From Candidatus Acidiferrum sp. (GTDB lineage Archaea > Thermoproteota > Bathyarchaeia > Bathyarchaeales > Bathycorpusculaceae), in assembly GCA_035623315.1 (NCBI GenBank), contig DASPTR010000189.1, forward strand, positions 1 to 55,998: 55,998 bases of DNA, read 5' to 3'. The notes beneath the pieces were generated by a model, which searched no databases, was not told the DNA's origin, and saw only the letters and a list, made by a program, of their open reading frames with translations. Made by a program: the position numbers and the translations under genes. Positions 1 through 55,998 of this stretch are shown here, in pieces (position 1 is the first letter of the stretch; every line of letters begins with the position of its first letter).

Positions 1-728
1 GTTTTCCCATAGATTATCATTTTCAAAACGTTGAATATGCTGTCCTGCCTGTCCCGATAGCTGAGCCAAGAAACTTCGTCATAGCTCAACTTCCTCTTGC
101 CTTGAGCCAGAGCCTGAAGATCCATAACAGCTGAGCGGACATCGCCCTCAGACCGTTGGGCAATAAACTTCAAGGCCTGCTCATCAGCGTCGATTCCCTC
201 TTCAGCACATACGCCCTTCAAAAACTTCGCAACCTCTCCGGCTGCTGGTTTCTTAAATTCAAGCAGCAGGCAATAGTTGCGCAGGTTTGAAAACCTGGGA
301 TCATAAGCACTGTCAGCGATAAGAACTACGGGGCACCGAGCGACTTTAACAACGTCTGTTATGGCCTTCACACCGCCCTTGTCCGACGTGCCTGTCAACC
401 CGTCAAGTTCATCGAGCAGAATGAGCCTTTTCTCGCCGAACAGCGACCCGAACTGGGAAGCTAACCCAGCGAAGTTGTTTATCGCATCTTCTGTCCGGTA
501 ATCACTCGCGTTCTTCTCCACAAACTCCATATGCAGATCAGCCGCTAAGGCTTCGACAGTAACCGTTTTCCCCACGCCGGGAGGACCATAAAAGAAGACG
601 GCCCTTTTCTTAGGAACCTCCTTGTCCCAGGACTTAACCCATTCAACGAATTTCTGGACGGTTTCCTTGTTTCCCACGACTCCGGCAAGAGTCTTTGGCC
701 TATGCTTAACAGTCCAAGCTGCAAACAT
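1..728 (-). CDS. rfcL: Replication factor C large subunit (clamp loader). N-terminal part only; the gene runs off the window start.
   Basis: Not in the ORF track because it is edge-truncated. My translation from the ATG at 728 reads MFAAWTVKHRPKTLAGVVGNKETVQKFVEWV...FFYGPPGVGKT (Walker A), LILLDELDGL (Walker B) and SEGDVRSAV (GDxR box). It starts 11 nt downstream of the rfcS stop on the same strand. Confidence 0.85.
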   Translation of the reverse strand, partial: MFAAWTVKHRPKTLAGVVGNKETVQKFVEWVKSWDKEVPKKRAVFFYGPPGVGKTVTVEALAADLHMEFVEKNASDYRTEDAINNFAGLASQFGSLFGEKRLILLDELDGLTGTSDKGGVKAITDVVKVARCPVVLIADSAYDPRFSNLRNYCLLLEFKKPAAGEVAKFLKGVCAEEGIDADEQALKFIAQRSEGDVRSAVMDLQALAQGKRKLSYDEVSWLSYRDRQDSIFNVLKMIIYGK

Positions 729-738
729 TAGTCGGCAC

Positions 739-1710
739 CTAATCTCTTTTTTTCAAATCCAAACCTGCCTCTACAAGTTTGGCAAGCAAGGCACTCAGCT
801 GAACCTCCTCATCTGAACCCTCAACAAGCCTGAAGTCAACTTCACCCACGATGCCAGCAAGCCTTATCTTCCAAAACTCGGGAACATCGGACCTAAAGAT
901 TTCAGAGTGAATCTGACGGATTACGTCACTTCCAGCGACGCCGTACTTTTGAATCATCTCCCGTAATTGCTTCCTAGCCTCCACGAAATTGCCGTCCATG
1001 GCAGTCTTTATCATCTTCTGCACATCCGCAGGATGAGCCCTTCCAGTTATCGAATACACCACTTTCGCATCCACTGGCTTTCCCAACGACGCCGCAGCCT
1101 GCAGAGTATTTGTCGCCCTCCTCAAGTCACCAGCGCAAACCTCGAAGATTGCGTCCAAACCTTCTCTTGACAATTTGACTCTTTCTTTCTCAGAAATCTC
1201 GCTCAAGTAACGATCATGCTCCTCTCTAGGCAAGTAAGTAAAACGGAAAGGAGCACACCGAGACTGAATAGGTTCGATTATTTTTCCACTGTAATTCGCA
1301 CACATGACAAATCGACAGGTCTCCGTATAGCGTTCCATAGTTCTCCTGAGCGCCTGCTGAGCATCAGAAGTCATGTTGTCAGCTTCATCAAGTATCATTA
1401 TCTTAAACGGAATTTCACCGATAGACTTCACTCTCGCAAAAGTCTTCACTGTCTCCCGAACGACGTCAATTCCTCTCTCGTCACTAGCATTCAACTCCAT
1501 AACGTGCTCCCGATAAACCTCACCATAAAGATCCCTTGACAAGCACAAAGCCGCAGTGGTCTTCCCAGTCCCGGGAGGCCCAGCAAAAATGCAATGAGGA
1601 ACATTCCTCGACTTAACGAAACTCTTCAGTCTCTCAACAATCTCTCTTTGGTCAACGAGATCACTCAACGTTTTCGGGCGATACTTCTCGGCCCACATTT
1701 CAAAACTCAA
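739..1710 (-). CDS. rfcS: Replication factor C small subunit
   Basis: Motifs seen: KYRPKTLSDLV (box II), GPPGTGKTT (Walker A), ILDEADNMT (Walker B), QSRCAPF (SRC arginine finger), GDLRRA (box VIII). The track start at 1710 is TTG. The in-frame ATG at 1698 (MWAEKYRPK) is the more likely start. Confidence 0.95.
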   Translation of the reverse strand: MSFEMWAEKYRPKTLSDLVDQREIVERLKSFVKSRNVPHCIFAGPPGTGKTTAALCLSRDLYGEVYREHVMELNASDERGIDVVRETVKTFARVKSIGEIPFKIMILDEADNMTSDAQQALRRTMERYTETCRFVMCANYSGKIIEPIQSRCAPFRFTYLPREEHDRYLSEISEKERVKLSREGLDAIFEVCAGDLRRATNTLQAAASLGKPVDAKVVYSITGRAHPADVQKMIKTAMDGNFVEARKQLREMIQKYGVAGSDVIRQIHSEIFRSDVPEFWKIRLAGIVGEVDFRLVEGSDEEVQLSALLAKLVEAGLDLKKRD

Positions 1711-2129
1711 TCAGGCAACCTCCGCGTCAATAGTTTGTTTTCATGGATTAATAAGAGTATAGAAACGCGGTTCTAGGTTATCGATACATTCGCTCTAATG
1801 CGAAAGACGCATTTGAAAAGTTAGTCGACATCATACGCCTCCTCTCTGAAAACAGAAAACCGGAGGCAAACGCAACAGTAGTGATAGTCAGCAACAAATC
1901 CTTCTTCAACCAATGCTTGAACAACTTCTAAAGTTTCACTCGAACCTCAGCTCTTGCCGCAACAATGTAATCCTCAGGCTCATCTACCATCGTTGCCCCG
2001 TCAAAAGCGTATTCCAACCGTATCAAAGATTCGAAGACCTCGAACAAATTCCAACAAGAAAGTATCATGAATTTTCTATGTTCACGAATGTTCACAAGTC
2101 GATCAGTTTAAAGCAATACTTAAATGTGA

Positions 2130-3788
2130 ATGCAGAATACTGAGTTTACTCCAAAAAATGATGTTGAGGAGAGACGAAAAATGACTGAACGTGTACATAA
2201 AAACAGTGCTTACCTAAACGGCAAATCAACCACCGGAACACAAACTCGCGTCAAGGACACAAGCCCAACCAGCGGAATGTGTCCCATTTGTATACGTGAC
2301 TGCCCATTCCTTTGTGAAATAAGCATGTCAGCATTCAGAGGAAGAGAAGCGCTCTATCCAGAACCAGTGCAATTTGGCTACAGCACAGCGGGAGCCCTGA
2401 AAGACTTCGGCTTAGACTGGTCACATTTCAACATACAAGCAGGCCTCTTCGAAGCAGATGGAATCGAGCCGGACTCTGATAAGACAATATTTCCAAATGT
2501 GAACATAGAATCAAAGGTCGGGGGTATACCACTTAAGGTCCCTATCCTGAACGGCGCATTCGGCTCAACTGACGTTGCAAGGCTGAATTGGGAAGGCCTA
2601 GCAGTAGGTGCAGCAATCTCTGGCACATCCATAATCGTAGGAGAAAACGTCTGCGGCATGGATGCAGAAGCACAAATCACGAACGGAAAAGTCACCCAGT
2701 CAAAAGAGCTAAAACGAAGAGTTGACCTGTTCAGAAAGTTCTGGGATGGAAAATACGGCGACATAGTCGTGCAGACAAACGTTGAGGATCAGAGACTAGG
2801 CGTCGACGTCTACGCTATTTCGAAGCTCGAAGTGAACGTCATCGAAAGAAAGTGGGGACAAGGCGCAAAGGCAATTGGCGGCGAAGTTCGAGTAAGAGAC
2901 CTTGAGAAAGCAAAATTGCTGAAGAAAAGAGGGTACATTGTTATCCCTGATCCAGAAGACCCAACAGTCCAACAAGCCTTCAAAGAAGGAGTGTTCAAAT
3001 CCTTCGAGAGACACAGCAGAGTCGGCATTCCAAAAGAAAAAGGCTTCCTCGAAGACATAGAATGGCTGAGAAAACAAGGCGCGAAACACGTAACGCTGAA
3101 GACAGGAGCATACAGACCCTCTGCAGTTGCCTACACGATGAAGATGGCATCAGAAGCCAAAATCGACTACGTATCGTTCGATGGAGCTGCAGGCGGAACA
3201 GGCATGAGCCCCGTGCCAATGATGGACGAAATGAGCATACCCACAATCTACCTAGAAGCCATAGTCCTTAAGTGCGCTCAAATGTTGAAAAAGAAAGGAC
3301 GCTACGTTCCAGACCTGATCATGGCAGGAGGTTTCATAGAGGAAACATCCATCTTCAAGTCCATCGCAATGAGCAATTTCGGAGACGGCCCATTCATAAA
3401 AGCCGTGCTGATGGGACGATCCCCAATAACCGCGGCGTTCAAGGGCAGCTACTTCAAACAGCTCTCTGACGAGGGCAAATTGCCAAAAGCCTTCGCAGAC
3501 AGATTCGGCGCCACACCAGAAAAGTTCTTCATCGCAGCACCTGAATTAAAGAAAAAATACGGTGAACGCTTCAAGGAAATACCATGGGAGGCCGTTGGAG
3601 TCTACACGTACTTGACAGATCGCGTCGGCGTCGGACTCAAACAGATGTTAGCTGGCAACAGGAAATGGAAGCTGGATCTCGCAAACAGAAACGATCTGAT
3701 GAGCCTTTCCGAAAGAGCATCAAAAGTCACAGGCATACCCATGCCGGACGAAGTCGAAAAAGGCGCAATCGAGAAAATCCTGGGTTAG
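2130..3788 (+). CDS. Glutamate synthase-related FMN-binding protein (GltB domain-2-like)
   Basis: 552 aa. The N-terminal Cys cluster CPICIRDCPFLCE and later blocks (GGEVRV, HVTLKTGAYRP, FDGAAGGTGMSP, IMAGGF) match archaeal stand-alone GltS FMN-domain proteins. An alternative start is the ATG at 2181 (MTERVHK). Confidence 0.7.
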   Translation: MQNTEFTPKNDVEERRKMTERVHKNSAYLNGKSTTGTQTRVKDTSPTSGMCPICIRDCPFLCEISMSAFRGREALYPEPVQFGYSTAGALKDFGLDWSHFNIQAGLFEADGIEPDSDKTIFPNVNIESKVGGIPLKVPILNGAFGSTDVARLNWEGLAVGAAISGTSIIVGENVCGMDAEAQITNGKVTQSKELKRRVDLFRKFWDGKYGDIVVQTNVEDQRLGVDVYAISKLEVNVIERKWGQGAKAIGGEVRVRDLEKAKLLKKRGYIVIPDPEDPTVQQAFKEGVFKSFERHSRVGIPKEKGFLEDIEWLRKQGAKHVTLKTGAYRPSAVAYTMKMASEAKIDYVSFDGAAGGTGMSPVPMMDEMSIPTIYLEAIVLKCAQMLKKKGRYVPDLIMAGGFIEETSIFKSIAMSNFGDGPFIKAVLMGRSPITAAFKGSYFKQLSDEGKLPKAFADRFGATPEKFFIAAPELKKKYGERFKEIPWEAVGVYTYLTDRVGVGLKQMLAGNRKWKLDLANRNDLMSLSERASKVTGIPMPDEVEKGAIEKILG

Positions 3789-3799
3789 CACCCCTCACC

Positions 3800-3811
3800 T
3801 TTTCTTTTTTT
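3800..3811 (+). terminator. Oligo-T tract directly after the GltB-like stop
   Basis: The tract tttttctttttt begins 12 nt after the TAG at 3786-3788. Archaeal termination typically uses T-runs. Confidence 0.45.
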
Positions 3812-3958
3812 CTGCAAGAAAATGGCAAGCTTTAGATTTCCAATGCTTTAGCTTGTATGGAGAAGATTAGTGCAAAGCAAGCCATGTTATAATACTAAGC
3901 GAAGAGCGTGTATTTTATAAGGGAGTCTTGATCAAAGGTTCGTTATCAATTTGGAACG

Positions 3959-4222
3959 GTGCAAAACGTGAAAGCCTACATACTGATAACAGCAAGACGT
4001 GGGACGGCAGACAAGTTGGCCGAAACTATCAGGAAGGTCAAATTTGTCAAGAGTTCTGAATGTGTGTACGGCAGGTTTGACGTGATCGCAATCGTAGAAA
4101 GCCCGGAAATGAAGAGCCTCAGCCGCATCGTTAATCAGATCCAAAAATACCCGCAGATTATTCATACAGAGACTGCTTTCTCGCACCACGCGGAAGACTC
4201 AGAATGTGAGATATCGGAATAG
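3959..4222 (+). CDS. Stand-alone Lrp/AsnC-type ligand-binding (RAM) domain protein with no HTH
   Basis: 87 aa with a GTG start. VKAYILITARRGTADKLAETIRKVKFVKSSECVYGRFDVIAIVESPEMKSL follows the beta-alpha-beta-beta-alpha-beta RAM pattern. The protein is too short to include a DNA-binding domain. Confidence 0.6.
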   Translation: MQNVKAYILITARRGTADKLAETIRKVKFVKSSECVYGRFDVIAIVESPEMKSLSRIVNQIQKYPQIIHTETAFSHHAEDSECEISE

Positions 4223-4481
4223 CAAGGTACAGTTGAATAGAGTGCGGGCTCTCAAACTAAGCGACGTAGAAGACGCTGATCACTCTAATTCTATCGTCGT
4301 GAGATAGTTCCTCTCTGATCCTTTGTCCTTTTTTCTTGGTTTCTTCCCCGTTCTTCGCTTTGTGCTAACGCTGACCATTGAACCGCGCACCGGATGTTCG
4401 ATTGATGAGCATAAGTAACCAGGAAAGAATGAGGATAAAAATAAATATGGGACGGTTGGAGTTACTGCGAGGCGCTGAAAT

Positions 4482-5831
4482 TTGGAAAAATACACAGAAG
4501 GTATCTACGACAGTATAGTTGCCAAGGATCCTCTTCAAAGAGAGTTCCATCAGGCAGCCTATGAGGTGCTCGCTACCATTGAGCCTGCTATTGAGAAGTT
4601 CCCGAAATACCAAGAGAACGCGATTCTCGAACGCATTGTTGAACCTGAAAGAATCATACAGTTCCGTGTCCCGTGGAAGGACAAGGATGGAAAAGTACAG
4701 GTAAACCGCGGTTACCGTGTGCAGTTCAACTCGGCAATCGGACCCTACAAGGGCGGCTTTCGATTTCATCCCACAGTGAACCTCGGAGTCTTAAAGTTCC
4801 TGGGTTTCGAACAGACGTTCAAGAACAGCCTTACCACTCTTCCCATGGGCGGTGCCAAGGGCGGCTCCGACTTCGACCCTAAAGGAAAAACTGACCAGGA
4901 AGTCGAGGCTTTCTGCACGAGCTTCATGATCGAAATCTATAGGCACATCGGCCAGTTCGTCGACGTGCCAGCAGGCGACATCGGGGTTGGAGCACGAGAA
5001 ATCGGCTACATGTACGGCGCCTACCGAAAGATTACCAACAACCATGGAACAGGAGTACTCACCGGCAAAGGCCTAACCTTCGGCGGCAGCCTCGTTAGAA
5101 CTGAAGCCACAGGTTATGGTGCGGTCTATTTCAGCGAGGAGATGCTCAAGACCAAGAAAGAAGAGATCAAAGGCATGACCGCGATCATCTCGGGGTCTGG
5201 CAACGTTGCCCAATATGCAGCTCAGAAGCTTATTCAGCTCGGTGCCAAAGTACTCACCATGAGCGACTCCGACGGGTACATCTATGACCCAGCTGGAATC
5301 GATGAAAAGAAACTAGACTACGTGCTCGAACTCAAGAACGTAAGAAGAGGACGCATCCGCGAATACGCTGAGAAATTCAAGGGAATAACGTATGAGGCGA
5401 AGAAAACTCCATGGGGCGTCAAGGGAGATCTCGCATACCCCTGCGCGACCCAGAACGAACTCAACGATAAAGACGCGGATACGCTTGTGAACAACGGCGT
5501 CAAAGCAGTCACCGAAGGCGCAAACATGCCCTGCACTCTAGAAGCCATCAAAGTCTTCCAAGATGCAGGCGTACTCTACGCGCCTGGCAAGGCCAGCAAT
5601 GCAGGAGGCGTTGCAACGAGCGGTCTCGAAATGGTCCAGAACAGTCAACGCTACTTTTGGAGCTTCGATGAGGTTGACCAGAAACTTCACACTATCATGA
5701 TCAACATTCACAAAAACGCCTACGACACTGCTACACTGTTCGGCCAACCAGGCAACTACGTGATGGGTGCCAACATTGCTGGTTTCCTTAAAGTAGCCGA
5801 CGCAATGATAGCCCAAGGCATATACGCATAA
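4482..5831 (+). CDS. gdhA: NADP-specific glutamate dehydrogenase
   Basis: 449 aa with a TTG start. It has the classic GDH active-site block LPMGGAKGGSDFDPKG and the dinucleotide fold ISGSGNVAQYAAQKL, and reads as hexameric GDH family end to end. Confidence 0.95.
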   Translation: MEKYTEGIYDSIVAKDPLQREFHQAAYEVLATIEPAIEKFPKYQENAILERIVEPERIIQFRVPWKDKDGKVQVNRGYRVQFNSAIGPYKGGFRFHPTVNLGVLKFLGFEQTFKNSLTTLPMGGAKGGSDFDPKGKTDQEVEAFCTSFMIEIYRHIGQFVDVPAGDIGVGAREIGYMYGAYRKITNNHGTGVLTGKGLTFGGSLVRTEATGYGAVYFSEEMLKTKKEEIKGMTAIISGSGNVAQYAAQKLIQLGAKVLTMSDSDGYIYDPAGIDEKKLDYVLELKNVRRGRIREYAEKFKGITYEAKKTPWGVKGDLAYPCATQNELNDKDADTLVNNGVKAVTEGANMPCTLEAIKVFQDAGVLYAPGKASNAGGVATSGLEMVQNSQRYFWSFDEVDQKLHTIMINIHKNAYDTATLFGQPGNYVMGANIAGFLKVADAMIAQGIYA

Positions 5832-5836
5832 ACTCC

Positions 5837-5845
5837 TTTTGTTTT
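5837..5845 (+). terminator. T-rich tract after the gdhA stop
   Basis: ttttgtttt lies 6 nt after the TAA at 5829-5831. Confidence 0.35.
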
Positions 5846-6069
5846 CGTCAAAGAATAAGATTTGAATGCTGTTGCAAGATTCTTGCAAATAGGGTATAGG
5901 TTCTTAGACTAGGGCTCTTATATCTGCAAACGATATAACTTGAAAGAGAGGGGGAGGAGTTACGCCGAGAACAGTCTCGTCAAGGATCAACTGTCTGGAC
6001 TTCGATTTCGAACACGAACCCAAGAAAATCGTTGCAAACAGGAACTGTCAAGAAATCAAACTCGCAGGT

Positions 6070-6531
6070 TTGAATGTTGGTCCTTTCGAAGAGGGAAACG
6101 AATACGAGATTTACAATTGGACCGCCTGCGAATTGGAGAAGTCGGGAATCGTCCACTTCCGCGAAGACGAAAATTTGAATTTGGCGAAGCTTAACAAGCT
6201 TCAATGGTCCGAACGTGTCCAGACGGTTGGGCAAATCCCGCAATTGCCCGTAGATTTCTATCCTAGACTTCGAAGATATCTTGCAAGCCTAAGAAAGGAG
6301 GCTTCCAGAAGCCCCGAGAAAATGCTCGAAAATGAGAAGGCGCGGCAGTTAACGCGCGATATCGTAAATTCGAGGCTGAAAAGGATTGTTTCAATTGCCT
6401 CTGCTCCCGCACAAACGGAACAAACACTCAAAAACCTGGCAGCCGAAGAGCGGTTCCTTTATGATCAGCTTTACACGTTTATCAATCGGTGGCGCACGCA
6501 GATACTGCAGCACGAGGATGGAGAAGAATGA
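6070..6531 (+). CDS. gins23: GINS subunit, Gins23 type (B-domain N-terminal, A-domain C-terminal). The 5' end is uncertain.
   Basis: The A-domain DFYPRLRRYLASLRKEA...ARQLTRDIVNSRLKRIVSIA parallels the Gins51 paralog at 13532..14080 (DFYARLADYVRKLGEES...AKRMIRELIRARYGKLVKKA). The gene stops in an ATGA overlap with the mcm start, the known gins23-mcm linkage of Sulfolobus. TTG at 6070 is the only canonical start, but the open frame continues upstream to 5944. Confidence 0.65.
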   Translation: MNVGPFEEGNEYEIYNWTACELEKSGIVHFREDENLNLAKLNKLQWSERVQTVGQIPQLPVDFYPRLRRYLASLRKEASRSPEKMLENEKARQLTRDIVNSRLKRIVSIASAPAQTEQTLKNLAAEERFLYDQLYTFINRWRTQILQHEDGEE

Positions 6532-8570
6532 GTGAAGGGCTAGAAACCGTAGACCCACAAGAGCAGTTCCAAGAATTTCTGAAAACTGAGAAATATCGCC
6601 AGAGAATATCCCAGATGGCAGTAGGCGGCAAAACATCCATCACGGTAGATTTTGAGGACCTCTTGGCTTTCGACCAAAGATTGGCTGATCAACTTCTCGA
6701 GAGACCTGAGGAGTACCTGAAGCACGCGAACAACGCGGCGTATGATCAGCTTCGGATAGAAGACTTGGAATACGCGGAAAAGCTGGAAGCAGAAGCGATC
6801 ACCGCTAGAATAGTGAGACTATTGCAGCCTGCGCCGCTGCGTCGACTCGGCTCAGACCATATTGGAAGGCTCGTGATGGTTGAGGGAATAGTTGTCCGTT
6901 CAACACCGGTTCGCCCGATGGTGATGCAGGCAGCCTTCAAATGCAAGCGGTGCGGCGAAATCACCCCCATCAACCAAACCGGCCAATTCGTCAAAGCTCC
7001 ATTCGTCTGCAGTAACCCTTCATGCGGCGCAAAAGGACCATTCGACTTCGTCCAAGAAGAATCCTCATTCATAGATTCCCAGGATCTTCGCCTCCAAGAA
7101 AGACCGGAAGATCTTCCTCCCGGGCAGCTTCCGCGTGTGCTAAATGCCAAGCTAGTAGGCAGCGAAATAGTTGATGTTGCAAGACCTGGAGATCACGTTT
7201 CCATCGTCGGTATCGTTCGAGCGTTCGCACCTGCGCGGCCAGGAGTCGGAAAACTCCGCACCTTCGTGCTATTCTTGGACGTCAACTCAGTTGAAGTTCT
7301 AGGAAAAGAACCCGAAACATCGATGCCGTCTCCAGAAGAAGAAGAGAAAATCCTTGAACTTGCAAAAGATCCGTGGATACATAGGAAAATCATAAGCTCA
7401 ATCGCACCATCCATCTTTGGATATGACCATGTGAAGGAAGCGATAATGTACCTTCTTTTCGGCGGCGTGCACAAAACGCTGCCTGACATAGCGATAAGGG
7501 GAGAAATCAACTCGCTCTTGGTCGGAGACCCGGGAACAGCGAAATCCCAACTGCTTCAATACGTGGCCAGAATCGCGCCGCGCGGCTTATACACTTCAGG
7601 GCGCGGAACAACCGCGGCAGGTCTAACAGCGGCCGTCATAAGAGAAAGAGGCGGGGGCATGACTCTCGAAGCAGGCGCACTCGTGCTAGCTGACAAGGGA
7701 ATCGCATGCATCGACGAAATGGACAAAATGCGTCCAGAAGACAGAGTAGCCATACACGAAGCGATGGAGCAGCACACGGTCTCAGTGGCCAAAGGCGGTA
7801 TCGTTGCAACGTTGAATGCCAGAACAGCGATACTTGCAGCTTCTAACCCTTCTTTAGGCAGATATGAGCCGCATCGCACCGTTGCTGAGAACATTTCGCT
7901 CCCAGTGACGATCCTTTCAAGGTTTGATTTGATCTTCGTCCTGAGAGATGTGCCGAACAAGGAGTCAGACGGCAAAATGTCCGCGCACATACTTGAAATC
8001 CACAGAAAAGGACTGAGCCCTGCAGAGGCTCCCATACCAGTGGACATTCTGCGAAAATACGTGACCTACGCGAAGGCCATCAGACCTGCTCTTACGCCAG
8101 AGGCGATACAGCGCATAAACGACTTCTACTTGGCAATGCGTGGGGCGAGCGAAGCTGAAGGCTCGCCTGTGGCAATCACTGCACGCCAATTGGAATCCCT
8201 CGTTCGTATAGCTGAAGCGAGAGCCCGCTCAGCACTCAGAAAAGAAGTTACAGCTGAGGACGCTGAAGCCTCTATTTCGATGATGAAAAGATCGCTTGAA
8301 GAGGTTGGGATAGACCTTTCCTCGTACAAGATGGACATCGACATAATAATGACTGGAAAACCCAAGAGCGTCAGAGATAAACTGCAGACTGTGCTGTCGA
8401 CCCTGATGGAATTGGAGAGAGAAACAGGCATGGTTGAGCGAACGGCACTCTTGAATGAGCTGGAAGACAAATACAAGGTTCCTAGAGGTGAAGCAGAAAA
8501 ATTGATGGGACAACTGCTACGCGAAGGAACAATCTACGAACCCAGAGAAGGATACCTGAAGAAGACATAA
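6528..8570 (+). CDS. mcm: MCM replicative helicase
   Basis: Motifs seen: zinc motif CKRCGEITP...CSNPSCGAKGPF, Walker A GDPGTAKSQLL, Walker B CIDEMDKM, arginine finger SRFDLIF, and a C-terminal winged helix. The likely start is the ATG at 6528 (MSEGLETV), overlapping the gins23 stop; the track ORF begins at 6489. At about 680 aa it has no intein. Confidence 0.95.
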   Translation: MSEGLETVDPQEQFQEFLKTEKYRQRISQMAVGGKTSITVDFEDLLAFDQRLADQLLERPEEYLKHANNAAYDQLRIEDLEYAEKLEAEAITARIVRLLQPAPLRRLGSDHIGRLVMVEGIVVRSTPVRPMVMQAAFKCKRCGEITPINQTGQFVKAPFVCSNPSCGAKGPFDFVQEESSFIDSQDLRLQERPEDLPPGQLPRVLNAKLVGSEIVDVARPGDHVSIVGIVRAFAPARPGVGKLRTFVLFLDVNSVEVLGKEPETSMPSPEEEEKILELAKDPWIHRKIISSIAPSIFGYDHVKEAIMYLLFGGVHKTLPDIAIRGEINSLLVGDPGTAKSQLLQYVARIAPRGLYTSGRGTTAAGLTAAVIRERGGGMTLEAGALVLADKGIACIDEMDKMRPEDRVAIHEAMEQHTVSVAKGGIVATLNARTAILAASNPSLGRYEPHRTVAENISLPVTILSRFDLIFVLRDVPNKESDGKMSAHILEIHRKGLSPAEAPIPVDILRKYVTYAKAIRPALTPEAIQRINDFYLAMRGASEAEGSPVAITARQLESLVRIAEARARSALRKEVTAEDAEASISMMKRSLEEVGIDLSSYKMDIDIIMTGKPKSVRDKLQTVLSTLMELERETGMVERTALLNELEDKYKVPRGEAEKLMGQLLREGTIYEPREGYLKKT

Positions 8571-8607
8571 CGAATCTCCATGAAGCCGTCGAGAAACAAG
8601 TCTAGTC

Positions 8608-9720
8608 ATGTTGAACAGTGAAGGAAATATGAAGACGCTGATGGTTGTAGTTGGCACACGCCCAGAAATTGTAAAAATGGCGCCGATCATAAAAGGATTG
8701 GAAGAACGCAAAGCTGATTACATCTTCGTGCACTGCGGCCAACACTATGATTATAACATGTCAGCACAATTCATTGAGAATCTAAGGTTGCCCAAGCCCG
8801 ATTTTGAACTCAGAATCAGAGCATATTCACAAGGCGAACAGACCGCGCGTATAATGATCCGCATGGAACAGTTGATGAAGAAAGCTCGTCCCGCCACGGT
8901 TTTGGTTGAAGGAGACACAAACGGCGTACTAGCAACGTCCATTGCATCCCTCAAACTTGGAATAGACATAAGCCACATTGAGGCCGGACTAAGAAGCTTC
9001 GACTTGCGCATGCCTGAGGAACATAATAGACGCTTGACTGATCACATGTCAAAGTATCTTTTTTCACCAACTGAAACAGCAGCGAGTAACTTGAAGAGGG
9101 AAAATGTTTGGGGAAACATCTACCTGACTGGCAACACCGTCATCGACGCAGTGGGCCAGCATTTGCCGATAGCTGAAGAAGAATCAAGAATATTAGAAGC
9201 CATCAGGTTTGACAAGTTCGCTTTGGCAACGGCCCACAGAGCAGAGAACGTAGATAATTTGAAGGTTCTTGCCAATTTCATCGAAGCCTTCACAGCAGCT
9301 CCTATACCAGTCGTCTTTCCTATACATCCTCGAACAAAGAAGAGACTGAAACAAAACAGGGTATACAACAGGGTGAAAGAGCACGGGAATCTGCAGATTC
9401 TGCCGCCGCTCGGCTATCTTGACTTTCTGCTTCTCATGAAAAAATGCGAAATGATAGTGACAGATTCCGGCGGAATACAAGAGGAAGCCACGTCGCCTTA
9501 TTTGCGAAAACCAGTACTTGTCATTCGAATGTCCACTGAAAGACCAGAGGCCGTCGAAGCAGGATTCGCGGAGGTTATTGGAACAGACAAGCATAAGATA
9601 CTTGAAGCCATAGATAGAACGTTGCGAAAACGAAAAGAACTGCCCTCAACGTCTCCTTACGGCGACGGCAAAGCAGCCGAAAAGATCTTGTCGATAATCG
9701 ATAAAGAGCTAAACCTTTAA
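8608..9720 (+). CDS. wecB: UDP-N-acetylglucosamine 2-epimerase (non-hydrolysing)
   Basis: Blocks seen: MVVVGTRPEIVKMAPI, VLVEGDTNG, HIEAGLRSFD, PEEHNRRLTD, TDSGGIQEEA. A second ATG at 8629 (MKTLMVV) follows a GAAGGA box. Confidence 0.9.
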   Translation: MLNSEGNMKTLMVVVGTRPEIVKMAPIIKGLEERKADYIFVHCGQHYDYNMSAQFIENLRLPKPDFELRIRAYSQGEQTARIMIRMEQLMKKARPATVLVEGDTNGVLATSIASLKLGIDISHIEAGLRSFDLRMPEEHNRRLTDHMSKYLFSPTETAASNLKRENVWGNIYLTGNTVIDAVGQHLPIAEEESRILEAIRFDKFALATAHRAENVDNLKVLANFIEAFTAAPIPVVFPIHPRTKKRLKQNRVYNRVKEHGNLQILPPLGYLDFLLLMKKCEMIVTDSGGIQEEATSPYLRKPVLVIRMSTERPEAVEAGFAEVIGTDKHKILEAIDRTLRKRKELPSTSPYGDGKAAEKILSIIDKELNL

Positions 9721-9897
9721 TGCGATCACGTGTTCCCATGTTTATTTTCCAAGCACAACGGAACAGGGATTTATCTGTTCTAATGTTCTCCCCCCGCCGG
9801 AGCATAGATCGTTGTCGCGACGGGTTGCTCAGTGGTTTGTAGGCGATGCCTACCTACAGGCCTAAAAGTCTTTTGAAGCTGTCTGATCAAGGTGTTC

Positions 9898-10689
9898 TTA
9901 CGAAATGTATGTTATCTTTTTGTCTTCTTCTTTTCGAGTCTCCTCAGCTTGTAGAGCTCTTTTTTCTTCAATTTTCTGCAGGCGCGTGACCATTTTTTCT
10001 GCTTTCACGATTTCGTCGTCCAAGCCTGTCAGGTTCACGTCGAACTTGAACATGGCGTGCAGCACTTCTAGCACGCTTTTGGCCGCATCTGGATCTGGCA
10101 GGTACCCGCGTGTTTCGCCTAGGAGGCAGAGAGCATCGACTTTTTTGAAGCGTGCCATCCCCAACACTAGGCCAGCGGTGCCCACGATTGGGCTTCCCAT
10201 AGGGCTTAAGATTGCGCCAGCTTGTAGGGCTCTGTCCAAGAGGGTTTTGTCCGTGGCTGCTGCCAAGACCTTTGGTTTTTCTTTTGTTTCTACCCTGTAA
10301 CCGCCTATTGTGATGATCATTTTGACTTTGCGTTTCTCAGCGAAATTCAATAGTTGATCAGATATTTCGTATTGTCCTTCGATTGTTTGTGCCTGACTAT
10401 CCCCGGTGAAGAATATGAGATCGCTCTTCGCATTTTTATTCTTCCAATAGTAGAATGCCCCGCTGAGGAGCCTGACGCCGCCCTTCTTTCCAACGAGGAC
10501 AAAATAGGGAAAATGTGGTGAGTAAAGGTTTGCGAATCTTTCGGCTTTCAATTGTCTGACCAAGTACCGCACGGCAATCTTCCCTACGAGGCCTAGGCCT
10601 GGAAGACCTTCGATCAAGACGGGATTGTCCAGATCTACGGTTGCTGTCTCCCTGATGAAAGTCTCTTTCACTCCGTTTAACTCTCCCAC
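9898..10689 (-). CDS. PAC2-family proteasome assembly chaperone (PbaA/PbaB-like)
   Basis: It has NPVLIEGLPGLGLVGKIAVRYLV near the N-terminus, a charged coiled C-terminal tail, and ends ...KKITYIS. The GTG start overlaps the nop10 3' end by 13 nt. It is a paralog of 43916..44671. Confidence 0.8.
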   Translation of the reverse strand: MGELNGVKETFIRETATVDLDNPVLIEGLPGLGLVGKIAVRYLVRQLKAERFANLYSPHFPYFVLVGKKGGVRLLSGAFYYWKNKNAKSDLIFFTGDSQAQTIEGQYEISDQLLNFAEKRKVKMIITIGGYRVETKEKPKVLAAATDKTLLDRALQAGAILSPMGSPIVGTAGLVLGMARFKKVDALCLLGETRGYLPDPDAAKSVLEVLHAMFKFDVNLTGLDDEIVKAEKMVTRLQKIEEKRALQAEETRKEEDKKITYIS

Positions 10690-10838
10690 TTGAGGCGCAT
10701 CTTGTATTTGAGGTACTTGTCGTCAGGCGAAAATTTCGGCGGATGCGGCACACGAGTTTTTCCTCCACAGTATGGGCATACATCCTTCTTCAAAGTGTAG
10801 CTTCCACATTTCTCGCATTTTCTCAGAAGCCAAACCAC
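10677..10838 (-). CDS. nop10: H/ACA RNP protein Nop10 (53 aa, below the ORF-track cutoff)
   Basis: My translation is (GTG)VWLLRKCEKCGSYTLKKDVCPYCGGKTRVPHPPKFSPDDKYLKYKMRLKWES*, which shows the Nop10 zinc ribbon and the PHP-x-KFSPDD signature. The GTG shares one base with the aIF2alpha TAG stop, matching the conserved aIF2alpha-nop10 order. Confidence 0.85.
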   Translation of the reverse strand: MVWLLRKCEKCGSYTLKKDVCPYCGGKTRVPHPPKFSPDDKYLKYKMRLKWES

Positions 10839-11629
10839 TACTTTTCCCTTCTGAAGCTACCATGTCCACCTGCTTGAGTGACGTTTGAAACCACAGTCTC
10901 CGCCACTTTCTGCAAGATTTCTTCTCCATGCTTATAGTTGTCAGCTAGGACTTCTATTCTATACTTTGGAGCAGCTACAACGTAGAAGCGAAGCTTGGCA
11001 TTTCGAAGTTTTTCAGCTTTCTTAGCGTTTAGGAAGGCCTCCTTGATGACGTTGACGCCGTTCGGCTTCATACAGCTGACTTCGACGATGCCTTTCATTT
11101 TGACCATGGGAATATTGATTCTCTCTTGTGCAACTGTTGCGAAAGCTTCTGCGAGGTCCTCAGGTATGCCGATTTTGGTCAGAACTTCTGTGCCTTCTTT
11201 GACGACTTTTTCGAAACCCTCGTACAGTCCGTACTCTTTTTCGATGACTGCGCCAGCCTTTTCATACACCTGTTCAGGCGATGACCCCACTTTCTCAGCT
11301 ACATCCCGAAGAAGAGTTTCGCCTTTCCGGTCTTTCTTCCACGCCATCATCTTTTCAATTTTTTCTCTCTTCGTAACCCTTCTCAGCGACAGGTCTATGT
11401 GCCCTTTTTCTGCGTTCACATGTAAGACTTTCAGAACGACTTTTTGACCTTCCCTCACGAAGTCACGAATGTTCCTGATCCAAGAAGAGGATATTTCGGA
11501 AACGTGAAGTAATCCCTGTTTGTCGTATTCATCGAGCTTCGCGTAGGCACCGTAATCTGTGACATTCTGTATCGTTGCAATCACTAGGTCTCCAGCTTCA
11601 GGCCACTCTTGTTTGGTCCGAACTGCCAT
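10838..11629 (-). CDS. eif2a: Translation initiation factor aIF2 alpha subunit
   Basis: S1 domain GDLVIATIQNVTDYGAYAKLDEY..GLLHVSEISSSWIRNIRDFV. 263 aa with an ATG start. Confidence 0.95.
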   Translation of the reverse strand: MAVRTKQEWPEAGDLVIATIQNVTDYGAYAKLDEYDKQGLLHVSEISSSWIRNIRDFVREGQKVVLKVLHVNAEKGHIDLSLRRVTKREKIEKMMAWKKDRKGETLLRDVAEKVGSSPEQVYEKAGAVIEKEYGLYEGFEKVVKEGTEVLTKIGIPEDLAEAFATVAQERINIPMVKMKGIVEVSCMKPNGVNVIKEAFLNAKKAEKLRNAKLRFYVVAAPKYRIEVLADNYKHGEEILQKVAETVVSNVTQAGGHGSFRREK

Positions 11630-11643
11630 GTGCGCTTTTCTCC

Positions 11644-11841
11644 CTACTCGAAAACTGCGACTATTTCGCCTTTGATCTTAGCCTTGCCACCGGCTGGCTC
11701 AGCTAATTCAGTTCCGCAGACGTTGCAGTTAACCTTGTTGACGGCGCTGCTGAAGACTATCTGCTCGTTTCCACATTTTAGGCATTTGACACGAACAAAA
11801 CTGCTTCTCGGCCTCGGAATCAACTTTTCCCAGTCTGACAC
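11644..11841 (-). CDS. rps27e: 30S ribosomal protein S27e
   Basis: Zinc ribbon VKCLKCGNEQIVFSSAVNKVNCNVCGTEL. The track ORF starts at a TTG at 11865. The GTG at 11841, preceded by GGAGG 9 nt upstream, gives the usual size of about 65 aa. Confidence 0.9.
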   Translation of the reverse strand: MSDWEKLIPRPRSSFVRVKCLKCGNEQIVFSSAVNKVNCNVCGTELAEPAGGKAKIKGEIVAVFE

Positions 11842-11857
11842 AACATAAACCTCCAAA

Positions 11858-12133
11858 CTAAGCAATCACTAATTTCCTTAATCGTATGCCATCCTTATGT
11901 CTCATGTAACCGCAGACCTTGCATTTCAGTTTCAAAGTCTGTTTCTTAGTAGTCTTAGAAAATTCCCTCTGAAGCGGATACTTCTGCCCGCCGTAACCTC
12001 TTTTCTCCCTCGCATGAGCCCGTTCCCCTTTGGCCATAGCCCTACGCTTTCCAGCCTTGTAAAGAGAAACAGAATGAGCCTGATGCTTCTTGCATTTGGG
12101 ACAGAAAGTTGTCACTTCTTTAGGAACATTCAT
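11858..12133 (-). CDS. rpl44e: 50S ribosomal protein L44e (eL42)
   Basis: MNVPKEVTTFCPKCKKHQAHSV...KLKCKVCGYM is a C4 zinc ribbon. ATG at 12133; the track begins at a GTG at 12142. Confidence 0.9.
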   Translation of the reverse strand: MNVPKEVTTFCPKCKKHQAHSVSLYKAGKRRAMAKGERAHAREKRGYGGQKYPLQREFSKTTKKQTLKLKCKVCGYMRHKDGIRLRKLVIA

Positions 12134-12467
12134 TCTTGCCACTACCAGTCTTCCAATGAGAATACAACCGTATTCTTATACTTTTTTACGATGCGTGGAC
12201 GACCAAGCGATAACAGCCAAGGGATATGGTCTTCGAACAGCGTCATTAATATCTACTATCTTGTGAAATTGGCTGTGAAATTGTATCAGAGATTGTTGGA
12301 AGGTGTTGAAACAGGGAAGCTGCTCCGAAACTAAATCGCCTCATCGTGTTTATGTTTATCAGTGAGCATAAATACTGGTTTCAATTGACCTTTGCAATAG
12401 TGATATTAAGCAAGTGGAAAATGGCTGTGACTAGATTACGACCAACAAACAGGACAAATCCACCCCT

Positions 12468-13535
12468 TTGCTTGGAAACCATGAAAAGATGAAAGAAACT
12501 CGCACTTTACTAATGAGGGCCCTTCCTGTAATCTCTTTTATTCCGGCTTTCTCTATATTGTATATTCTCTATCCTGCAAGTTTCGAAGCCACTTGGAAGG
12601 GCAGGACATTCTATCTTTTCTTCATGTGGTTGGTCTGCTTGGAATTGATACTTAACTGGGATAAGATCCAAAAACCCAAAGTAAACAGAACGAGATCAGT
12701 GAGAACCGTCCTGTTCATCGCGGTCCTCGTACTTCCCACAGTATATGTGATCGCCTCCAACTATTTGGGAATAAACGATGCTCTCGTGAATTTGGCGACT
12801 AAATATAATGTTGATCCTACCTTGGTGGGTTGGGTGCCTCTTTCAACGGAATACTTGGTGCTGACCGTGTTTTTTGTTTTGACAGTCTATCTGGGGTTTG
12901 GAGCGCGATCTTTGAAGGATTTTGCACTTCCAGCAATTTTTCTGGCTGCTATCGGCATGATGTACACCATAGACAATTTCTTCCCAAACGGAACCTTCAC
13001 CCCATTCCAGCTCCCCGTTCCAATAACTACTCAACTTGCAGCCGACGTTCTAAATCTAATGGGACATGCCACAAGAATCACTGAAACAACAGGAACACCT
13101 GACGGTTGGCTCTCCATTCTCCACGTGATTGATCCAAAAACGGGTTTAGACATTATTTCCCCTCCAATTGCAATTGCTTGGCCATGTGCAGGCGTTGAAA
13201 GCCTTATAATTTACACGATAACAATCCTGGTCTTTCTGCAGGGCAGCACCATATCGTGGACGCGCAGAGCGATTTATTTTGTCTTCGGTGCTGTCGTTAC
13301 TTTTTTCATTAACGTTCTCAGGATAGTCACACTGTTCACCATCGCGTTGCAGTACGGCGATCAATCATCGCAATTCAATGATTTCCACTTTTACTATGGT
13401 CAACTTTACTCTATTACATGGATAATGCTCTATCCACTGATAATAATAGGCGGTCAATTTCTCTCGAACTGGTTCAAAGCCAGGGCAAACGGAAGGATTC
13501 TTCTGAACTCAAAAGATCTTTCCCTCGCAAACTAG
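12468..13535 (+). CDS. Archaeosortase/exosortase-family transpeptidase (polytopic membrane protein)
   Basis: It is a multi-TM protein with the family's ordered Cys-Arg-His signature: IAIAWPCAGVESLIIY, then FINVLRIVTLF, then FHFYYGQLYS. The in-frame ATG at 12489 is a possible true start. Confidence 0.7.
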   Translation: MLGNHEKMKETRTLLMRALPVISFIPAFSILYILYPASFEATWKGRTFYLFFMWLVCLELILNWDKIQKPKVNRTRSVRTVLFIAVLVLPTVYVIASNYLGINDALVNLATKYNVDPTLVGWVPLSTEYLVLTVFFVLTVYLGFGARSLKDFALPAIFLAAIGMMYTIDNFFPNGTFTPFQLPVPITTQLAADVLNLMGHATRITETTGTPDGWLSILHVIDPKTGLDIISPPIAIAWPCAGVESLIIYTITILVFLQGSTISWTRRAIYFVFGAVVTFFINVLRIVTLFTIALQYGDQSSQFNDFHFYYGQLYSITWIMLYPLIIIGGQFLSNWFKARANGRILLNSKDLSLAN

Positions 13536-14080
13536 GTTACGTCTATGCTTTCGGCTAGACGTTGTTTGACTAAGATTCTCGCGTTGTCTAAAGGTACAGA
13601 CGCAACGTCTTCAGCTTGAAAAGACCCATAGGCTTTCATGTCCGCGCCAATTATTGCTGGCACATGGACAAGAAAACGGAGGAAGGCCCTTTTGTGTTCG
13701 CCTTTGGCTTCAACTCCTATTCGGCGTCCCTGCAGAACCTCTTTGATTAGGTTTTGAAACGCATCTGAAAAAGTTGGAACGTTGCTGAAAATTCTCACTT
13801 CATCAGCAGTTAGGACGTCAGGCGGAACCTTCATCCCCTTGGTGGCCTTCTTGACAAGTTTTCCGTAACGAGCTCGAATTAATTCTCGGATCATACGTTT
13901 TGCGTTTTGCGTCTCTCTCTTGAGCAGATTCGCCTTTGCGGTTCTTTTGTCGAGCATTCTGCTCTCCTCTCCGAGTTTTCTGACGTAATCGGCAAGTCTA
14001 GCGTAGAAGTCTGAGGAAAGTGTTGTCAAATCGTCATTTTCGAGCTCTTGTTTCCAAGTCTTGTACAATTCTTCGTACAT
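13532..14080 (-). CDS. gins51: GINS subunit, Gins51/Gins15 type (A-domain N-terminal, B-domain C-terminal)
   Basis: A helical A-domain is followed by the B-domain FLRFLVHVPAIIGADMKAYGSFQAEDVASVPLDNARILV. Its ATG lies 1 nt after the priS stop, the known priS-gins15 linkage. Confidence 0.7.
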   Translation of the reverse strand: MYEELYKTWKQELENDDLTTLSSDFYARLADYVRKLGEESRMLDKRTAKANLLKRETQNAKRMIRELIRARYGKLVKKATKGMKVPPDVLTADEVRIFSNVPTFSDAFQNLIKEVLQGRRIGVEAKGEHKRAFLRFLVHVPAIIGADMKAYGSFQAEDVASVPLDNARILVKQRLAESIDVT

Positions 14081-14081
14081 G

Positions 14082-15326
14082 CTATTCTGCTACCTCTGCC
14101 CTTTTCTTGCAAATAAGGAGTATGGCCGCCGCTGTAGGCAGTTCGATTTTCTGGTTCTTGTATGGACCGAAAGTTTCATCTCCGATCCTGAATTCAGGCG
14201 CTTCTGAGATCAAAACACTAACAGTTCCCTTTGTAAACGCTACCGCCATTTTCATAGGGTCAAAATCTTCAATGCTCGATGCTGAAAACTCTGACTTCTC
14301 CAAGCCTGTTTTCCCATGCAAAGCGCCGCCCAGCCTGATTAGTCTATGTATGTCCGTCGTGACGACAGTGTCCACCTGTGCAGACAGAGAATCCACGCAA
14401 TGATCAACTATTCTCGCCCACGTTTCAAGACCCACCCCTTTCAGAGCAAGGTAAGGCCCCACATCGTCCCAACTTTTTAAGATTGCCACCCTGTTCTTTG
14501 TAATTGTCTCTACTACGTTTCTTCTCAGCTCCAGTTTCGCATAGTCCTCATTCTTTCCCTTCAGAACAAGATCATACATGCATTTGGCGATCCTCCCGTG
14601 CCAACCAAGGTCATCGAGACGAGGAGCATTCGGAGGTCTCGCTTTGGTTGAGTTTTTTCTGTCGACACTGGTAAGACCAACGTCTAGCCCTAGAGCCGTC
14701 ACGTAGTCTACGATTTCTTTGCGTGCGCCGGCGTCAAGGGTCTTAACAGCCTCGCTCTCTACGTGCACGTGATAACCTCGGTGGCCAGAAAAGAAAACAT
14801 GCATGTCCTTTGGAGAAAAGCCAAAATCTTCAAACAACATATTCACAAGTTTGGCCGTCTCTCCCCCTGCGGATTTTAAACATTCTTCACAGGGCCAAGT
14901 TTTAGCATCAAACCTCTGTCCACTGCACGCTGGACATTTCTCAGGAATCAAGCCCTTCCCTTCAAAGCCGCAATTGCTGCATTTCCAAATGTCATGAATC
15001 TTACCGCAAGGCGCATCTATATGGTCAGCATCAATGTCGAAAACTAGATCCGCTCCCAACCAACCCTTCATGTCCATTTCCGCCAAAGGATTCTCATAAT
15101 ATGCACAGGAGAAATAGGCATCTGAAGGGACACAAGTCCGCAAATATGATCCAAGCTCATCGATGCTACCGAAGCACTTGTGCCGAACCATCTGGCCTTC
15201 AAACAAAGCGAAGCCAAACTCTCGACTCTTCATTACCGACGGGAACGAGATGCGAGGCTGATCTTGGTAGTATTCGGCGAAATTCTTCTTAACGTACAGC
15301 AAAGAAGGGTGATTCACTGGGGACAT
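14082..15326 (-). CDS. priS: DNA primase small (catalytic) subunit PriS
   Basis: AEP motifs are present: DLVFDIDADH (catalytic DxD) and FFSGHRGYHVHV (sGxGxH). A zinc-knuckle insert reads CSNCGFEGKG...CPACSG...CEEC. Confidence 0.9.
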   Translation of the reverse strand: MSPVNHPSLLYVKKNFAEYYQDQPRISFPSVMKSREFGFALFEGQMVRHKCFGSIDELGSYLRTCVPSDAYFSCAYYENPLAEMDMKGWLGADLVFDIDADHIDAPCGKIHDIWKCSNCGFEGKGLIPEKCPACSGQRFDAKTWPCEECLKSAGGETAKLVNMLFEDFGFSPKDMHVFFSGHRGYHVHVESEAVKTLDAGARKEIVDYVTALGLDVGLTSVDRKNSTKARPPNAPRLDDLGWHGRIAKCMYDLVLKGKNEDYAKLELRRNVVETITKNRVAILKSWDDVGPYLALKGVGLETWARIVDHCVDSLSAQVDTVVTTDIHRLIRLGGALHGKTGLEKSEFSASSIEDFDPMKMAVAFTKGTVSVLISEAPEFRIGDETFGPYKNQKIELPTAAAILLICKKRAEVAE

Positions 15327-15366
15327 CCTTCAAAGGAGATTGCTCAGAGAATCTAATAAGACTTGG

Positions 15367-17991
15367 TCAATATTGGGGGAAACTTTGATAACCGAAGGGG
15401 TAAACTTCCTGGGTAAAAAATTGATCGTAGGGGGATTTTGAGAATACCACGATCATAACGCCAGTTATGTTCTGATCCTGTGGCATAGGTACGTCGAGAC
15501 TTGAAGCTTTAACCTCATTTTTCGCTAGTTCATAAGAACTGGACGCAAACACTCCAGACGAGAATGGATAACCTGAACAGAGCATCTGAGCAATGTCATG
15601 AGCTATTACGTCCTCCCCTGTGGCCGTGAAAACCGTTCCAATTCCACCTCCGAACAGAAGTAGATGACCAGCTCCTACAGGTAGACTACTTATGGATGTT
15701 CTTGCATCCGTTGAATTGGTAGTCTCGCCAAGCACGAGTCCGTTGACTCTCTCAACTTCTGAAATGAGTGCACCCATGGAAGCATCTGGATATTGCAAAT
15801 CGAGCGCACTTGAGAAGCCAGACTGAATTGTCGCGAACTCTGATTGCTCAGAAGGCTCGCCGATAGGTGCGAATCCGAGAATTTGATCTTGAACTTGCGT
15901 GAAATTGTTTCCTGAGAAATGTTCAATGCTGCCGTTTCTCAAACCTGTAAGGTATGCAAAGGCATCTCCGATCCAGATTAGCGTCCCTCCTGCTTCGAGC
16001 CAGCCATGGACGATGCTTTCATTATTCGAATGTACAGTTTCTGGAAAGACTCCTGAAGGAATTATTATGACTGAATCATAGTCCTGCTCCATTACACTTC
16101 TCAATTCATCGGCATTGACGATTTCTATCGACCCTTTGTATCCCCTGAGGCGAAGTTCAACTGGCGCATGGTCAAGGAAACCAGCCCATCCAGCCCTTGT
16201 GACAAAAGACGATGGATAGGCGTCATCGTAGTAGATGAAAACTGCCTTGTTCGCTGTTTCATTCATGCCAGATGTTGCTGGAGTAGCAAAAACCTGCAAG
16301 TCAACCGGATAACTACCAGATCTTATGTTGTATCCTATTCCAACGCGATTATCAAGTTGGCTTTCAACGTAGACGGTAGAGAAGCTGACGTTTTGTTGTA
16401 CCAAAGGTTGAGCAAATGCTAGGACTTGACCAATCAATAAGAAAATGAAAATGAACATTAAGACTTTCGAGGGGTTAACGGTCCACTTTCTCATTTCAAG
16501 GCTTATCTTTACACCGCTCGGTTGACTCTCTTTCTGGGAAAGTTTTGAAGAAATCTGTGGCTTGGCAGATCCAAGTAGAGATGCAAACGTGCCCGTTAGA
16601 CATGAGAACAAACCAATTACGCCAGCAATTCCAGAGATCAGAAGGACAATCGACCCTCCTCCGTTTTTGAAAAAGTTCGCATTTGCGTATACGGATCCAA
16701 CTCCGATTATCTGCGCGTACACGGCTGCCGGATAGAAATAGTAGAGAGGCCCAGCTACTCCGATCAGGAAAACTAACGCGGACAACGAAATCAAAAATAG
16801 ATTCTTCAGATTACGATGATAGAGACCATAGCTAAGGACTAGGAATGGAAGTATCCAGAGAATATACTGAGGATTTACGGTGAACGACGTCAAGTATATT
16901 GCCACCAAAACTGCGATATGACCCAAAATAAAAGTTTCCAGTGAGTCTCTATGACTTAGGAAAGAACTGAGGCTTATCAATAGGATCAATGCGACGAGCA
17001 GAATTTCCAAACTTACCGATGCGAGTCCTGCGCGACCCGCAATGTAAGGCAGTACCCACTGTAGCCCAGGAACATAGGCAATGTTAAACAGAGTCAAGCC
17101 GCCTAAGGAGGTTAAAATCGTCCTGCTGAAAACATCATGAATAATGTTGCTGTTGATCAGAGGTATCAAAAACACGAAGAAGGACAACGACATGCCTCCA
17201 ATAAATTTTGACCAGCTAACGAAAATCTGCTTGACGCTCTCTTCAGCTCTCCCCGATTTGCCCTTTTCCAACCTTGCAGCTGTAAATAGATACAATGGAG
17301 CCAGAAAAATCGGGTAGATTTTGAATAACGTGCCAAGACCCAATGCGATTCCGGATGCCAGATATTTCCGTTTGTAAAACAGACAAAAGGACAATACGGT
17401 CATCAAAGCAGGGAGGACGTCGAATTGCCCATGAATAGAGTCTATGTAGATAACAAGGGGATTGAAAAACCAAAGGATAAAAGAGAACCTCGCCTCCTTT
17501 TCTTTCCCGGACTCTCGTACAATATCGTAAATTATGATTCCTATTAGCAGATCGGCAATGAACAATGGAATCTTTGAAAGAAGATTAAACAAAGGAGATG
17601 TGATTACTGTAGGGAGTTCCCAACTTTCAAGTGGTAACACCAAAGTATTAGTCGCGACTCCCAACACGTTTGGACTTGTCAAAACGCTGACTAAATCTAG
17701 GAAGGGATACTCGATGTATGCCCACAATGGGGGATAGCTGAAAGAATTTGTCGTATAGATATTAAATCCTCTAAGCAGATCATTAATGGCCCTGTACAAG
17801 ACAGCCATATCAGATTGATACGCAGTGAAAGGAGCAAAGACAAGCCTCAAAATGACCCCGACCAGAATGAGACGCAAAAGGGGGTATGTCTTGAATCTCG
17901 AGAATTCTTTAGACATTCTATCTAAGTACGACGAATGCCATGATGCCATAGAACCCAACCGTTGCTGTGCCATCGTTGTTTTTCTATACAC
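15367..17991 (-). CDS. Fusion protein: GT-C fold glycosyltransferase module (DUF2029/GT87-like) plus an uncharacterised extracytoplasmic domain of about 340 aa
   Basis: 874 aa. There are more than ten hydrophobic segments in residues 35-480, with the first-loop motif SDMAVLYRAINDLL..NIYTTNSFSYPPLWAY. An anchor helix lies near residues 515-535, followed by a sequon-rich domain (ELRLRGY, IIIPSGVFPE, GGTLIWIGD, LPVGAGHLLLFGG, DIAQMLCSG). It is collinear with 23749..26373. The GTG start is uncertain. Confidence 0.6.
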   Translation of the reverse strand: MYRKTTMAQQRLGSMASWHSSYLDRMSKEFSRFKTYPLLRLILVGVILRLVFAPFTAYQSDMAVLYRAINDLLRGFNIYTTNSFSYPPLWAYIEYPFLDLVSVLTSPNVLGVATNTLVLPLESWELPTVITSPLFNLLSKIPLFIADLLIGIIIYDIVRESGKEKEARFSFILWFFNPLVIYIDSIHGQFDVLPALMTVLSFCLFYKRKYLASGIALGLGTLFKIYPIFLAPLYLFTAARLEKGKSGRAEESVKQIFVSWSKFIGGMSLSFFVFLIPLINSNIIHDVFSRTILTSLGGLTLFNIAYVPGLQWVLPYIAGRAGLASVSLEILLVALILLISLSSFLSHRDSLETFILGHIAVLVAIYLTSFTVNPQYILWILPFLVLSYGLYHRNLKNLFLISLSALVFLIGVAGPLYYFYPAAVYAQIIGVGSVYANANFFKNGGGSIVLLISGIAGVIGLFSCLTGTFASLLGSAKPQISSKLSQKESQPSGVKISLEMRKWTVNPSKVLMFIFIFLLIGQVLAFAQPLVQQNVSFSTVYVESQLDNRVGIGYNIRSGSYPVDLQVFATPATSGMNETANKAVFIYYDDAYPSSFVTRAGWAGFLDHAPVELRLRGYKGSIEIVNADELRSVMEQDYDSVIIIPSGVFPETVHSNNESIVHGWLEAGGTLIWIGDAFAYLTGLRNGSIEHFSGNNFTQVQDQILGFAPIGEPSEQSEFATIQSGFSSALDLQYPDASMGALISEVERVNGLVLGETTNSTDARTSISSLPVGAGHLLLFGGGIGTVFTATGEDVIAHDIAQMLCSGYPFSSGVFASSSYELAKNEVKASSLDVPMPQDQNITGVMIVVFSKSPYDQFFTQEVYPFGYQSFPQY

Positions 17992-18138
17992 CGAGCAAGT
18001 CTAGGTTGACTTAAAATCAGAAAAGCTTTTTGTTCAGACCTACCAGAAAACGCACCTAGCGGAAGAAGCGTTATTAGAATGACTTTCTAATTCAATTAGG
18101 GTATCGACCCTTTTGACCATATCCAAGGCGAATCGGTA

Positions 18139-19179
18139 ATGCTGAATGACTATCCTCTAGTTTCAATTCTCGTTTTGAACTGGAATGGAGAGAAAGTTAT
18201 CAGACAAAGCTTGAATTCCGTAAAAAGACTGAGATATCCAAACAAAGAGAAAATAGTCATAGACAACAATTCAACTGATAGATCTATAGAGATTATTCAA
18301 AAAGAATTTCCTGATTTTCAACTTCTGAGAAATGACAAGAACCTTGGATTTGCCGCTGGCATGAATGCAGGAATCAAAAAGGCGAAGGGAGATTTCCTTC
18401 TTCTCTTCAATAATGACGCCGTAGCCGATCCAAGAAGCCTTTCGACACTTGTCGAAACAGCTATGTCCAATTACTCCATTGGTTTGGTTGGCGGAATGAT
18501 CCTCTTTTACAAACCCGACGATGTTATCTGGTCATTAGGAGGAATGTTCGACCCGCTCACTGGCACAATCTGGTCTGAAGGCTTGGGACAAATCCTCTCC
18601 ACAAAAGTCAGGAACAGCAAAGCAATATTCGACATCGACTACTTGTCGGGGTGCGTACTTTTGCTAAAGCGCGAGGTCATAGACAAGATAGGTTTGTTTG
18701 ATGAAGGTTTTTTCTTGAACGGTGATGATATAGATTTTTGTTTGCGGGCACGAAGGGCTGGTTACCAGTGCGTGTTAGACCCCTCAGCGTTGATTTGGCA
18801 CAGCGGATCGCATTCATTAAAAAAGTTACCTCTCAGAAGCTACATTGAAAGGGAAAAGTCGGACTTCCGAATCGTTCTGATTCATACACCGATCCCATTC
18901 TTGTTGTCTGCTCTCATGTTCCAACTCATCGCCATGCCTTTCGCTGAATCGCTGGTCTTCAGAGGAGAAAACACTTCAACAAAGACTAGGTGGCGTGCGC
19001 GGATCTTCGCTTTTAGTCAGAATCTGAAGATGCTGGAAAATATCCTTCGCGCTAGGGAGCAGGTACAGAGGCTTGGCATGCTCAAACCTCAAGTCAGAAC
19101 TCTTAGACTTCTAGGACTTGGTTCAACGAGAATAAAATCTCGCGAGTTCTTCATGGGCAAACTGCTTAAGAAGGCATAG
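18139..19179 (+). CDS. Family 2 glycosyltransferase (WbbL/rhamnosyltransferase-like)
   Basis: Blocks seen: VSILVLNWNGEKV, VIDNNSTDRS, LLFNNDAV (DxD-equivalent), GDDIDFCLRARRAGY. Confidence 0.85.
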   Translation: MLNDYPLVSILVLNWNGEKVIRQSLNSVKRLRYPNKEKIVIDNNSTDRSIEIIQKEFPDFQLLRNDKNLGFAAGMNAGIKKAKGDFLLLFNNDAVADPRSLSTLVETAMSNYSIGLVGGMILFYKPDDVIWSLGGMFDPLTGTIWSEGLGQILSTKVRNSKAIFDIDYLSGCVLLLKREVIDKIGLFDEGFFLNGDDIDFCLRARRAGYQCVLDPSALIWHSGSHSLKKLPLRSYIEREKSDFRIVLIHTPIPFLLSALMFQLIAMPFAESLVFRGENTSTKTRWRARIFAFSQNLKMLENILRAREQVQRLGMLKPQVRTLRLLGLGSTRIKSREFFMGKLLKKA

Positions 19180-19185
19180 CACACA

Positions 19186-20472
19186 TTGATGAGACGAAGC
19201 CTGATGACAAGGATCGTAGCTCTGGTTGAATTCTGTCCTCCAAGACTTGGAAGTGATAGAAGGATATATGAAATGTTAACCAGGTTACCCGAGCATCATG
19301 AAGTACACTTCATCGTGTTTCCTCCAAGCAGGGCTCTCTTAGGCATGATACCCCTGCCCGCCGAACACCTGAAAGAGACGCAAGTTACTTTGAAAGATAA
19401 TATTAAAGTCCACTACATTTCGCTGCCAACCTATCTGCGGGCACCATGGAACAACTACATAATTGGATATTTTCTGACCCTTCTCTACGTATCGCGCAAA
19501 GTTGTCCAAGAGATCAGGAACATTAACCCGCTGGTCATAACTCTTAACTATCCATCCGCTTACACAGGACTCGTGGGATTCTCAATAGGCAAACTGCTCA
19601 ATCGAAGAGTAGTCGCGGATTTTAATGACATGATTGCGGAGTACACGATGAGCCTCCTAGATCATGAACCAGAAAACTCAGGCAAAATGTCAAAGAGGAT
19701 TTCCAAAGATATAATTAGGAAGCTTCTAACAACAATTCAAGACTACATTATAAGTAATGCTGATGCCGTTACAGCAGTCACGAATCAAATCATTGACTAC
19801 TGTAAACTGCACGGCATTAGGAAGGACATCTATCTAATACCGGATGGAGTAGATGCAAAAATATTTGATCCTGAGAGATATTTCGGGGATGCTACGAACA
19901 AAATAAGAAAAGAATTTGACATTAAAGAAAATGAAAAAGTTGTGGTGTATATCGGAAGATTGGAAAAATGGGCCGGAGTTCAAATTGTACTGAGATGTGC
20001 TGAAAAACTCAAGGACTCCAACATAAGATTCCTTTTGATAGGAGAAGGAACGTTAAAGCTAAGTCCACAAATGCCAAATGTAATCTCTTGCGGACCAATA
20101 CCTCATGAACAAGTCCCAACTTATTTGGCGGCTGCAGATCTCGTACTGGTGCCCATGGAACAAGATGTCGTTGGAAATTCCGCTGGTCCTTTGAAACTGT
20201 TTGAAGCAATGGCAATGAAAAAGGCTATAATCGCTTCTAATACCCGAGGAATCAGCGAGGTCATGACAAACAATGTGGAAGGAGTCTTGCTTCCACAAGA
20301 CGAAAACTTGTGGGCAGAGGCAATAAAAGAATTGCTCATGAATTCAAGTAAGGCGTCTGAGCTAGGAGAAAACGCTTCAAGAAGGATAAGAGCTGAATTC
20401 GACTGGAGCGTTTTGGTAAACAGGCTTGCTACAATTTTATTACCTGCGGAAGGCACCAAAGCCCCATGTTAA
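19186..20472 (+). CDS. Family 4 (GT-B) glycosyltransferase
   Basis: The C-terminal GT1/GT4 block is VVVYIGRLEKWAGV...LLIGEG...GPLKLFEAMAMKKAIIASN (E-x7-E region). The ATG at 19189 is the likely start. Confidence 0.85.
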   Translation: MMRRSLMTRIVALVEFCPPRLGSDRRIYEMLTRLPEHHEVHFIVFPPSRALLGMIPLPAEHLKETQVTLKDNIKVHYISLPTYLRAPWNNYIIGYFLTLLYVSRKVVQEIRNINPLVITLNYPSAYTGLVGFSIGKLLNRRVVADFNDMIAEYTMSLLDHEPENSGKMSKRISKDIIRKLLTTIQDYIISNADAVTAVTNQIIDYCKLHGIRKDIYLIPDGVDAKIFDPERYFGDATNKIRKEFDIKENEKVVVYIGRLEKWAGVQIVLRCAEKLKDSNIRFLLIGEGTLKLSPQMPNVISCGPIPHEQVPTYLAAADLVLVPMEQDVVGNSAGPLKLFEAMAMKKAIIASNTRGISEVMTNNVEGVLLPQDENLWAEAIKELLMNSSKASELGENASRRIRAEFDWSVLVNRLATILLPAEGTKAPC

Positions 20473-20657
20473 GGCCGTCAAAGTTGTTTCTTCAAAGAAT
20501 GTCAGAGGTCTGATTCAAGTAATGGAAAGAAAAAACTAATTTGAACATTGCACCTGAGATTGTGACGTTAACTGGCAAGATTTTTCCAACTCTCGAGAAA
20601 TAGTACAAAAACGCAATTGCTCCAATTGAGTCAAGTCAGAATCTGAAGTACTTTTGC

Positions 20658-21740
20658 TTACCCATTTTGACCAGCCGCGTTTACGAACTGACGTCTGAAC
20701 AATATGCCGTCGCTATTCCTGGAAGTGTATTCGAGAACTTCGAAGCCCACGACATCTGGTCCAATGGGTAAACTGCAGTTGCCATTTATTGATCCTTGCT
20801 TCGACAGGTCGTAACTCTGGTACCATGGAATTGAGGACGTATTCATTAGGAGAACGCCGGAACATAGTATTTGAGCTATGTCTCGGGCAGCGAGCTCTGG
20901 ACCATCGTCAGCCATACTCTGCGTCAAAAAAAAACCAAAGATTATGATTTTCCCCGAGCCAACTGGAATCATCGACACTGAAGACCTGAGCCTGAAAGTG
21001 TTGGGTCCCCCTATTTTCCCCAGGGCCAGACCGTCCGCATCCCAGACCATTTGCAGAAGTGGTGCTTGTTGAATGAGGTCATATGTCACATCTAGCGCAC
21101 TGCATAAAGGTGATGGATAAACGCCGAAGGTCGGTGTGTCGTTGGTTGTGTATTCAAAGAAGCCACCCAAGCCGAGCATTTTCGAACCGTTTTCCTGAGG
21201 ATTCTGAGTCATATTCCAGGTTATGTCTTCTTCTTTCATTCCTTTCTCTAAAGAGTAATAGCCAATGTCGAAACCGAACCATACCAGTATTCCTCCTGAA
21301 TCGATCCAAGGTTTGACTAGGTTTACTTCATTGGAGAAAACGTTTGAAGGGAAGCCTCCTGACGCCATAATCAGTATTGCCGTCTCGTTGTTCACTAGAA
21401 TGTTTTCCAATTCAGTGGCATTCACCAGTTTCGGGTCGTTTGAGTATCCTCGGAGGCGAAGCTCAGCATCCAAGTGATCTTGAAGCATGGCGCTGAATAT
21501 CCAGTCAGTTGCAACCGTTGGATAGTCTAGGTCATAGAACACGTAAACGGGCAGATCGTTGGGAACCTGATCTACGGGGGTTACCACCACGGTTGCATTT
21601 AATGGCAGACCTGAAACAATCTGATAGGTCATATTCAAGTAGTTTTCTCTGCCCTCTGTCTGGCTTGTTATGCTGAGAATATTGAAAGAACCTGCACTTG
21701 GTTTAGTAGCTGGCAAATACCAGAATAACTCACTGAACAA
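20658..21740 (-). CDS. Stand-alone copy of the uncharacterised extracytoplasmic domain. The start codon is problematic.
   Basis: It is a paralog of 26463..27584 and of the C-terminal halves of both 874-aa proteins (VYVFYDLDYP, ELRLRGY, IMASGGFPSN, GGILVWFG, IPVGSGKIIIFG, DIAQILCSG). The signal-anchor residues KWQYLLAAILVLLL are encoded upstream of the first canonical start (TTG at 21740). Confidence 0.5.
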   Translation of the reverse strand: MFSELFWYLPATKPSAGSFNILSITSQTEGRENYLNMTYQIVSGLPLNATVVVTPVDQVPNDLPVYVFYDLDYPTVATDWIFSAMLQDHLDAELRLRGYSNDPKLVNATELENILVNNETAILIMASGGFPSNVFSNEVNLVKPWIDSGGILVWFGFDIGYYSLEKGMKEEDITWNMTQNPQENGSKMLGLGGFFEYTTNDTPTFGVYPSPLCSALDVTYDLIQQAPLLQMVWDADGLALGKIGGPNTFRLRSSVSMIPVGSGKIIIFGFFLTQSMADDGPELAARDIAQILCSGVLLMNTSSIPWYQSYDLSKQGSINGNCSLPIGPDVVGFEVLEYTSRNSDGILFRRQFVNAAGQNG

Positions 21741-21777
21741 TAACAGAACCAGAATAGCTGCGAGCAGGTATTGCCAC

Positions 21778-23172
21778 TTATTTGACGTTAGCGAGCACGC
21801 CTCCCACCCATAGGTTCTTTATCAATAACAAAATCGTTATGACCAATCCGACAAAGCCAATTGCACCGAACAAGATACATAAATCTTGCGTCAAATAAGG
21901 CGAAATCACGCCGGGCAAAATCTGATAAGCAGCAATTTCGTTGGTCAGTATTTGTGGATTATATAGTGGCGTAAACATTGCTAACGGATAGAGAAAAATT
22001 TCTGGCCCTTGCAAAGAAAAATAGAAGAATAAACCTGCAATTGAAAGCAGAAGGACTGGCCAAATGAAGCTTCTTCGTTTAGAAGTAACGACGATCAGTA
22101 ATGGAATGATCCACAACAAATATTGAGGTTGTACCGTAATAGGAAGAAACAAATAGATCAAGCTTGCAAAGAAAACCGTTGCAAAAAGTATTCTTTCACG
22201 ACTAAATTCAAAGGATTTGACGAATACTAAGGCCAAAGCGAGGCATATTAGGGGGTAGAGTGCGAACAGAGTCTGAATTCCTCCTTTGTATTGATTGACT
22301 AGGTAAGAAACCTTAGAATCTGCCGCAAAAAACCACTGATTGAGCCCGCCAGTGACTTCGATTTCTTGAGAAATACCTGAGTACGTCAAACCTGTGTATT
22401 CAATGAACAATGGGGCGAAGAGAACAAGAGGAACAAGACAGCCAGCAGCGAATCTTAAGAAAAGCCGTGAATTAGTTTGGACACTGTGGACACTGAAGGA
22501 ACCCCCAAATTCCCTGAACAGTAGAATAACACTTAAAGGAATAGCGATGAAGATCGGGGAAGTCTTGGTCAAAGTTCCTAATCCGAAAGAAAGTCCCGCT
22601 GAGAAATATCTGTTCTTGAAAACGAAGTAAGCTCCTAGAAGTATGAAGAATCCAACGACGACGTCGTATGACCCGTTAAGATAAGAGATAGCCAAAACAA
22701 AAGGATTGAAAAGCCAGATCAGGAAGCAACGTTTAGGGGCTTTAGAATCAGGAGCTATTTCTTTGACGAAATAGTAGATCAAAACTCCAGTCAGAAGATC
22801 GAAGCATAGAAGAGGAATCTTCCAGAGAACAAGAAATAGAGGACTTATTTCACTACTTGCGATTATTCCTTCAGGTCTGATTCCCGTCAACATATTCGAC
22901 ATCGACTGGAAATCAAACGTGGCACCTAACCGATAGGCCACGCTGAACAAGGGAAAAGTTATGAAGTGAATGAAAGGCGGATAGATTGAAGCATGAAGAG
23001 CATACGGATCATTGCCACTCATCAAATATGCCAAGGCAGACTGGTACGCACCTATGTCATAGGGCCATATGAAGTATGGCATCAAAACAATGCGTAAGAG
23101 CAAACCTAAGATTAAGAAGCCACTGAGCTCATGGGCAAAGAGCCGATGGATAAGTGAAATGAACCTTTTCAT
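21778..23172 (-). CDS. GT-C fold polytopic glycosyltransferase (DUF2029/GT87-like), stand-alone
   Basis: 464 aa and multi-TM. The loop motif is WPYDIGAYQSALAYLMSGNDPYALHASIYPPFIHF. It is a paralog of 27571..28956 and of the N-terminal halves of the 874-aa proteins. Confidence 0.6.
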   Translation of the reverse strand: MKRFISLIHRLFAHELSGFLILGLLLRIVLMPYFIWPYDIGAYQSALAYLMSGNDPYALHASIYPPFIHFITFPLFSVAYRLGATFDFQSMSNMLTGIRPEGIIASSEISPLFLVLWKIPLLCFDLLTGVLIYYFVKEIAPDSKAPKRCFLIWLFNPFVLAISYLNGSYDVVVGFFILLGAYFVFKNRYFSAGLSFGLGTLTKTSPIFIAIPLSVILLFREFGGSFSVHSVQTNSRLFLRFAAGCLVPLVLFAPLFIEYTGLTYSGISQEIEVTGGLNQWFFAADSKVSYLVNQYKGGIQTLFALYPLICLALALVFVKSFEFSRERILFATVFFASLIYLFLPITVQPQYLLWIIPLLIVVTSKRRSFIWPVLLLSIAGLFFYFSLQGPEIFLYPLAMFTPLYNPQILTNEIAAYQILPGVISPYLTQDLCILFGAIGFVGLVITILLLIKNLWVGGVLANVK

Positions 23173-23173
23173 T

Positions 23174-23446
23174 TCATGGACCTGCGATGGTTTCCATGTT
23201 TAGCATCTTAGTTGCTTGAGCGGAGGAACCGACTATGATTTCATCAATCACGAAATCATATAGCTCTTGAATTGACAGACTTTGAAGCAAGTTCAGAATG
23301 TTTTTCTCTTCATTGCGCACGATAACGCCGATGCTGACTTCGGGCATTGAAAGCCTAGTTGACCTTGCCTCGTTTTGAATGTTTGGAATTCCGTTTCCGA
23401 CTTCTTTGAAACCTACCTCCATTGAGGTGTTTTCAGTTGATTTCAC
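23174..23446 (-). pseudogene. GT2 glycosyltransferase remnant with an in-frame internal deletion (90 codons left)
   Basis: Residues EVSIGVIVRNEEKNILNLLQSLSIQELYDFVIDEIIVGSS match ISVGIIVHNEDKNILNLLQNVSGQKLRDFMIDEVIVVSS of the intact 373-aa GT2 (28953..30074). The sequence then jumps to AQATKMLNMETIAGP*, matching the extreme C-terminus AQTTKNLNSRDTSRSAG*. About 235 codons, including the catalytic core, are missing. Confidence 0.6.
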
Positions 23447-23513
23447 AAGAATCTCCTTTGTGTCAGAATCCTAGTGGCAACTATACTGAACCCAAAACGG
23501 TCATAAAGTTTAT

Positions 23514-23639
23514 GGTATATGCATAGCCACTGACCACTGCAGACGTTCACAGATCAGAAAAGACATCTACCTAATACCTGACGGCGTTGCAAAGATACTA
23601 TTACCAAGTCCCAACGACGCTGTCAAATCACTATATTAG
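23514..23639 (+). pseudogene. Fragment of a GT4 glycosyltransferase gene
   Basis: Frame 3 reads ...IATDHCRRSQIRKDIYLIPDGVAKIL...*, compared with VTNQIIDYCKLHGIRKDIYLIPDGVDAKIF in the intact GT4 (19186..20472). The nucleotide stretch aaagacatctacctaatacctgacgg resembles aaggacatctatctaataccggatgg at 19822-19847. The fragment has no start and no GT-B domains. Confidence 0.45.
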
Positions 23640-23748
23640 AATTAGATGCGAAACATAGCAAATGACGTGATGAGTTGTTCTAATACTCTGTACATGCCAA
23701 GGGTCAACCTGCAAAATTGAATACTTGGGAATTCAATAGTTCGTCGAC

Positions 23749-26373
23749 TCAATTCAATAGGCTATAGTTGCCACCGATCGGTAAGAATTGTCGTGAGAAA
23801 TATCGATCATAAGGAGACTCTGAGAACGCAACAATCATGACCCCTGTGATGCCCTGGTTTTGAGGCAAAGGTATGCTAATACTTCCAGACTCACCTTCAT
23901 TCCTTCCTAGTTGGTGAAGACTGGATGTTACGATTTGTGATGAGAAGTCAAAACCAGAACATAGAATCTGTGCGATGTCATGAGCGATTGCGTCTTCTCC
24001 ACTTACCGTGAATACCCTTCCGACACCACCTCCAAACAGTATCAGTTGTCCGCTTCCAACGGGAACATATGCGATTGATGTCCTAGGATATTCTGAAGAA
24101 GTAATCTTCCCCAGTATTTCGCCTCCATGTTTTAGAACTTCAGATACGTAAGCTCCTGTTGTTGCGTCTGGATATTGCAAGTTAAGAGCATTTGAGAAAT
24201 TAGATGGAATGGTGGCAAGCCTTTCGTCTTCCTTAGAAGCATTGTCAAATAAAGTGAATCCCAACATCTGATTCTGGACTTGGCTAAAATTGTTTTCGGA
24301 GAATAGCTGAATAACCTTTCCTTTATAACCAGAGAAATAAGCAAATGCATCACCTATCCAGATCAATACTCCACCGGATTGAAGCCAATTTCCGATCAGA
24401 CTTGCATTGTTTGCATGGACGGTTTCAGGAAGAACCCCAGATGGTATCACGACTACAGAATCTGGATTTGCTTCTATTACATTTCTCAATTCCTCTGCAT
24501 CCACAATTTTCACGGAACCATTGTAACCTCTTAGTTTGAGTTCAACTGGTATATGGTCGATGAGACCCATCCAGCCTATGTCGCCAACCAGCGAAGAAGG
24601 ATAGTCTGGATCGTAATATATGAAAACCTCCTTGTCAACGGCACTTTGCAATATGGAAGTCAATGGGGTTGCTGAAATCTGAATGTCCAGAGGATATTCT
24701 GCAGATTTTACCGTGTAGTTTAACATGGCCGAGTTTCCACCCGCAAAATTGATATTCTGAATTTGAAAATTCACATTTTGCTGAGCCAGAGGAAGCACGT
24801 ACGCAAGAGATTGGCCAAGTACTAAGACTGCGAGTACAAATGCTAGGATTTTTGACGGATTGATTGAATTCCAATGAATTTTCAGTGACAGAGTCTCGTT
24901 GTCCTTCAGCTTCCGTTCGCCATGGTCAGTCACCTTTTGAGATCTATCTTCTTTTTTTAGAAGAATCCTCAGCGTACTCTCCAAACATAGAATGATCACG
25001 ATTGTTCCTAAGATTCCTGACGTGAAGAGAATTGGCCAGCCGCCGTAATTCTCAAAGAAGTTAATACTAGAGTACACTGAATTAGCACTTAGGAGTGGGG
25101 TAAACAAGGCTAGTGGTCGGAAAAAGAAGAGGAACCCTCCTATCCCTATTAGAAACATTGAGGCTAATATTGAGAGCAAACTCAGTTTTATCAAGTTGTG
25201 TTTGTAGAGGCCCCACTCTAGAATTAGGAAAGGAAGTACCCACACTATATATTGCGGGTTTACGACCAGAGTAGTGACGTAAACTACTAATATGGTGGCA
25301 GTATGTCCTAGAAGAAAGGTTTCGAGAAAGTGTCTCCGACTTTTGAAGCAAGCATAGCTTACAAGGAAAATCGCTACGAAAGAAGCAATCAGCATACTTA
25401 ATGAAACTAGGCTGGAGTAAGATGAGATCAGTTGCAGTAACCACTGCAATTCAGGAAGTTCCACAACACTGAATACAGTTAAGCCTCCGACGGAAGCTAC
25501 GCTTTCGGTCCTGGCGAAAATGTCGTGGATAATATTGCTGTTTACGAGGGGAAACAAAAAGATAGAGAATAGAATTAACATTCCCGCTAAGAACCTAGAA
25601 CATTTTGACAAGATCTTTCGGAGATTTTCTAGCATCATCAGAGACTGATCGCGTTCAAGCTTGGCGATAGAGAAAAGATATAATGGAGCAAGGTAAATCG
25701 GAGAGATCTTGAAAAGGAACCCTAAGCCAATCGCGATTCCGGATGCGAAGTAGTTGCGGTTACACAACAAGCAAAAAGCTAGCACCACCATTAACGTTGG
25801 GAGCACATCAAATTGCCCCTGAACTGAATCAATGAGAATGACGAGCGGATTCAAGAACCATAAAATGAAGGCTATTTTTGCTTGTTTTTCATTTCTCAGA
25901 TCTCTCGTTATTTTATAAAGAATGAGACCTATCAGCACATCAGCGACGATTAGAGGAAGTTTGAATAGAAGATTAAATAGGGGCGAAGTGACGACTGCTG
26001 GTAGCTGCCAATTCTCCAATGTCAAACTTTGAGTACTGATGGACACGCCTAACAGCTTAGGACTTACAAAGAGACTTGTCAATCCTATGGCTGGATGCAT
26101 GGCGTATGCCCAAAGCGGAGGATAGCTAAAGGAGTTGGTCGTATACACGTTGAGCCCAGCCAACAAATCATTTGTTACCGTGAAAAAGGTACTTACATCA
26201 TAGGGATCAGCTGAGAAGGGAGCAAGAGCGAGTCTTATTGCTAGTCCGATGAGAAATAGTCCCAGCAGGGGATGCCTTCGAAGATATGCATAACTATTAG
26301 ACAAACCATGTTTTTGAAGCGAAGTTTCCATCCAGTGTATCTCCAAGAAGTCTTTGAAGTCTCCTCGTCTCAC
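23749..26373 (-). CDS. Fusion protein: GT-C module plus uncharacterised extracytoplasmic domain (second 874-aa paralog)
   Basis: It has the same length and architecture as 15367..17991. Motifs seen: DPYDVSTFFTVTNDLLAGLNVYTTNSFSYPPLWAY, ELKLRGY, VVIPSGVLPE, GGVLIWIGD, VPVGSGQLILFGG, DIAQILCSG. Confidence 0.6.
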   Translation of the reverse strand: MRRGDFKDFLEIHWMETSLQKHGLSNSYAYLRRHPLLGLFLIGLAIRLALAPFSADPYDVSTFFTVTNDLLAGLNVYTTNSFSYPPLWAYAMHPAIGLTSLFVSPKLLGVSISTQSLTLENWQLPAVVTSPLFNLLFKLPLIVADVLIGLILYKITRDLRNEKQAKIAFILWFLNPLVILIDSVQGQFDVLPTLMVVLAFCLLCNRNYFASGIAIGLGFLFKISPIYLAPLYLFSIAKLERDQSLMMLENLRKILSKCSRFLAGMLILFSIFLFPLVNSNIIHDIFARTESVASVGGLTVFSVVELPELQWLLQLISSYSSLVSLSMLIASFVAIFLVSYACFKSRRHFLETFLLGHTATILVVYVTTLVVNPQYIVWVLPFLILEWGLYKHNLIKLSLLSILASMFLIGIGGFLFFFRPLALFTPLLSANSVYSSINFFENYGGWPILFTSGILGTIVIILCLESTLRILLKKEDRSQKVTDHGERKLKDNETLSLKIHWNSINPSKILAFVLAVLVLGQSLAYVLPLAQQNVNFQIQNINFAGGNSAMLNYTVKSAEYPLDIQISATPLTSILQSAVDKEVFIYYDPDYPSSLVGDIGWMGLIDHIPVELKLRGYNGSVKIVDAEELRNVIEANPDSVVVIPSGVLPETVHANNASLIGNWLQSGGVLIWIGDAFAYFSGYKGKVIQLFSENNFSQVQNQMLGFTLFDNASKEDERLATIPSNFSNALNLQYPDATTGAYVSEVLKHGGEILGKITSSEYPRTSIAYVPVGSGQLILFGGGVGRVFTVSGEDAIAHDIAQILCSGFDFSSQIVTSSLHQLGRNEGESGSISIPLPQNQGITGVMIVAFSESPYDRYFSRQFLPIGGNYSLLN

Positions 26374-26462
26374 CGCCTCTTGAGGACGAGTCTGAAGTCT
26401 GATATTATTGCTTTCTGAAATCTTGATAAGCTTTGGGGGATGAGCCCGGCGCTGATCGGTTC

Positions 26463-27584
26463 TTATGTTCCAATGAATCTGCGATAGAATAGGACTCCGT
26501 CACTCTGCTCACTAGTATATTCGAGGATGACAAACCCGACGATGTTAGAATCGGCTGACAGATTGGAAACATCAATCTTCGTTTCAGCATGTGCCAGATT
26601 ATAGCCTCGTTGCCATGGTGCAACACTAGGATTCATTTGCAAGACGCCTGAACACAGAATTTGAGCTACATCCCATGCCACAAGTTGTGGACCATCCCAA
26701 GCAAGGCTAGGCATCAAAAAGAAACCGAAAATAATGATTTTTCCCGTACCAACTGGAACCATTGAAATAGATGACCGTAAGTTGAACTGGTCCTCTCCTC
26801 CAATTTTCCCTAAAACAACGCCACCTGCGCCTTCTACCATGCGAACCAACGGGGCATATTGAATGAAATCATAATTCGTATCAAGAACATCTGAAAGAGA
26901 TGATGAGTAATTACCAACTTTCGGAGCGGACTCTGGAGGATAGTAATCGAAAAAACCTTCAAGACCAAGCTCCGTCGAGCCATTTGACTGAAAATTCTGA
27001 CTCATATTATAAGTGATTTGCTCCTTTCTCATTCCTTTCTTCAGCACGTACCACCCTATGTAATCACCTAACCAGACTAATACTCCACCCGACTCAATCC
27101 ACGGCTTGACCAAATCCTTTTCCTTGGAGAATACACAGGAAGGAAATCCTCCTGAGGCCATCACAACGACAGCAGACTTGTTCGTCGACATGATGTTTTC
27201 CAATTCTGGCGCATTCGCGAAACTGACCCCAGATGAGTAATCTCTCAAGTGTAGCTCGGCTTGTAAATACCCCAACAACACGGCGCTCAATATCCAGTCA
27301 GTCCCCACAGTCGGGTAATCGGTGTCATAGAACACGAAAACTGGCAAATCGTTGGGAATTTCTTCTACAGGAGTAACAACTATATTAGCATCCAAAGGGA
27401 GGTTAGCCTCGAATCTATAGGTTATGTTAGTGGTGCCTGTTTCTCCTTCTGACTGGTGGACCACACTCAAAATGTCAAAGGACCCACCTTTGCCGTTTTC
27501 AATTGGCGAATACCAAAGGATCTCGCCTACTAGCAACAATACGAAAATCAACGCTATGACGTATTGCCACCTATTTTTCATCAT
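26463..27584 (-). CDS. Signal-anchored stand-alone copy of the uncharacterised extracytoplasmic domain
   Basis: 373 aa. An N-terminal anchor MMKNRWQYVIALIFVLLLV is followed by the same conserved blocks (VFVFYDTDYP, ELHLRDY, VMASGGFPS, GGVLVWLGD, VPVGTGKIIIFG, DVAQILCSG). The ATG overlaps the end of the upstream GT-C gene by 14 nt. Confidence 0.6.
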   Translation of the reverse strand: MMKNRWQYVIALIFVLLLVGEILWYSPIENGKGGSFDILSVVHQSEGETGTTNITYRFEANLPLDANIVVTPVEEIPNDLPVFVFYDTDYPTVGTDWILSAVLLGYLQAELHLRDYSSGVSFANAPELENIMSTNKSAVVVMASGGFPSCVFSKEKDLVKPWIESGGVLVWLGDYIGWYVLKKGMRKEQITYNMSQNFQSNGSTELGLEGFFDYYPPESAPKVGNYSSSLSDVLDTNYDFIQYAPLVRMVEGAGGVVLGKIGGEDQFNLRSSISMVPVGTGKIIIFGFFLMPSLAWDGPQLVAWDVAQILCSGVLQMNPSVAPWQRGYNLAHAETKIDVSNLSADSNIVGFVILEYTSEQSDGVLFYRRFIGT

Positions 27585-28956
27585 CTTTCACCCACAAGCT
27601 CTTAAGCAATAAAACTGTTGTGAGCAGCAGCCCTAGGAAACCAAATCCTCCAAAAATAGTACACAAGTCTAGCCTCAGATTTAACGAGAAGAAACCTGGC
27701 AAATTCAGGTAGTTATTCACGCTTGCAGCTAGCACTTGCGGAGGATACAACGAGGTAAACATAGCCAATGGATAAAGGAACACTTGTGGACCCTGCACAA
27801 AAAGAACGAATAAAAGTCCTGCAACTGAACATATAATTATGGACCAAACGTAACGTTTCGCGATTGATAGCAGAACAACGAGCAAGGGCAACACCCATAG
27901 CAAATATTGCGGCTGAACCGTCATAGGAAATAAGAAATATATTAATTCCGTAAATAAAGCTGTCAAGAACAGAATGCTCTTTTGGTCTAACTTGAAGAAA
28001 AGGGAAAAAAGGATAGCAATCACCAAAGCAATTGCAGGATAAAACAGGAACGCTGTTTGGATTGCTGAAATATTCGAGTTAACCCACTCAGACCTTAAAG
28101 TATCTGTTGCAAAGAACCACTGATTCAGGCCACCTGTTATTGATATTTCTTTTGAAATTCCAGATGACAACAAGCCCGTATATTCTATAACCAACGGGGC
28201 AAATGAAGCAAGAGGCACCGCACACCCAGACGCGAATCTTAAGAAATCGCGCGCATTTGATTTAAAACGTGAGGTGTTCACCATAACAGTGCCTCTTTTG
28301 AAAAGCAAAACAGCGGCCAGGGGGAAAGCCACGAAGATCGGGGAGACCTTTGTCAGACCCCCCAACCCAAAAGAAAAACCGGCAGAGAAATAGCTACTCT
28401 TGAAGAGGAAGAATGCTCCCAAGAGAATGAAGAATCCAGTTGCAGCGTCATATGAACCGAGTAGAGAGGAGATGGTCAATGTCAGCGGATTGAAAAACCA
28501 AACTATGAAGCAGAGTTTTGATATCCTAGCATCGGAAGTCAATTCCTTAACGAAATAGTATACCAAAATTCCAGTCGCAAGGTCAAAGCATACAAGAGGT
28601 GTTTTCCACAAGATAAGAAATAGTGGACTGATTTCCATCATTGGAATTAGACCGGTAAAGTTGGTTCCTGACAAAATTTCTGAGACAGAGTGAAAACCGA
28701 AAGACATGCCGAATTGATACGCCAGCCTCAACAGCGGAAAAGTGAGGAAGTGTGTCAAAGGGGGGTAAATCGAAGCATGAAGAGCGTAAGGATCGTAACC
28801 GCTAATGAGATAGGCTAAACCTGACTGATACTCACTTATGTCATATGGCCACACGAAATAGGGCATTAGAACAATGCGCAAAAGCAAGCCTAAGATTATG
28901 AAACCACTAAGCTCATGATGGAAGAGGCTCCGAACAATTGAACAGATTTTTTTCAT
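27571..28956 (-). CDS. GT-C fold polytopic glycosyltransferase (DUF2029/GT87-like), stand-alone
   Basis: 461 aa and multi-TM, with WPYDISEYQSGLAYLISGYDPYALHASIYPPLTHF. It has a 4-nt start/stop overlap with the upstream GT2. Confidence 0.6.
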   Translation of the reverse strand: MKKICSIVRSLFHHELSGFIILGLLLRIVLMPYFVWPYDISEYQSGLAYLISGYDPYALHASIYPPLTHFLTFPLLRLAYQFGMSFGFHSVSEILSGTNFTGLIPMMEISPLFLILWKTPLVCFDLATGILVYYFVKELTSDARISKLCFIVWFFNPLTLTISSLLGSYDAATGFFILLGAFFLFKSSYFSAGFSFGLGGLTKVSPIFVAFPLAAVLLFKRGTVMVNTSRFKSNARDFLRFASGCAVPLASFAPLVIEYTGLLSSGISKEISITGGLNQWFFATDTLRSEWVNSNISAIQTAFLFYPAIALVIAILFSLFFKLDQKSILFLTALFTELIYFLFPMTVQPQYLLWVLPLLVVLLSIAKRYVWSIIICSVAGLLFVLFVQGPQVFLYPLAMFTSLYPPQVLAASVNNYLNLPGFFSLNLRLDLCTIFGGFGFLGLLLTTVLLLKSLWVKDDEK

Positions 28957-30074
28957 CCTGCAGACCGCGACGTATCTCTACTATTCAAGTTTTTGGTTGT
29001 CTGAGCAGCATGCCAAATACGATAGTGTCTTTTCCTGACGCAAAAATCCCAGACCCCTAGAATTCTCCCTGATCCTTCCAGCAACATGTATGCAGCTATT
29101 TGAGAGCTCTTGTTAGGGTTTTCTCTTAGATAATTAAGCAGTTCTTTGACTATTTTGACTGAACCCTCAGGAGTCATGGAAGAAACCAAATAGGATTCGT
29201 GGGCTTTAATGAAGAGATGCCCCGAGTAGTGTCTCCTGATCTGATTAAGAAATTCCACGACAGTGTCAGGACCCTTGTTAAAAACGATGGAGTCACTCAC
29301 TCGCACTGTCTTGAAGGCTCTATGGCGTACAGCAGCTTCAACGTACGCTTCATCTGCGGAAACTCCATCAGGTATGCGATTCATGAGGCTCTTTCTGAAC
29401 GCTATAGTTTCGCCATGTCTCTCACACGCGTAGTGCAGTCTCCAATGTATTTCAGCTACAGTTCCCATGAAGCAGCGAGAATCATTAATCGGGACAGGTC
29501 TTGCACTAGTCAGCCCAATTCTTTCGTCTCCGATTATCGGTGAAACGAGGTTCTGTAGGGTTCTTTCGTCAAAAATGACGTCACCACTTGATACCACTAC
29601 GACTTCATTCCTGCTTATCTTTAAGAACTCGTTTATACCTGAAGCCTTACCCTCGGCTACGTTCTGAACCAGAAGCCGAACTTTGTTGTCTTTTTTCATA
29701 TACCTCAGCACAAACTCGTCAGTCTTGTCCTCTGAACCAGAAGAAACCACTATGACTTCATCAATCATAAAATCTCTCAACTTCTGGCCAGAAACATTTT
29801 GAAGCAGATTCAGAATGTTCTTGTCTTCATTATGAACGATTATGCCCACACTAATCTTAGGTATCGAATACACGGGTAGTTCGTTCGTGCTTCGCAGGCT
29901 TGAAACGTTGCTCCAAACATTTCTGAAATTGGCCTGTCTCTCTGAAGCAATATCATTTGGCTGCAATAGAATCTCCTTGTGCAAAAATCCTTGGCAACGT
30001 ATACTGATCTCATAACGGACATAAAGTTTTTGATAACTACAATCCTGAGTCTGGCCGCCGCCCAAATTATGCAA
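28953..30074 (-). CDS. Family 2 glycosyltransferase (intact copy)
   Basis: Blocks seen: ISVGIIVHNEDKNI, VIVVSSGSEDKTD, VVVSSGDVIF (DxD-like), QIRRHYSG (QxxRW-like). The exact N-terminus is uncertain. Part of the extension is shared with the remnant at 23174..23446. Confidence 0.75.
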   Translation of the reverse strand: MHNLGGGQTQDCSYQKLYVRYEISIRCQGFLHKEILLQPNDIASERQANFRNVWSNVSSLRSTNELPVYSIPKISVGIIVHNEDKNILNLLQNVSGQKLRDFMIDEVIVVSSGSEDKTDEFVLRYMKKDNKVRLLVQNVAEGKASGINEFLKISRNEVVVVSSGDVIFDERTLQNLVSPIIGDERIGLTSARPVPINDSRCFMGTVAEIHWRLHYACERHGETIAFRKSLMNRIPDGVSADEAYVEAAVRHRAFKTVRVSDSIVFNKGPDTVVEFLNQIRRHYSGHLFIKAHESYLVSSMTPEGSVKIVKELLNYLRENPNKSSQIAAYMLLEGSGRILGVWDFCVRKRHYRIWHAAQTTKNLNSRDTSRSAG

Positions 30075-30237
30075 ACGCTATCGACATCATGATACCTCTT
30101 ATCTTTCAAAAAAGCGCGAAAACTTGATGCAATGCAGAATCATTCATTGTGCTCAGCCTTGACGTATAATTGCGTCATTGAATTCGCATGACTGCACGAC
30201 TGCTGAAATGACCATGTTACAGAATGACAGGCGCGTC

Positions 30238-30987
30238 TTAGCTTCTCTTTAAGACCACTTTCATCAGAATGTAATGGACAAATCCTTTTATTTCGTTACT
30301 TGTGAGTTTTGATTTTCCTTTTTTCCTGTTTACGAAAGTTATTGGGGTCTCGGCAATTCTCAATTTTCGGAGGTATGATTGTCTGATTGTTTCTATTTGA
30401 ATTTCATACGTCTGACTATGCAAGTCGTTGATTATTTGCCTGACTAGATCGGTTGAATAACAGCGGAGGCCGCTCGTGTAATCATGTATCCTCGCGCCTA
30501 TCAGAAAAGAAGACGTTGTGTTGGCTAGACGGCTTATCACCCACCGAAACATGCTCCAGTTTGCCACTCTTCCTCCGACGCAGTATCTGCTTCCTATGGC
30601 AAGTCCATTCACTTCTTTCGCTGCGGCAACTACAGCAGGAACATCTGCTGGATTGTGTGAGTAATCAGCATCCATAGTGACTATGTAATTGGGAGGGTTT
30701 TCAAGAGACAAGAACGTTTTGAAACCGTCAGTTATAGCAGTTCCCAATCCAGATTTCTTAGGCCTTACTAGAAGCAAGATGTTCTCGTACTTTTCCTGAA
30801 GACTTCTTACCACATCCGCCGTATGGTCTGGACTTGAGTCATCAATCACCAAGATGGAAACATTGAGGTTCAAACCCTCGATTTCGTGAACCAACTTCTC
30901 AATGTTTGCCACTTCACAATAAGTTGGCAGAATAAAGCCTAACTCGGAGTCTATTCCCAAATTCCCCTCTATAGGCGAAGGGCTCAT
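30238..30987 (-). CDS. Dolichyl/polyprenyl-phosphate mannose synthase-like GT2 (Dpm1 family)
   Basis: Blocks seen: LGFILPTYCEVANI, ILVIDDSSPDHT, KSGLGTAITDGF, VTMDADYSHNP. It is a short soluble GT2 of 249 aa. A GGTGAT Shine-Dalgarno-like box lies 8 nt upstream of the ATG. Confidence 0.8.
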   Translation of the reverse strand: MSPSPIEGNLGIDSELGFILPTYCEVANIEKLVHEIEGLNLNVSILVIDDSSPDHTADVVRSLQEKYENILLLVRPKKSGLGTAITDGFKTFLSLENPPNYIVTMDADYSHNPADVPAVVAAAKEVNGLAIGSRYCVGGRVANWSMFRWVISRLANTTSSFLIGARIHDYTSGLRCYSTDLVRQIINDLHSQTYEIQIETIRQSYLRKLRIAETPITFVNRKKGKSKLTSNEIKGFVHYILMKVVLKRS

Positions 30988-31031
30988 TTTAGTTGATCAC
31001 CTTGATAATAGCGATCACTTAAGAATGCTTA

Positions 31032-31041
31032 ATATATAAAA
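31032..31041. promoter_or_regulatory. AT-rich TATA-like element in the divergent intergenic region
   Basis: atatataaaa lies between the divergent GT2 genes (30987 minus, 31193/31238 plus). The call rests on position only. Confidence 0.3.
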
Positions 31042-31192
31042 GCTCCTACAAAAACAAAACCCTTCGCCAACGTGCAGTTAAATACATCTTTAAACACGAG
31101 ATCAAAAACACGGTTTAGAACTAGATCTTATATGGAGGATAGTCGTAAGTATCATCGAAAGAAGATTCAAGGAAAGTCAAGGTTGTCCCCGT

Positions 31193-31993
31193 ATGTTGCC
31201 CCTCAATAGGCTGAAAACAGAGACCATCCGTCCAGAGATGACGAAGCCCATTCTCGTTGGGAAAGAGGATTTCGTAAAAGCTCCCTTGTTTTCTTTGGTA
31301 ATTCCGGTCTATAACGAGGCCGACATCGTGGTTGAAAGCCTGAATGTCCTCCACAGGTTTTTCAGAAGAACCAATTGCGAACTGATAGTTTTTGATGATT
31401 GCAGCGAGGATGAGACGCGCCTAAAATTGGAGAACGCAGTTAGTTTCTGGAAGAACCCACGAATGCAGTTCCTTCACTCATCCAATAGAATAGGAAAAGG
31501 CGGGACCATAAAGAACGCTGTAAAAAAAGCAAACGGCGAAGTGGTCATAATGATGGATGTCGACCTGTCGGCGGACCTTGGAAGCCTCCCAGTTCTCATA
31601 AGAGAAGCACGTGAAAGCGGAGGACTCGTAATAGGCGAAAGAAGCCTTTCTGACAGATCAGGTCAAGGCCTGCTCAGAGTTATGTTGAGCGTTGCCTATA
31701 ACACCTGTGTCAGAGCGATGTTCAGAACGGGCGTCAGAGATCATCAGTGCGGCTTCAAAGCCATGAGAACGGATGTCGCTCGTAAACTTATGACAGAGAC
31801 GAAAAATGACGGTTTTGTCTTCGACACCGAACTGATTGTTCTTGCGACCAAACGCAGTGTGCCTGTCAGAAAGGTCCCAGTCAAATGGACGAGTAATCGC
31901 CCAAAGAGGTCAAATCTAAAATGGCTCAAGATTGGCGTTACAATGATGAAAGACCTCATCATGCTGAAGCTTTCTGACTCGCATAATTTGTAA
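31193..31993 (+). CDS. Polyprenyl-phosphate hexose synthase-like GT2 (Alg5/AglK-like)
   Basis: Blocks seen: FSLVIPVYNEADIV, LIVFDDCSEDET, GKGGTIKNAV, IMMDVDLSADL. The ATG at 31238 (MTKPILV) is the likely start. Confidence 0.75.
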   Translation: MLPLNRLKTETIRPEMTKPILVGKEDFVKAPLFSLVIPVYNEADIVVESLNVLHRFFRRTNCELIVFDDCSEDETRLKLENAVSFWKNPRMQFLHSSNRIGKGGTIKNAVKKANGEVVIMMDVDLSADLGSLPVLIREARESGGLVIGERSLSDRSGQGLLRVMLSVAYNTCVRAMFRTGVRDHQCGFKAMRTDVARKLMTETKNDGFVFDTELIVLATKRSVPVRKVPVKWTSNRPKRSNLKWLKIGVTMMKDLIMLKLSDSHNL

Positions 31994-32016
31994 CCAACAC
32001 ATCATAACGGTATGAG

Positions 32017-33051
32017 TTATCCAGCGGTGAGTTTTCTTCTGTAATAAGCCAGAGGGTGACTTATCCTCCTGCAAAGCTCATTTGGACCAGCACAGACTCC
32101 ATGAGTTTGCAGCGTGTCGCACTTCGGCGGAATATAGCGTGTTCTGGAGCCCTTTTCCCCAGCAATGTGTTCAACTTGGTATCGTGTCATCCTCTCGTTG
32201 AAGTCGGAGAAGTTTCTGTAAAGCTCAATGACCTTCTCTGTGGGCATGCCCACGTTTATCAGGAAGGATGTGAGGGTGAATCGTCCCACGTGAGATAGGT
32301 GACGACCAGAAGTGAAGGTTTGGTAAAGAGCTTCGATGCAAGGTGGAAAAGCCGCTTGCACAGTTACCTGTGGGAGAGTCTCCATCTCTGTTTTCCCTAT
32401 CTTTTCAATGGCCAGCTTCTTCATTTTCTCGGCTGTCTCTCTTATGATTGCAGGAAAGGCGGGAAGGTCTTTCACTTCGAGCCGTTTCTCGACGTGTCTT
32501 CTAACTTCTTCACTTAGTAAGCGTGTGACCTCGTTCCTCGTCAAATAGACGTTGCCACTAGTTAAGATTCGGTTGACAAGTTTCCATTTTCCATCCTTCA
32601 AATGAGTCGTATTCTTCACGTAATCGATGAAACTTAGCAGGAATTCGCAGCCGATTTGGACATTATTGTTCTGTGCCAAGTTCCACCCAAAATTCTTGGC
32701 TATCGCCATGATTTTCTCTTTAGGTTCACCCCTCATTTCCTCGTTAGCTTGTTTTGCCTCGGCCAACGCGTACCGTTTCTTTATGAGGCGATCCTCCGTA
32801 GCTAATACCAGCAGAATCGCGGTCGGAAATGACAGAATCTCGACTTCAGCGTTCCTCAGTCTAGTTCCGGTCACCGTGTACAAGATTGCCTCTTCGACCC
32901 TGTCTTCTGCGCGTTCAAAAACGCTCGAAAACCCTGGTCCCGCAAGATCTTCAACCTTCAGATCCAGCGTCTTCACGTAGTCTGTCGTTTCCTTGAGAAA
33001 TGGATACTTGGCTAAGTCGTTCTTCGTAAACCTGACGACGGCACGCTGCAT
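32017..33051 (-). CDS. priL: DNA primase large subunit PriL
   Basis: Fe-S domain cysteines are present: FPPCIEALYQ ... PPKCDTLQTHGVCAGPNELCRRISHPLAYY. 344 aa. Confidence 0.9.
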   Translation of the reverse strand: MQRAVVRFTKNDLAKYPFLKETTDYVKTLDLKVEDLAGPGFSSVFERAEDRVEEAILYTVTGTRLRNAEVEILSFPTAILLVLATEDRLIKKRYALAEAKQANEEMRGEPKEKIMAIAKNFGWNLAQNNNVQIGCEFLLSFIDYVKNTTHLKDGKWKLVNRILTSGNVYLTRNEVTRLLSEEVRRHVEKRLEVKDLPAFPAIIRETAEKMKKLAIEKIGKTEMETLPQVTVQAAFPPCIEALYQTFTSGRHLSHVGRFTLTSFLINVGMPTEKVIELYRNFSDFNERMTRYQVEHIAGEKGSRTRYIPPKCDTLQTHGVCAGPNELCRRISHPLAYYRRKLTAG

Positions 33052-33064
33052 TTTGTTTTTCTCA

Positions 33065-33820
33065 TCAGTCTGTTTCTATTCTGGGTGCAAGATAGAACGT
33101 CAGCTTACCACCCTTAATTTGCTGAAAGTCCAACTTCACCGGCATGTCTGACGAAAACTCTAACGTTGCAATGTCAGAGGTGGCAGATGCTGCCTTGATG
33201 ATTTCCGTAAGATAACTCAGGCTGAACGTTGCCTTGGAAGGCTCTTTCGCTTCCAGATCCAACAGCGTGTCGCTTCCCTTCAGGATCGTTATCGTCGCAC
33301 CCATAAGGTCGCCAGCCGCGTTAAAAACGAGTTTTTCCTGATCTGCTTCAAGCTTTACATGATCGCTTACAAGCTGAGCGTCCTCGATTGCTTGACCCAG
33401 ACCCTCCGTAGTAGCTTTAACTTTGACGTTGAAAGAGAGCTTTGGAGTGGGAACTTCCTCTTCAGACGCCTCAAGTGTTGGCATAGTGAAGTTCCGAGAG
33501 TACTTGCCAACTATGGCCACTTGCAGGCGCCCAGTTTTCTCGTCCAAAGAAAGCTCAACAACTTCATCCTTGCCAGCTCTTTTCAGAAGCTTCAGCAATT
33601 CAGTGATGTTAATACACATCTTAGCAGGAGCATCACAAACATACTCTTCAAAAACACTCTTCGGCCAATCAAAATCAATCATGGCAACTCTGGACGGATC
33701 CATTGCCCGCAATTTTAGACCCTCAGGGTCCAGCTTAAACGTTGCCTCATCTACAAGGATCGAGATAGACGTTATCATGTCCCTCAGGAGCTTAGCATCC
33801 GCGACCTTAAGTTTGAACAT
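33065..33820 (-). CDS. pcn: DNA polymerase sliding clamp PCNA
   Basis: MFKLKVADAKLLRDMITSISILVDEATFKLDPEGLKLRAMDPSRVAMIDF, with a two-domain clamp pattern over 251 aa. ATG at 33820; the track begins at a TTG at 33829. Confidence 0.9.
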   Translation of the reverse strand: MFKLKVADAKLLRDMITSISILVDEATFKLDPEGLKLRAMDPSRVAMIDFDWPKSVFEEYVCDAPAKMCINITELLKLLKRAGKDEVVELSLDEKTGRLQVAIVGKYSRNFTMPTLEASEEEVPTPKLSFNVKVKATTEGLGQAIEDAQLVSDHVKLEADQEKLVFNAAGDLMGATITILKGSDTLLDLEAKEPSKATFSLSYLTEIIKAASATSDIATLEFSSDMPVKLDFQQIKGGKLTFYLAPRIETD

Positions 33821-34018
33821 CAGAGTCAACCCTCTATTGGATATACCAACTTGCTAATAAGGGAAAGCCAAATCAATGACCTTTCCACCGCTTAGCCCTG
33901 ACTGTGCTTTAACATTAGAGAAAGACAAGAAGTTTTAAGCCTTTCGCAGAGCCAAAGAGAACGTTCTCTCGAGGCTATCTTTGCACTACAAGGCAAGCGA
34001 AACTCCATTCAGAACATT

Positions 34019-34711
34019 ATGGACAAGCTTTGTCTTAGGCTTCAGACAATGTCTCTTCCACAAATCATAAGAGTTGAACCAGAATACTGCTTCTTGACCT
34101 CTATGCCGAGCGAGACACACGATAGATTAGTTGGAAGACTACTACTCGCTGCAATGGTCCTGGGTTTGATCAGTTTATTGGTGCCTTGGTGGAATTTAAT
34201 CGCTTTCAAGAATGGTCAACTCTCCGCCTCTTTTAACTCAAATCTGTGGGGAGTCATGATAACAGGGTTCCTAAAGTCAAACTTCTCATATGAGTGGTGG
34301 TCTTACACGGCATTTGCCCTGGTCGCCACTGGATGCTTCAGTTTTCTGCTTGGGTACCGATCTTTGAAACCAAGTCCAAGGAGAACGAAGAGACTGACAG
34401 TCTTGGGATCAGTCTTAACCATCGCGGCATGCATACTGTACCCCATAGGCCTTTCGTATGCGTTGCCACCACAGTATTCTCCAAGTTCTTTCATGAAGCT
34501 GTGGATAATAGGCACACCGAGCAGGTATTATACGATCGGAACATACAAATTATTTTACCTCGGCGGTCCATCCGGTTTGCAATTGACGTTTGCTGAGTTT
34601 CTGAGTGCGGGTTTCTTTTTGGCCCTAATTTCCATAGTGCTGTCACTTATCGTCATACTAATGCTAACCCAGAAGACATCAAGGGCTGCAACAGAGAGTG
34701 TTGATTCATAA
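34019..34711 (+). CDS. Hypothetical membrane protein (about 5 TM)
   Basis: This long ORF has several hydrophobic helices. I recognise no family motifs. Confidence 0.4.
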   Translation: MDKLCLRLQTMSLPQIIRVEPEYCFLTSMPSETHDRLVGRLLLAAMVLGLISLLVPWWNLIAFKNGQLSASFNSNLWGVMITGFLKSNFSYEWWSYTAFALVATGCFSFLLGYRSLKPSPRRTKRLTVLGSVLTIAACILYPIGLSYALPPQYSPSSFMKLWIIGTPSRYYTIGTYKLFYLGGPSGLQLTFAEFLSAGFFLALISIVLSLIVILMLTQKTSRAATESVDS

Positions 34712-34775
34712 TTTTCGCAAGCCTGATCCACTGCCTAACGTCATTGACATGACGACTTAACAATTAACAGAGCAG

Positions 34776-35129
34776 TTAGCTGTATTCTCTGTACGTGTAT
34801 TCGCATTTTGTGCAGCGGAGGAATTGAGTTGAAGATTCATCGGCTCCTCTGGTTTGCACTTGCCAAACGTAAGCCAAGTTGTTTCCACATTTTGGGCATT
34901 CGATTCTCACAGTAGGTAGTGTTCGAAGCTTCTGCTCTTCCTTGCCTATGACAGCCACAAGTTGTCGAGGGTTAGGCTGGATGATCTTTGCAGCTTTCGG
35001 TTCAACTTTCTTTTCGGATGCTCGTTTCTTGTACCCGCACTTTGGACAAGTCATTACCAAAGCTGCTTCTTTCCCAGTTTTCCCCTTTTTGGGTGCTAGG
35101 CGAGATCCGCATTTTGGACAAAATTCCAT
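34776..35129 (-). CDS. tfs: Transcription factor S (TFS / RpoM-like)
   Basis: The N-terminal ribbon is CPKCGS...CPKCG. The C-terminal TFIIS-type ribbon is CPKCGNNLAYVWQVQTRGADESSTQFLRCTKCEY, with the acidic DE hairpin. ATG at 35129 (MEFCPKCG). Confidence 0.9.
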   Translation of the reverse strand: MEFCPKCGSRLAPKKGKTGKEAALVMTCPKCGYKKRASEKKVEPKAAKIIQPNPRQLVAVIGKEEQKLRTLPTVRIECPKCGNNLAYVWQVQTRGADESSTQFLRCTKCEYTYREYS

Positions 35130-35209
35130 GCTGCCTGGCTCCACTGTTCGTTTGTCTCACCTTAGCAAAGTCTCTTTTAAACCTTTTCTTGCCTCCCCAA
35201 TTAGTGGGG

Positions 35210-35803
35210 CTAAGTGGCACAAGCGCTAATTCCAGAGGCAACCAAGTGAGCTACTCGCAAAGCTTCAGGAATGTTGCTCCTCGTAGAAGTAACCTGCAAG
35301 ATTTTCCTAGCGTCTTCCTCGCAAATGCCGGCTATCTGCATGTAGACACTTGAGGCTTTGTTTCTTGTACGGACTTCGAACAGTTCTCCGGTGCCTCGTA
35401 TCGCCCTCCAACGATTTTCTCTGTTGGGTAGATTCTTCAGGGCCAGCTGAATTTCTTCGAAGTTGGGTCTGTCCCGAGTGACCGCAATGACTGGAAGCAT
35501 TGTCGCAGTGTTAAGCCTGTTGATGTCCACCACGTTGAAACCAGCGAATGTAACACCGTTGAGGATTATCACTCTCAGCTGTTTGTGATGCGGCGATCCT
35601 ATTATCATAGAAGCTATCTTGCGTGTACCGTCCATGCCGTCCACCTTTATTTTCGTGTGCATAACGCCGTCAAGCCAGTAGCCGCCGCGGAAGACCACGC
35701 CAACTATCAGAGCATAACCTTTTGAATGAGGAGTAAAAACGCCGTCGTCGACCCCTAAGACACGAACCTCAGGCTTAACGATACGGAACTTCTCACATGA
35801 CAA
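35210..35803 (-). CDS. DUF99/UPF0215 family protein (endonuclease dU-like)
   Basis: VRVLGVDDGVF...ALIVGVVFRGGYWLDGVMHTKIKVDGMDGT shows the characteristic N-terminal pattern of the archaeal DUF99 family. Confidence 0.65.
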   Translation of the reverse strand: MSCEKFRIVKPEVRVLGVDDGVFTPHSKGYALIVGVVFRGGYWLDGVMHTKIKVDGMDGTRKIASMIIGSPHHKQLRVIILNGVTFAGFNVVDINRLNTATMLPVIAVTRDRPNFEEIQLALKNLPNRENRWRAIRGTGELFEVRTRNKASSVYMQIAGICEEDARKILQVTSTRSNIPEALRVAHLVASGISACAT

Positions 35804-35844
35804 AAGAAAACCTCAAACATGACACAAATACCAAGGCGATTAAC

Positions 35845-35852
35845 TTTATAAG
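35845..35852 (+). promoter_or_regulatory. TATA box of a probably leaderless transcript
   Basis: tttataag is centred about 28 nt upstream of the ATG at 35877. Confidence 0.35.
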
Positions 35853-35876
35853 CTGATACTATGGTCAGCTATCATC

Positions 35877-36548
35877 ATGTTAATGGAAACAGTTACGGCA
35901 TGTTTCCTCCTAATCTGTTTGATAGTTTTCTTCTCGATGAACTTGCACAATGTCCTAGTGGTTCACGAGCACTCAGATAAAAAGCCTCAGCAGGCCGAAG
36001 TTGATCGCCCATCCGGACTCATCTTTAACGCAGTAGCTCTCGGCACCGTGGTCTATTTCTTCGAAGCGGTTTCCTATTCGCTTCTGATCCTGACTAGTTC
36101 TATCTCGGTGATGAGCGTTGTTGCCTTCACTGTCTCTGATGGGCTCGCTTTCCATGCCCAGATTTTCGGCATGCTTCTGACGGCATTCGGTTATTTCCTA
36201 TTCTTGTGGAGTGTCGCGACGCGTGGGAAATACGCTTCTTCATGGGCCATGAGAGAGAACCACAGACTTGTCACGTGGGGTCCGTACCGCCTCGTTCGCC
36301 ACCCGTCTTATCTGGCCTACTTTGCCATGTTCATCGGTTTTCTTTTCATCTGGCCGACGTGGCTGTCACTGATCCCGTTAATTGCCATCCCAGCCTATTA
36401 CCAAGTAACCCTTCAGGAGGAGAGGCTTCTAGAACGACGCTTCGGCGAAGAATACCTGAAATATCAGCAGAAGACAGGACGTTTCATCCCAAGGATAAAG
36501 ACTCATGCGAGAAGAACTGAAGTGTTCAACTATGAAGCAAAAAAATAG
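35877..36548 (+). CDS. Isoprenylcysteine carboxyl methyltransferase (ICMT)/phospholipid methyltransferase family membrane protein
   Basis: A multi-TM protein with LVTWGPYRLVRHPSYLAYF and EERLLERRFGEEY, the ICMT family signature. Confidence 0.75.
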   Translation: MLMETVTACFLLICLIVFFSMNLHNVLVVHEHSDKKPQQAEVDRPSGLIFNAVALGTVVYFFEAVSYSLLILTSSISVMSVVAFTVSDGLAFHAQIFGMLLTAFGYFLFLWSVATRGKYASSWAMRENHRLVTWGPYRLVRHPSYLAYFAMFIGFLFIWPTWLSLIPLIAIPAYYQVTLQEERLLERRFGEEYLKYQQKTGRFIPRIKTHARRTEVFNYEAKK

Positions 36549-36927
36549 AAGGGCCTCTTCCGCGGAATCGAATGACAGTCTATCAAGAGTTCTTAATGAT
36601 CACGGGCTAGCGTCACTTGGCGACGCGTTTGTCAACCTTATTGGTTCCCTAGCCTTATCGAACAGGAAGGGCAAACCTTGCGGCATAAAGGTCAAGGGTT
36701 CACTTCTTGCTGAAGGCCTAAGAAGGGCTGGGTTAAGACCGTATGTTCCCTTGAGGGCAACTCGTCACACGTTGGCAGACGCTGCTGAGGCCCTAATTGT
36801 TTTCGCGTGGTTGAAGGGCAGCATTACTCTGGAGGAAAGTGTGGAAACTCTGCAGAAAAGTGAGGATTTGGCTGAGGGCCTAAATCTGCTGCTTCAAATG
36901 ATAATGCGAAGGACTAGGCTTTCTTAA
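36532..36927 (+). CDS. Small RNase III-domain-like protein
   Basis: LASLGDAFVNLIGSLAL resembles the RNase III signature (E-x-L-E-x-LGDA), and HTLADAAEALIVFAWL resembles the second acidic block (D-x-x-E-A-L-I-G-A). It is about 131 aa from the ATG at 36532 and has no dsRBD. The Glu four residues before the LGD Asp is Ala here. Confidence 0.4.
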   Translation: MKQKNRRASSAESNDSLSRVLNDHGLASLGDAFVNLIGSLALSNRKGKPCGIKVKGSLLAEGLRRAGLRPYVPLRATRHTLADAAEALIVFAWLKGSITLEESVETLQKSEDLAEGLNLLLQMIMRRTRLS

Positions 36928-37198
36928 GAGCCCGCTCAAACTCCTTGCCGAAGTCGCTGTTTATCTCTCTGGCGTTTACGACTGCACGCTTCAGGACATC
37001 TTCAGGTTTCACTTTGCCCTTTGTGCGCACGTAGACTATCGCCTTAGGGGTCATCGGATGGGGAATATCATAACCTGCCAGATCCACGTTCTCTTCTTCC
37101 AAGATCCTTTTTTGAAGCAGGTTACACAGAGTGTGCCCGACACCGTCAATTTCCAATCTCAGCTCGTTCGGGGTCTTGTCCAGGACCTTGACCTTCAT
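36914..37198 (-). CDS. rpoL: DNA-directed RNA polymerase subunit L (Rpo11)
   Basis: MKVKVLDKTPNELRLEIDGVGHTLCNLLQKRI...AGYDIPHPM is the RpoL/Rpb11 pattern. It lies immediately downstream of csl4. Confidence 0.9.
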   Translation of the reverse strand: MKVKVLDKTPNELRLEIDGVGHTLCNLLQKRILEEENVDLAGYDIPHPMTPKAIVYVRTKGKVKPEDVLKRAVVNAREINSDFGKEFERALKKA

Positions 37199-37797
37199 TC
37201 GAAGCTTCCCTCTTCTGAAGTCAATCCCTTCCCATAGTCAAAAGCAGCTTTTCTATCTTCAATTCTTCCGCACTTGGGGCAATGCATGCCCTGTCGCCTC
37301 GATTCCATCATCGTACCGCAGCTTGAACAGAACGCGTAGATGACCCCCAGGTCCTTGTCCTTCGTCGACAAATGGTAAACCTGGTTTTTCTCGCTGATCA
37401 CGCTTGCCCTTATAATGTCACCTGCCTTGCAGATCTCGAACATGGAATCAACGTATCTCACATGAACGTCGGAAATGTGCAGGACCCCCATAAAAACGCC
37501 TGAGAGCCGCTTATCCCCAACCTGAAAAATGCTAACATGCGCATTCTCAGGTTGAACCAAAGACACTTGCCCAACCACCATGCTTCCGAGCTGAGGTATC
37601 AACACGCCCTGACCGGCAGGACTAACTGAAACGCGCCTGGCCGCAAAGTCAAGCACGGCACGGCCGACAAGCTTAGAGTATATCACACCGTCCTTGACGA
37701 AAGTCCCAGCATCCGGCACAAATTCTTCGATAACTCCTAAACGGTCGCCTGGGAGTACTAACTCACCACTCTTCGGCGAAACTGGCTTTGCATCCAT
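37195..37797 (-). CDS. csl4: Exosome complex RNA-binding subunit Csl4
   Basis: An N-terminal domain VLPGDRLGVIEEF is followed by an S1 domain and a C-terminal zinc ribbon CSSCGTMM...CPKCG. Confidence 0.85.
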   Translation of the reverse strand: MDAKPVSPKSGELVLPGDRLGVIEEFVPDAGTFVKDGVIYSKLVGRAVLDFAARRVSVSPAGQGVLIPQLGSMVVGQVSLVQPENAHVSIFQVGDKRLSGVFMGVLHISDVHVRYVDSMFEICKAGDIIRASVISEKNQVYHLSTKDKDLGVIYAFCSSCGTMMESRRQGMHCPKCGRIEDRKAAFDYGKGLTSEEGSFE

Positions 37798-37979
37798 TCC
37801 TAATCCCTTTTTTCACGGTCACGCATTACTGTTGGCAAGTTTGAGCTTAATTGAAACTGTTTACCCGCTTGCTGGGTAACTCTAGTTTTCATTGCCTATC
37901 AATAAACCTTTTGATCAATCACCCGAATAAACGGGGGGAACAACACTTCAAGTTTCACAGTATCCGTTACTGGTCGAAG

Positions 37980-38678
37980 CTAGCCACAGTTTATGACGTA
38001 GAGGTCAACTATGAACTCATGTTTTCCTTTCGTGTGGAAGCTGAACATGTGTGGAATCGTCATCATCATGGCATAGACTGCCTTGATCTCGCATCCTTGC
38101 TTCGTGACTAAACGCTCCAAGAAGGGAGAGGGCGAAACTGCCACCATGCCTGTTGAACAAGATTTCACCTTCCTGTAGAGATTTTTGTCTGCGTGTGGGT
38201 TCTTGTGAAGTGAATATACGATTCCTCCCACTTCCAAAGCTTTCTCCAGAAACTTTCGGTCAGCTCCTAGCTTCTGGATGCCATACGGCGGGTTTTCTAG
38301 AACCACATCAAACTCGCCTCTGAGCGCAGATACGTCAGAGACAAGCCAATCAACATCGTCTTTCAAGCCGACTCTCTTCGAGTTTTCAACTGCAACCCTG
38401 ATTGCAGACCTATCGATGTCTACTCCCAAGACGTCCTTTGCACCGAGAAACGCTGCACCTAACGCTAGTCTTCCAGTACCGCATCCCAGATCTAAGATTG
38501 ATCTGCCGAGAATGTTGTTGTCCGCGTAGGCGGCAATGTAAAGCATGCGAGCTGCAGCATCAACGGGAATCGTGTACTGTTCAAAATCAGTTTTAGGCTC
38601 AGTATGAGGTTCAACGCTAGAAAGGAGCATTTCCAAATCTAGTTTTCGAACAATCCTCTTCTGCATAGTTCTTCCCAA
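37980..38678 (-). CDS. METTL5-like N6-adenine RNA methyltransferase (COG2263 family)
   Basis: SAM motif ILDLGCGTGRLALGA, plus GVDID and the catalytic VLENPPYG. The start may be the ATG at 38666. Confidence 0.75.
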   Translation of the reverse strand: MGRTMQKRIVRKLDLEMLLSSVEPHTEPKTDFEQYTIPVDAAARMLYIAAYADNNILGRSILDLGCGTGRLALGAAFLGAKDVLGVDIDRSAIRVAVENSKRVGLKDDVDWLVSDVSALRGEFDVVLENPPYGIQKLGADRKFLEKALEVGGIVYSLHKNPHADKNLYRKVKSCSTGMVAVSPSPFLERLVTKQGCEIKAVYAMMMTIPHMFSFHTKGKHEFIVDLYVINCG

Positions 38679-39640
38679 GACACCTCCCCAAGAACCACAG
38701 ACACCTCACTGTTTGAGAGTATAGGAACGCTGAACCTCTGAGCATCTTCCAAGGACAATCTTGGACATGCCGTATTAACGAAGACATCTATAGTCGGGAA
38801 CTCCATAAGTACTTCAGGAGAAATCTCCTCAATCACAAACATAAAAGCAACCTTTCCCGCCTTTTCGAGTTTCCGTTTTATCTGCAAAGCCTGCTCAAGA
38901 TTCCTTTGCCCGAGCTTCAATCCTAATAGAACTCCAAAGGCCTTAGCCTTCTGAGCTTCTTCCACACTTCGCCAGCGTTGCCTAACTATCCTTTCAGCCT
39001 CTTCATCAACAGAGAAAGCCTCACAATCGTACGGATCAGCGACCACCGTTGGCTTCATCGTTGACAATGCTACCCCGAGCGCATGGAATCGTCCTCCTCC
39101 GATGAAAAGAAAAGCTTCAACATCTTTCGCGATCGATTTTGCGTTGCTGTAATCGCATCCTATGACCTGCCCAGGATAAGTTAGTCTTCCAGCGTCCCCA
39201 GTCATCACGGTTTTTCCGGCTCGCACGAGTATTTCTCTAGCTGACTCAATCGTGTGCATGTGCTGGACCGTGGTGGTCAAGCCGACTTTGCACCATTTCT
39301 TCAAGAGCGGCAAAGCTTTTTCCACGGCAGATGCGACGTCTAATGTTGTTCTTGCCTCAACATAAATCGTCGGTACAGGTTCATGTTGTACTAGCTTCGA
39401 ATGTCCATAGTGAATGATCAAGTCTACATCCAGAGCCTCTGCCTCTTGAGTCATCAGATCGCATGCACCGTAGCAGGGGTCAGCAGAAATCATGGGCAAG
39501 GCCCCAGTTTTTTCAATGACCCTGGCTAAACGGGGAGCTTCAGGCTTTAGGCCTTCAGGAAGTTGTATTAGAACACGTTTAGCCTGGATTCTCAGTATTT
39601 CTTGTCTTACTCTTTCCTCTTCAAAATCGTAGCTCTTCAT
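38639..39640 (-). CDS. dph2: Diphthamide biosynthesis enzyme Dph2 (2-(3-amino-3-carboxypropyl)histidine synthase)
   Basis: RVLIQLPEGLK, ISADPCYGACDL and a three-domain repeat pattern over 333 aa. Confidence 0.85.
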   Translation of the reverse strand: MKSYDFEEERVRQEILRIQAKRVLIQLPEGLKPEAPRLARVIEKTGALPMISADPCYGACDLMTQEAEALDVDLIIHYGHSKLVQHEPVPTIYVEARTTLDVASAVEKALPLLKKWCKVGLTTTVQHMHTIESAREILVRAGKTVMTGDAGRLTYPGQVIGCDYSNAKSIAKDVEAFLFIGGGRFHALGVALSTMKPTVVADPYDCEAFSVDEEAERIVRQRWRSVEEAQKAKAFGVLLGLKLGQRNLEQALQIKRKLEKAGKVAFMFVIEEISPEVLMEFPTIDVFVNTACPRLSLEDAQRFSVPILSNSEVSVVLGEVSWEELCRRGLFEN

Positions 39641-39711
39641 TGAGTCACTTCCAAAGTGCCCAAGTTCGGAAGCCTAGCAAACGAAAAAAGGAATGGACAG
39701 TACAGTAGTTG

Positions 39712-42159
39712 CTATTCGGACGTCCATTTGAAACCATGATTTCTTTTCATGGAATGACGCGTGATCCATTCATGTTGTTCTGCGAGCCGTTCAAGCATTA
39801 TCTTGTGTTCTATGCTTGCTACGAGCTTTTTGGTTGATATGACGGCGTCATTGTTTACTGATATGCTGTCGATTCCGACTCTCACGAGAAACTCTGCGAA
39901 GTCTGGCAGATTCGATGGACCTTCGCCGCATATGGACACTGTTGCCCCATTCTCATGAGCGACCTTGATCAAGTGTGCAAGGATTCTTTCAACCGCCGGG
40001 TCTCTTTCATCGAAGTAACCCATTTGCCCCAAACGTTCCGAATCTCTGTCAATCATCAGAATCCCCTGAGTCATATCGTTCGAACCTATAGAGAAGCCAT
40101 CACAGAGTTTCGAGAATTCATCTGCAAGTATCGCGATTGACGGCGTTTCAGCCATGAACCATACCTTGAAATCCTTCGTTCTCTCAAGCCCTTCTTCGCG
40201 CATGATTTCCAGCACTTTCTTCGCTTCCCACAAAGTGCGAACCACTGGAATCATAGCCCAAACGTTCTTGAGACCCCACTCTCGCCGACACTTCTGTATC
40301 GCCTGGCATTCAAGCCTGTAAGCCTTCTCGTACCATTCGCTGATGTAGCGGCTGCATCCTCTCCAGCCCAGCATCGGATTGTTCTCCACGATTTCGTATT
40401 TGTCGCCGCCTTTCAGTTCACGGTACTCGTTAGTCTTGAAGTCACTGAAGCGCACGACAACAGGACGCGGATGAATCGTCCTCGCAACAGTAGCTATACC
40501 TTCAGCAAGTTTGTCGATGAAAACCTGCGACCGCCCAGTCTCAACAAAAGACATGGGGTGTTCACCTATGTAGCTGGCCAGAATGAACTCCATCCGCATC
40601 AGGCCGATACCCTCGAAGGGCAAGTCCTTGTACTCTTCAACTTTTTCTGGCACCCCTAGGTTCATGTAAATCTTCGTCGCAGTCACGGGAACAGATTGGA
40701 AGACTCCTCCTGATACTGACGCGCCCAAAGCACCAGTTCCGCCAGCTGATGAGAGCTGCGCGGTCAGAGCCCGCATTACGCCTTCGTAGACGATGCCGCT
40801 TCTAGAATCAACTGTGTACTTGTTTCCAGTGACCATAAGCTTCGTAGCGTTCTCGGTTCCGACAACGCATGGAATGCCAAGTTCACGACTCACAATAGCA
40901 GCATGGCATGTCACCCCACCCTTGTCGGTGACTATTGCTCCTGCCAGTTTCATAAAGGGCACATAATCCGGATTAGTCATGTCAGTCACCAGCACGTCGC
41001 CTTTCTGCATCACCCTCGAAGCTTCCTCTGGGTCCATCACGACCTTTGCAACGCCTATTCCGAAGCCTCTTTTTCCCGCAGCGATTCCTTTCACTATAAC
41101 CTTTAGCGTCTCTGCTTGTCCAGTTGTTTCGGTTTCGGCTTTGGCAGGAGCTTCAGGTGCTTTTTGACTCCACACAGTCTCAGGTCTCGATTGCACCATG
41201 AATATGTTGTTTGGAAAAGACAGATCCCTGTCTATTGCCCACTCGATATCCTGGGGCTTACCATAGTGTTCTTCAATGCGCTTAGCAAGTTCTGCAAGCG
41301 TCAGAATCTCCTGATCACTGACACATGGTTGCTCCTGCTTATCAACAGGTACTTCTGCGTGAACGGTCTTTCCAGTGTTCGGATCACGAATATACTGAAC
41401 AGTTTTCTTCGCCAAACGCCGGTCCGTTATTTTCAGAGTTTTCTTGTCAACCACAAAATCATCCGGCGTAACAGAACCTGACACGACTGCCTCGCCTAGA
41501 CCCCAATTCCCATCGATCACGATCTGGCTAGGATCACCAGTGACAGGGTTTATCGTGAATAACACTCCTGCAGCTCTGGAGTTCACCATTTTCTGAACGC
41601 CGACACTTAAGAAGACTTTCTCATGCGCAAAACCCTTCTCATCACGATAGAATATTGCACGAGGCGTGAAAAGACTTGACCAACACTTAACAGTGTACTT
41701 AAGGAGCTCCAAGATGCCTCGCACGTTCAAGAAAGTTTCCTGCTGGCCAGCAAAAGATGCGTCAGCCAAGTCTTCGGCCGTTGCGCTGGATCGGACAGCA
41801 ACGAAAACATCGTTCACATTAAGCTTCTTACACAACTGATCGTAAGCTATCCTGATAGCATTCTCAATTTCCTTAGGCATAGGCGTTTCTTCAATCAGCC
41901 CTCGAATCTTCTTAGAAGCGACCTCATAGAGTTTCGGATCATTAGGATTCGTCACCGTTTCCTTTATGATCTCATAAATCTTCGAAGAAATCCCAGTTTC
42001 TTCGATAAACTTCTTGTACGCAAATGCGGTAATGGCGAAGCCAGGTGGAACAGGTATGCCTGCGCTAGTAATCTCTCCCAAGTTAGCATTCTTCCCGCCT
42101 ACTGACGGAATGTCAGTCTTTCTCAGGTTCTCGAACCAAAGTATCAAATCCGATCGCAT
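39712..42159 (-). CDS. ppsA: Phosphoenolpyruvate synthase (pyruvate, water dikinase)
   Basis: VGGKNANLGE, the phosphohistidine loop GGVTCHAAIVSRELGIPCVVG, and a C-terminal PEP-utilising barrel ending GSNDMTQ. The ATG at 42159 lies 1 nt after the L10e stop; the track start is a TTG at 42168. Confidence 0.95.
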   Translation of the reverse strand: MRSDLILWFENLRKTDIPSVGGKNANLGEITSAGIPVPPGFAITAFAYKKFIEETGISSKIYEIIKETVTNPNDPKLYEVASKKIRGLIEETPMPKEIENAIRIAYDQLCKKLNVNDVFVAVRSSATAEDLADASFAGQQETFLNVRGILELLKYTVKCWSSLFTPRAIFYRDEKGFAHEKVFLSVGVQKMVNSRAAGVLFTINPVTGDPSQIVIDGNWGLGEAVVSGSVTPDDFVVDKKTLKITDRRLAKKTVQYIRDPNTGKTVHAEVPVDKQEQPCVSDQEILTLAELAKRIEEHYGKPQDIEWAIDRDLSFPNNIFMVQSRPETVWSQKAPEAPAKAETETTGQAETLKVIVKGIAAGKRGFGIGVAKVVMDPEEASRVMQKGDVLVTDMTNPDYVPFMKLAGAIVTDKGGVTCHAAIVSRELGIPCVVGTENATKLMVTGNKYTVDSRSGIVYEGVMRALTAQLSSAGGTGALGASVSGGVFQSVPVTATKIYMNLGVPEKVEEYKDLPFEGIGLMRMEFILASYIGEHPMSFVETGRSQVFIDKLAEGIATVARTIHPRPVVVRFSDFKTNEYRELKGGDKYEIVENNPMLGWRGCSRYISEWYEKAYRLECQAIQKCRREWGLKNVWAMIPVVRTLWEAKKVLEIMREEGLERTKDFKVWFMAETPSIAILADEFSKLCDGFSIGSNDMTQGILMIDRDSERLGQMGYFDERDPAVERILAHLIKVAHENGATVSICGEGPSNLPDFAEFLVRVGIDSISVNNDAVISTKKLVASIEHKIMLERLAEQHEWITRHSMKRNHGFKWTSE

Positions 42160-42160
42160 T

Positions 42161-42679
42161 TCACTCAACTATCTTCGCCTCTTGCTCCTGCTTCTTTTCA
42201 ACAGTTATACGACACGGAATAGGAAGCTTAGCACTGCCCCGCTTCAAAGCTATCTTGGCCGTCTCAACGCCTTCCGCATCTACACCAACCAGAATAATCG
42301 TCTGATCAACTCTCACCCGCGCCGCAGTCCCAATCGGCCTCCCGAAAGACGCCCGCATACCCTGCTGCAGACGATCAGCATGCGCACCGAAAATCATCTT
42401 GTTCTCCCTAAGAATATTATGAGGATAAGTCAAAACGTCCAAACGATAATTATTCACAAGTTTATCCAACAAAATACGGTTAGAAGCTATACGAGCAGCC
42501 TCCAAAGAATTATGCCTAATCTGAGCCTGTTCTGAAGCAATGAGCTTAGCCTCATACGCAAACTGTTTCTTAGTATCCCCCATAGTGAACTTCGTTATTT
42601 TTGGCTCAGGAAAACCCTTAGTAAACTCCTTCCGCGTATTAGACTGACCCTTAACAGGCCGATAATTCTTCGCATGCAT
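42161..42679 (-). CDS. rpl10e: 50S ribosomal protein L10e (uL16)
   Basis: MHAKNYRPVKGQSNTRKEFTKGFPEPKI...HADRLQQGMR...FGRPIG, 172 aa. Confidence 0.9.
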   Translation of the reverse strand: MHAKNYRPVKGQSNTRKEFTKGFPEPKITKFTMGDTKKQFAYEAKLIASEQAQIRHNSLEAARIASNRILLDKLVNNYRLDVLTYPHNILRENKMIFGAHADRLQQGMRASFGRPIGTAARVRVDQTIILVGVDAEGVETAKIALKRGSAKLPIPCRITVEKKQEQEAKIVE

Positions 42680-42860
42680 TCCAGATTCCCCTTCTGCATA
42701 CCATAATCGTCGTATTTAAACGTATTTTTCAACACACTTTCATCCTGAACCACTGATTTACTTTCTGGTTCCCCAATAAATATTCAGAATACACAGAACT
42801 CTCCACGCCGAGCTGGACTCCGTTAAACCACAAAAACCACCAGCATGACTAACGAGACCA

Positions 42861-42993
42861 GAAAAACCGACCTAGGAGGGGGAGTAGGTGTATTTTCGCA
42901 TGTTGCAACATCCCAAAATACAGATACTTTCTGCTCCGAAAACCGACCGATGATAGGGGTAGGCTCATTTTCGTATGTACAACATCCCAAAAC
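42861..42993. repeat. Dimeric intergenic repeat element, copy 1 (two units of about 60 nt joined by acagatactt)
   Basis: Its reverse complement aligns with 53052..53185. For example, attttgggatgttgcaacat ... cctac-ccccctcctaggtcggttttt shows about 88 percent identity by eye over the distal unit. It contains the palindrome atgttgcaacat at 42900-42911. Confidence 0.8.
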
Positions 42994-43023
42994 TGCAGGT
43001 CCGATAGTTACGTTATTTCTCGT

Positions 43024-43230
43024 CTAGGAGTGCCCTGTCCACCAGTCCCAATGTAGGGCTCTGAAGCACACGTAGAGAACTAGGAGAATCGTTCCCCAAC
43101 TCAGCGCGATGGCTGCAATCTGCAGAATCAGTATGGACAAGTATGCGTAGCTAACCCAACCACTCAGCGAACACAAGCCGATTAGCAACAAGATGAATAT
43201 GGCCACGTGGATTCCTCGTTCCGCAGGCAT
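43024..43230 (-). CDS. Hypothetical small membrane protein (2 TM)
   Basis: 68 aa with two clear hydrophobic helices. I recognise no family. Confidence 0.3.
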   Translation of the reverse strand: MPAERGIHVAIFILLLIGLCSLSGWVSYAYLSILILQIAAIALSWGTILLVLYVCFRALHWDWWTGHS

Positions 43231-43330
43231 AGATGTTCCCTCGCTTAAACTGATTCACAGCTTAGGTCTCGATTTTGTTAAAAGACTTTCCATCAACATT
43301 TATTTCGATGCGCCGAATAGCATAAATGCA

Positions 43331-43394
43331 GAGCCGATGATGCATGAAGAGCCGTCTGATTCTGTGACGAAAACCAACGATGGGGCTGAGGCTT
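43331..43394 (+). ncRNA. Candidate box C/D sRNA
   Basis: The layout is: terminal stem AGCC (43332-35), C box AUGAUGC (43337-43), 12-nt guide, D' CUGA (43356-59), 4 nt, C' GUGACGA (43364-70), 15-nt guide, D CUGA (43386-89), then GGCU (43390-93) complementary to the 5' AGCC. C and C' each have one mismatch. The second spacer is longer than the canonical 12 nt. Confidence 0.35.
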
Positions 43395-43461
43395 CTTCAA
43401 CCACATTTCGGTGTTCAGCCTGTTCTGGCAAGGCTGGAACGTGCTTCTTCTTGCGAGAAGC

Positions 43462-43908
43462 TCAGGTTCTGCCTTCGAAATGGCCACTTTTGCGGGGTAA
43501 ATGCACTTCCAGGATTCCTTTCTTGAAACGAATCTTCATCTTCTTCATCTGCACTGGTACAGGAATGCGCGACAGAAAATGAAATTTCTGGAATTCCCCT
43601 ACTTGATGAATCATACCCATATCCTTAAACGTCATTTTCCTCTTCATCTTGGCCGAAACCTCAAGCGCGTCTTCACCAACGGCCTTAACCTGCAGTGTGC
43701 TCTCTCTCGTGAAGGGCAAATCGACGGTCACCACGACCTCAGTCGGCGCCACAATCAAGTCGCTGAGTGGCTCAATCGTAGAAGCCTTCAGATTCCAGCT
43801 CGGCCTTTCGACGAGCTTATTCCTCCACTCCTCAACCTCACTCCTCAAATCCTCAAAAAAAGAGTCAAAATCATCCGCGGCTGAACGTCTCCTCTTGATC
43901 GACATCAT
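43462..43908 (-). CDS. Small heat-shock protein (Hsp20/alpha-crystallin family)
   Basis: The alpha-crystallin core is VVTVDLPF...LQVKAVGEDALEVSAK...RIPVPV...IRFKKGILEVHLPRK (G-x-L motif). Confidence 0.7.
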   Translation of the reverse strand: MMSIKRRRSAADDFDSFFEDLRSEVEEWRNKLVERPSWNLKASTIEPLSDLIVAPTEVVVTVDLPFTRESTLQVKAVGEDALEVSAKMKRKMTFKDMGMIHQVGEFQKFHFLSRIPVPVQMKKMKIRFKKGILEVHLPRKSGHFEGRT

Positions 43909-43915
43909 CAGCTCC

Positions 43916-44671
43916 TCATGAAACGTACATTGGAATATCGTATTCTTGACTCTTCTTCATGTTGGACATCTCTTCCTGAGTTCTTTTCATAACATCTCTA
44001 GCCTTAAGCCTAATCTCCTCACCCTTCTCCAACAACTTCGCAGTATCAACCTTAAGTCCCATCAACTTCTCCAGACTCTTCAAAACCTCCGCAGCAGCCT
44101 CAGGATCAGGATAGTTAAGAAAACACTGGGCAACCAATGCCACAGCTGGCAAACCGTATTGAGCACATCGCATGAGCATAATGGCTTGAGGACCAACCAA
44201 ATAGCCCTCCATCAACCCTTCGACACCCTTCGCCTTAACAGTCTCAAGCATATTCGCACTTGATGCGGCAGCAAACACCTTCAATTCCTTCAAATCCTGC
44301 CTATCTTGAACAGGTATACCACTCATCGAAATCATCATCTTCACCTTCTTCTTTCTTCCCCAATCAACCAAAGCATCAACGACCATATAGACCAATTCAG
44401 CAGGCACGGGAGTTTCAGAAACCACCAGCAGAGCATCGCGATTCCCAAAAATCCTGAGCGACGAATGCGGAAGCCCTTCATGAAGAACAATCAGCGGCGG
44501 CAACAAACTTGACTCCACCTGAGCCACCTCAGCCAGATCAAGCTCCTCAATCAAATGCGATGCTGCTATGACCCCGACCAATCCAACATCAGGAAAACAG
44601 AACAGCATAACAGCACCAGAAGAAACCTGACTCTTTTCCACGATGTTGATCTCGCTCACAATGATTCCCAA
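43916..44671 (-). CDS. PAC2-family proteasome assembly chaperone (second paralog)
   Basis: MLFCFPDVGLVGVIAASHLIEEL near the N-terminus, a charged C-terminal tail, and the ending ...DIPMYVS. Confidence 0.8.
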   Translation of the reverse strand: MGIIVSEINIVEKSQVSSGAVMLFCFPDVGLVGVIAASHLIEELDLAEVAQVESSLLPPLIVLHEGLPHSSLRIFGNRDALLVVSETPVPAELVYMVVDALVDWGRKKKVKMMISMSGIPVQDRQDLKELKVFAAASSANMLETVKAKGVEGLMEGYLVGPQAIMLMRCAQYGLPAVALVAQCFLNYPDPEAAAEVLKSLEKLMGLKVDTAKLLEKGEEIRLKARDVMKRTQEEMSNMKKSQEYDIPMYVS

Positions 44672-44733
44672 GTATTAGAAACTATTTCGCCGTAAAAAAA
44701 CTTGCCTAAAACAAACTCAAACGACAGAATATC

Positions 44734-44741
44734 TATTTAAA
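44734..44741 (+). promoter_or_regulatory. TATA box upstream of srp54
   Basis: tatttaaa lies about 35 nt upstream of the ATG at 44773. Confidence 0.35.
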
Positions 44742-44772
44742 GACCCGACGATTCTTAACCTTGGAGAAAACC

Positions 44773-46107
44773 ATGTCCTTAGAACGATTAGGCTCTTCAC
44801 TCTACGACGCGCTCAGAAAAGTTTTCAAAGCATCCGTCGTAGATGAGGCAACAGTCAAAGAACTTGTTCGGGACATACAACGGGCTCTACTTCAATCCGA
44901 CGTCAACGTCAAACTCGTACTCGACATTTCAAAACAGATAGAAGAACGAGCTCTGAAAGAGAAAGTTCCGCCGGGCGTTTCGCGACGCGAACACATAATA
45001 AAAGTCGTCTACGAAGAACTAACCAGATTCTTAGGAGACAAAGCTGCCACAGTCAAGTTTGAGCCCGGAAAAAGAAAAATAATCATGCTCGTAGGCATAC
45101 AAGGCTCTGGAAAAACAACGAACGGCGCAAAACTAGCGAGATACTTCCAAAAAAGAGGACTTAAACCTGCATTGATATGCGCTGACACGTTCAGACCTGG
45201 CGCCTACCCGCAACTACAGCAGCTAGCAACCAGAATAAACGTGCCAATCTACGGCGACACAAAAGCCAAAGACCCAGTCAAGGTCACCAAAGAGGGACTG
45301 AAACTATTCACAGACAAGGATATAGTCATCATAGACACTTCAGGCCGCCACAAGGAAGAACAGGAACTAATCAAAGAAATGAAAACACTTGAAAACAGCA
45401 TCAAACCAGACGAAGTCATGCTCGTGATTGACGGCACAATCGGCCAACAGGCTATGGTTCAAGCTGAAGCATTCAACAAAGCCACGCCAATAGGTTCAAT
45501 CCTAGTGACCAAACTCGACGGTTCAGCAAGAGGAGGCGGAGCACTTTCGGCAGTAGCCGCTACTAAAGCACCCATAAAATTCATCGGTACAGGCGAAAAA
45601 GTGGAAGACATAGAATCCTTCGTTCCATCACGATTTGTTGGAAGACTCTTAGGCATGGGCGACCTGGAAACGTTGCTCGACAAAGTGCGCGAAGCAGAGA
45701 TCAGGGTTCCAGAAAAGAAGGCAAAGGCCATTCTCAGCGGAAAATTCACGCTAACAGACATGTACGAACAGTTTGAAGCATTGAAAGGAATGGGTACATT
45801 CCGAAAACTGTTGAAAATGCTACCAGGAATGTCATATGACATACCTGAAGACATGCTGAACACGGCTGAAGGCAGACTTGAAAAGTGGCGAGTCATGATC
45901 CAATCCATGACTCCGAAGGAAAAAGAAAATCCCAAAATGTTCAATGCTTCAAGAGTGAGACGAGTAGCCAAAGGTTCAGGAACAAACGAAAAGGAAGTGA
46001 AGGAACTTCTGAAGCAGTACGTCGTGATGCGCCGCATGCTAAAAACGCTGAGAAGAAAAAAGAAGCTCCCCTTCCTTGGAAAAAACATCCCCCTCGATCT
46101 AAAATAG
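44773..46107 (+). CDS. srp54: Signal recognition particle protein SRP54
   Basis: The N domain is MSLERLGSSLYDALRK. The G domain has GIQGSGKTT, DTSGRH and TKLDGSARGG. The M domain is Met-rich. The track ORF starts at a TTG at 44761. Confidence 0.95.
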   Translation: MSLERLGSSLYDALRKVFKASVVDEATVKELVRDIQRALLQSDVNVKLVLDISKQIEERALKEKVPPGVSRREHIIKVVYEELTRFLGDKAATVKFEPGKRKIIMLVGIQGSGKTTNGAKLARYFQKRGLKPALICADTFRPGAYPQLQQLATRINVPIYGDTKAKDPVKVTKEGLKLFTDKDIVIIDTSGRHKEEQELIKEMKTLENSIKPDEVMLVIDGTIGQQAMVQAEAFNKATPIGSILVTKLDGSARGGGALSAVAATKAPIKFIGTGEKVEDIESFVPSRFVGRLLGMGDLETLLDKVREAEIRVPEKKAKAILSGKFTLTDMYEQFEALKGMGTFRKLLKMLPGMSYDIPEDMLNTAEGRLEKWRVMIQSMTPKEKENPKMFNASRVRRVAKGSGTNEKEVKELLKQYVVMRRMLKTLRRKKKLPFLGKNIPLDLK

Positions 46108-46125
46108 CAAGTCTAAGGCCAATTT

Positions 46126-47457
46126 ATGAGCATTCTACAGAAATCGTTGAAAATGATGGAAAAGCATCCCTTATGCGATCACTGCCTGGGAAGGCAATTC
46201 GCCCTCTTAGGCCATGGAATTGATAATGACGAGCGAGGGAGATCAATAAAATTAGTTCTAGCATTAGAAGCCAACGCAGTTTCTCTAACAGACAAGGAAG
46301 GCGTCAAAGTTCTGAAAATCCTTGCAACCAACGGTTACTCCAAAACTGCACAAGAACTCCTGCAAAAAATGAAAAGACGCCTCCCGAAGAACACCGTCTC
46401 AAAGCAATGTTTCCTATGCGAAGACAGATTCAAGAACGTTGAGAACTTGGCAAACGAAGCTCTAACACTGCTCGAAGCCTATGAATACACTAGCTTCTTG
46501 GTCGGCACCGAGCTGCCGACTAGTGTTGAAGAACGCGAGGACGAATTCAAAGCTGAATTTACAACAGACTATGGAGAAAGCATGCGAAACGAGTTTGGAA
46601 GGCTGATAGGCAAGATGATCGCTGAGAAGAACGGGAAAAACGTTGAATTCATGAAACCCGACATAGTCGTGCTGGTTAACCCATACGCCCCAACTGTGAA
46701 ACTCCAAATCAACCCTCTATTCGTAGCCGGAAGATACCGAAAATACGTGAGAAACATACCACAGTCAAAGTGGTTCTGCTCAGAATGCCGAGGTAAAGGC
46801 TGCGAAAAATGCAACTGGACTGGGAAGATGTATCCCGAATCAGTGGAAGAAATCATTGGAAAACCTCTCCTGGACGCTACGGAAGGGACCAAATCTTCGT
46901 TTCATGCGTCAGGCAGGGAGGACATAGATGCTCGCATGCTCGGCCATGGTCGTCCTTTCGTTATCGAAATAACAAGACCCAGACTGCGATTCTTGGAATA
47001 CAAGAGGCTCCAACAACAGGTGAACACTTATGGGAAGGGAAAAGTTGCCGTCTCAGGCCTAAAACTTGTGAACAAAGATGTGGTGAGAAAGCTGAAAACA
47101 GGCGAGTCCATGCAGAAAGAGTACAGGGTTACCATTGAATTCGAGGATGCAGTGGCTCCTGAGGATATAGCTCGCCTGAGAAATACGCTGAGAAACTCTG
47201 TGATCACACAGAAGACACCCATGCGTGTTCTTCACAGACGCGCAGATCTAACCCGAGAAAAGTACATATACGACGTGGGCATAAGGAAGTTGTCGCCAAG
47301 AAAACTTGAGGTGAAGCTACGTTGCCAAGGAGGGCTTTATGTCAAGGAGCTTGTGACTGGAGATGAAGGAAGAACGACCCCTAACGTTTCGGAAGTCCTT
47401 GGAAACAAGGCCAAACCCGTGAAACTCGATGTTCTAGACGTGATTATGAAGGTGTGA
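46126..47457 (+). CDS. pus10: tRNA pseudouridine synthase Pus10 (Psi54/55)
   Basis: Zinc motifs CDHCLGRQF...CFLCE and CSECRGKGCEKCNWTG, a THUMP-like middle region, and the catalytic block GREDIDARMLGHGRPF. Confidence 0.85.
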   Translation: MSILQKSLKMMEKHPLCDHCLGRQFALLGHGIDNDERGRSIKLVLALEANAVSLTDKEGVKVLKILATNGYSKTAQELLQKMKRRLPKNTVSKQCFLCEDRFKNVENLANEALTLLEAYEYTSFLVGTELPTSVEEREDEFKAEFTTDYGESMRNEFGRLIGKMIAEKNGKNVEFMKPDIVVLVNPYAPTVKLQINPLFVAGRYRKYVRNIPQSKWFCSECRGKGCEKCNWTGKMYPESVEEIIGKPLLDATEGTKSSFHASGREDIDARMLGHGRPFVIEITRPRLRFLEYKRLQQQVNTYGKGKVAVSGLKLVNKDVVRKLKTGESMQKEYRVTIEFEDAVAPEDIARLRNTLRNSVITQKTPMRVLHRRADLTREKYIYDVGIRKLSPRKLEVKLRCQGGLYVKELVTGDEGRTTPNVSEVLGNKAKPVKLDVLDVIMKV

Positions 47458-47765
47458 TGAGTGAGAATATGAGAGGGTCAAAGGGTTATCGCTCAGGTAC
47501 ACGTCGACTATTGAAGAAAGGACACAGAGAACGCGGAAAGACAAAAACAAGCAAACTTCTCCAAGAATATACCTCTGGAAACCGCGTCCTCGTCAGAATA
47601 GATCCAAGCACCCAGAAAGGAATGCCTCACCGACGCTTTCACGGAAAAATTGGTACGGTAACAGAAAAACGTGGACGAAGCTACGTCGTGACCGTCTCCC
47701 AAGGAGACACCGTCAAAGAAATCATAGTCAGGCCTGAACATCTGGAACCCTTCAAGAGTGATTAG
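47454..47765 (+). CDS. rpl21e: 50S ribosomal protein L21e
   Basis: GSKGYRSGTRRLLKK...GNRVLVRIDPSTQKGMPHRRFHGKIGTV. The start is the GTG at 47454 or the ATG at 47457. Confidence 0.9.
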   Translation: MMSENMRGSKGYRSGTRRLLKKGHRERGKTKTSKLLQEYTSGNRVLVRIDPSTQKGMPHRRFHGKIGTVTEKRGRSYVVTVSQGDTVKEIIVRPEHLEPFKSD

Positions 47766-48104
47766 ATGTCGAAAGAAAACGTAGAGGAAAAGAACCTCAC
47801 ACTTCCTCAAGTGAAAAAGCTCCTGGAATCCATTGGCGAGGAAAACTTGGATCAATTGCAGCGTCGAACCTTTGACTACGTATCAAAATTCTCCAAGATG
47901 GATCCAGAAGATGCTAAGAAAATTGTAGAAAAGCTCGTAAAAGAATACGGCCTAGAAGAGGAAGAGGCAGTACAGGTAATCAACTGCCTTCCCAAGACTG
48001 TGGACGAGCTAAGGGTCTTCTTAAGCAGCGGCCGAAAGATCATTGATACTTCCGCATTAAAAACTATCGTAGAACTCCTAGGTGAACATGAAAAAACCAA
48101 ATAA
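47766..48104 (+). CDS. rpoF: DNA-directed RNA polymerase subunit F (Rpo4)
   Basis: 112 aa and helical, with LTLPQVKKLLESIGEE...DYVSKFSKM...AVQVINCLPKTVDELRVFL. It sits in the conserved L21e-rpoF-DUF655-ksgA order. Confidence 0.8.
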   Translation: MSKENVEEKNLTLPQVKKLLESIGEENLDQLQRRTFDYVSKFSKMDPEDAKKIVEKLVKEYGLEEEEAVQVINCLPKTVDELRVFLSSGRKIIDTSALKTIVELLGEHEKTK

Positions 48105-48160
48105 GAATGATCTTCGTCTAGCAACCATTTTTTAAGCAATAAGAACATAGAATAGAGACT

Positions 48161-48736
48161 ATGGCCATGATGGAGAAACGGTACGAAGAGCACGCGTATG
48201 TCTTGGATTTCTTGCCGCACGGCCGCTCCGGAGTACGCCCGACCGGAAGAGCAGGATATCGAGCTGGAGCTCTGCTTCAGTTGATGGGAGAAGAGTTCTT
48301 CACGCTCTTGGAAGCGCTGGTAAAAGATGGAGTGTCACTGAAACCGCACGACCGCGTATACGTGGGAAAGGAACCAAGAGAAGAGATCACTTACATCATT
48401 GGAAGAATAGGGTATGATGAACTGACAGCTGCTGCGAAGATGGAGCTCCCAGCCGTCATAAGCAGAATTGTGCTCAGCCGCGAGGGTTGGTTCATAAATT
48501 TCTTCAATAGTGCGAGAGCCATAACACCCCGGATGCACGCGTTGGAATTGATCCCCGGAATAGGCAAGAAGTACATGTGGCAGGTAATAAACGAGCGCGA
48601 AAAGAGACCTTTTGAAAGCTATGATGACTTGCAGAAACGCACAGAGTTGCCTAATCCCGTTAAGTTAGTAACTAAAAGAGTCTTGGAAGAGCTATCTGGC
48701 GACAGCAAGTACAGGCTGTTCACGAGAACTCAGTAG
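48161..48736 (+). CDS. DUF655 family protein (OB plus helix-hairpin-helix, putative RNA-binding)
   Basis: EEHAYVLDFLPHGRS at the N-terminus and LELIPGIGKKYMWQVINER as the HhH, in the conserved position before ksgA. Confidence 0.75.
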   Translation: MAMMEKRYEEHAYVLDFLPHGRSGVRPTGRAGYRAGALLQLMGEEFFTLLEALVKDGVSLKPHDRVYVGKEPREEITYIIGRIGYDELTAAAKMELPAVISRIVLSREGWFINFFNSARAITPRMHALELIPGIGKKYMWQVINEREKRPFESYDDLQKRTELPNPVKLVTKRVLEELSGDSKYRLFTRTQ

Positions 48737-49584
48737 TGCAATCGAACTTGCTCCCGAATAGCACGAGCCTATTAGAAAGAACGAAGTTTCTTCTTCGAAA
48801 ATATCGAATCTCGCCGAACAGGTTAATGGGACAGAATTTCATGATTGAGCCGTCGCTATTCCAAATCATGAATGATTATGCTCAAGTTGCTCAAGACGAT
48901 GTGACAGTTGATATTGGCGCGGGTCTTGGGTTCTTGACTCGGTTTCTGGCAGACAAATGCAAACGGGTCTTGGCTGTTGAGGCAGATGAACGGCTGGTAA
49001 GAGAACTGTTCGAACAATTCGAGAACGTGCCTAATGTCACGGTAATTGCTGGCGACGTGCTTAAGACTCACATTCCCCGCTTCGACAAGGTCGTGTCGAT
49101 TCCGCCCTATCGCATTTCTTCGCGTCTTGTTAAGTGGCTTCTGGACAGGCATCTTAGCCCTTCAGTGCTGATCTTTCAGCAAGAGTTTGCAAATCGGTTA
49201 GTGGCGCCTGTGGGAAGCGGAAACTATGGATTGTTGACGATTCTCACATATTATCATGCGAAGTGCGAACTTTTCGACCAAGTACCAAAGCACATGTTTT
49301 ATCCGCAACCAGAGGTGGGTTCGATTATTGTTCGTTTGGAGCCTAGAAAGTCAAAACCTTTCAAAGTGGACAATGAGCCTATGTTCACAAAAATGGTGCA
49401 GAGCTTATTTACCCAGCGCAATAGAAAGGTGAGGAATGCTGTTCAGCCTTTTCTGCGAGGCATACTCGCAAAGACTCCCATGGATGCCGAGACGATAACT
49501 GCTCATGTTCCTTACTCTACTGAACGAGTACGGATGCTGACCGCTGAAGATTTCGGAGTGTTGGCAAATGCACTCCTCAGCTAA
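48736..49584 (+). CDS. rsmA: 16S rRNA dimethyladenosine transferase KsgA/Dim1
   Basis: GQNFMIEPS, VDIGAGLGFLT, SIPPYRISS. The GTG start overlaps the DUF655 TAG stop. Confidence 0.9.
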   Translation: MQSNLLPNSTSLLERTKFLLRKYRISPNRLMGQNFMIEPSLFQIMNDYAQVAQDDVTVDIGAGLGFLTRFLADKCKRVLAVEADERLVRELFEQFENVPNVTVIAGDVLKTHIPRFDKVVSIPPYRISSRLVKWLLDRHLSPSVLIFQQEFANRLVAPVGSGNYGLLTILTYYHAKCELFDQVPKHMFYPQPEVGSIIVRLEPRKSKPFKVDNEPMFTKMVQSLFTQRNRKVRNAVQPFLRGILAKTPMDAETITAHVPYSTERVRMLTAEDFGVLANALLS

Positions 49585-50182
49585 GCAGGTGGTTTTCAAA
49601 GACTACGTTTTCAACGTGTCTGAATACGTCTACGAACCTGCTGAAGATTCGTTTCTTTTTGCTGAGTATCTCCTGAGTGAAAGTGGCAAGTATGTTCTCG
49701 ACATGGGCACTGGGTGCGGCATCTTGGGCGTTATTGCTGCAGCCAGCGATTCAAGAGTTGTCGCCGTTGACATCAACCCTTACGCAGTTCGTTGCGCGCA
49801 CGAGAATGCAAAACTAAACCACGTAGCCGACAAGTTCTCATTTATTCGAGGTGACCTGTTCGGTTCAATGAAGACGAATGTTCTTTTCGATTTGATTCTC
49901 TTCAATGCCCCTTATCTTCCGACAAACCGTTGGGAGGGCAAATCTTGGCTGGAACACGCTTGGGCTGGTGGAACAAATGGCAGGCGGATTATAGACAAGT
50001 TCATCAGTCAGTCTTCAAGTCATTTGTTGCCACGCGGGCGGGTTCTATTGTTGCAATCAACTTTGTCAGGCATCGAAAAGACTTTAAAGAGTTTCAACGG
50101 AAAAGGCTTGAGAACCAGAACCCTTGCTGTAGAAGATCTACCTTTCTTCGAATCAATATTGTTAATCGAAGCGCGACATTGA
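49568..50182 (+). CDS. HemK/Mtq2-like N5-glutamine (release factor) methyltransferase
   Basis: VYEPAEDSFL, VLDMGTGCGILG, AVDINP, and FNAPYLP as an NPPY variant. Confidence 0.65.
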   Translation: MHSSAKQVVFKDYVFNVSEYVYEPAEDSFLFAEYLLSESGKYVLDMGTGCGILGVIAAASDSRVVAVDINPYAVRCAHENAKLNHVADKFSFIRGDLFGSMKTNVLFDLILFNAPYLPTNRWEGKSWLEHAWAGGTNGRRIIDKFISQSSSHLLPRGRVLLLQSTLSGIEKTLKSFNGKGLRTRTLAVEDLPFFESILLIEARH

Positions 50183-50210
50183 GTCTAAACGTTATGAATA
50201 AGTATTTGAA

Positions 50211-50891
50211 CTATTCGAGAATCTTTTGCAATCGCAGCTCGTCCCTGATTGGCAGTCCGTTTATGCCTGAAAGAGCCATGCCATGTTTCTTTGCTATGAC
50301 GTTTGGTATTACTTCGAAAATCTGAAAACCGAGAGACTGATAAAACCCTAGAGCAGGGAGGTCGTCATTCGAAGTTGAGACCTGCAGTTTCTTCTTCCGC
50401 TTTTTTCTTGCTTCTGATTCCGCTTTTTTGATCAGGCTATAACCGATTCCGGAACCTTGATATTCTGGGTGTACTCCTAAGGCCACGATTATTAGGCTGT
50501 CTGGGTTTTCACTTAGAGAGATGAAGCCGGCGAAGCTATTGCCCGCTTTGGCAACGTATGCTGGTTGTTCTGCAACGTTAAATTCGATGTCGAAGGTCAA
50601 CTGCTTTTCTTCGCCCCAGAATTGTCTGACTAATTCTCTAATCTCATCCTTCTCCTTCTCAGATGAAACTCTCTTGACAACATGCTTTGTCTTGTTCTTC
50701 CTTATGCACGATGGACACACCATGGATTCTCTGGCATGTGTTTCGCATATGAGAGCACCACACGTTGTGCACTTGTAGTTCGCAGTGTTTCTGCAATACT
50801 TGCAGTTCAATGTTGTTGCCTTCGTTGTTTGTTTTGTCGAAAAGCTATATAACGTGAAAGGTTGAGTATTGTAGAAAAGCTTTGGAGGCAT
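50211..50891 (-). CDS. GNAT N-acetyltransferase with an N-terminal cross-brace zinc-finger module
   Basis: The C-terminal GNAT core is IIVALGVHPEYQGSGIGYSLIKKAE (acetyl-CoA Q/R-x-x-G-x-G/A). The N-terminal module is CKYC-x7-CTTC-x4-CETH-x6-CPSC. The track ORF (to 51092) overlaps the divergent gene. The ATG at 50891 or a downstream TTG is more plausible. Confidence 0.7.
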   Translation of the reverse strand: MPPKLFYNTQPFTLYSFSTKQTTKATTLNCKYCRNTANYKCTTCGALICETHARESMVCPSCIRKNKTKHVVKRVSSEKEKDEIRELVRQFWGEEKQLTFDIEFNVAEQPAYVAKAGNSFAGFISLSENPDSLIIVALGVHPEYQGSGIGYSLIKKAESEARKKRKKKLQVSTSNDDLPALGFYQSLGFQIFEVIPNVIAKKHGMALSGINGLPIRDELRLQKILE

Positions 50892-51419
50892 GGCCCAGTG
50901 GGTGTTTTGGGAAAGGATAGGTTGAGAGAGCTTATTGAGAATTACAAGTGTATTTATCCTTATGACTATAATCTGCTCGATGGTGATGGTTACATTCTGA
51001 CGGTCAAGGAGGAAACAGGCTTGAATTATTTGGAGCATAAGAATTTGATATCGTACGAGGTGGTTTTTATTCCGCCAAATTACGTGGCCCATTTGACAGC
51101 TAAGAGCAAGTATGGCAGGATGGGATTATCTTTCCTAAACGCGGCTAAAGTTCACAGTGGGTTTGTGGGAAGGCTTGCGCTAGAGCTCGTGAATTTGAGT
51201 AATGACCGGCATCCAATAGTGATCAAACATGGAGATCCTTTCATGCACATCGAATTCGTCACTAGAGAGGGCCAACCGTCGCCGTATAACGGGGAATATC
51301 AGTTTCAGTATTTGACTGACGACGAGATGCAAATGTACGTGTCGATCATGAAGAAGGTCTTTCCAAATTTTGATGAACTCGCGAAGACATGGTTTAAGAA
51401 CAAAAGATTACCTGCATGA
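50862..51419 (+). CDS. dcd: dCTP deaminase/dUTPase-fold protein
   Basis: LGKDRLRELIE at the N-terminus and GFVGRLALELVNLSNDRHPIVIKHGDPFMHIEF as the trimeric dUTPase-fold motif. The start is ambiguous (TTG 50862, GTG 50898 or TTG 50907). Confidence 0.7.
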   Translation: MSIVEKLWRHGPVGVLGKDRLRELIENYKCIYPYDYNLLDGDGYILTVKEETGLNYLEHKNLISYEVVFIPPNYVAHLTAKSKYGRMGLSFLNAAKVHSGFVGRLALELVNLSNDRHPIVIKHGDPFMHIEFVTREGQPSPYNGEYQFQYLTDDEMQMYVSIMKKVFPNFDELAKTWFKNKRLPA

Positions 51420-51514
51420 CACAATGTGATCATGCCTTCAGATTTGAGAGGCTGTTTCTGCAACTTTCATACTGCAACCCTAATCTCCAGAGTCGTCGCT
51501 TTGGATATGCACTG

Positions 51515-52837
51515 CTATTTCTGGAAAATGTTGATTTTCCGGCCGATTTTGTGTCTCTTTCTGATGTCAGCAAAGGATGATATTTGTGCCAGCTTTTCGA
51601 TCAGTGGACCGGTATCTGCAAGAATTTTCGATTCATATGGATAGACGCTTTTGAAGCCCATTGCCTTTGTTTCTTCTTCAAGGTCTAGAGTGATGAAGTT
51701 TTCAGTTCGTGTTTTGATGTAAGGAGTAGTGAAGACAATGTTTCCTTCAGGCTTCAGTGCTTCGTAGGCGCCTTGGAGGAAGGAACAGTATAGGGGTTTC
51801 AGTTTGTTGGTGATTCGCCTGGCGTATGAGTCAGTGGGGAAGTGGCGCAAGGGTGGTCCGAGGTCGGGTTCTGTTACGATGCAGTCGACTGTTTCTTTGT
51901 TCATTTTGTTTTTTAGGTCGCGGGAATCGCCTGTGAGTACATCGTATTCTGTTTCTTTGAGGCGATATTCCTTCGTGAGCCATTCAAGGTTTATGCGGGA
52001 CGCGTTGACGCACCATGGGTTCTTGTCTATTCCTGTTACGTGTGCTTTGAGGAGTAGGGCTTCTTGAAGAATGGTGCCGACGCCGCAGAAGGGGTCAAGC
52101 AAGGTTTTTCCGGGCATGCAAGCGCACAGGTTCACCATGATTTTGGCTAGTCTAGGCGGGATCGAGTAGATTTTTCGCTGAATAGGTCTGCCTGTGTCTC
52201 GTTTTTGGAATTCGAAGGGGTTGTGAACGCTTAGGGTCTTGGATATATGGGTCTGTGTTTTGCCTATGCAGAACAGTGCTTCGGCGCCTTGTTTCGTCAG
52301 TTCTTTTTTGAGCACTTCAACGTGCGTCAGTTGTGGGAGTCGTCTTCCCTCAGGGTATCCCATGAATCGGCTTCTTGTGCCCCGTGAGGCCAGTTCAGTC
52401 TTGAAGCAGTTTCCGACGAATCTTTGTATTCTTCTGGAGGCGTGGAGAAATCTTGGGTTTTCGAAGTACACGCTGACTCCGAAGATGAGTTTTGAGAGGG
52501 ACTTGTCGAAAAGATTGATGAAAATCGGTTCGGACGCCAAGTGGTTCTTGATCTGTGTGAGCGCTTGTTCTTTTTTGTGAAGGAAGGCGTCTTCAACGGT
52601 TTCGGAGGAGATTTGTGATAGAGCTTTGCCAATTTTTATGGTGCCTCCGAGGGTGTCGATGATGTTTGGGTCTATGAAACTGTTGCTGGCGATGACGAAG
52701 AATGGTTTTGAAAGGTCAGTAATTTTGAAACTGGCTTTTCTGGTTTTGAGGACGGTTATTAGCTCCGCTAATGAGAGTTTCCAGTTCTTTCCTGGGATGA
52801 AAACGTATGTTTGTTCGTCGTGTTGCAAGATCGCCAC
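51515..52837 (-). CDS. SAM-dependent RNA methyltransferase, Trm11/TrmG10-like, with a long N-terminal (THUMP-like?) region
   Basis: PPRLAKIMVNL...LLDPFCGVGTILQEA (motif I) and GIDKN. Motif IV reads VTEPDLGPP rather than the usual D/N-PPY. Confidence 0.5.
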   Translation of the reverse strand: MAILQHDEQTYVFIPGKNWKLSLAELITVLKTRKASFKITDLSKPFFVIASNSFIDPNIIDTLGGTIKIGKALSQISSETVEDAFLHKKEQALTQIKNHLASEPIFINLFDKSLSKLIFGVSVYFENPRFLHASRRIQRFVGNCFKTELASRGTRSRFMGYPEGRRLPQLTHVEVLKKELTKQGAEALFCIGKTQTHISKTLSVHNPFEFQKRDTGRPIQRKIYSIPPRLAKIMVNLCACMPGKTLLDPFCGVGTILQEALLLKAHVTGIDKNPWCVNASRINLEWLTKEYRLKETEYDVLTGDSRDLKNKMNKETVDCIVTEPDLGPPLRHFPTDSYARRITNKLKPLYCSFLQGAYEALKPEGNIVFTTPYIKTRTENFITLDLEEETKAMGFKSVYPYESKILADTGPLIEKLAQISSFADIRKRHKIGRKINIFQK

Positions 52838-53051
52838 GTTCTAGAGCCGCATGTGCATCTAATGATGGTGCAATTTTTAATGTTTGATCCTTGTATTTTA
52901 GGATATAATCCTTGGGTTTTAGATAGCGAAAAGTCTGTTGGCTACAGGTCAATTCCACTTCAGCGTGCGTTCTTGAACCTCTGTTATCGGCCAAAATGTG
53001 TCTACTCCTTTTCTATGTCGATTCTTGAGAGTTTTGAGACTAGTTTCTGCC

Positions 53052-53185
53052 GTTTTGGGATGTTGCGCATCCGAACATGCGCCTACCCTCCCTCCTAATA
53101 GGCTTTTCACGGCTAAAAGTATCTGTATTTTGGGATGTTGCAACATCCAAACATATACCTACCCCCCTCCTAGGTCGGTTTTTTC
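53052..53185. repeat. Dimeric intergenic repeat element, copy 2 (inverted relative to copy 1)
   Basis: Two units begin with (g/a)ttttgggatgttgc. There is a perfect 16-bp palindrome ggatgttgcaacatcc at 53133-53148. The linker is aagtatctgt. The element ends cctaggtcggttttttc. Confidence 0.8.
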
Positions 53186-53468
53186 AGTTTCATGATTTTC
53201 ACGCGTGTCGTGGGGGCCACTGTGCAGTTGACTTCTTGTCGCGTCTGATGTTTCATCTACAGGTTCAACATGCAACCTCGTGAGCGTGAACCAACTCTTG
53301 CTTGTCTTTCCACGTTTTGGCCAGCAGCAACAGTCATGCGTCCCGTAACGCCCAATGCTCTCCCCTACTTCTTGGGAGGACTATCTCTTGTGTTTCGCGG
53401 GTTTTTTCGGAAAGAAGCCTCGTTTCCTTATGCTCGTCAAAACACTCGTCTTTCTTGATGCAACTGCC

Positions 53469-54167
53469 CTAAACAATTTTCAGCAATTCGTCTAGCGAAT
53501 GAATAATTTTGTCTGGCGACGCTTGAAGAAGTTTTTCTTTCGGGCTTACTCCTCCGGCAATCGCGATTGCCATTACGCCTGCATCTTTGGCAGCCGTCAC
53601 GTCTATCCAGCTGTCGCCTACGTATGCTGCATCACTTGGGTTGTATCCGAGAGCCGATAGAGCTCTTGTAATGCATTCTCCGTTCGGTTTGATTCTCTTG
53701 ACGTCATCCCTTGTTACTACTACGTCAAAAAACTTTTGTATGCCGAATTTTTTAAAGGCAAGTTTGACCCCTTTGCTGCCTGAGTTTGATACTAGGCCCA
53801 CTTTAATGCCGGTTTTTTTCAATTCGCCTATGACATGTTGGGCACCCTTTGTTAGCTCTGATTCAGATAGAGCTTCGATGTCAAATTTGTCAAGAACCAT
53901 GCATAGGTTCTTTCTCAAAGATTCTCGGCTGAGTTTCCCTTCTTTCTCGACTTGCCCCTCAGCTTGCTGCATCATAGTCGCTACGGTGTCGTCTACAGTA
54001 ATGCCGCGAACGTCGAGACCTAGTTCTGCTATCCTCTTGATCAAAGCTATTTTGGCTTCTTTGGCGTTGTAAGTGTTTTTGAGGACCGTCCCGTCAAGAT
54101 CGAAGAGTACGACTTGCAGTTTCCTTGTTTCTTTCGCCTCTCTTCTGCTTGTAAACGTGGTTCTCAC
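53469..54167 (-). CDS. HAD-superfamily hydrolase (subfamily IA, phosphatase-like)
   Basis: Motif I VVLFDLDGTV, motif II LVSNSG, and motifs III/IV K...YVGDSWIDVTAAKDAG. Confidence 0.8.
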   Translation of the reverse strand: MRTTFTSRREAKETRKLQVVLFDLDGTVLKNTYNAKEAKIALIKRIAELGLDVRGITVDDTVATMMQQAEGQVEKEGKLSRESLRKNLCMVLDKFDIEALSESELTKGAQHVIGELKKTGIKVGLVSNSGSKGVKLAFKKFGIQKFFDVVVTRDDVKRIKPNGECITRALSALGYNPSDAAYVGDSWIDVTAAKDAGVMAIAIAGGVSPKEKLLQASPDKIIHSLDELLKIV

Positions 54168-54434
54168 TTTTGTTGGTTTATTACGATTTCTCTCGATGAA
54201 ATATTAGCTTTGGCGCGGCATCAGCCCGTTTCGCCAATAAATCACCGTAGGATGCATTTGTCTCGTCTTCGTAATTTCCATTATTCCGTTGTTTCTCTGG
54301 GGCCAAGACTACTGTTTTGAGACAGATGTTGCTAAAAGAAGCCAGTGCTGCGTTGTCCTTTTCAAGACTTCTTAACTGGACCTTAACGGTCAAATATGGG
54401 ATAATCATCACTACGTCATTTCCCTTTAGATTGT

Positions 54435-55682
54435 TTGGGCGGATCATTGTTGTTTGACGAGTACAAAGGGTTGCCAATCCAGGCGAAGTATCTCGTTTAC
54501 TCAATGATATTGCCATCCCTTGCTCTGGGCATGTTCTATACGGACATTTCCTACTTCTTGACGACGGTTCAGGGCGTGTCCTATGCGTTAATGGGAGTCG
54601 TCATAAGCGTTATGGGAGTATCCACTTTCGTCGCGAGTATCCCCCTGGGAATTGCGGCTGACAGGTATGGGAAAAGAAAACTGCTGATAATCGGCAACGT
54701 GATAGCAAGTGCCATAGTCGCGATTTTCGCTCTAACTACAAATCCAGCGATATTGTTGGTCGCCGCAATCTTCGAAGGGGTTTCTGAGGGAGCCTTCGCG
54801 GCATCATCAAGTGCATTGATCGCAGAGAAGGCAGGAGACGAGAGGAGAACTAGTGTCTTTTCATTGTTCGGCTTCGCACAGGGCATAGCCTTCGGCATTG
54901 GAAGCTTCATTATACCTGTTGTAGTGGTTTTTCAGATCTTGGGGTTCAGCACCAGAGAAAGCCACGTTGTGCTCTATGTTATTCTTGCCTCCCTGAGCTT
55001 GGCTTCAACGCTCATCATGCTCAAAATCACGGAGTCCAATGTGAAAAGAGAAACGCGGGCTTTCAACATAATTCGGACGCTTGCTAACATGAAATCGAAA
55101 GACGTCCTGATAAAATTCGTTGTTGCCAGTGCAATAATTGCTTTCGGCGCAGGCATCATCGTGCCCTTAATGACTGCCTGGATGAAGGCACAATATGGTA
55201 TTTCTGACTCGTTAAGCGGCCCAATATTGGGCGTGGCAAACATAGTAATCGGAGTGGCAACGCTGGCAGCACCAGCGCTCTCCAGAAAGCTGGGCTTAGT
55301 CAAGGCTATCGTGGTGACTCAGGCCATTTCAACAGGGTTCATGTTTGCTACTCCACTCTGCCCAGATTATGTCTCAGCAAGTATCGTGTATACGTCTAGG
55401 GCGTTTTTGATGAACATGTCAAGCCCGCTTCAACAATCGATGATAATGGGGTTGGTCGCAGAGGATGAACGCGGGGTCGCCTCAGGAATAAGCGCCGCAC
55501 TATGGAGGTTGCCTAACGCACTGAGCAGTTTCATCGGTGCTTGGCTGATCGGTGCAGGATTGTTGGCAGAACCCTTCTTCTTGGCCGGACTGTTTTATGC
55601 AGTCTCAATTGCTTTATTCTGGATTTATTTCCGAGAAACAAAGATGCCGGAAGAATCCTCAACAGAAACAATTAAAGATTAG
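54435..55682 (+). CDS. Major facilitator superfamily transporter
   Basis: About 12 TM, with MFS motif A GIAADRYGKRKLL between TM2 and TM3. The TTG start is uncertain. Confidence 0.8.
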   Translation: MGGSLLFDEYKGLPIQAKYLVYSMILPSLALGMFYTDISYFLTTVQGVSYALMGVVISVMGVSTFVASIPLGIAADRYGKRKLLIIGNVIASAIVAIFALTTNPAILLVAAIFEGVSEGAFAASSSALIAEKAGDERRTSVFSLFGFAQGIAFGIGSFIIPVVVVFQILGFSTRESHVVLYVILASLSLASTLIMLKITESNVKRETRAFNIIRTLANMKSKDVLIKFVVASAIIAFGAGIIVPLMTAWMKAQYGISDSLSGPILGVANIVIGVATLAAPALSRKLGLVKAIVVTQAISTGFMFATPLCPDYVSASIVYTSRAFLMNMSSPLQQSMIMGLVAEDERGVASGISAALWRLPNALSSFIGAWLIGAGLLAEPFFLAGLFYAVSIALFWIYFRETKMPEESSTETIKD

Positions 55683-55754
55683 ATAAACGTGAGTTCCCGC
55701 CAAGAAGCCTTTGGAACCTCGCCGCCCAACTGAGGAGGATTCTAGTTTGTCTTT

Positions 55755-55998
55755 TTATTCCTTCTTGGTTCTGACGATTTTCATTCTACCCATTATTTTC
55801 CAGTACTCGATCTCTACCCCAGGCACAAGCTTCGCCTTCAACTCTTCGTCCTGCGGATATGGAGCATCCAGATACTCGTAGGTTTCAAGGTCCATTATCT
55901 GAATTCCTGACGGATTGACTGCGAAGACCTGCCCCGTCCTCTTGTCGATAATGGGCACTTCAGTATTCAAGTCAACCGGCTTGACGAATTGCCTCTTT
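55755..55998 (-). CDS. eif5a: Translation initiation factor 5A (aIF5A), C-terminal part. The N-terminus lies beyond the window end.
   Basis: The frame stays open to the window edge (KRQFVKPVDLNTEVPIIDKRTGQVFAV..IQIMDLETYEYLD...EIEYWKIMGRMKI), which matches the OB domain of aIF5A. The TTG start in the track is an artefact of truncation. Confidence 0.75.
   Translation of the reverse strand, partial: KRQFVKPVDLNTEVPIIDKRTGQVFAVNPSGIQIMDLETYEYLDAPYPQDEELKAKLVPGVEIEYWKIMGRMKIVRTKKE

Follow-up and report, generated by a model that had tools for sequence, protein, structure and literature searches.

Predicted GT-C glycosyltransferases paired with a membrane-anchored ectodomain, in fused and split genes of an uncultured archaeon

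GPI mannosyltransferase I (GPI-MT-I) initiates mannosylation of the GPI anchor in eukaryotes; the catalytic base of its GT-C enzyme Gpi14 is D39, and the partner subunit Pbn1, whose helix packs against the GT-C bundle, contributes to the catalytic channel (PMC12653191). In OST, the GT-C catalytic subunit STT3 is accompanied by the single-pass accessory subunit Wbp1/OST48. The lumenal GIFT domain of Wbp1, connected by sequence with beta-galactosidase, is assumed to be a binding site for sugar or lipid-linked oligosaccharide (PMC7226087); archaeal WBP1 homologues have been reported in Heimdallarchaeia only (PMC10307638). Three-component systems (Gtr-type, GT136 ORF12, mycobacterial EmbC/AftD and Haloferax AglD/AglR/AglS) charge polyprenyl phosphate with a sugar by means of a GT2 enzyme; once the lipid has been flipped, a GT-C enzyme adds the sugar to the finished outer glycan. 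Several of these GT-C enzymes bind the acceptor through an extracytoplasmic module at the C-terminus (PMC11127046; PMC3871713), and GT136, EmbC and AftD carry carbohydrate-binding modules (PMC11127046).

The window analysed here is the whole 55,998-nt stretch of contig DASPTR010000189.1 (GCA_035623315.1) from Candidatus Acidiferrum sp., an uncultured archaeon of the Bathyarchaeia. It encodes four units, each a GT-C module paired with an ectodomain of ~340 aa, named SOL here; two units are 874-aa fusions and two are split into neighbouring genes. HMMs built from relatives and run against translations of all six frames of the window detected each of the two modules exactly four times (E 1e-102 to 1e-150), with no further copy of either. 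Fused gene 1 (15367..17991, minus strand, 874 aa) encodes, on the same strand, the GT-C module (residues 1-478, 16558..17991; codon of the predicted catalytic Asp61 at 17809..17811), a basic low-confidence linker that is presumably cytoplasmic (residues 479-506, 16474..16557), a membrane-anchor helix (residues 507-531, 16399..16473) and the SOL ectodomain (residues 532-874, 15370..16398). In its AlphaFold2 model (pLDDT 85.5, pTM 0.85) the transmembrane helix and the linker separate GT-C from SOL. Fused gene 2 (23749..26373, minus strand, 874 aa) is divided into GT-C (24946..26373; Asp59 codon 26197..26199), linker and anchor (24787..24945) and SOL (23752..24786), all on the minus strand. The two ORFs had been described as collinear and of exactly 874 aa; both lengths were right, and identity was 51% across 856 residues. 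Fused gene 2 is an old paralogue of fused gene 1 and is most closely related to the fused genes at two other loci (L010 and L001; 61-64% identity).

In cassette a, the stand-alone GT-C gene (27571..28956, minus strand, 461 aa; Asp39 codon 28840..28842) overlaps the stop of an upstream GT2 gene by 4 nt (ATGA) with its start, and is followed by the stand-alone SOL gene (26463..27584, minus strand, 373 aa), which encodes an N-terminal signal-anchor helix (residues 6-25, 27510..27569, minus strand) and the ectodomain (26466..27509, minus strand); the predicted 14-nt overlap of the two genes is real (27571..27584). Cassette b consists of a GT-C gene (21778..23172, minus strand, 464 aa; Asp39 codon 23056..23058), 88% identical in its product to the GT-C of a Bathyarchaeia MAG locus (L006), and a SOL gene (20658..21788, minus strand). 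The mechanically called SOL ORF begins at a TTG at 21740, and the frame with the intact anchor begins at an ACG (21786..21788). Orthologues carry ATG at the position of this ACG. The upstream GT-C gene ends (AAA TAA) within the SOL 5' stretch, SOL being in frame +1 to GT-C. Only the first split pair had been regarded as intact; this did not hold, as the second ectodomain gene is not truncated and its frame reaches the full anchor and the ACG. Compared with the L006 orthologue, dN/dS was 0.17, and the 26 anchor codons showed 0 non-synonymous and 6 synonymous changes; despite the ACG, the gene is under purifying selection.

Fused and split forms are homologous in both parts. The N-terminal ~480 aa of the fusion aligned pairwise with the product of 27571..28956 at 26% identity (E=3e-25) and the C-terminal ~365 aa with that of 26463..27584 at 29% identity (E=1e-40), in agreement with the HMM counts, and every motif block quoted in the original prediction was found in the sequences.

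The membrane part had been likened to DUF2029/GT87-type transferases; the GT-C class stood, but GT87 as best match did not, its Pfam score being marginal (25.9 bits, cut-off 25). GT87 was rejected as the closest family, PIG-M/Gpi14 (GT50) being nearer by profile and fold, followed by ALG6. A profile of the fused family searched against all PDB sequences gave GPI mannosyltransferase 1 (Gpi14/PIG-M) as sole significant match (E=4.7e-13), and in the profile alignment the nearly invariant Asp of the family falls on Gpi14 D39. Foldseek with the GT-C model gave target-normalised TM-scores of 0.67 for Gpi14 (9wno_A), 0.61 for ALG6 and 0.55-0.59 for PIG-U. The best Pfam match varied among the window copies (Alg6_Alg8, PIG-M, GT87 or none), with a marginal score or no match to PIG-M itself, and the subfamily and donor sugar are therefore uncertain. 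On profile and model evidence, the module is a putative GT-C glycosyltransferase homologous to PIG-M/Gpi14, with the predicted catalytic-base Asp likewise in the first outer loop. The Gpi14 system is eukaryotic, whereas the GT-C/SOL system is archaeal and keeps only one Asp, the second, of the PIG-M DxD motif.

The original prediction had used a Rosetta-stone argument for joint action of the two parts, and this argument extends past the window, both forms recurring in a database survey. At 50% identity the SOL profile retrieved about 600 clusters, whose sequences all came from metagenomes or MAGs and, where a taxonomic label was given, were without exception archaeal (Bathyarchaeia, Nitrososphaeria, Thermoplasmatota and Promethearchaeota). 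The fused form made up 27 of the 150 best cluster representatives. In all 13 split loci examined (Bathyarchaeia and Nitrososphaeria where labelled, the others unlabelled metagenome contigs) a gene of the same GT-C family lay immediately upstream of SOL. Divergence of GT-C and SOL was correlated in a mirror-tree comparison (r=0.94, reached by 0/2000 Mantel permutations), and in two split pairs (L003 and L015) both parts were nearest to fused proteins. Since GT-C was always accompanied by SOL, in the same chain or as the next gene, the two very probably act as one machine at the cell surface, and SOL appears obligatory.

Linkage could instead be purely genomic, with SOL a glycoprotein substrate or an unrelated surface protein sharing the operon and the fusions artefacts of assembly or frameshift. 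The ectodomains are rich in N-x-S/T sequons, as had been noted (6-9 each against 2.3-3.3 expected from shuffles, a 2-3 fold enrichment), and SOL is therefore probably glycosylated itself. We nevertheless consider this explanation very improbable: the window contains two independent unbroken 874-aa ORFs, the 27 fused representatives stem from unrelated samples, fused orthologues are present in several Bathyarchaeia MAGs, the GT-C and SOL ORFs usually overlap in the 13 split loci, and the pTM of the fused model and the co-divergence argue in the same direction.

The soluble domain had been left without a named family, and none was found for it in Pfam, NCBIfam or PDB sequence libraries, nor was a paper on it found in the literature; some homologues carry a precomputed match to a new, unnamed Pfam entry (PF27344). 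The suggestion of a flavodoxin or class I GATase (ThuA/DUF4350-type) fold was borne out by Foldseek on the AlphaFold2 model of the cassette a SOL (pLDDT 89.9), which matched GH42 domains B/C (probability 1.0, E about 5e-5) and further STM1381 and ThuA-like proteins, and by weak Pfam matches: to DUF4350 (PF14258) in 5 of 97 family members, with none in the window copies, and to GATase1_like among distant members. One distant member, P0173, exceeded the DUF4350 cut-off (32.9 bits against 30.4). According to the model, SOL is predicted to be a flavodoxin/class-I-GATase-like core inserted in a beta-sandwich and anchored in the membrane by a single helix, located at the N-terminus in the split proteins. 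Its fold class is that of DUF4350 (arCOG01314), ThuA-like proteins and GH42 domains B/C; arCOG01314 proteins differ from SOL in bearing a signal peptide and being anchored at the C-terminus, and their reported link is with a complex for secretion or membrane remodelling, not with GT-C genes (PMC5898192).

Across 97 diverse members, the only residues with a conservation of 90% or more were D87, L128, P148, W162, G166, G167, W171, G173, G259, G279, G281 and F286. D87, P148 and G173 lie just past the C-terminal ends of parallel strands, and G166/G167 and W162 just ahead of strand 168-172 (DSSP, SOL model); the C-terminal strand edge is the usual ligand crevice in a fold of this type. Gly, Pro and Trp predominate among the conserved residues, whose role may be wholly structural. 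SOL was not recognised as a known carbohydrate-binding module.

SOL might instead have an enzymatic activity of its own, for example as a hydrolase that trims glycans, as a transglycosylase or as an amidotransferase-like enzyme, and act before or after GT-C, the fusion coupling sequential reactions. Such a role would suit a class I glutamine amidotransferase-like superfamily with many enzymes and Rosetta-stone fusions, which often link consecutive enzymes. It is improbable given the conservation pattern, in which there is no catalytic triad of the Cys-His-Glu type, no other Cys or His at the 90% level in the 97 members and a single acidic residue at that level; in structure SOL comes nearest to domains without a catalytic role in GH42, GH35, GH164 and GH112 enzymes and to ThuA-like proteins, themselves of unknown activity, and Pfam and NCBIfam gave no enzyme-family match.

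SOL could also be a mere stabiliser or oligomerisation scaffold that joins GT-C protomers or shields them from degradation and does not contact substrate, like PIG-X as first described for PIG-M. This reading, which overlaps the one preferred below and differs from it in degree only, is unlikely on balance. In its favour, the best structural matches are the GH42 domain B, which trimerises its enzymes, and the beta-sandwich after it, conservation is for the most part of structural Gly and Pro residues, tandem SOL-SOL proteins exist in the family, and DUF4350/GldG-like relatives are predicted to form complexes (PMC5898192). Against it, the near-invariant D87 and the residues W162 and W171 lie on or beside the usual ligand-binding sheet edge, which exceeds the needs of folding, and Pbn1 in Gpi14-Pbn1 does more than stabilise, helping to form the catalytic channel (PMC12653191). 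We favour, with reasonable though not high confidence, a two-part outer-face Dol-P-sugar GT-C enzyme in each unit; SOL would be an obligate partner without catalytic function and would cap the acceptor or hold it in position.

The role of SOL in such an enzyme would be analogous to those of Pbn1/PIG-X with Gpi14, of Wbp1/OST48 with STT3 and of the carbohydrate-binding modules in EmbC, AftD and GT136. GPI-MT-I likewise combines GT-C with a single-pass partner whose large domain points away from the cytoplasm; Pbn1, however, is of type I topology, with its helix at the C-terminus, and its lobes are all-beta, whereas SOL has an N-terminal anchor, or one behind GT-C in the same chain, and an alpha/beta core, and Pbn1 was absent from the 50 Foldseek matches listed for SOL. 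OST resembles the units in joining a catalytic GT-C protein to a single-pass accessory one and in the beta-galactosidase link of GIFT, the best SOL matches also being beta-galactosidase (GH42) domains. It differs in that the Wbp1 anchor is at the opposite end, the GT-C partner of SOL is PIG-M-like and not STT3/AglB, and the ranges are distinct, SOL occurring beyond the Heimdallarchaeia; no SOL member matched the OST48 Pfam family at E<=0.1.

Further glycosyltransferase genes adjoin the units. The GT2 (GT-A fold) gene upstream of cassette a (28953..30074, minus strand; PF00535, 1.9e-19) is translationally coupled to its GT-C gene, and its position is kept in L005 and L006. A 90-aa remnant of a paralogue of this GT2 (23174..23446, minus strand), 74% identical to the N-terminus of the L006 GT2, is a scar at the junction of two island cassettes. 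Another GT2 (30238..30987, minus strand, 249 aa), kept in the island of relatives, resembles polyprenyl-phosphate hexose synthases (AglJ, dolichyl-phosphate hexose transferase, ArnC, PpgS) with NCBIfam matches of 1e-11 to 1e-16, all far below curated cut-offs, and is a candidate maker of the lipid-linked sugar donor. A short GT2 of the same AglJ/DPM1/ArnC-like type (31193..31993, plus strand, 266 aa) lies in the same island, and relatives also have two such genes. Cytoplasmic Leloir-type GT2 (18139..19179) and GT4 (19186..20472) genes, both on the plus strand, form a pair that also adjoins GT-C/SOL in Bathyarchaeia (L006, L011) and Nitrososphaeria (L003).

In the proposed mechanism, the neighbouring DPM1/AglJ-like GT2 enzymes would probably make the dolichol-phosphate-sugar donor on the cytoplasmic side, and the lipid would be flipped across the membrane. 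The GT-C module would take the sugar from it at the outer face and, with the conserved Asp at the start of the first outer loop as catalytic base, transfer it to an acceptor outside the cell. The SOL anchor helix would pack on the GT-C bundle with the ectodomain above the active site, stabilising GT-C and forming or positioning the acceptor-binding pocket; the split proteins would thus form a physical complex, to which fused and split genes would be interchangeable routes. The logic is that of the three-component systems, unlike which the island has no flippase gene; their extra domain is an Ig-like carbohydrate-binding module, dispensable in GT136, whereas SOL is class-I-GATase-like, has its own anchor and appears obligatory. 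The acceptor is most likely a surface glycan, lipid-linked or on a glycoprotein, which the adjacent GT2 and GT4 enzymes would build. Specificity for donor or acceptor probably varies among the four paralogous units, and an undescribed surface-glycan modification system is a fair description of the locus.

Two minus-strand ORFs (fused gene 1, 15367..17991; fused gene 2, 23749..26373), each of 874 aa, encode a GT-C module followed by a membrane-anchored ectodomain of ~340 aa (SOL), and are collinear with 51% identity over 856 residues. Adjacent minus-strand genes encode the same two parts in cassette a (GT-C_a, 27571..28956; SOL_a, 26463..27584) and cassette b (GT-C_b, 21778..23172; SOL_b, 20658..21788). 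In pairwise alignments, the N-terminal half of fused gene 1 was homologous to GT-C_a (26% identity, E=3e-25) and its C-terminal ~365 residues to SOL_a (29% identity, E=1e-40). HMMs built from relatives were run against the six-frame translation of the whole window and gave exactly four GT-C and four SOL modules (E 1e-102 to 1e-150) and none beyond these. The window contains four fused or split GT-C + SOL units, as put forward in the original prediction; every motif block that it quoted was found in the copies, and the 14-nt overlap between GT-C_a and SOL_a, the intact split pair, is real. The ectodomains had also been called sequon-rich, and 6–9 N-x-S/T sites were seen against 2.3–3.3 predicted from composition (2–3 times more frequent).

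No ATG, GTG or TTG precedes the anchor helix in SOL_b; ACG (21786..21788) stands where orthologues and cassette a have ATG. GT-C_b ends with AAA TAA inside the 5' stretch of SOL_b, whose frame is +1 relative to GT-C_b, and the junction is identical in the orthologue at L006, a homologous Bathyarchaeia locus (L006 5995..6030; window 21770..21800, minus). SOL_b and its L006 orthologue were compared by codon: dN/dS was 0.17 (dS 0.34), and the 26 anchor codons carried 6 synonymous and 0 non-synonymous changes; this conservation and the low dN/dS argue that the SOL_b anchor is translated. Judging from the sequence, ribosomes must either initiate or re-initiate at ACG or undergo programmed +1 frameshifting at AAA-UAA; in the latter case, GT-C_b-SOL_b would be a third 'fused' protein. 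An exact-match metagenome scan for the cassette b junction returned the known MAG and chance matches, and no further orthologues.

Pfam matches of the membrane modules were weak and conflicting within GT-C (Alg6_Alg8, PIG-M, GT87, PMT_2), with none for GT-C_a. PF05007 (PIG-M) matched fused gene 1 and GT-C_b at 24.1 bits (cut-off 23.4), and fused gene 2 and GT-C_a were not matched; PF09594 (GT87/DUF2029) gave 25.9 bits for fused gene 1 (cut-off 25), 21.3 bits, below cut-off, for fused gene 2, and no match in either split GT-C copy. In fused gene 1, Alg6_Alg8 outscored GT87 (39.2 versus 25.9 bits). An AlphaFold2 model of fused gene 1 was built with 24 fused homologues (pLDDT 85.5, pTM 0.85) and had ~12 helices ahead of residue 478. 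The membrane part was searched with Foldseek, which returned GT-C folds with probability 1.0; target-normalised TM-scores were 0.67 for Gpi14/PIG-M (9wno_A), 0.61 for ALG6, 0.55–0.59 for PIG-U and 0.55 for ALG3. When the fused-family profile was compared with all PDB sequences, the sole match was GPI mannosyltransferase 1 (E=4.7e-13), the next ones being at chance level. Motifs common to the family and Gpi14 include the first-loop Asp ... Y-x-R-x-x-[FY]-x-Y-[PT]-P-L, K-[LV]-x-x-x-x-x-D-L-x-T-G, W-[FL]-L-N-P-[LM]-V-I and K-[IV]-Y-P. The first-loop Asp is nearly invariant in the 24 fused homologues and aligns in the profile alignment with Gpi14 D39, the catalytic base according to a cryo-EM study (PMC12653191). 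The predicted catalytic Asp is present in all four copies (D61 in fused gene 1, D59 in fused gene 2, D39 in GT-C_a and D39 in GT-C_b). Of the PIG-M DxD, the second Asp alone is conserved and the first is not (the copies read YQSD, DPYD, WPYD and WPYD). By profile and predicted structure, the membrane module is a genuine GT-C glycosyltransferase; on its sequence, it is homologous to PIG-M yet probably a separate family of its own. The earlier assignment to DUF2029/GT87 was right as to superfamily and imprecise as to family, PIG-M/Gpi14 being closest by profile and Foldseek.

For SOL, no family was matched when the four copies and close homologues were scanned against Pfam and NCBIfam, and the PDB sequences returned chance matches only, both to SOL itself and to its profile. 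The new Pfam accession PF27344 is annotated on three SOL homologues and appears to cover part of the family. A model of SOL_a (30 homologues, pLDDT 89.9) began with an N-terminal membrane helix and three beta strands, followed by an alpha/beta domain (residues ~82–312) and four C-terminal strands; we take this to be a beta-sandwich that has an alpha/beta core as an insertion. Foldseek matched it to the non-catalytic domains B/C of GH42 beta-galactosidase and equivalent parts of GH35, GH164 and GH112 enzymes, as well as to single-domain STM1381 (3soz) and a ThuA-like protein (1t0b), with probabilities of 0.7–1.0 and E about 5e-5 at best; TM-scores were low (0.3–0.45), which we attribute to additional parts of the query. 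Weak sequence bridges to DUF4350 (5/97) and GATase1_like (2/97) were found by Pfam among 97 SOL members, and a distant member, P0173, exceeded the DUF4350 (PF14258) cut-off exactly where the SOL profile aligns; P0173 alone reached the PF14258 gathering score, which was missed by all four window copies and by their close relatives. The flavodoxin- or class I GATase-like fold of ThuA/DUF4350 type that had been guessed for the C-terminal domain is thus supported by Foldseek and these bridges.

Residues conserved in at least 90% of the 97 diverse members are D87, L128, P148, W162, G166, G167, W171, G173, G259, G279, G281 and F286, and no Cys or His is conserved among them. SOL was rejected as an amidotransferase or hydrolase because the Cys-His-Glu triad is not conserved in these members, and the absence of any conserved Cys or His argues specifically against an amidotransferase. 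It is very unlikely that SOL is itself enzymatic. In the model, D87, P148 and G173 lie just past the C-terminal ends of parallel strands, and W162 and G166/G167 just ahead of strand 168–172; this strand-end edge would be the usual ligand site of the fold. The conserved residues are mostly structural, which weakens the mechanism proposed below. A purely scaffolding SOL is rather unlikely, though the least improbable of the rival readings.

The pairing of the two parts was analysed by an exhaustive SOL profile search of 1.84 billion cluster representatives, in which 598 SOL-containing clusters were found at E<=1e-3 and 116 at E<=1e-30. The best 150 of the 598 comprised 120 with SOL alone, 27 with GT-C + SOL in one chain and 3 SOL-SOL tandems; the SOL-alone representatives had a median length of 364 aa and nearly all a single N-terminal hydrophobic helix. 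At split loci (13, including two from the window; taxonomic labels Bathyarchaeia and Nitrososphaeria, the rest unlabelled metagenome contigs), a gene of the same GT-C family lay immediately upstream in 13/13 (E 1e-59 to 1e-91, three of them very distant) and usually overlapped the SOL start. Both arrangements recur beyond the window, with 27/150 of the best clusters fused and 13/13 split loci linked to GT-C. Pairwise identities of GT-C and SOL were correlated across 37 units (r=0.94; reached by 0/2000 Mantel permutations). It is extremely improbable that the link is mere operon neighbourhood or an artefact.

At two homologous loci, L003 and L015, both parts of the split pair are closest to fused proteins, which implies fusion or fission more than once. 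Fitch parsimony, applied to a neighbour-joining tree of 134 leaves, counted 17 fusion/fission changes; this crude figure is not reliable with saturated distances and supports just 'more than once'. Fused proteins keep the SOL anchor helix, which in the model of fused gene 1 follows a basic linker of low confidence, so that fusion is a simple end-to-end join with the topology of the split form; in both forms, the modelled topology is GT-C C-terminus inside, then anchor helix, then SOL outside. Variants were found at three homologous loci: a 701-aa protein with two tandem SOL domains (L014 5001..7106) and a 509-aa SOL with a large insertion (L016 5001..6530), each with a gene of the same GT-C family directly upstream, and a 1129-aa polypeptide of one GT-C module and two SOL domains (L012 6001..9390), which adjoins a lipid-A-acyltransferase-like gene and may for this reason be bacterial. 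What the computational analysis demonstrates is a PIG-M-like GT-C with an outward predicted catalytic Asp, invariably linked to a co-diverging, non-catalytic, anchored ectodomain.

The window is a segment of an archaeal chromosome that encodes RFC, MCM, GINS, both primase subunits, PCNA, aIF2-alpha, SRP54 and Pus10; the closest ectodomain homologues are in Bathyarchaeia MAGs. The glycosylation island (15367..31993) is flanked by the primase small-subunit gene (14082..15326) and large-subunit gene (32017..33051), and has a G+C of 0.42–0.44 versus 0.46–0.50 in the flanks. Every non-overlapping ORF in it that reaches 100 aa encodes GT-C, SOL, GT2 or GT4. The same island occupies the same site in related Bathyarchaeia genomes (L001, L005 and L006; partly L010 and L011), with one split pair and one fused gene each. 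The insertion site at the primase genes is reused in several Bathyarchaeia MAGs (L001, L005, L006 and L010) with differing cassette content. The island resembles a variable surface-glycan locus with a fixed place in the chromosome.

Two split pairs and two fused genes are present in the window because two cassettes stand in tandem. Cassette b (a 90-aa GT2 remnant, GT-C_b, SOL_b, GT4 and GT2) shares 74–90% identity with L006; for cassette a and fused gene 2, the identity to L001 and L010 is about 61–63%. The four units are thus old paralogues or brought-together alleles, not recent duplicates. The GT2 remnant (23174..23446, minus), an N-terminal part directly upstream of GT-C_b, is 74% identical to the L006 GT2 and 44% to the intact paralogue 28953..30074; it marks the cassette joint and looks like a recombination scar. 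The spacer beyond it (23447..23748) contains no ORF of at least 100 aa.

Near the island, an exosortase/archaeosortase-family membrane protein (12468..13535, plus; Pfam Exosortase_EpsH, 9.5e-11) is encoded next to the GINS and primase genes, and such a neighbour is also present in L001; a link to surface-glycoprotein processing is possible. A UDP-GlcNAc 2-epimerase gene (8608..9720, plus) lies ~6 kb outside the island, and in the Nitrososphaeria locus L003 this enzyme is encoded directly downstream of the GT-C/SOL pair, a hint that ManNAc-type sugars may feed the pathway. The window also carries a pair of PAC2-family paralogues, which resemble proteasome assembly chaperones and lie ~33 kb from each other (9898..10689 and 43916..44671, both minus).

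In the mechanism that we propose, two short AglJ/DPM1/ArnC-like GT2 enzymes (30238..30987 and 31193..31993) would supply a dolichol-phosphate sugar as donor; both were compared with AglJ, dolichyl-phosphate hexose transferase, ArnC and PpgS models and matched significantly (1e-9 to 1e-16), yet with scores far below the curated cut-offs. The presence of these neighbours lends indirect support to a putative polyprenyl-phosphate-linked donor for the GT-C module. On the cytoplasmic side, the GT2 and GT4 enzymes encoded at 18139..20472, together with the GT2 from 28953..30074 (whose gene shares 4 nt with GT-C_a), would build the acceptor glycan; once this had been flipped, the GT-C/SOL unit would add one or more sugars outside the cell. 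The SOL helix would pack on the GT-C bundle and SOL would cap the active site, stabilising the enzyme and forming or positioning the acceptor pocket. Classical three-component systems have a flippase, whereas no GtrA, MATE or MOP family member was found among the ORFs of at least 100 aa in the island (15367..31993), and the absence of a flippase gene there weakens this mechanism.

By analogy, the GT-C/SOL unit would work like known enzymes composed of a GT-C and an accessory subunit, yet it is a member of none of these groups. In Gpi14-Pbn1, the auxiliary subunit completes the catalytic channel, and Pbn1/PIG-X is a type I protein with a C-terminal helix and an all-beta lumenal domain (PMC12653191). 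The family differs from GPI-MT-I in lacking the full DxD, and SOL, unlike Pbn1, has an N-terminal anchor and an alpha/beta core; the SOL members scanned gave no Pfam PIG-X match, and the neighbour genes scanned no PIG-L-type or PIG-A-specific domain. In STT3-Wbp1, the GIFT domain of Wbp1 has been related to beta-galactosidase, with sugar binding as its proposed role (PMC7226087), and archaeal OST48 homologues are reported in Heimdallarchaeia only (PMC10307638). SOL was rejected as a Wbp1/OST48 homologue on the basis of Pfam, topology and partner: none of 97 members matched OST48 at E<=0.1, SOL carries its anchor at the other terminus, and it is paired with a PIG-M-like GT-C instead of STT3. 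Nor is SOL of the arCOG01314 type of DUF4350, in which the topology is reversed and the genomic context is another one (PMC5898192). Acceptor-binding modules are carried by GT136, EmbC and AftD (PMC11127046), and archaeal AglD/AglR/AglS complete a protein-bound glycan extracellularly by adding its final mannose (PMC3871713).

We consider it unlikely that the family is an archaeal equivalent of the two-subunit lumenal GT-C enzymes of eukaryotes, namely a PIG-M-type mannosyltransferase with an obligate accessory subunit, building a GPI-like glycolipid (for example, mannosylated glucosaminyl-archaetidylinositol) or lipoglycan. Bearing on this reading are PIG-M as the sole significant solved relative and the occurrence of the family in at least one Promethearchaeota (Asgard) MAG. 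If it were true, the design of a GT-C with a single-pass accessory ectodomain (GPI-MT-I, OST) would predate eukaryotes, and a GH42/GIFT-like accessory domain would be the original partner.

The named family members are from MAGs of Bathyarchaeia, Nitrososphaeria, Thermoplasmatota and Promethearchaeota. Word-index searches for homologues returned close relatives alone (27 and 7 matches), a further one with a 97-sequence profile, bounded by a candidate cap, brought no additions, and a genome-collection scan gave 7 loci, all Bathyarchaeia, so that the taxonomic breadth rests on few named MAG proteins. Database names of homologues are 'hypothetical protein' or 'glycosyl transferase family 87', and no description of the GT-C/SOL pair was found in the literature on Bathyarchaeia GT-C, archaeal PIG-M homologues and new GT-C families.

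GT-C enzymes are responsible for N-glycans and GPI anchors as well as for O-mannans and the cell-wall glycans of bacteria, and several major ones need a single-pass accessory subunit whose role is debated (Pbn1/PIG-X, Wbp1/OST48). The present family, a new GT-C family together with a new accessory-domain family, is so far found in four archaeal lineages, all members here being from uncultured sources. With a PIG-M-like GT-C always accompanied by one ectodomain and fused or split more than once, it is a natural experiment on the accessory role, and its single-chain versions are convenient structural targets for how accessory domains serve GT-C catalysis. For Bathyarchaeia, the low-GC, cassette-swapping island between two primase genes is a concrete candidate for surface-glycan diversification.
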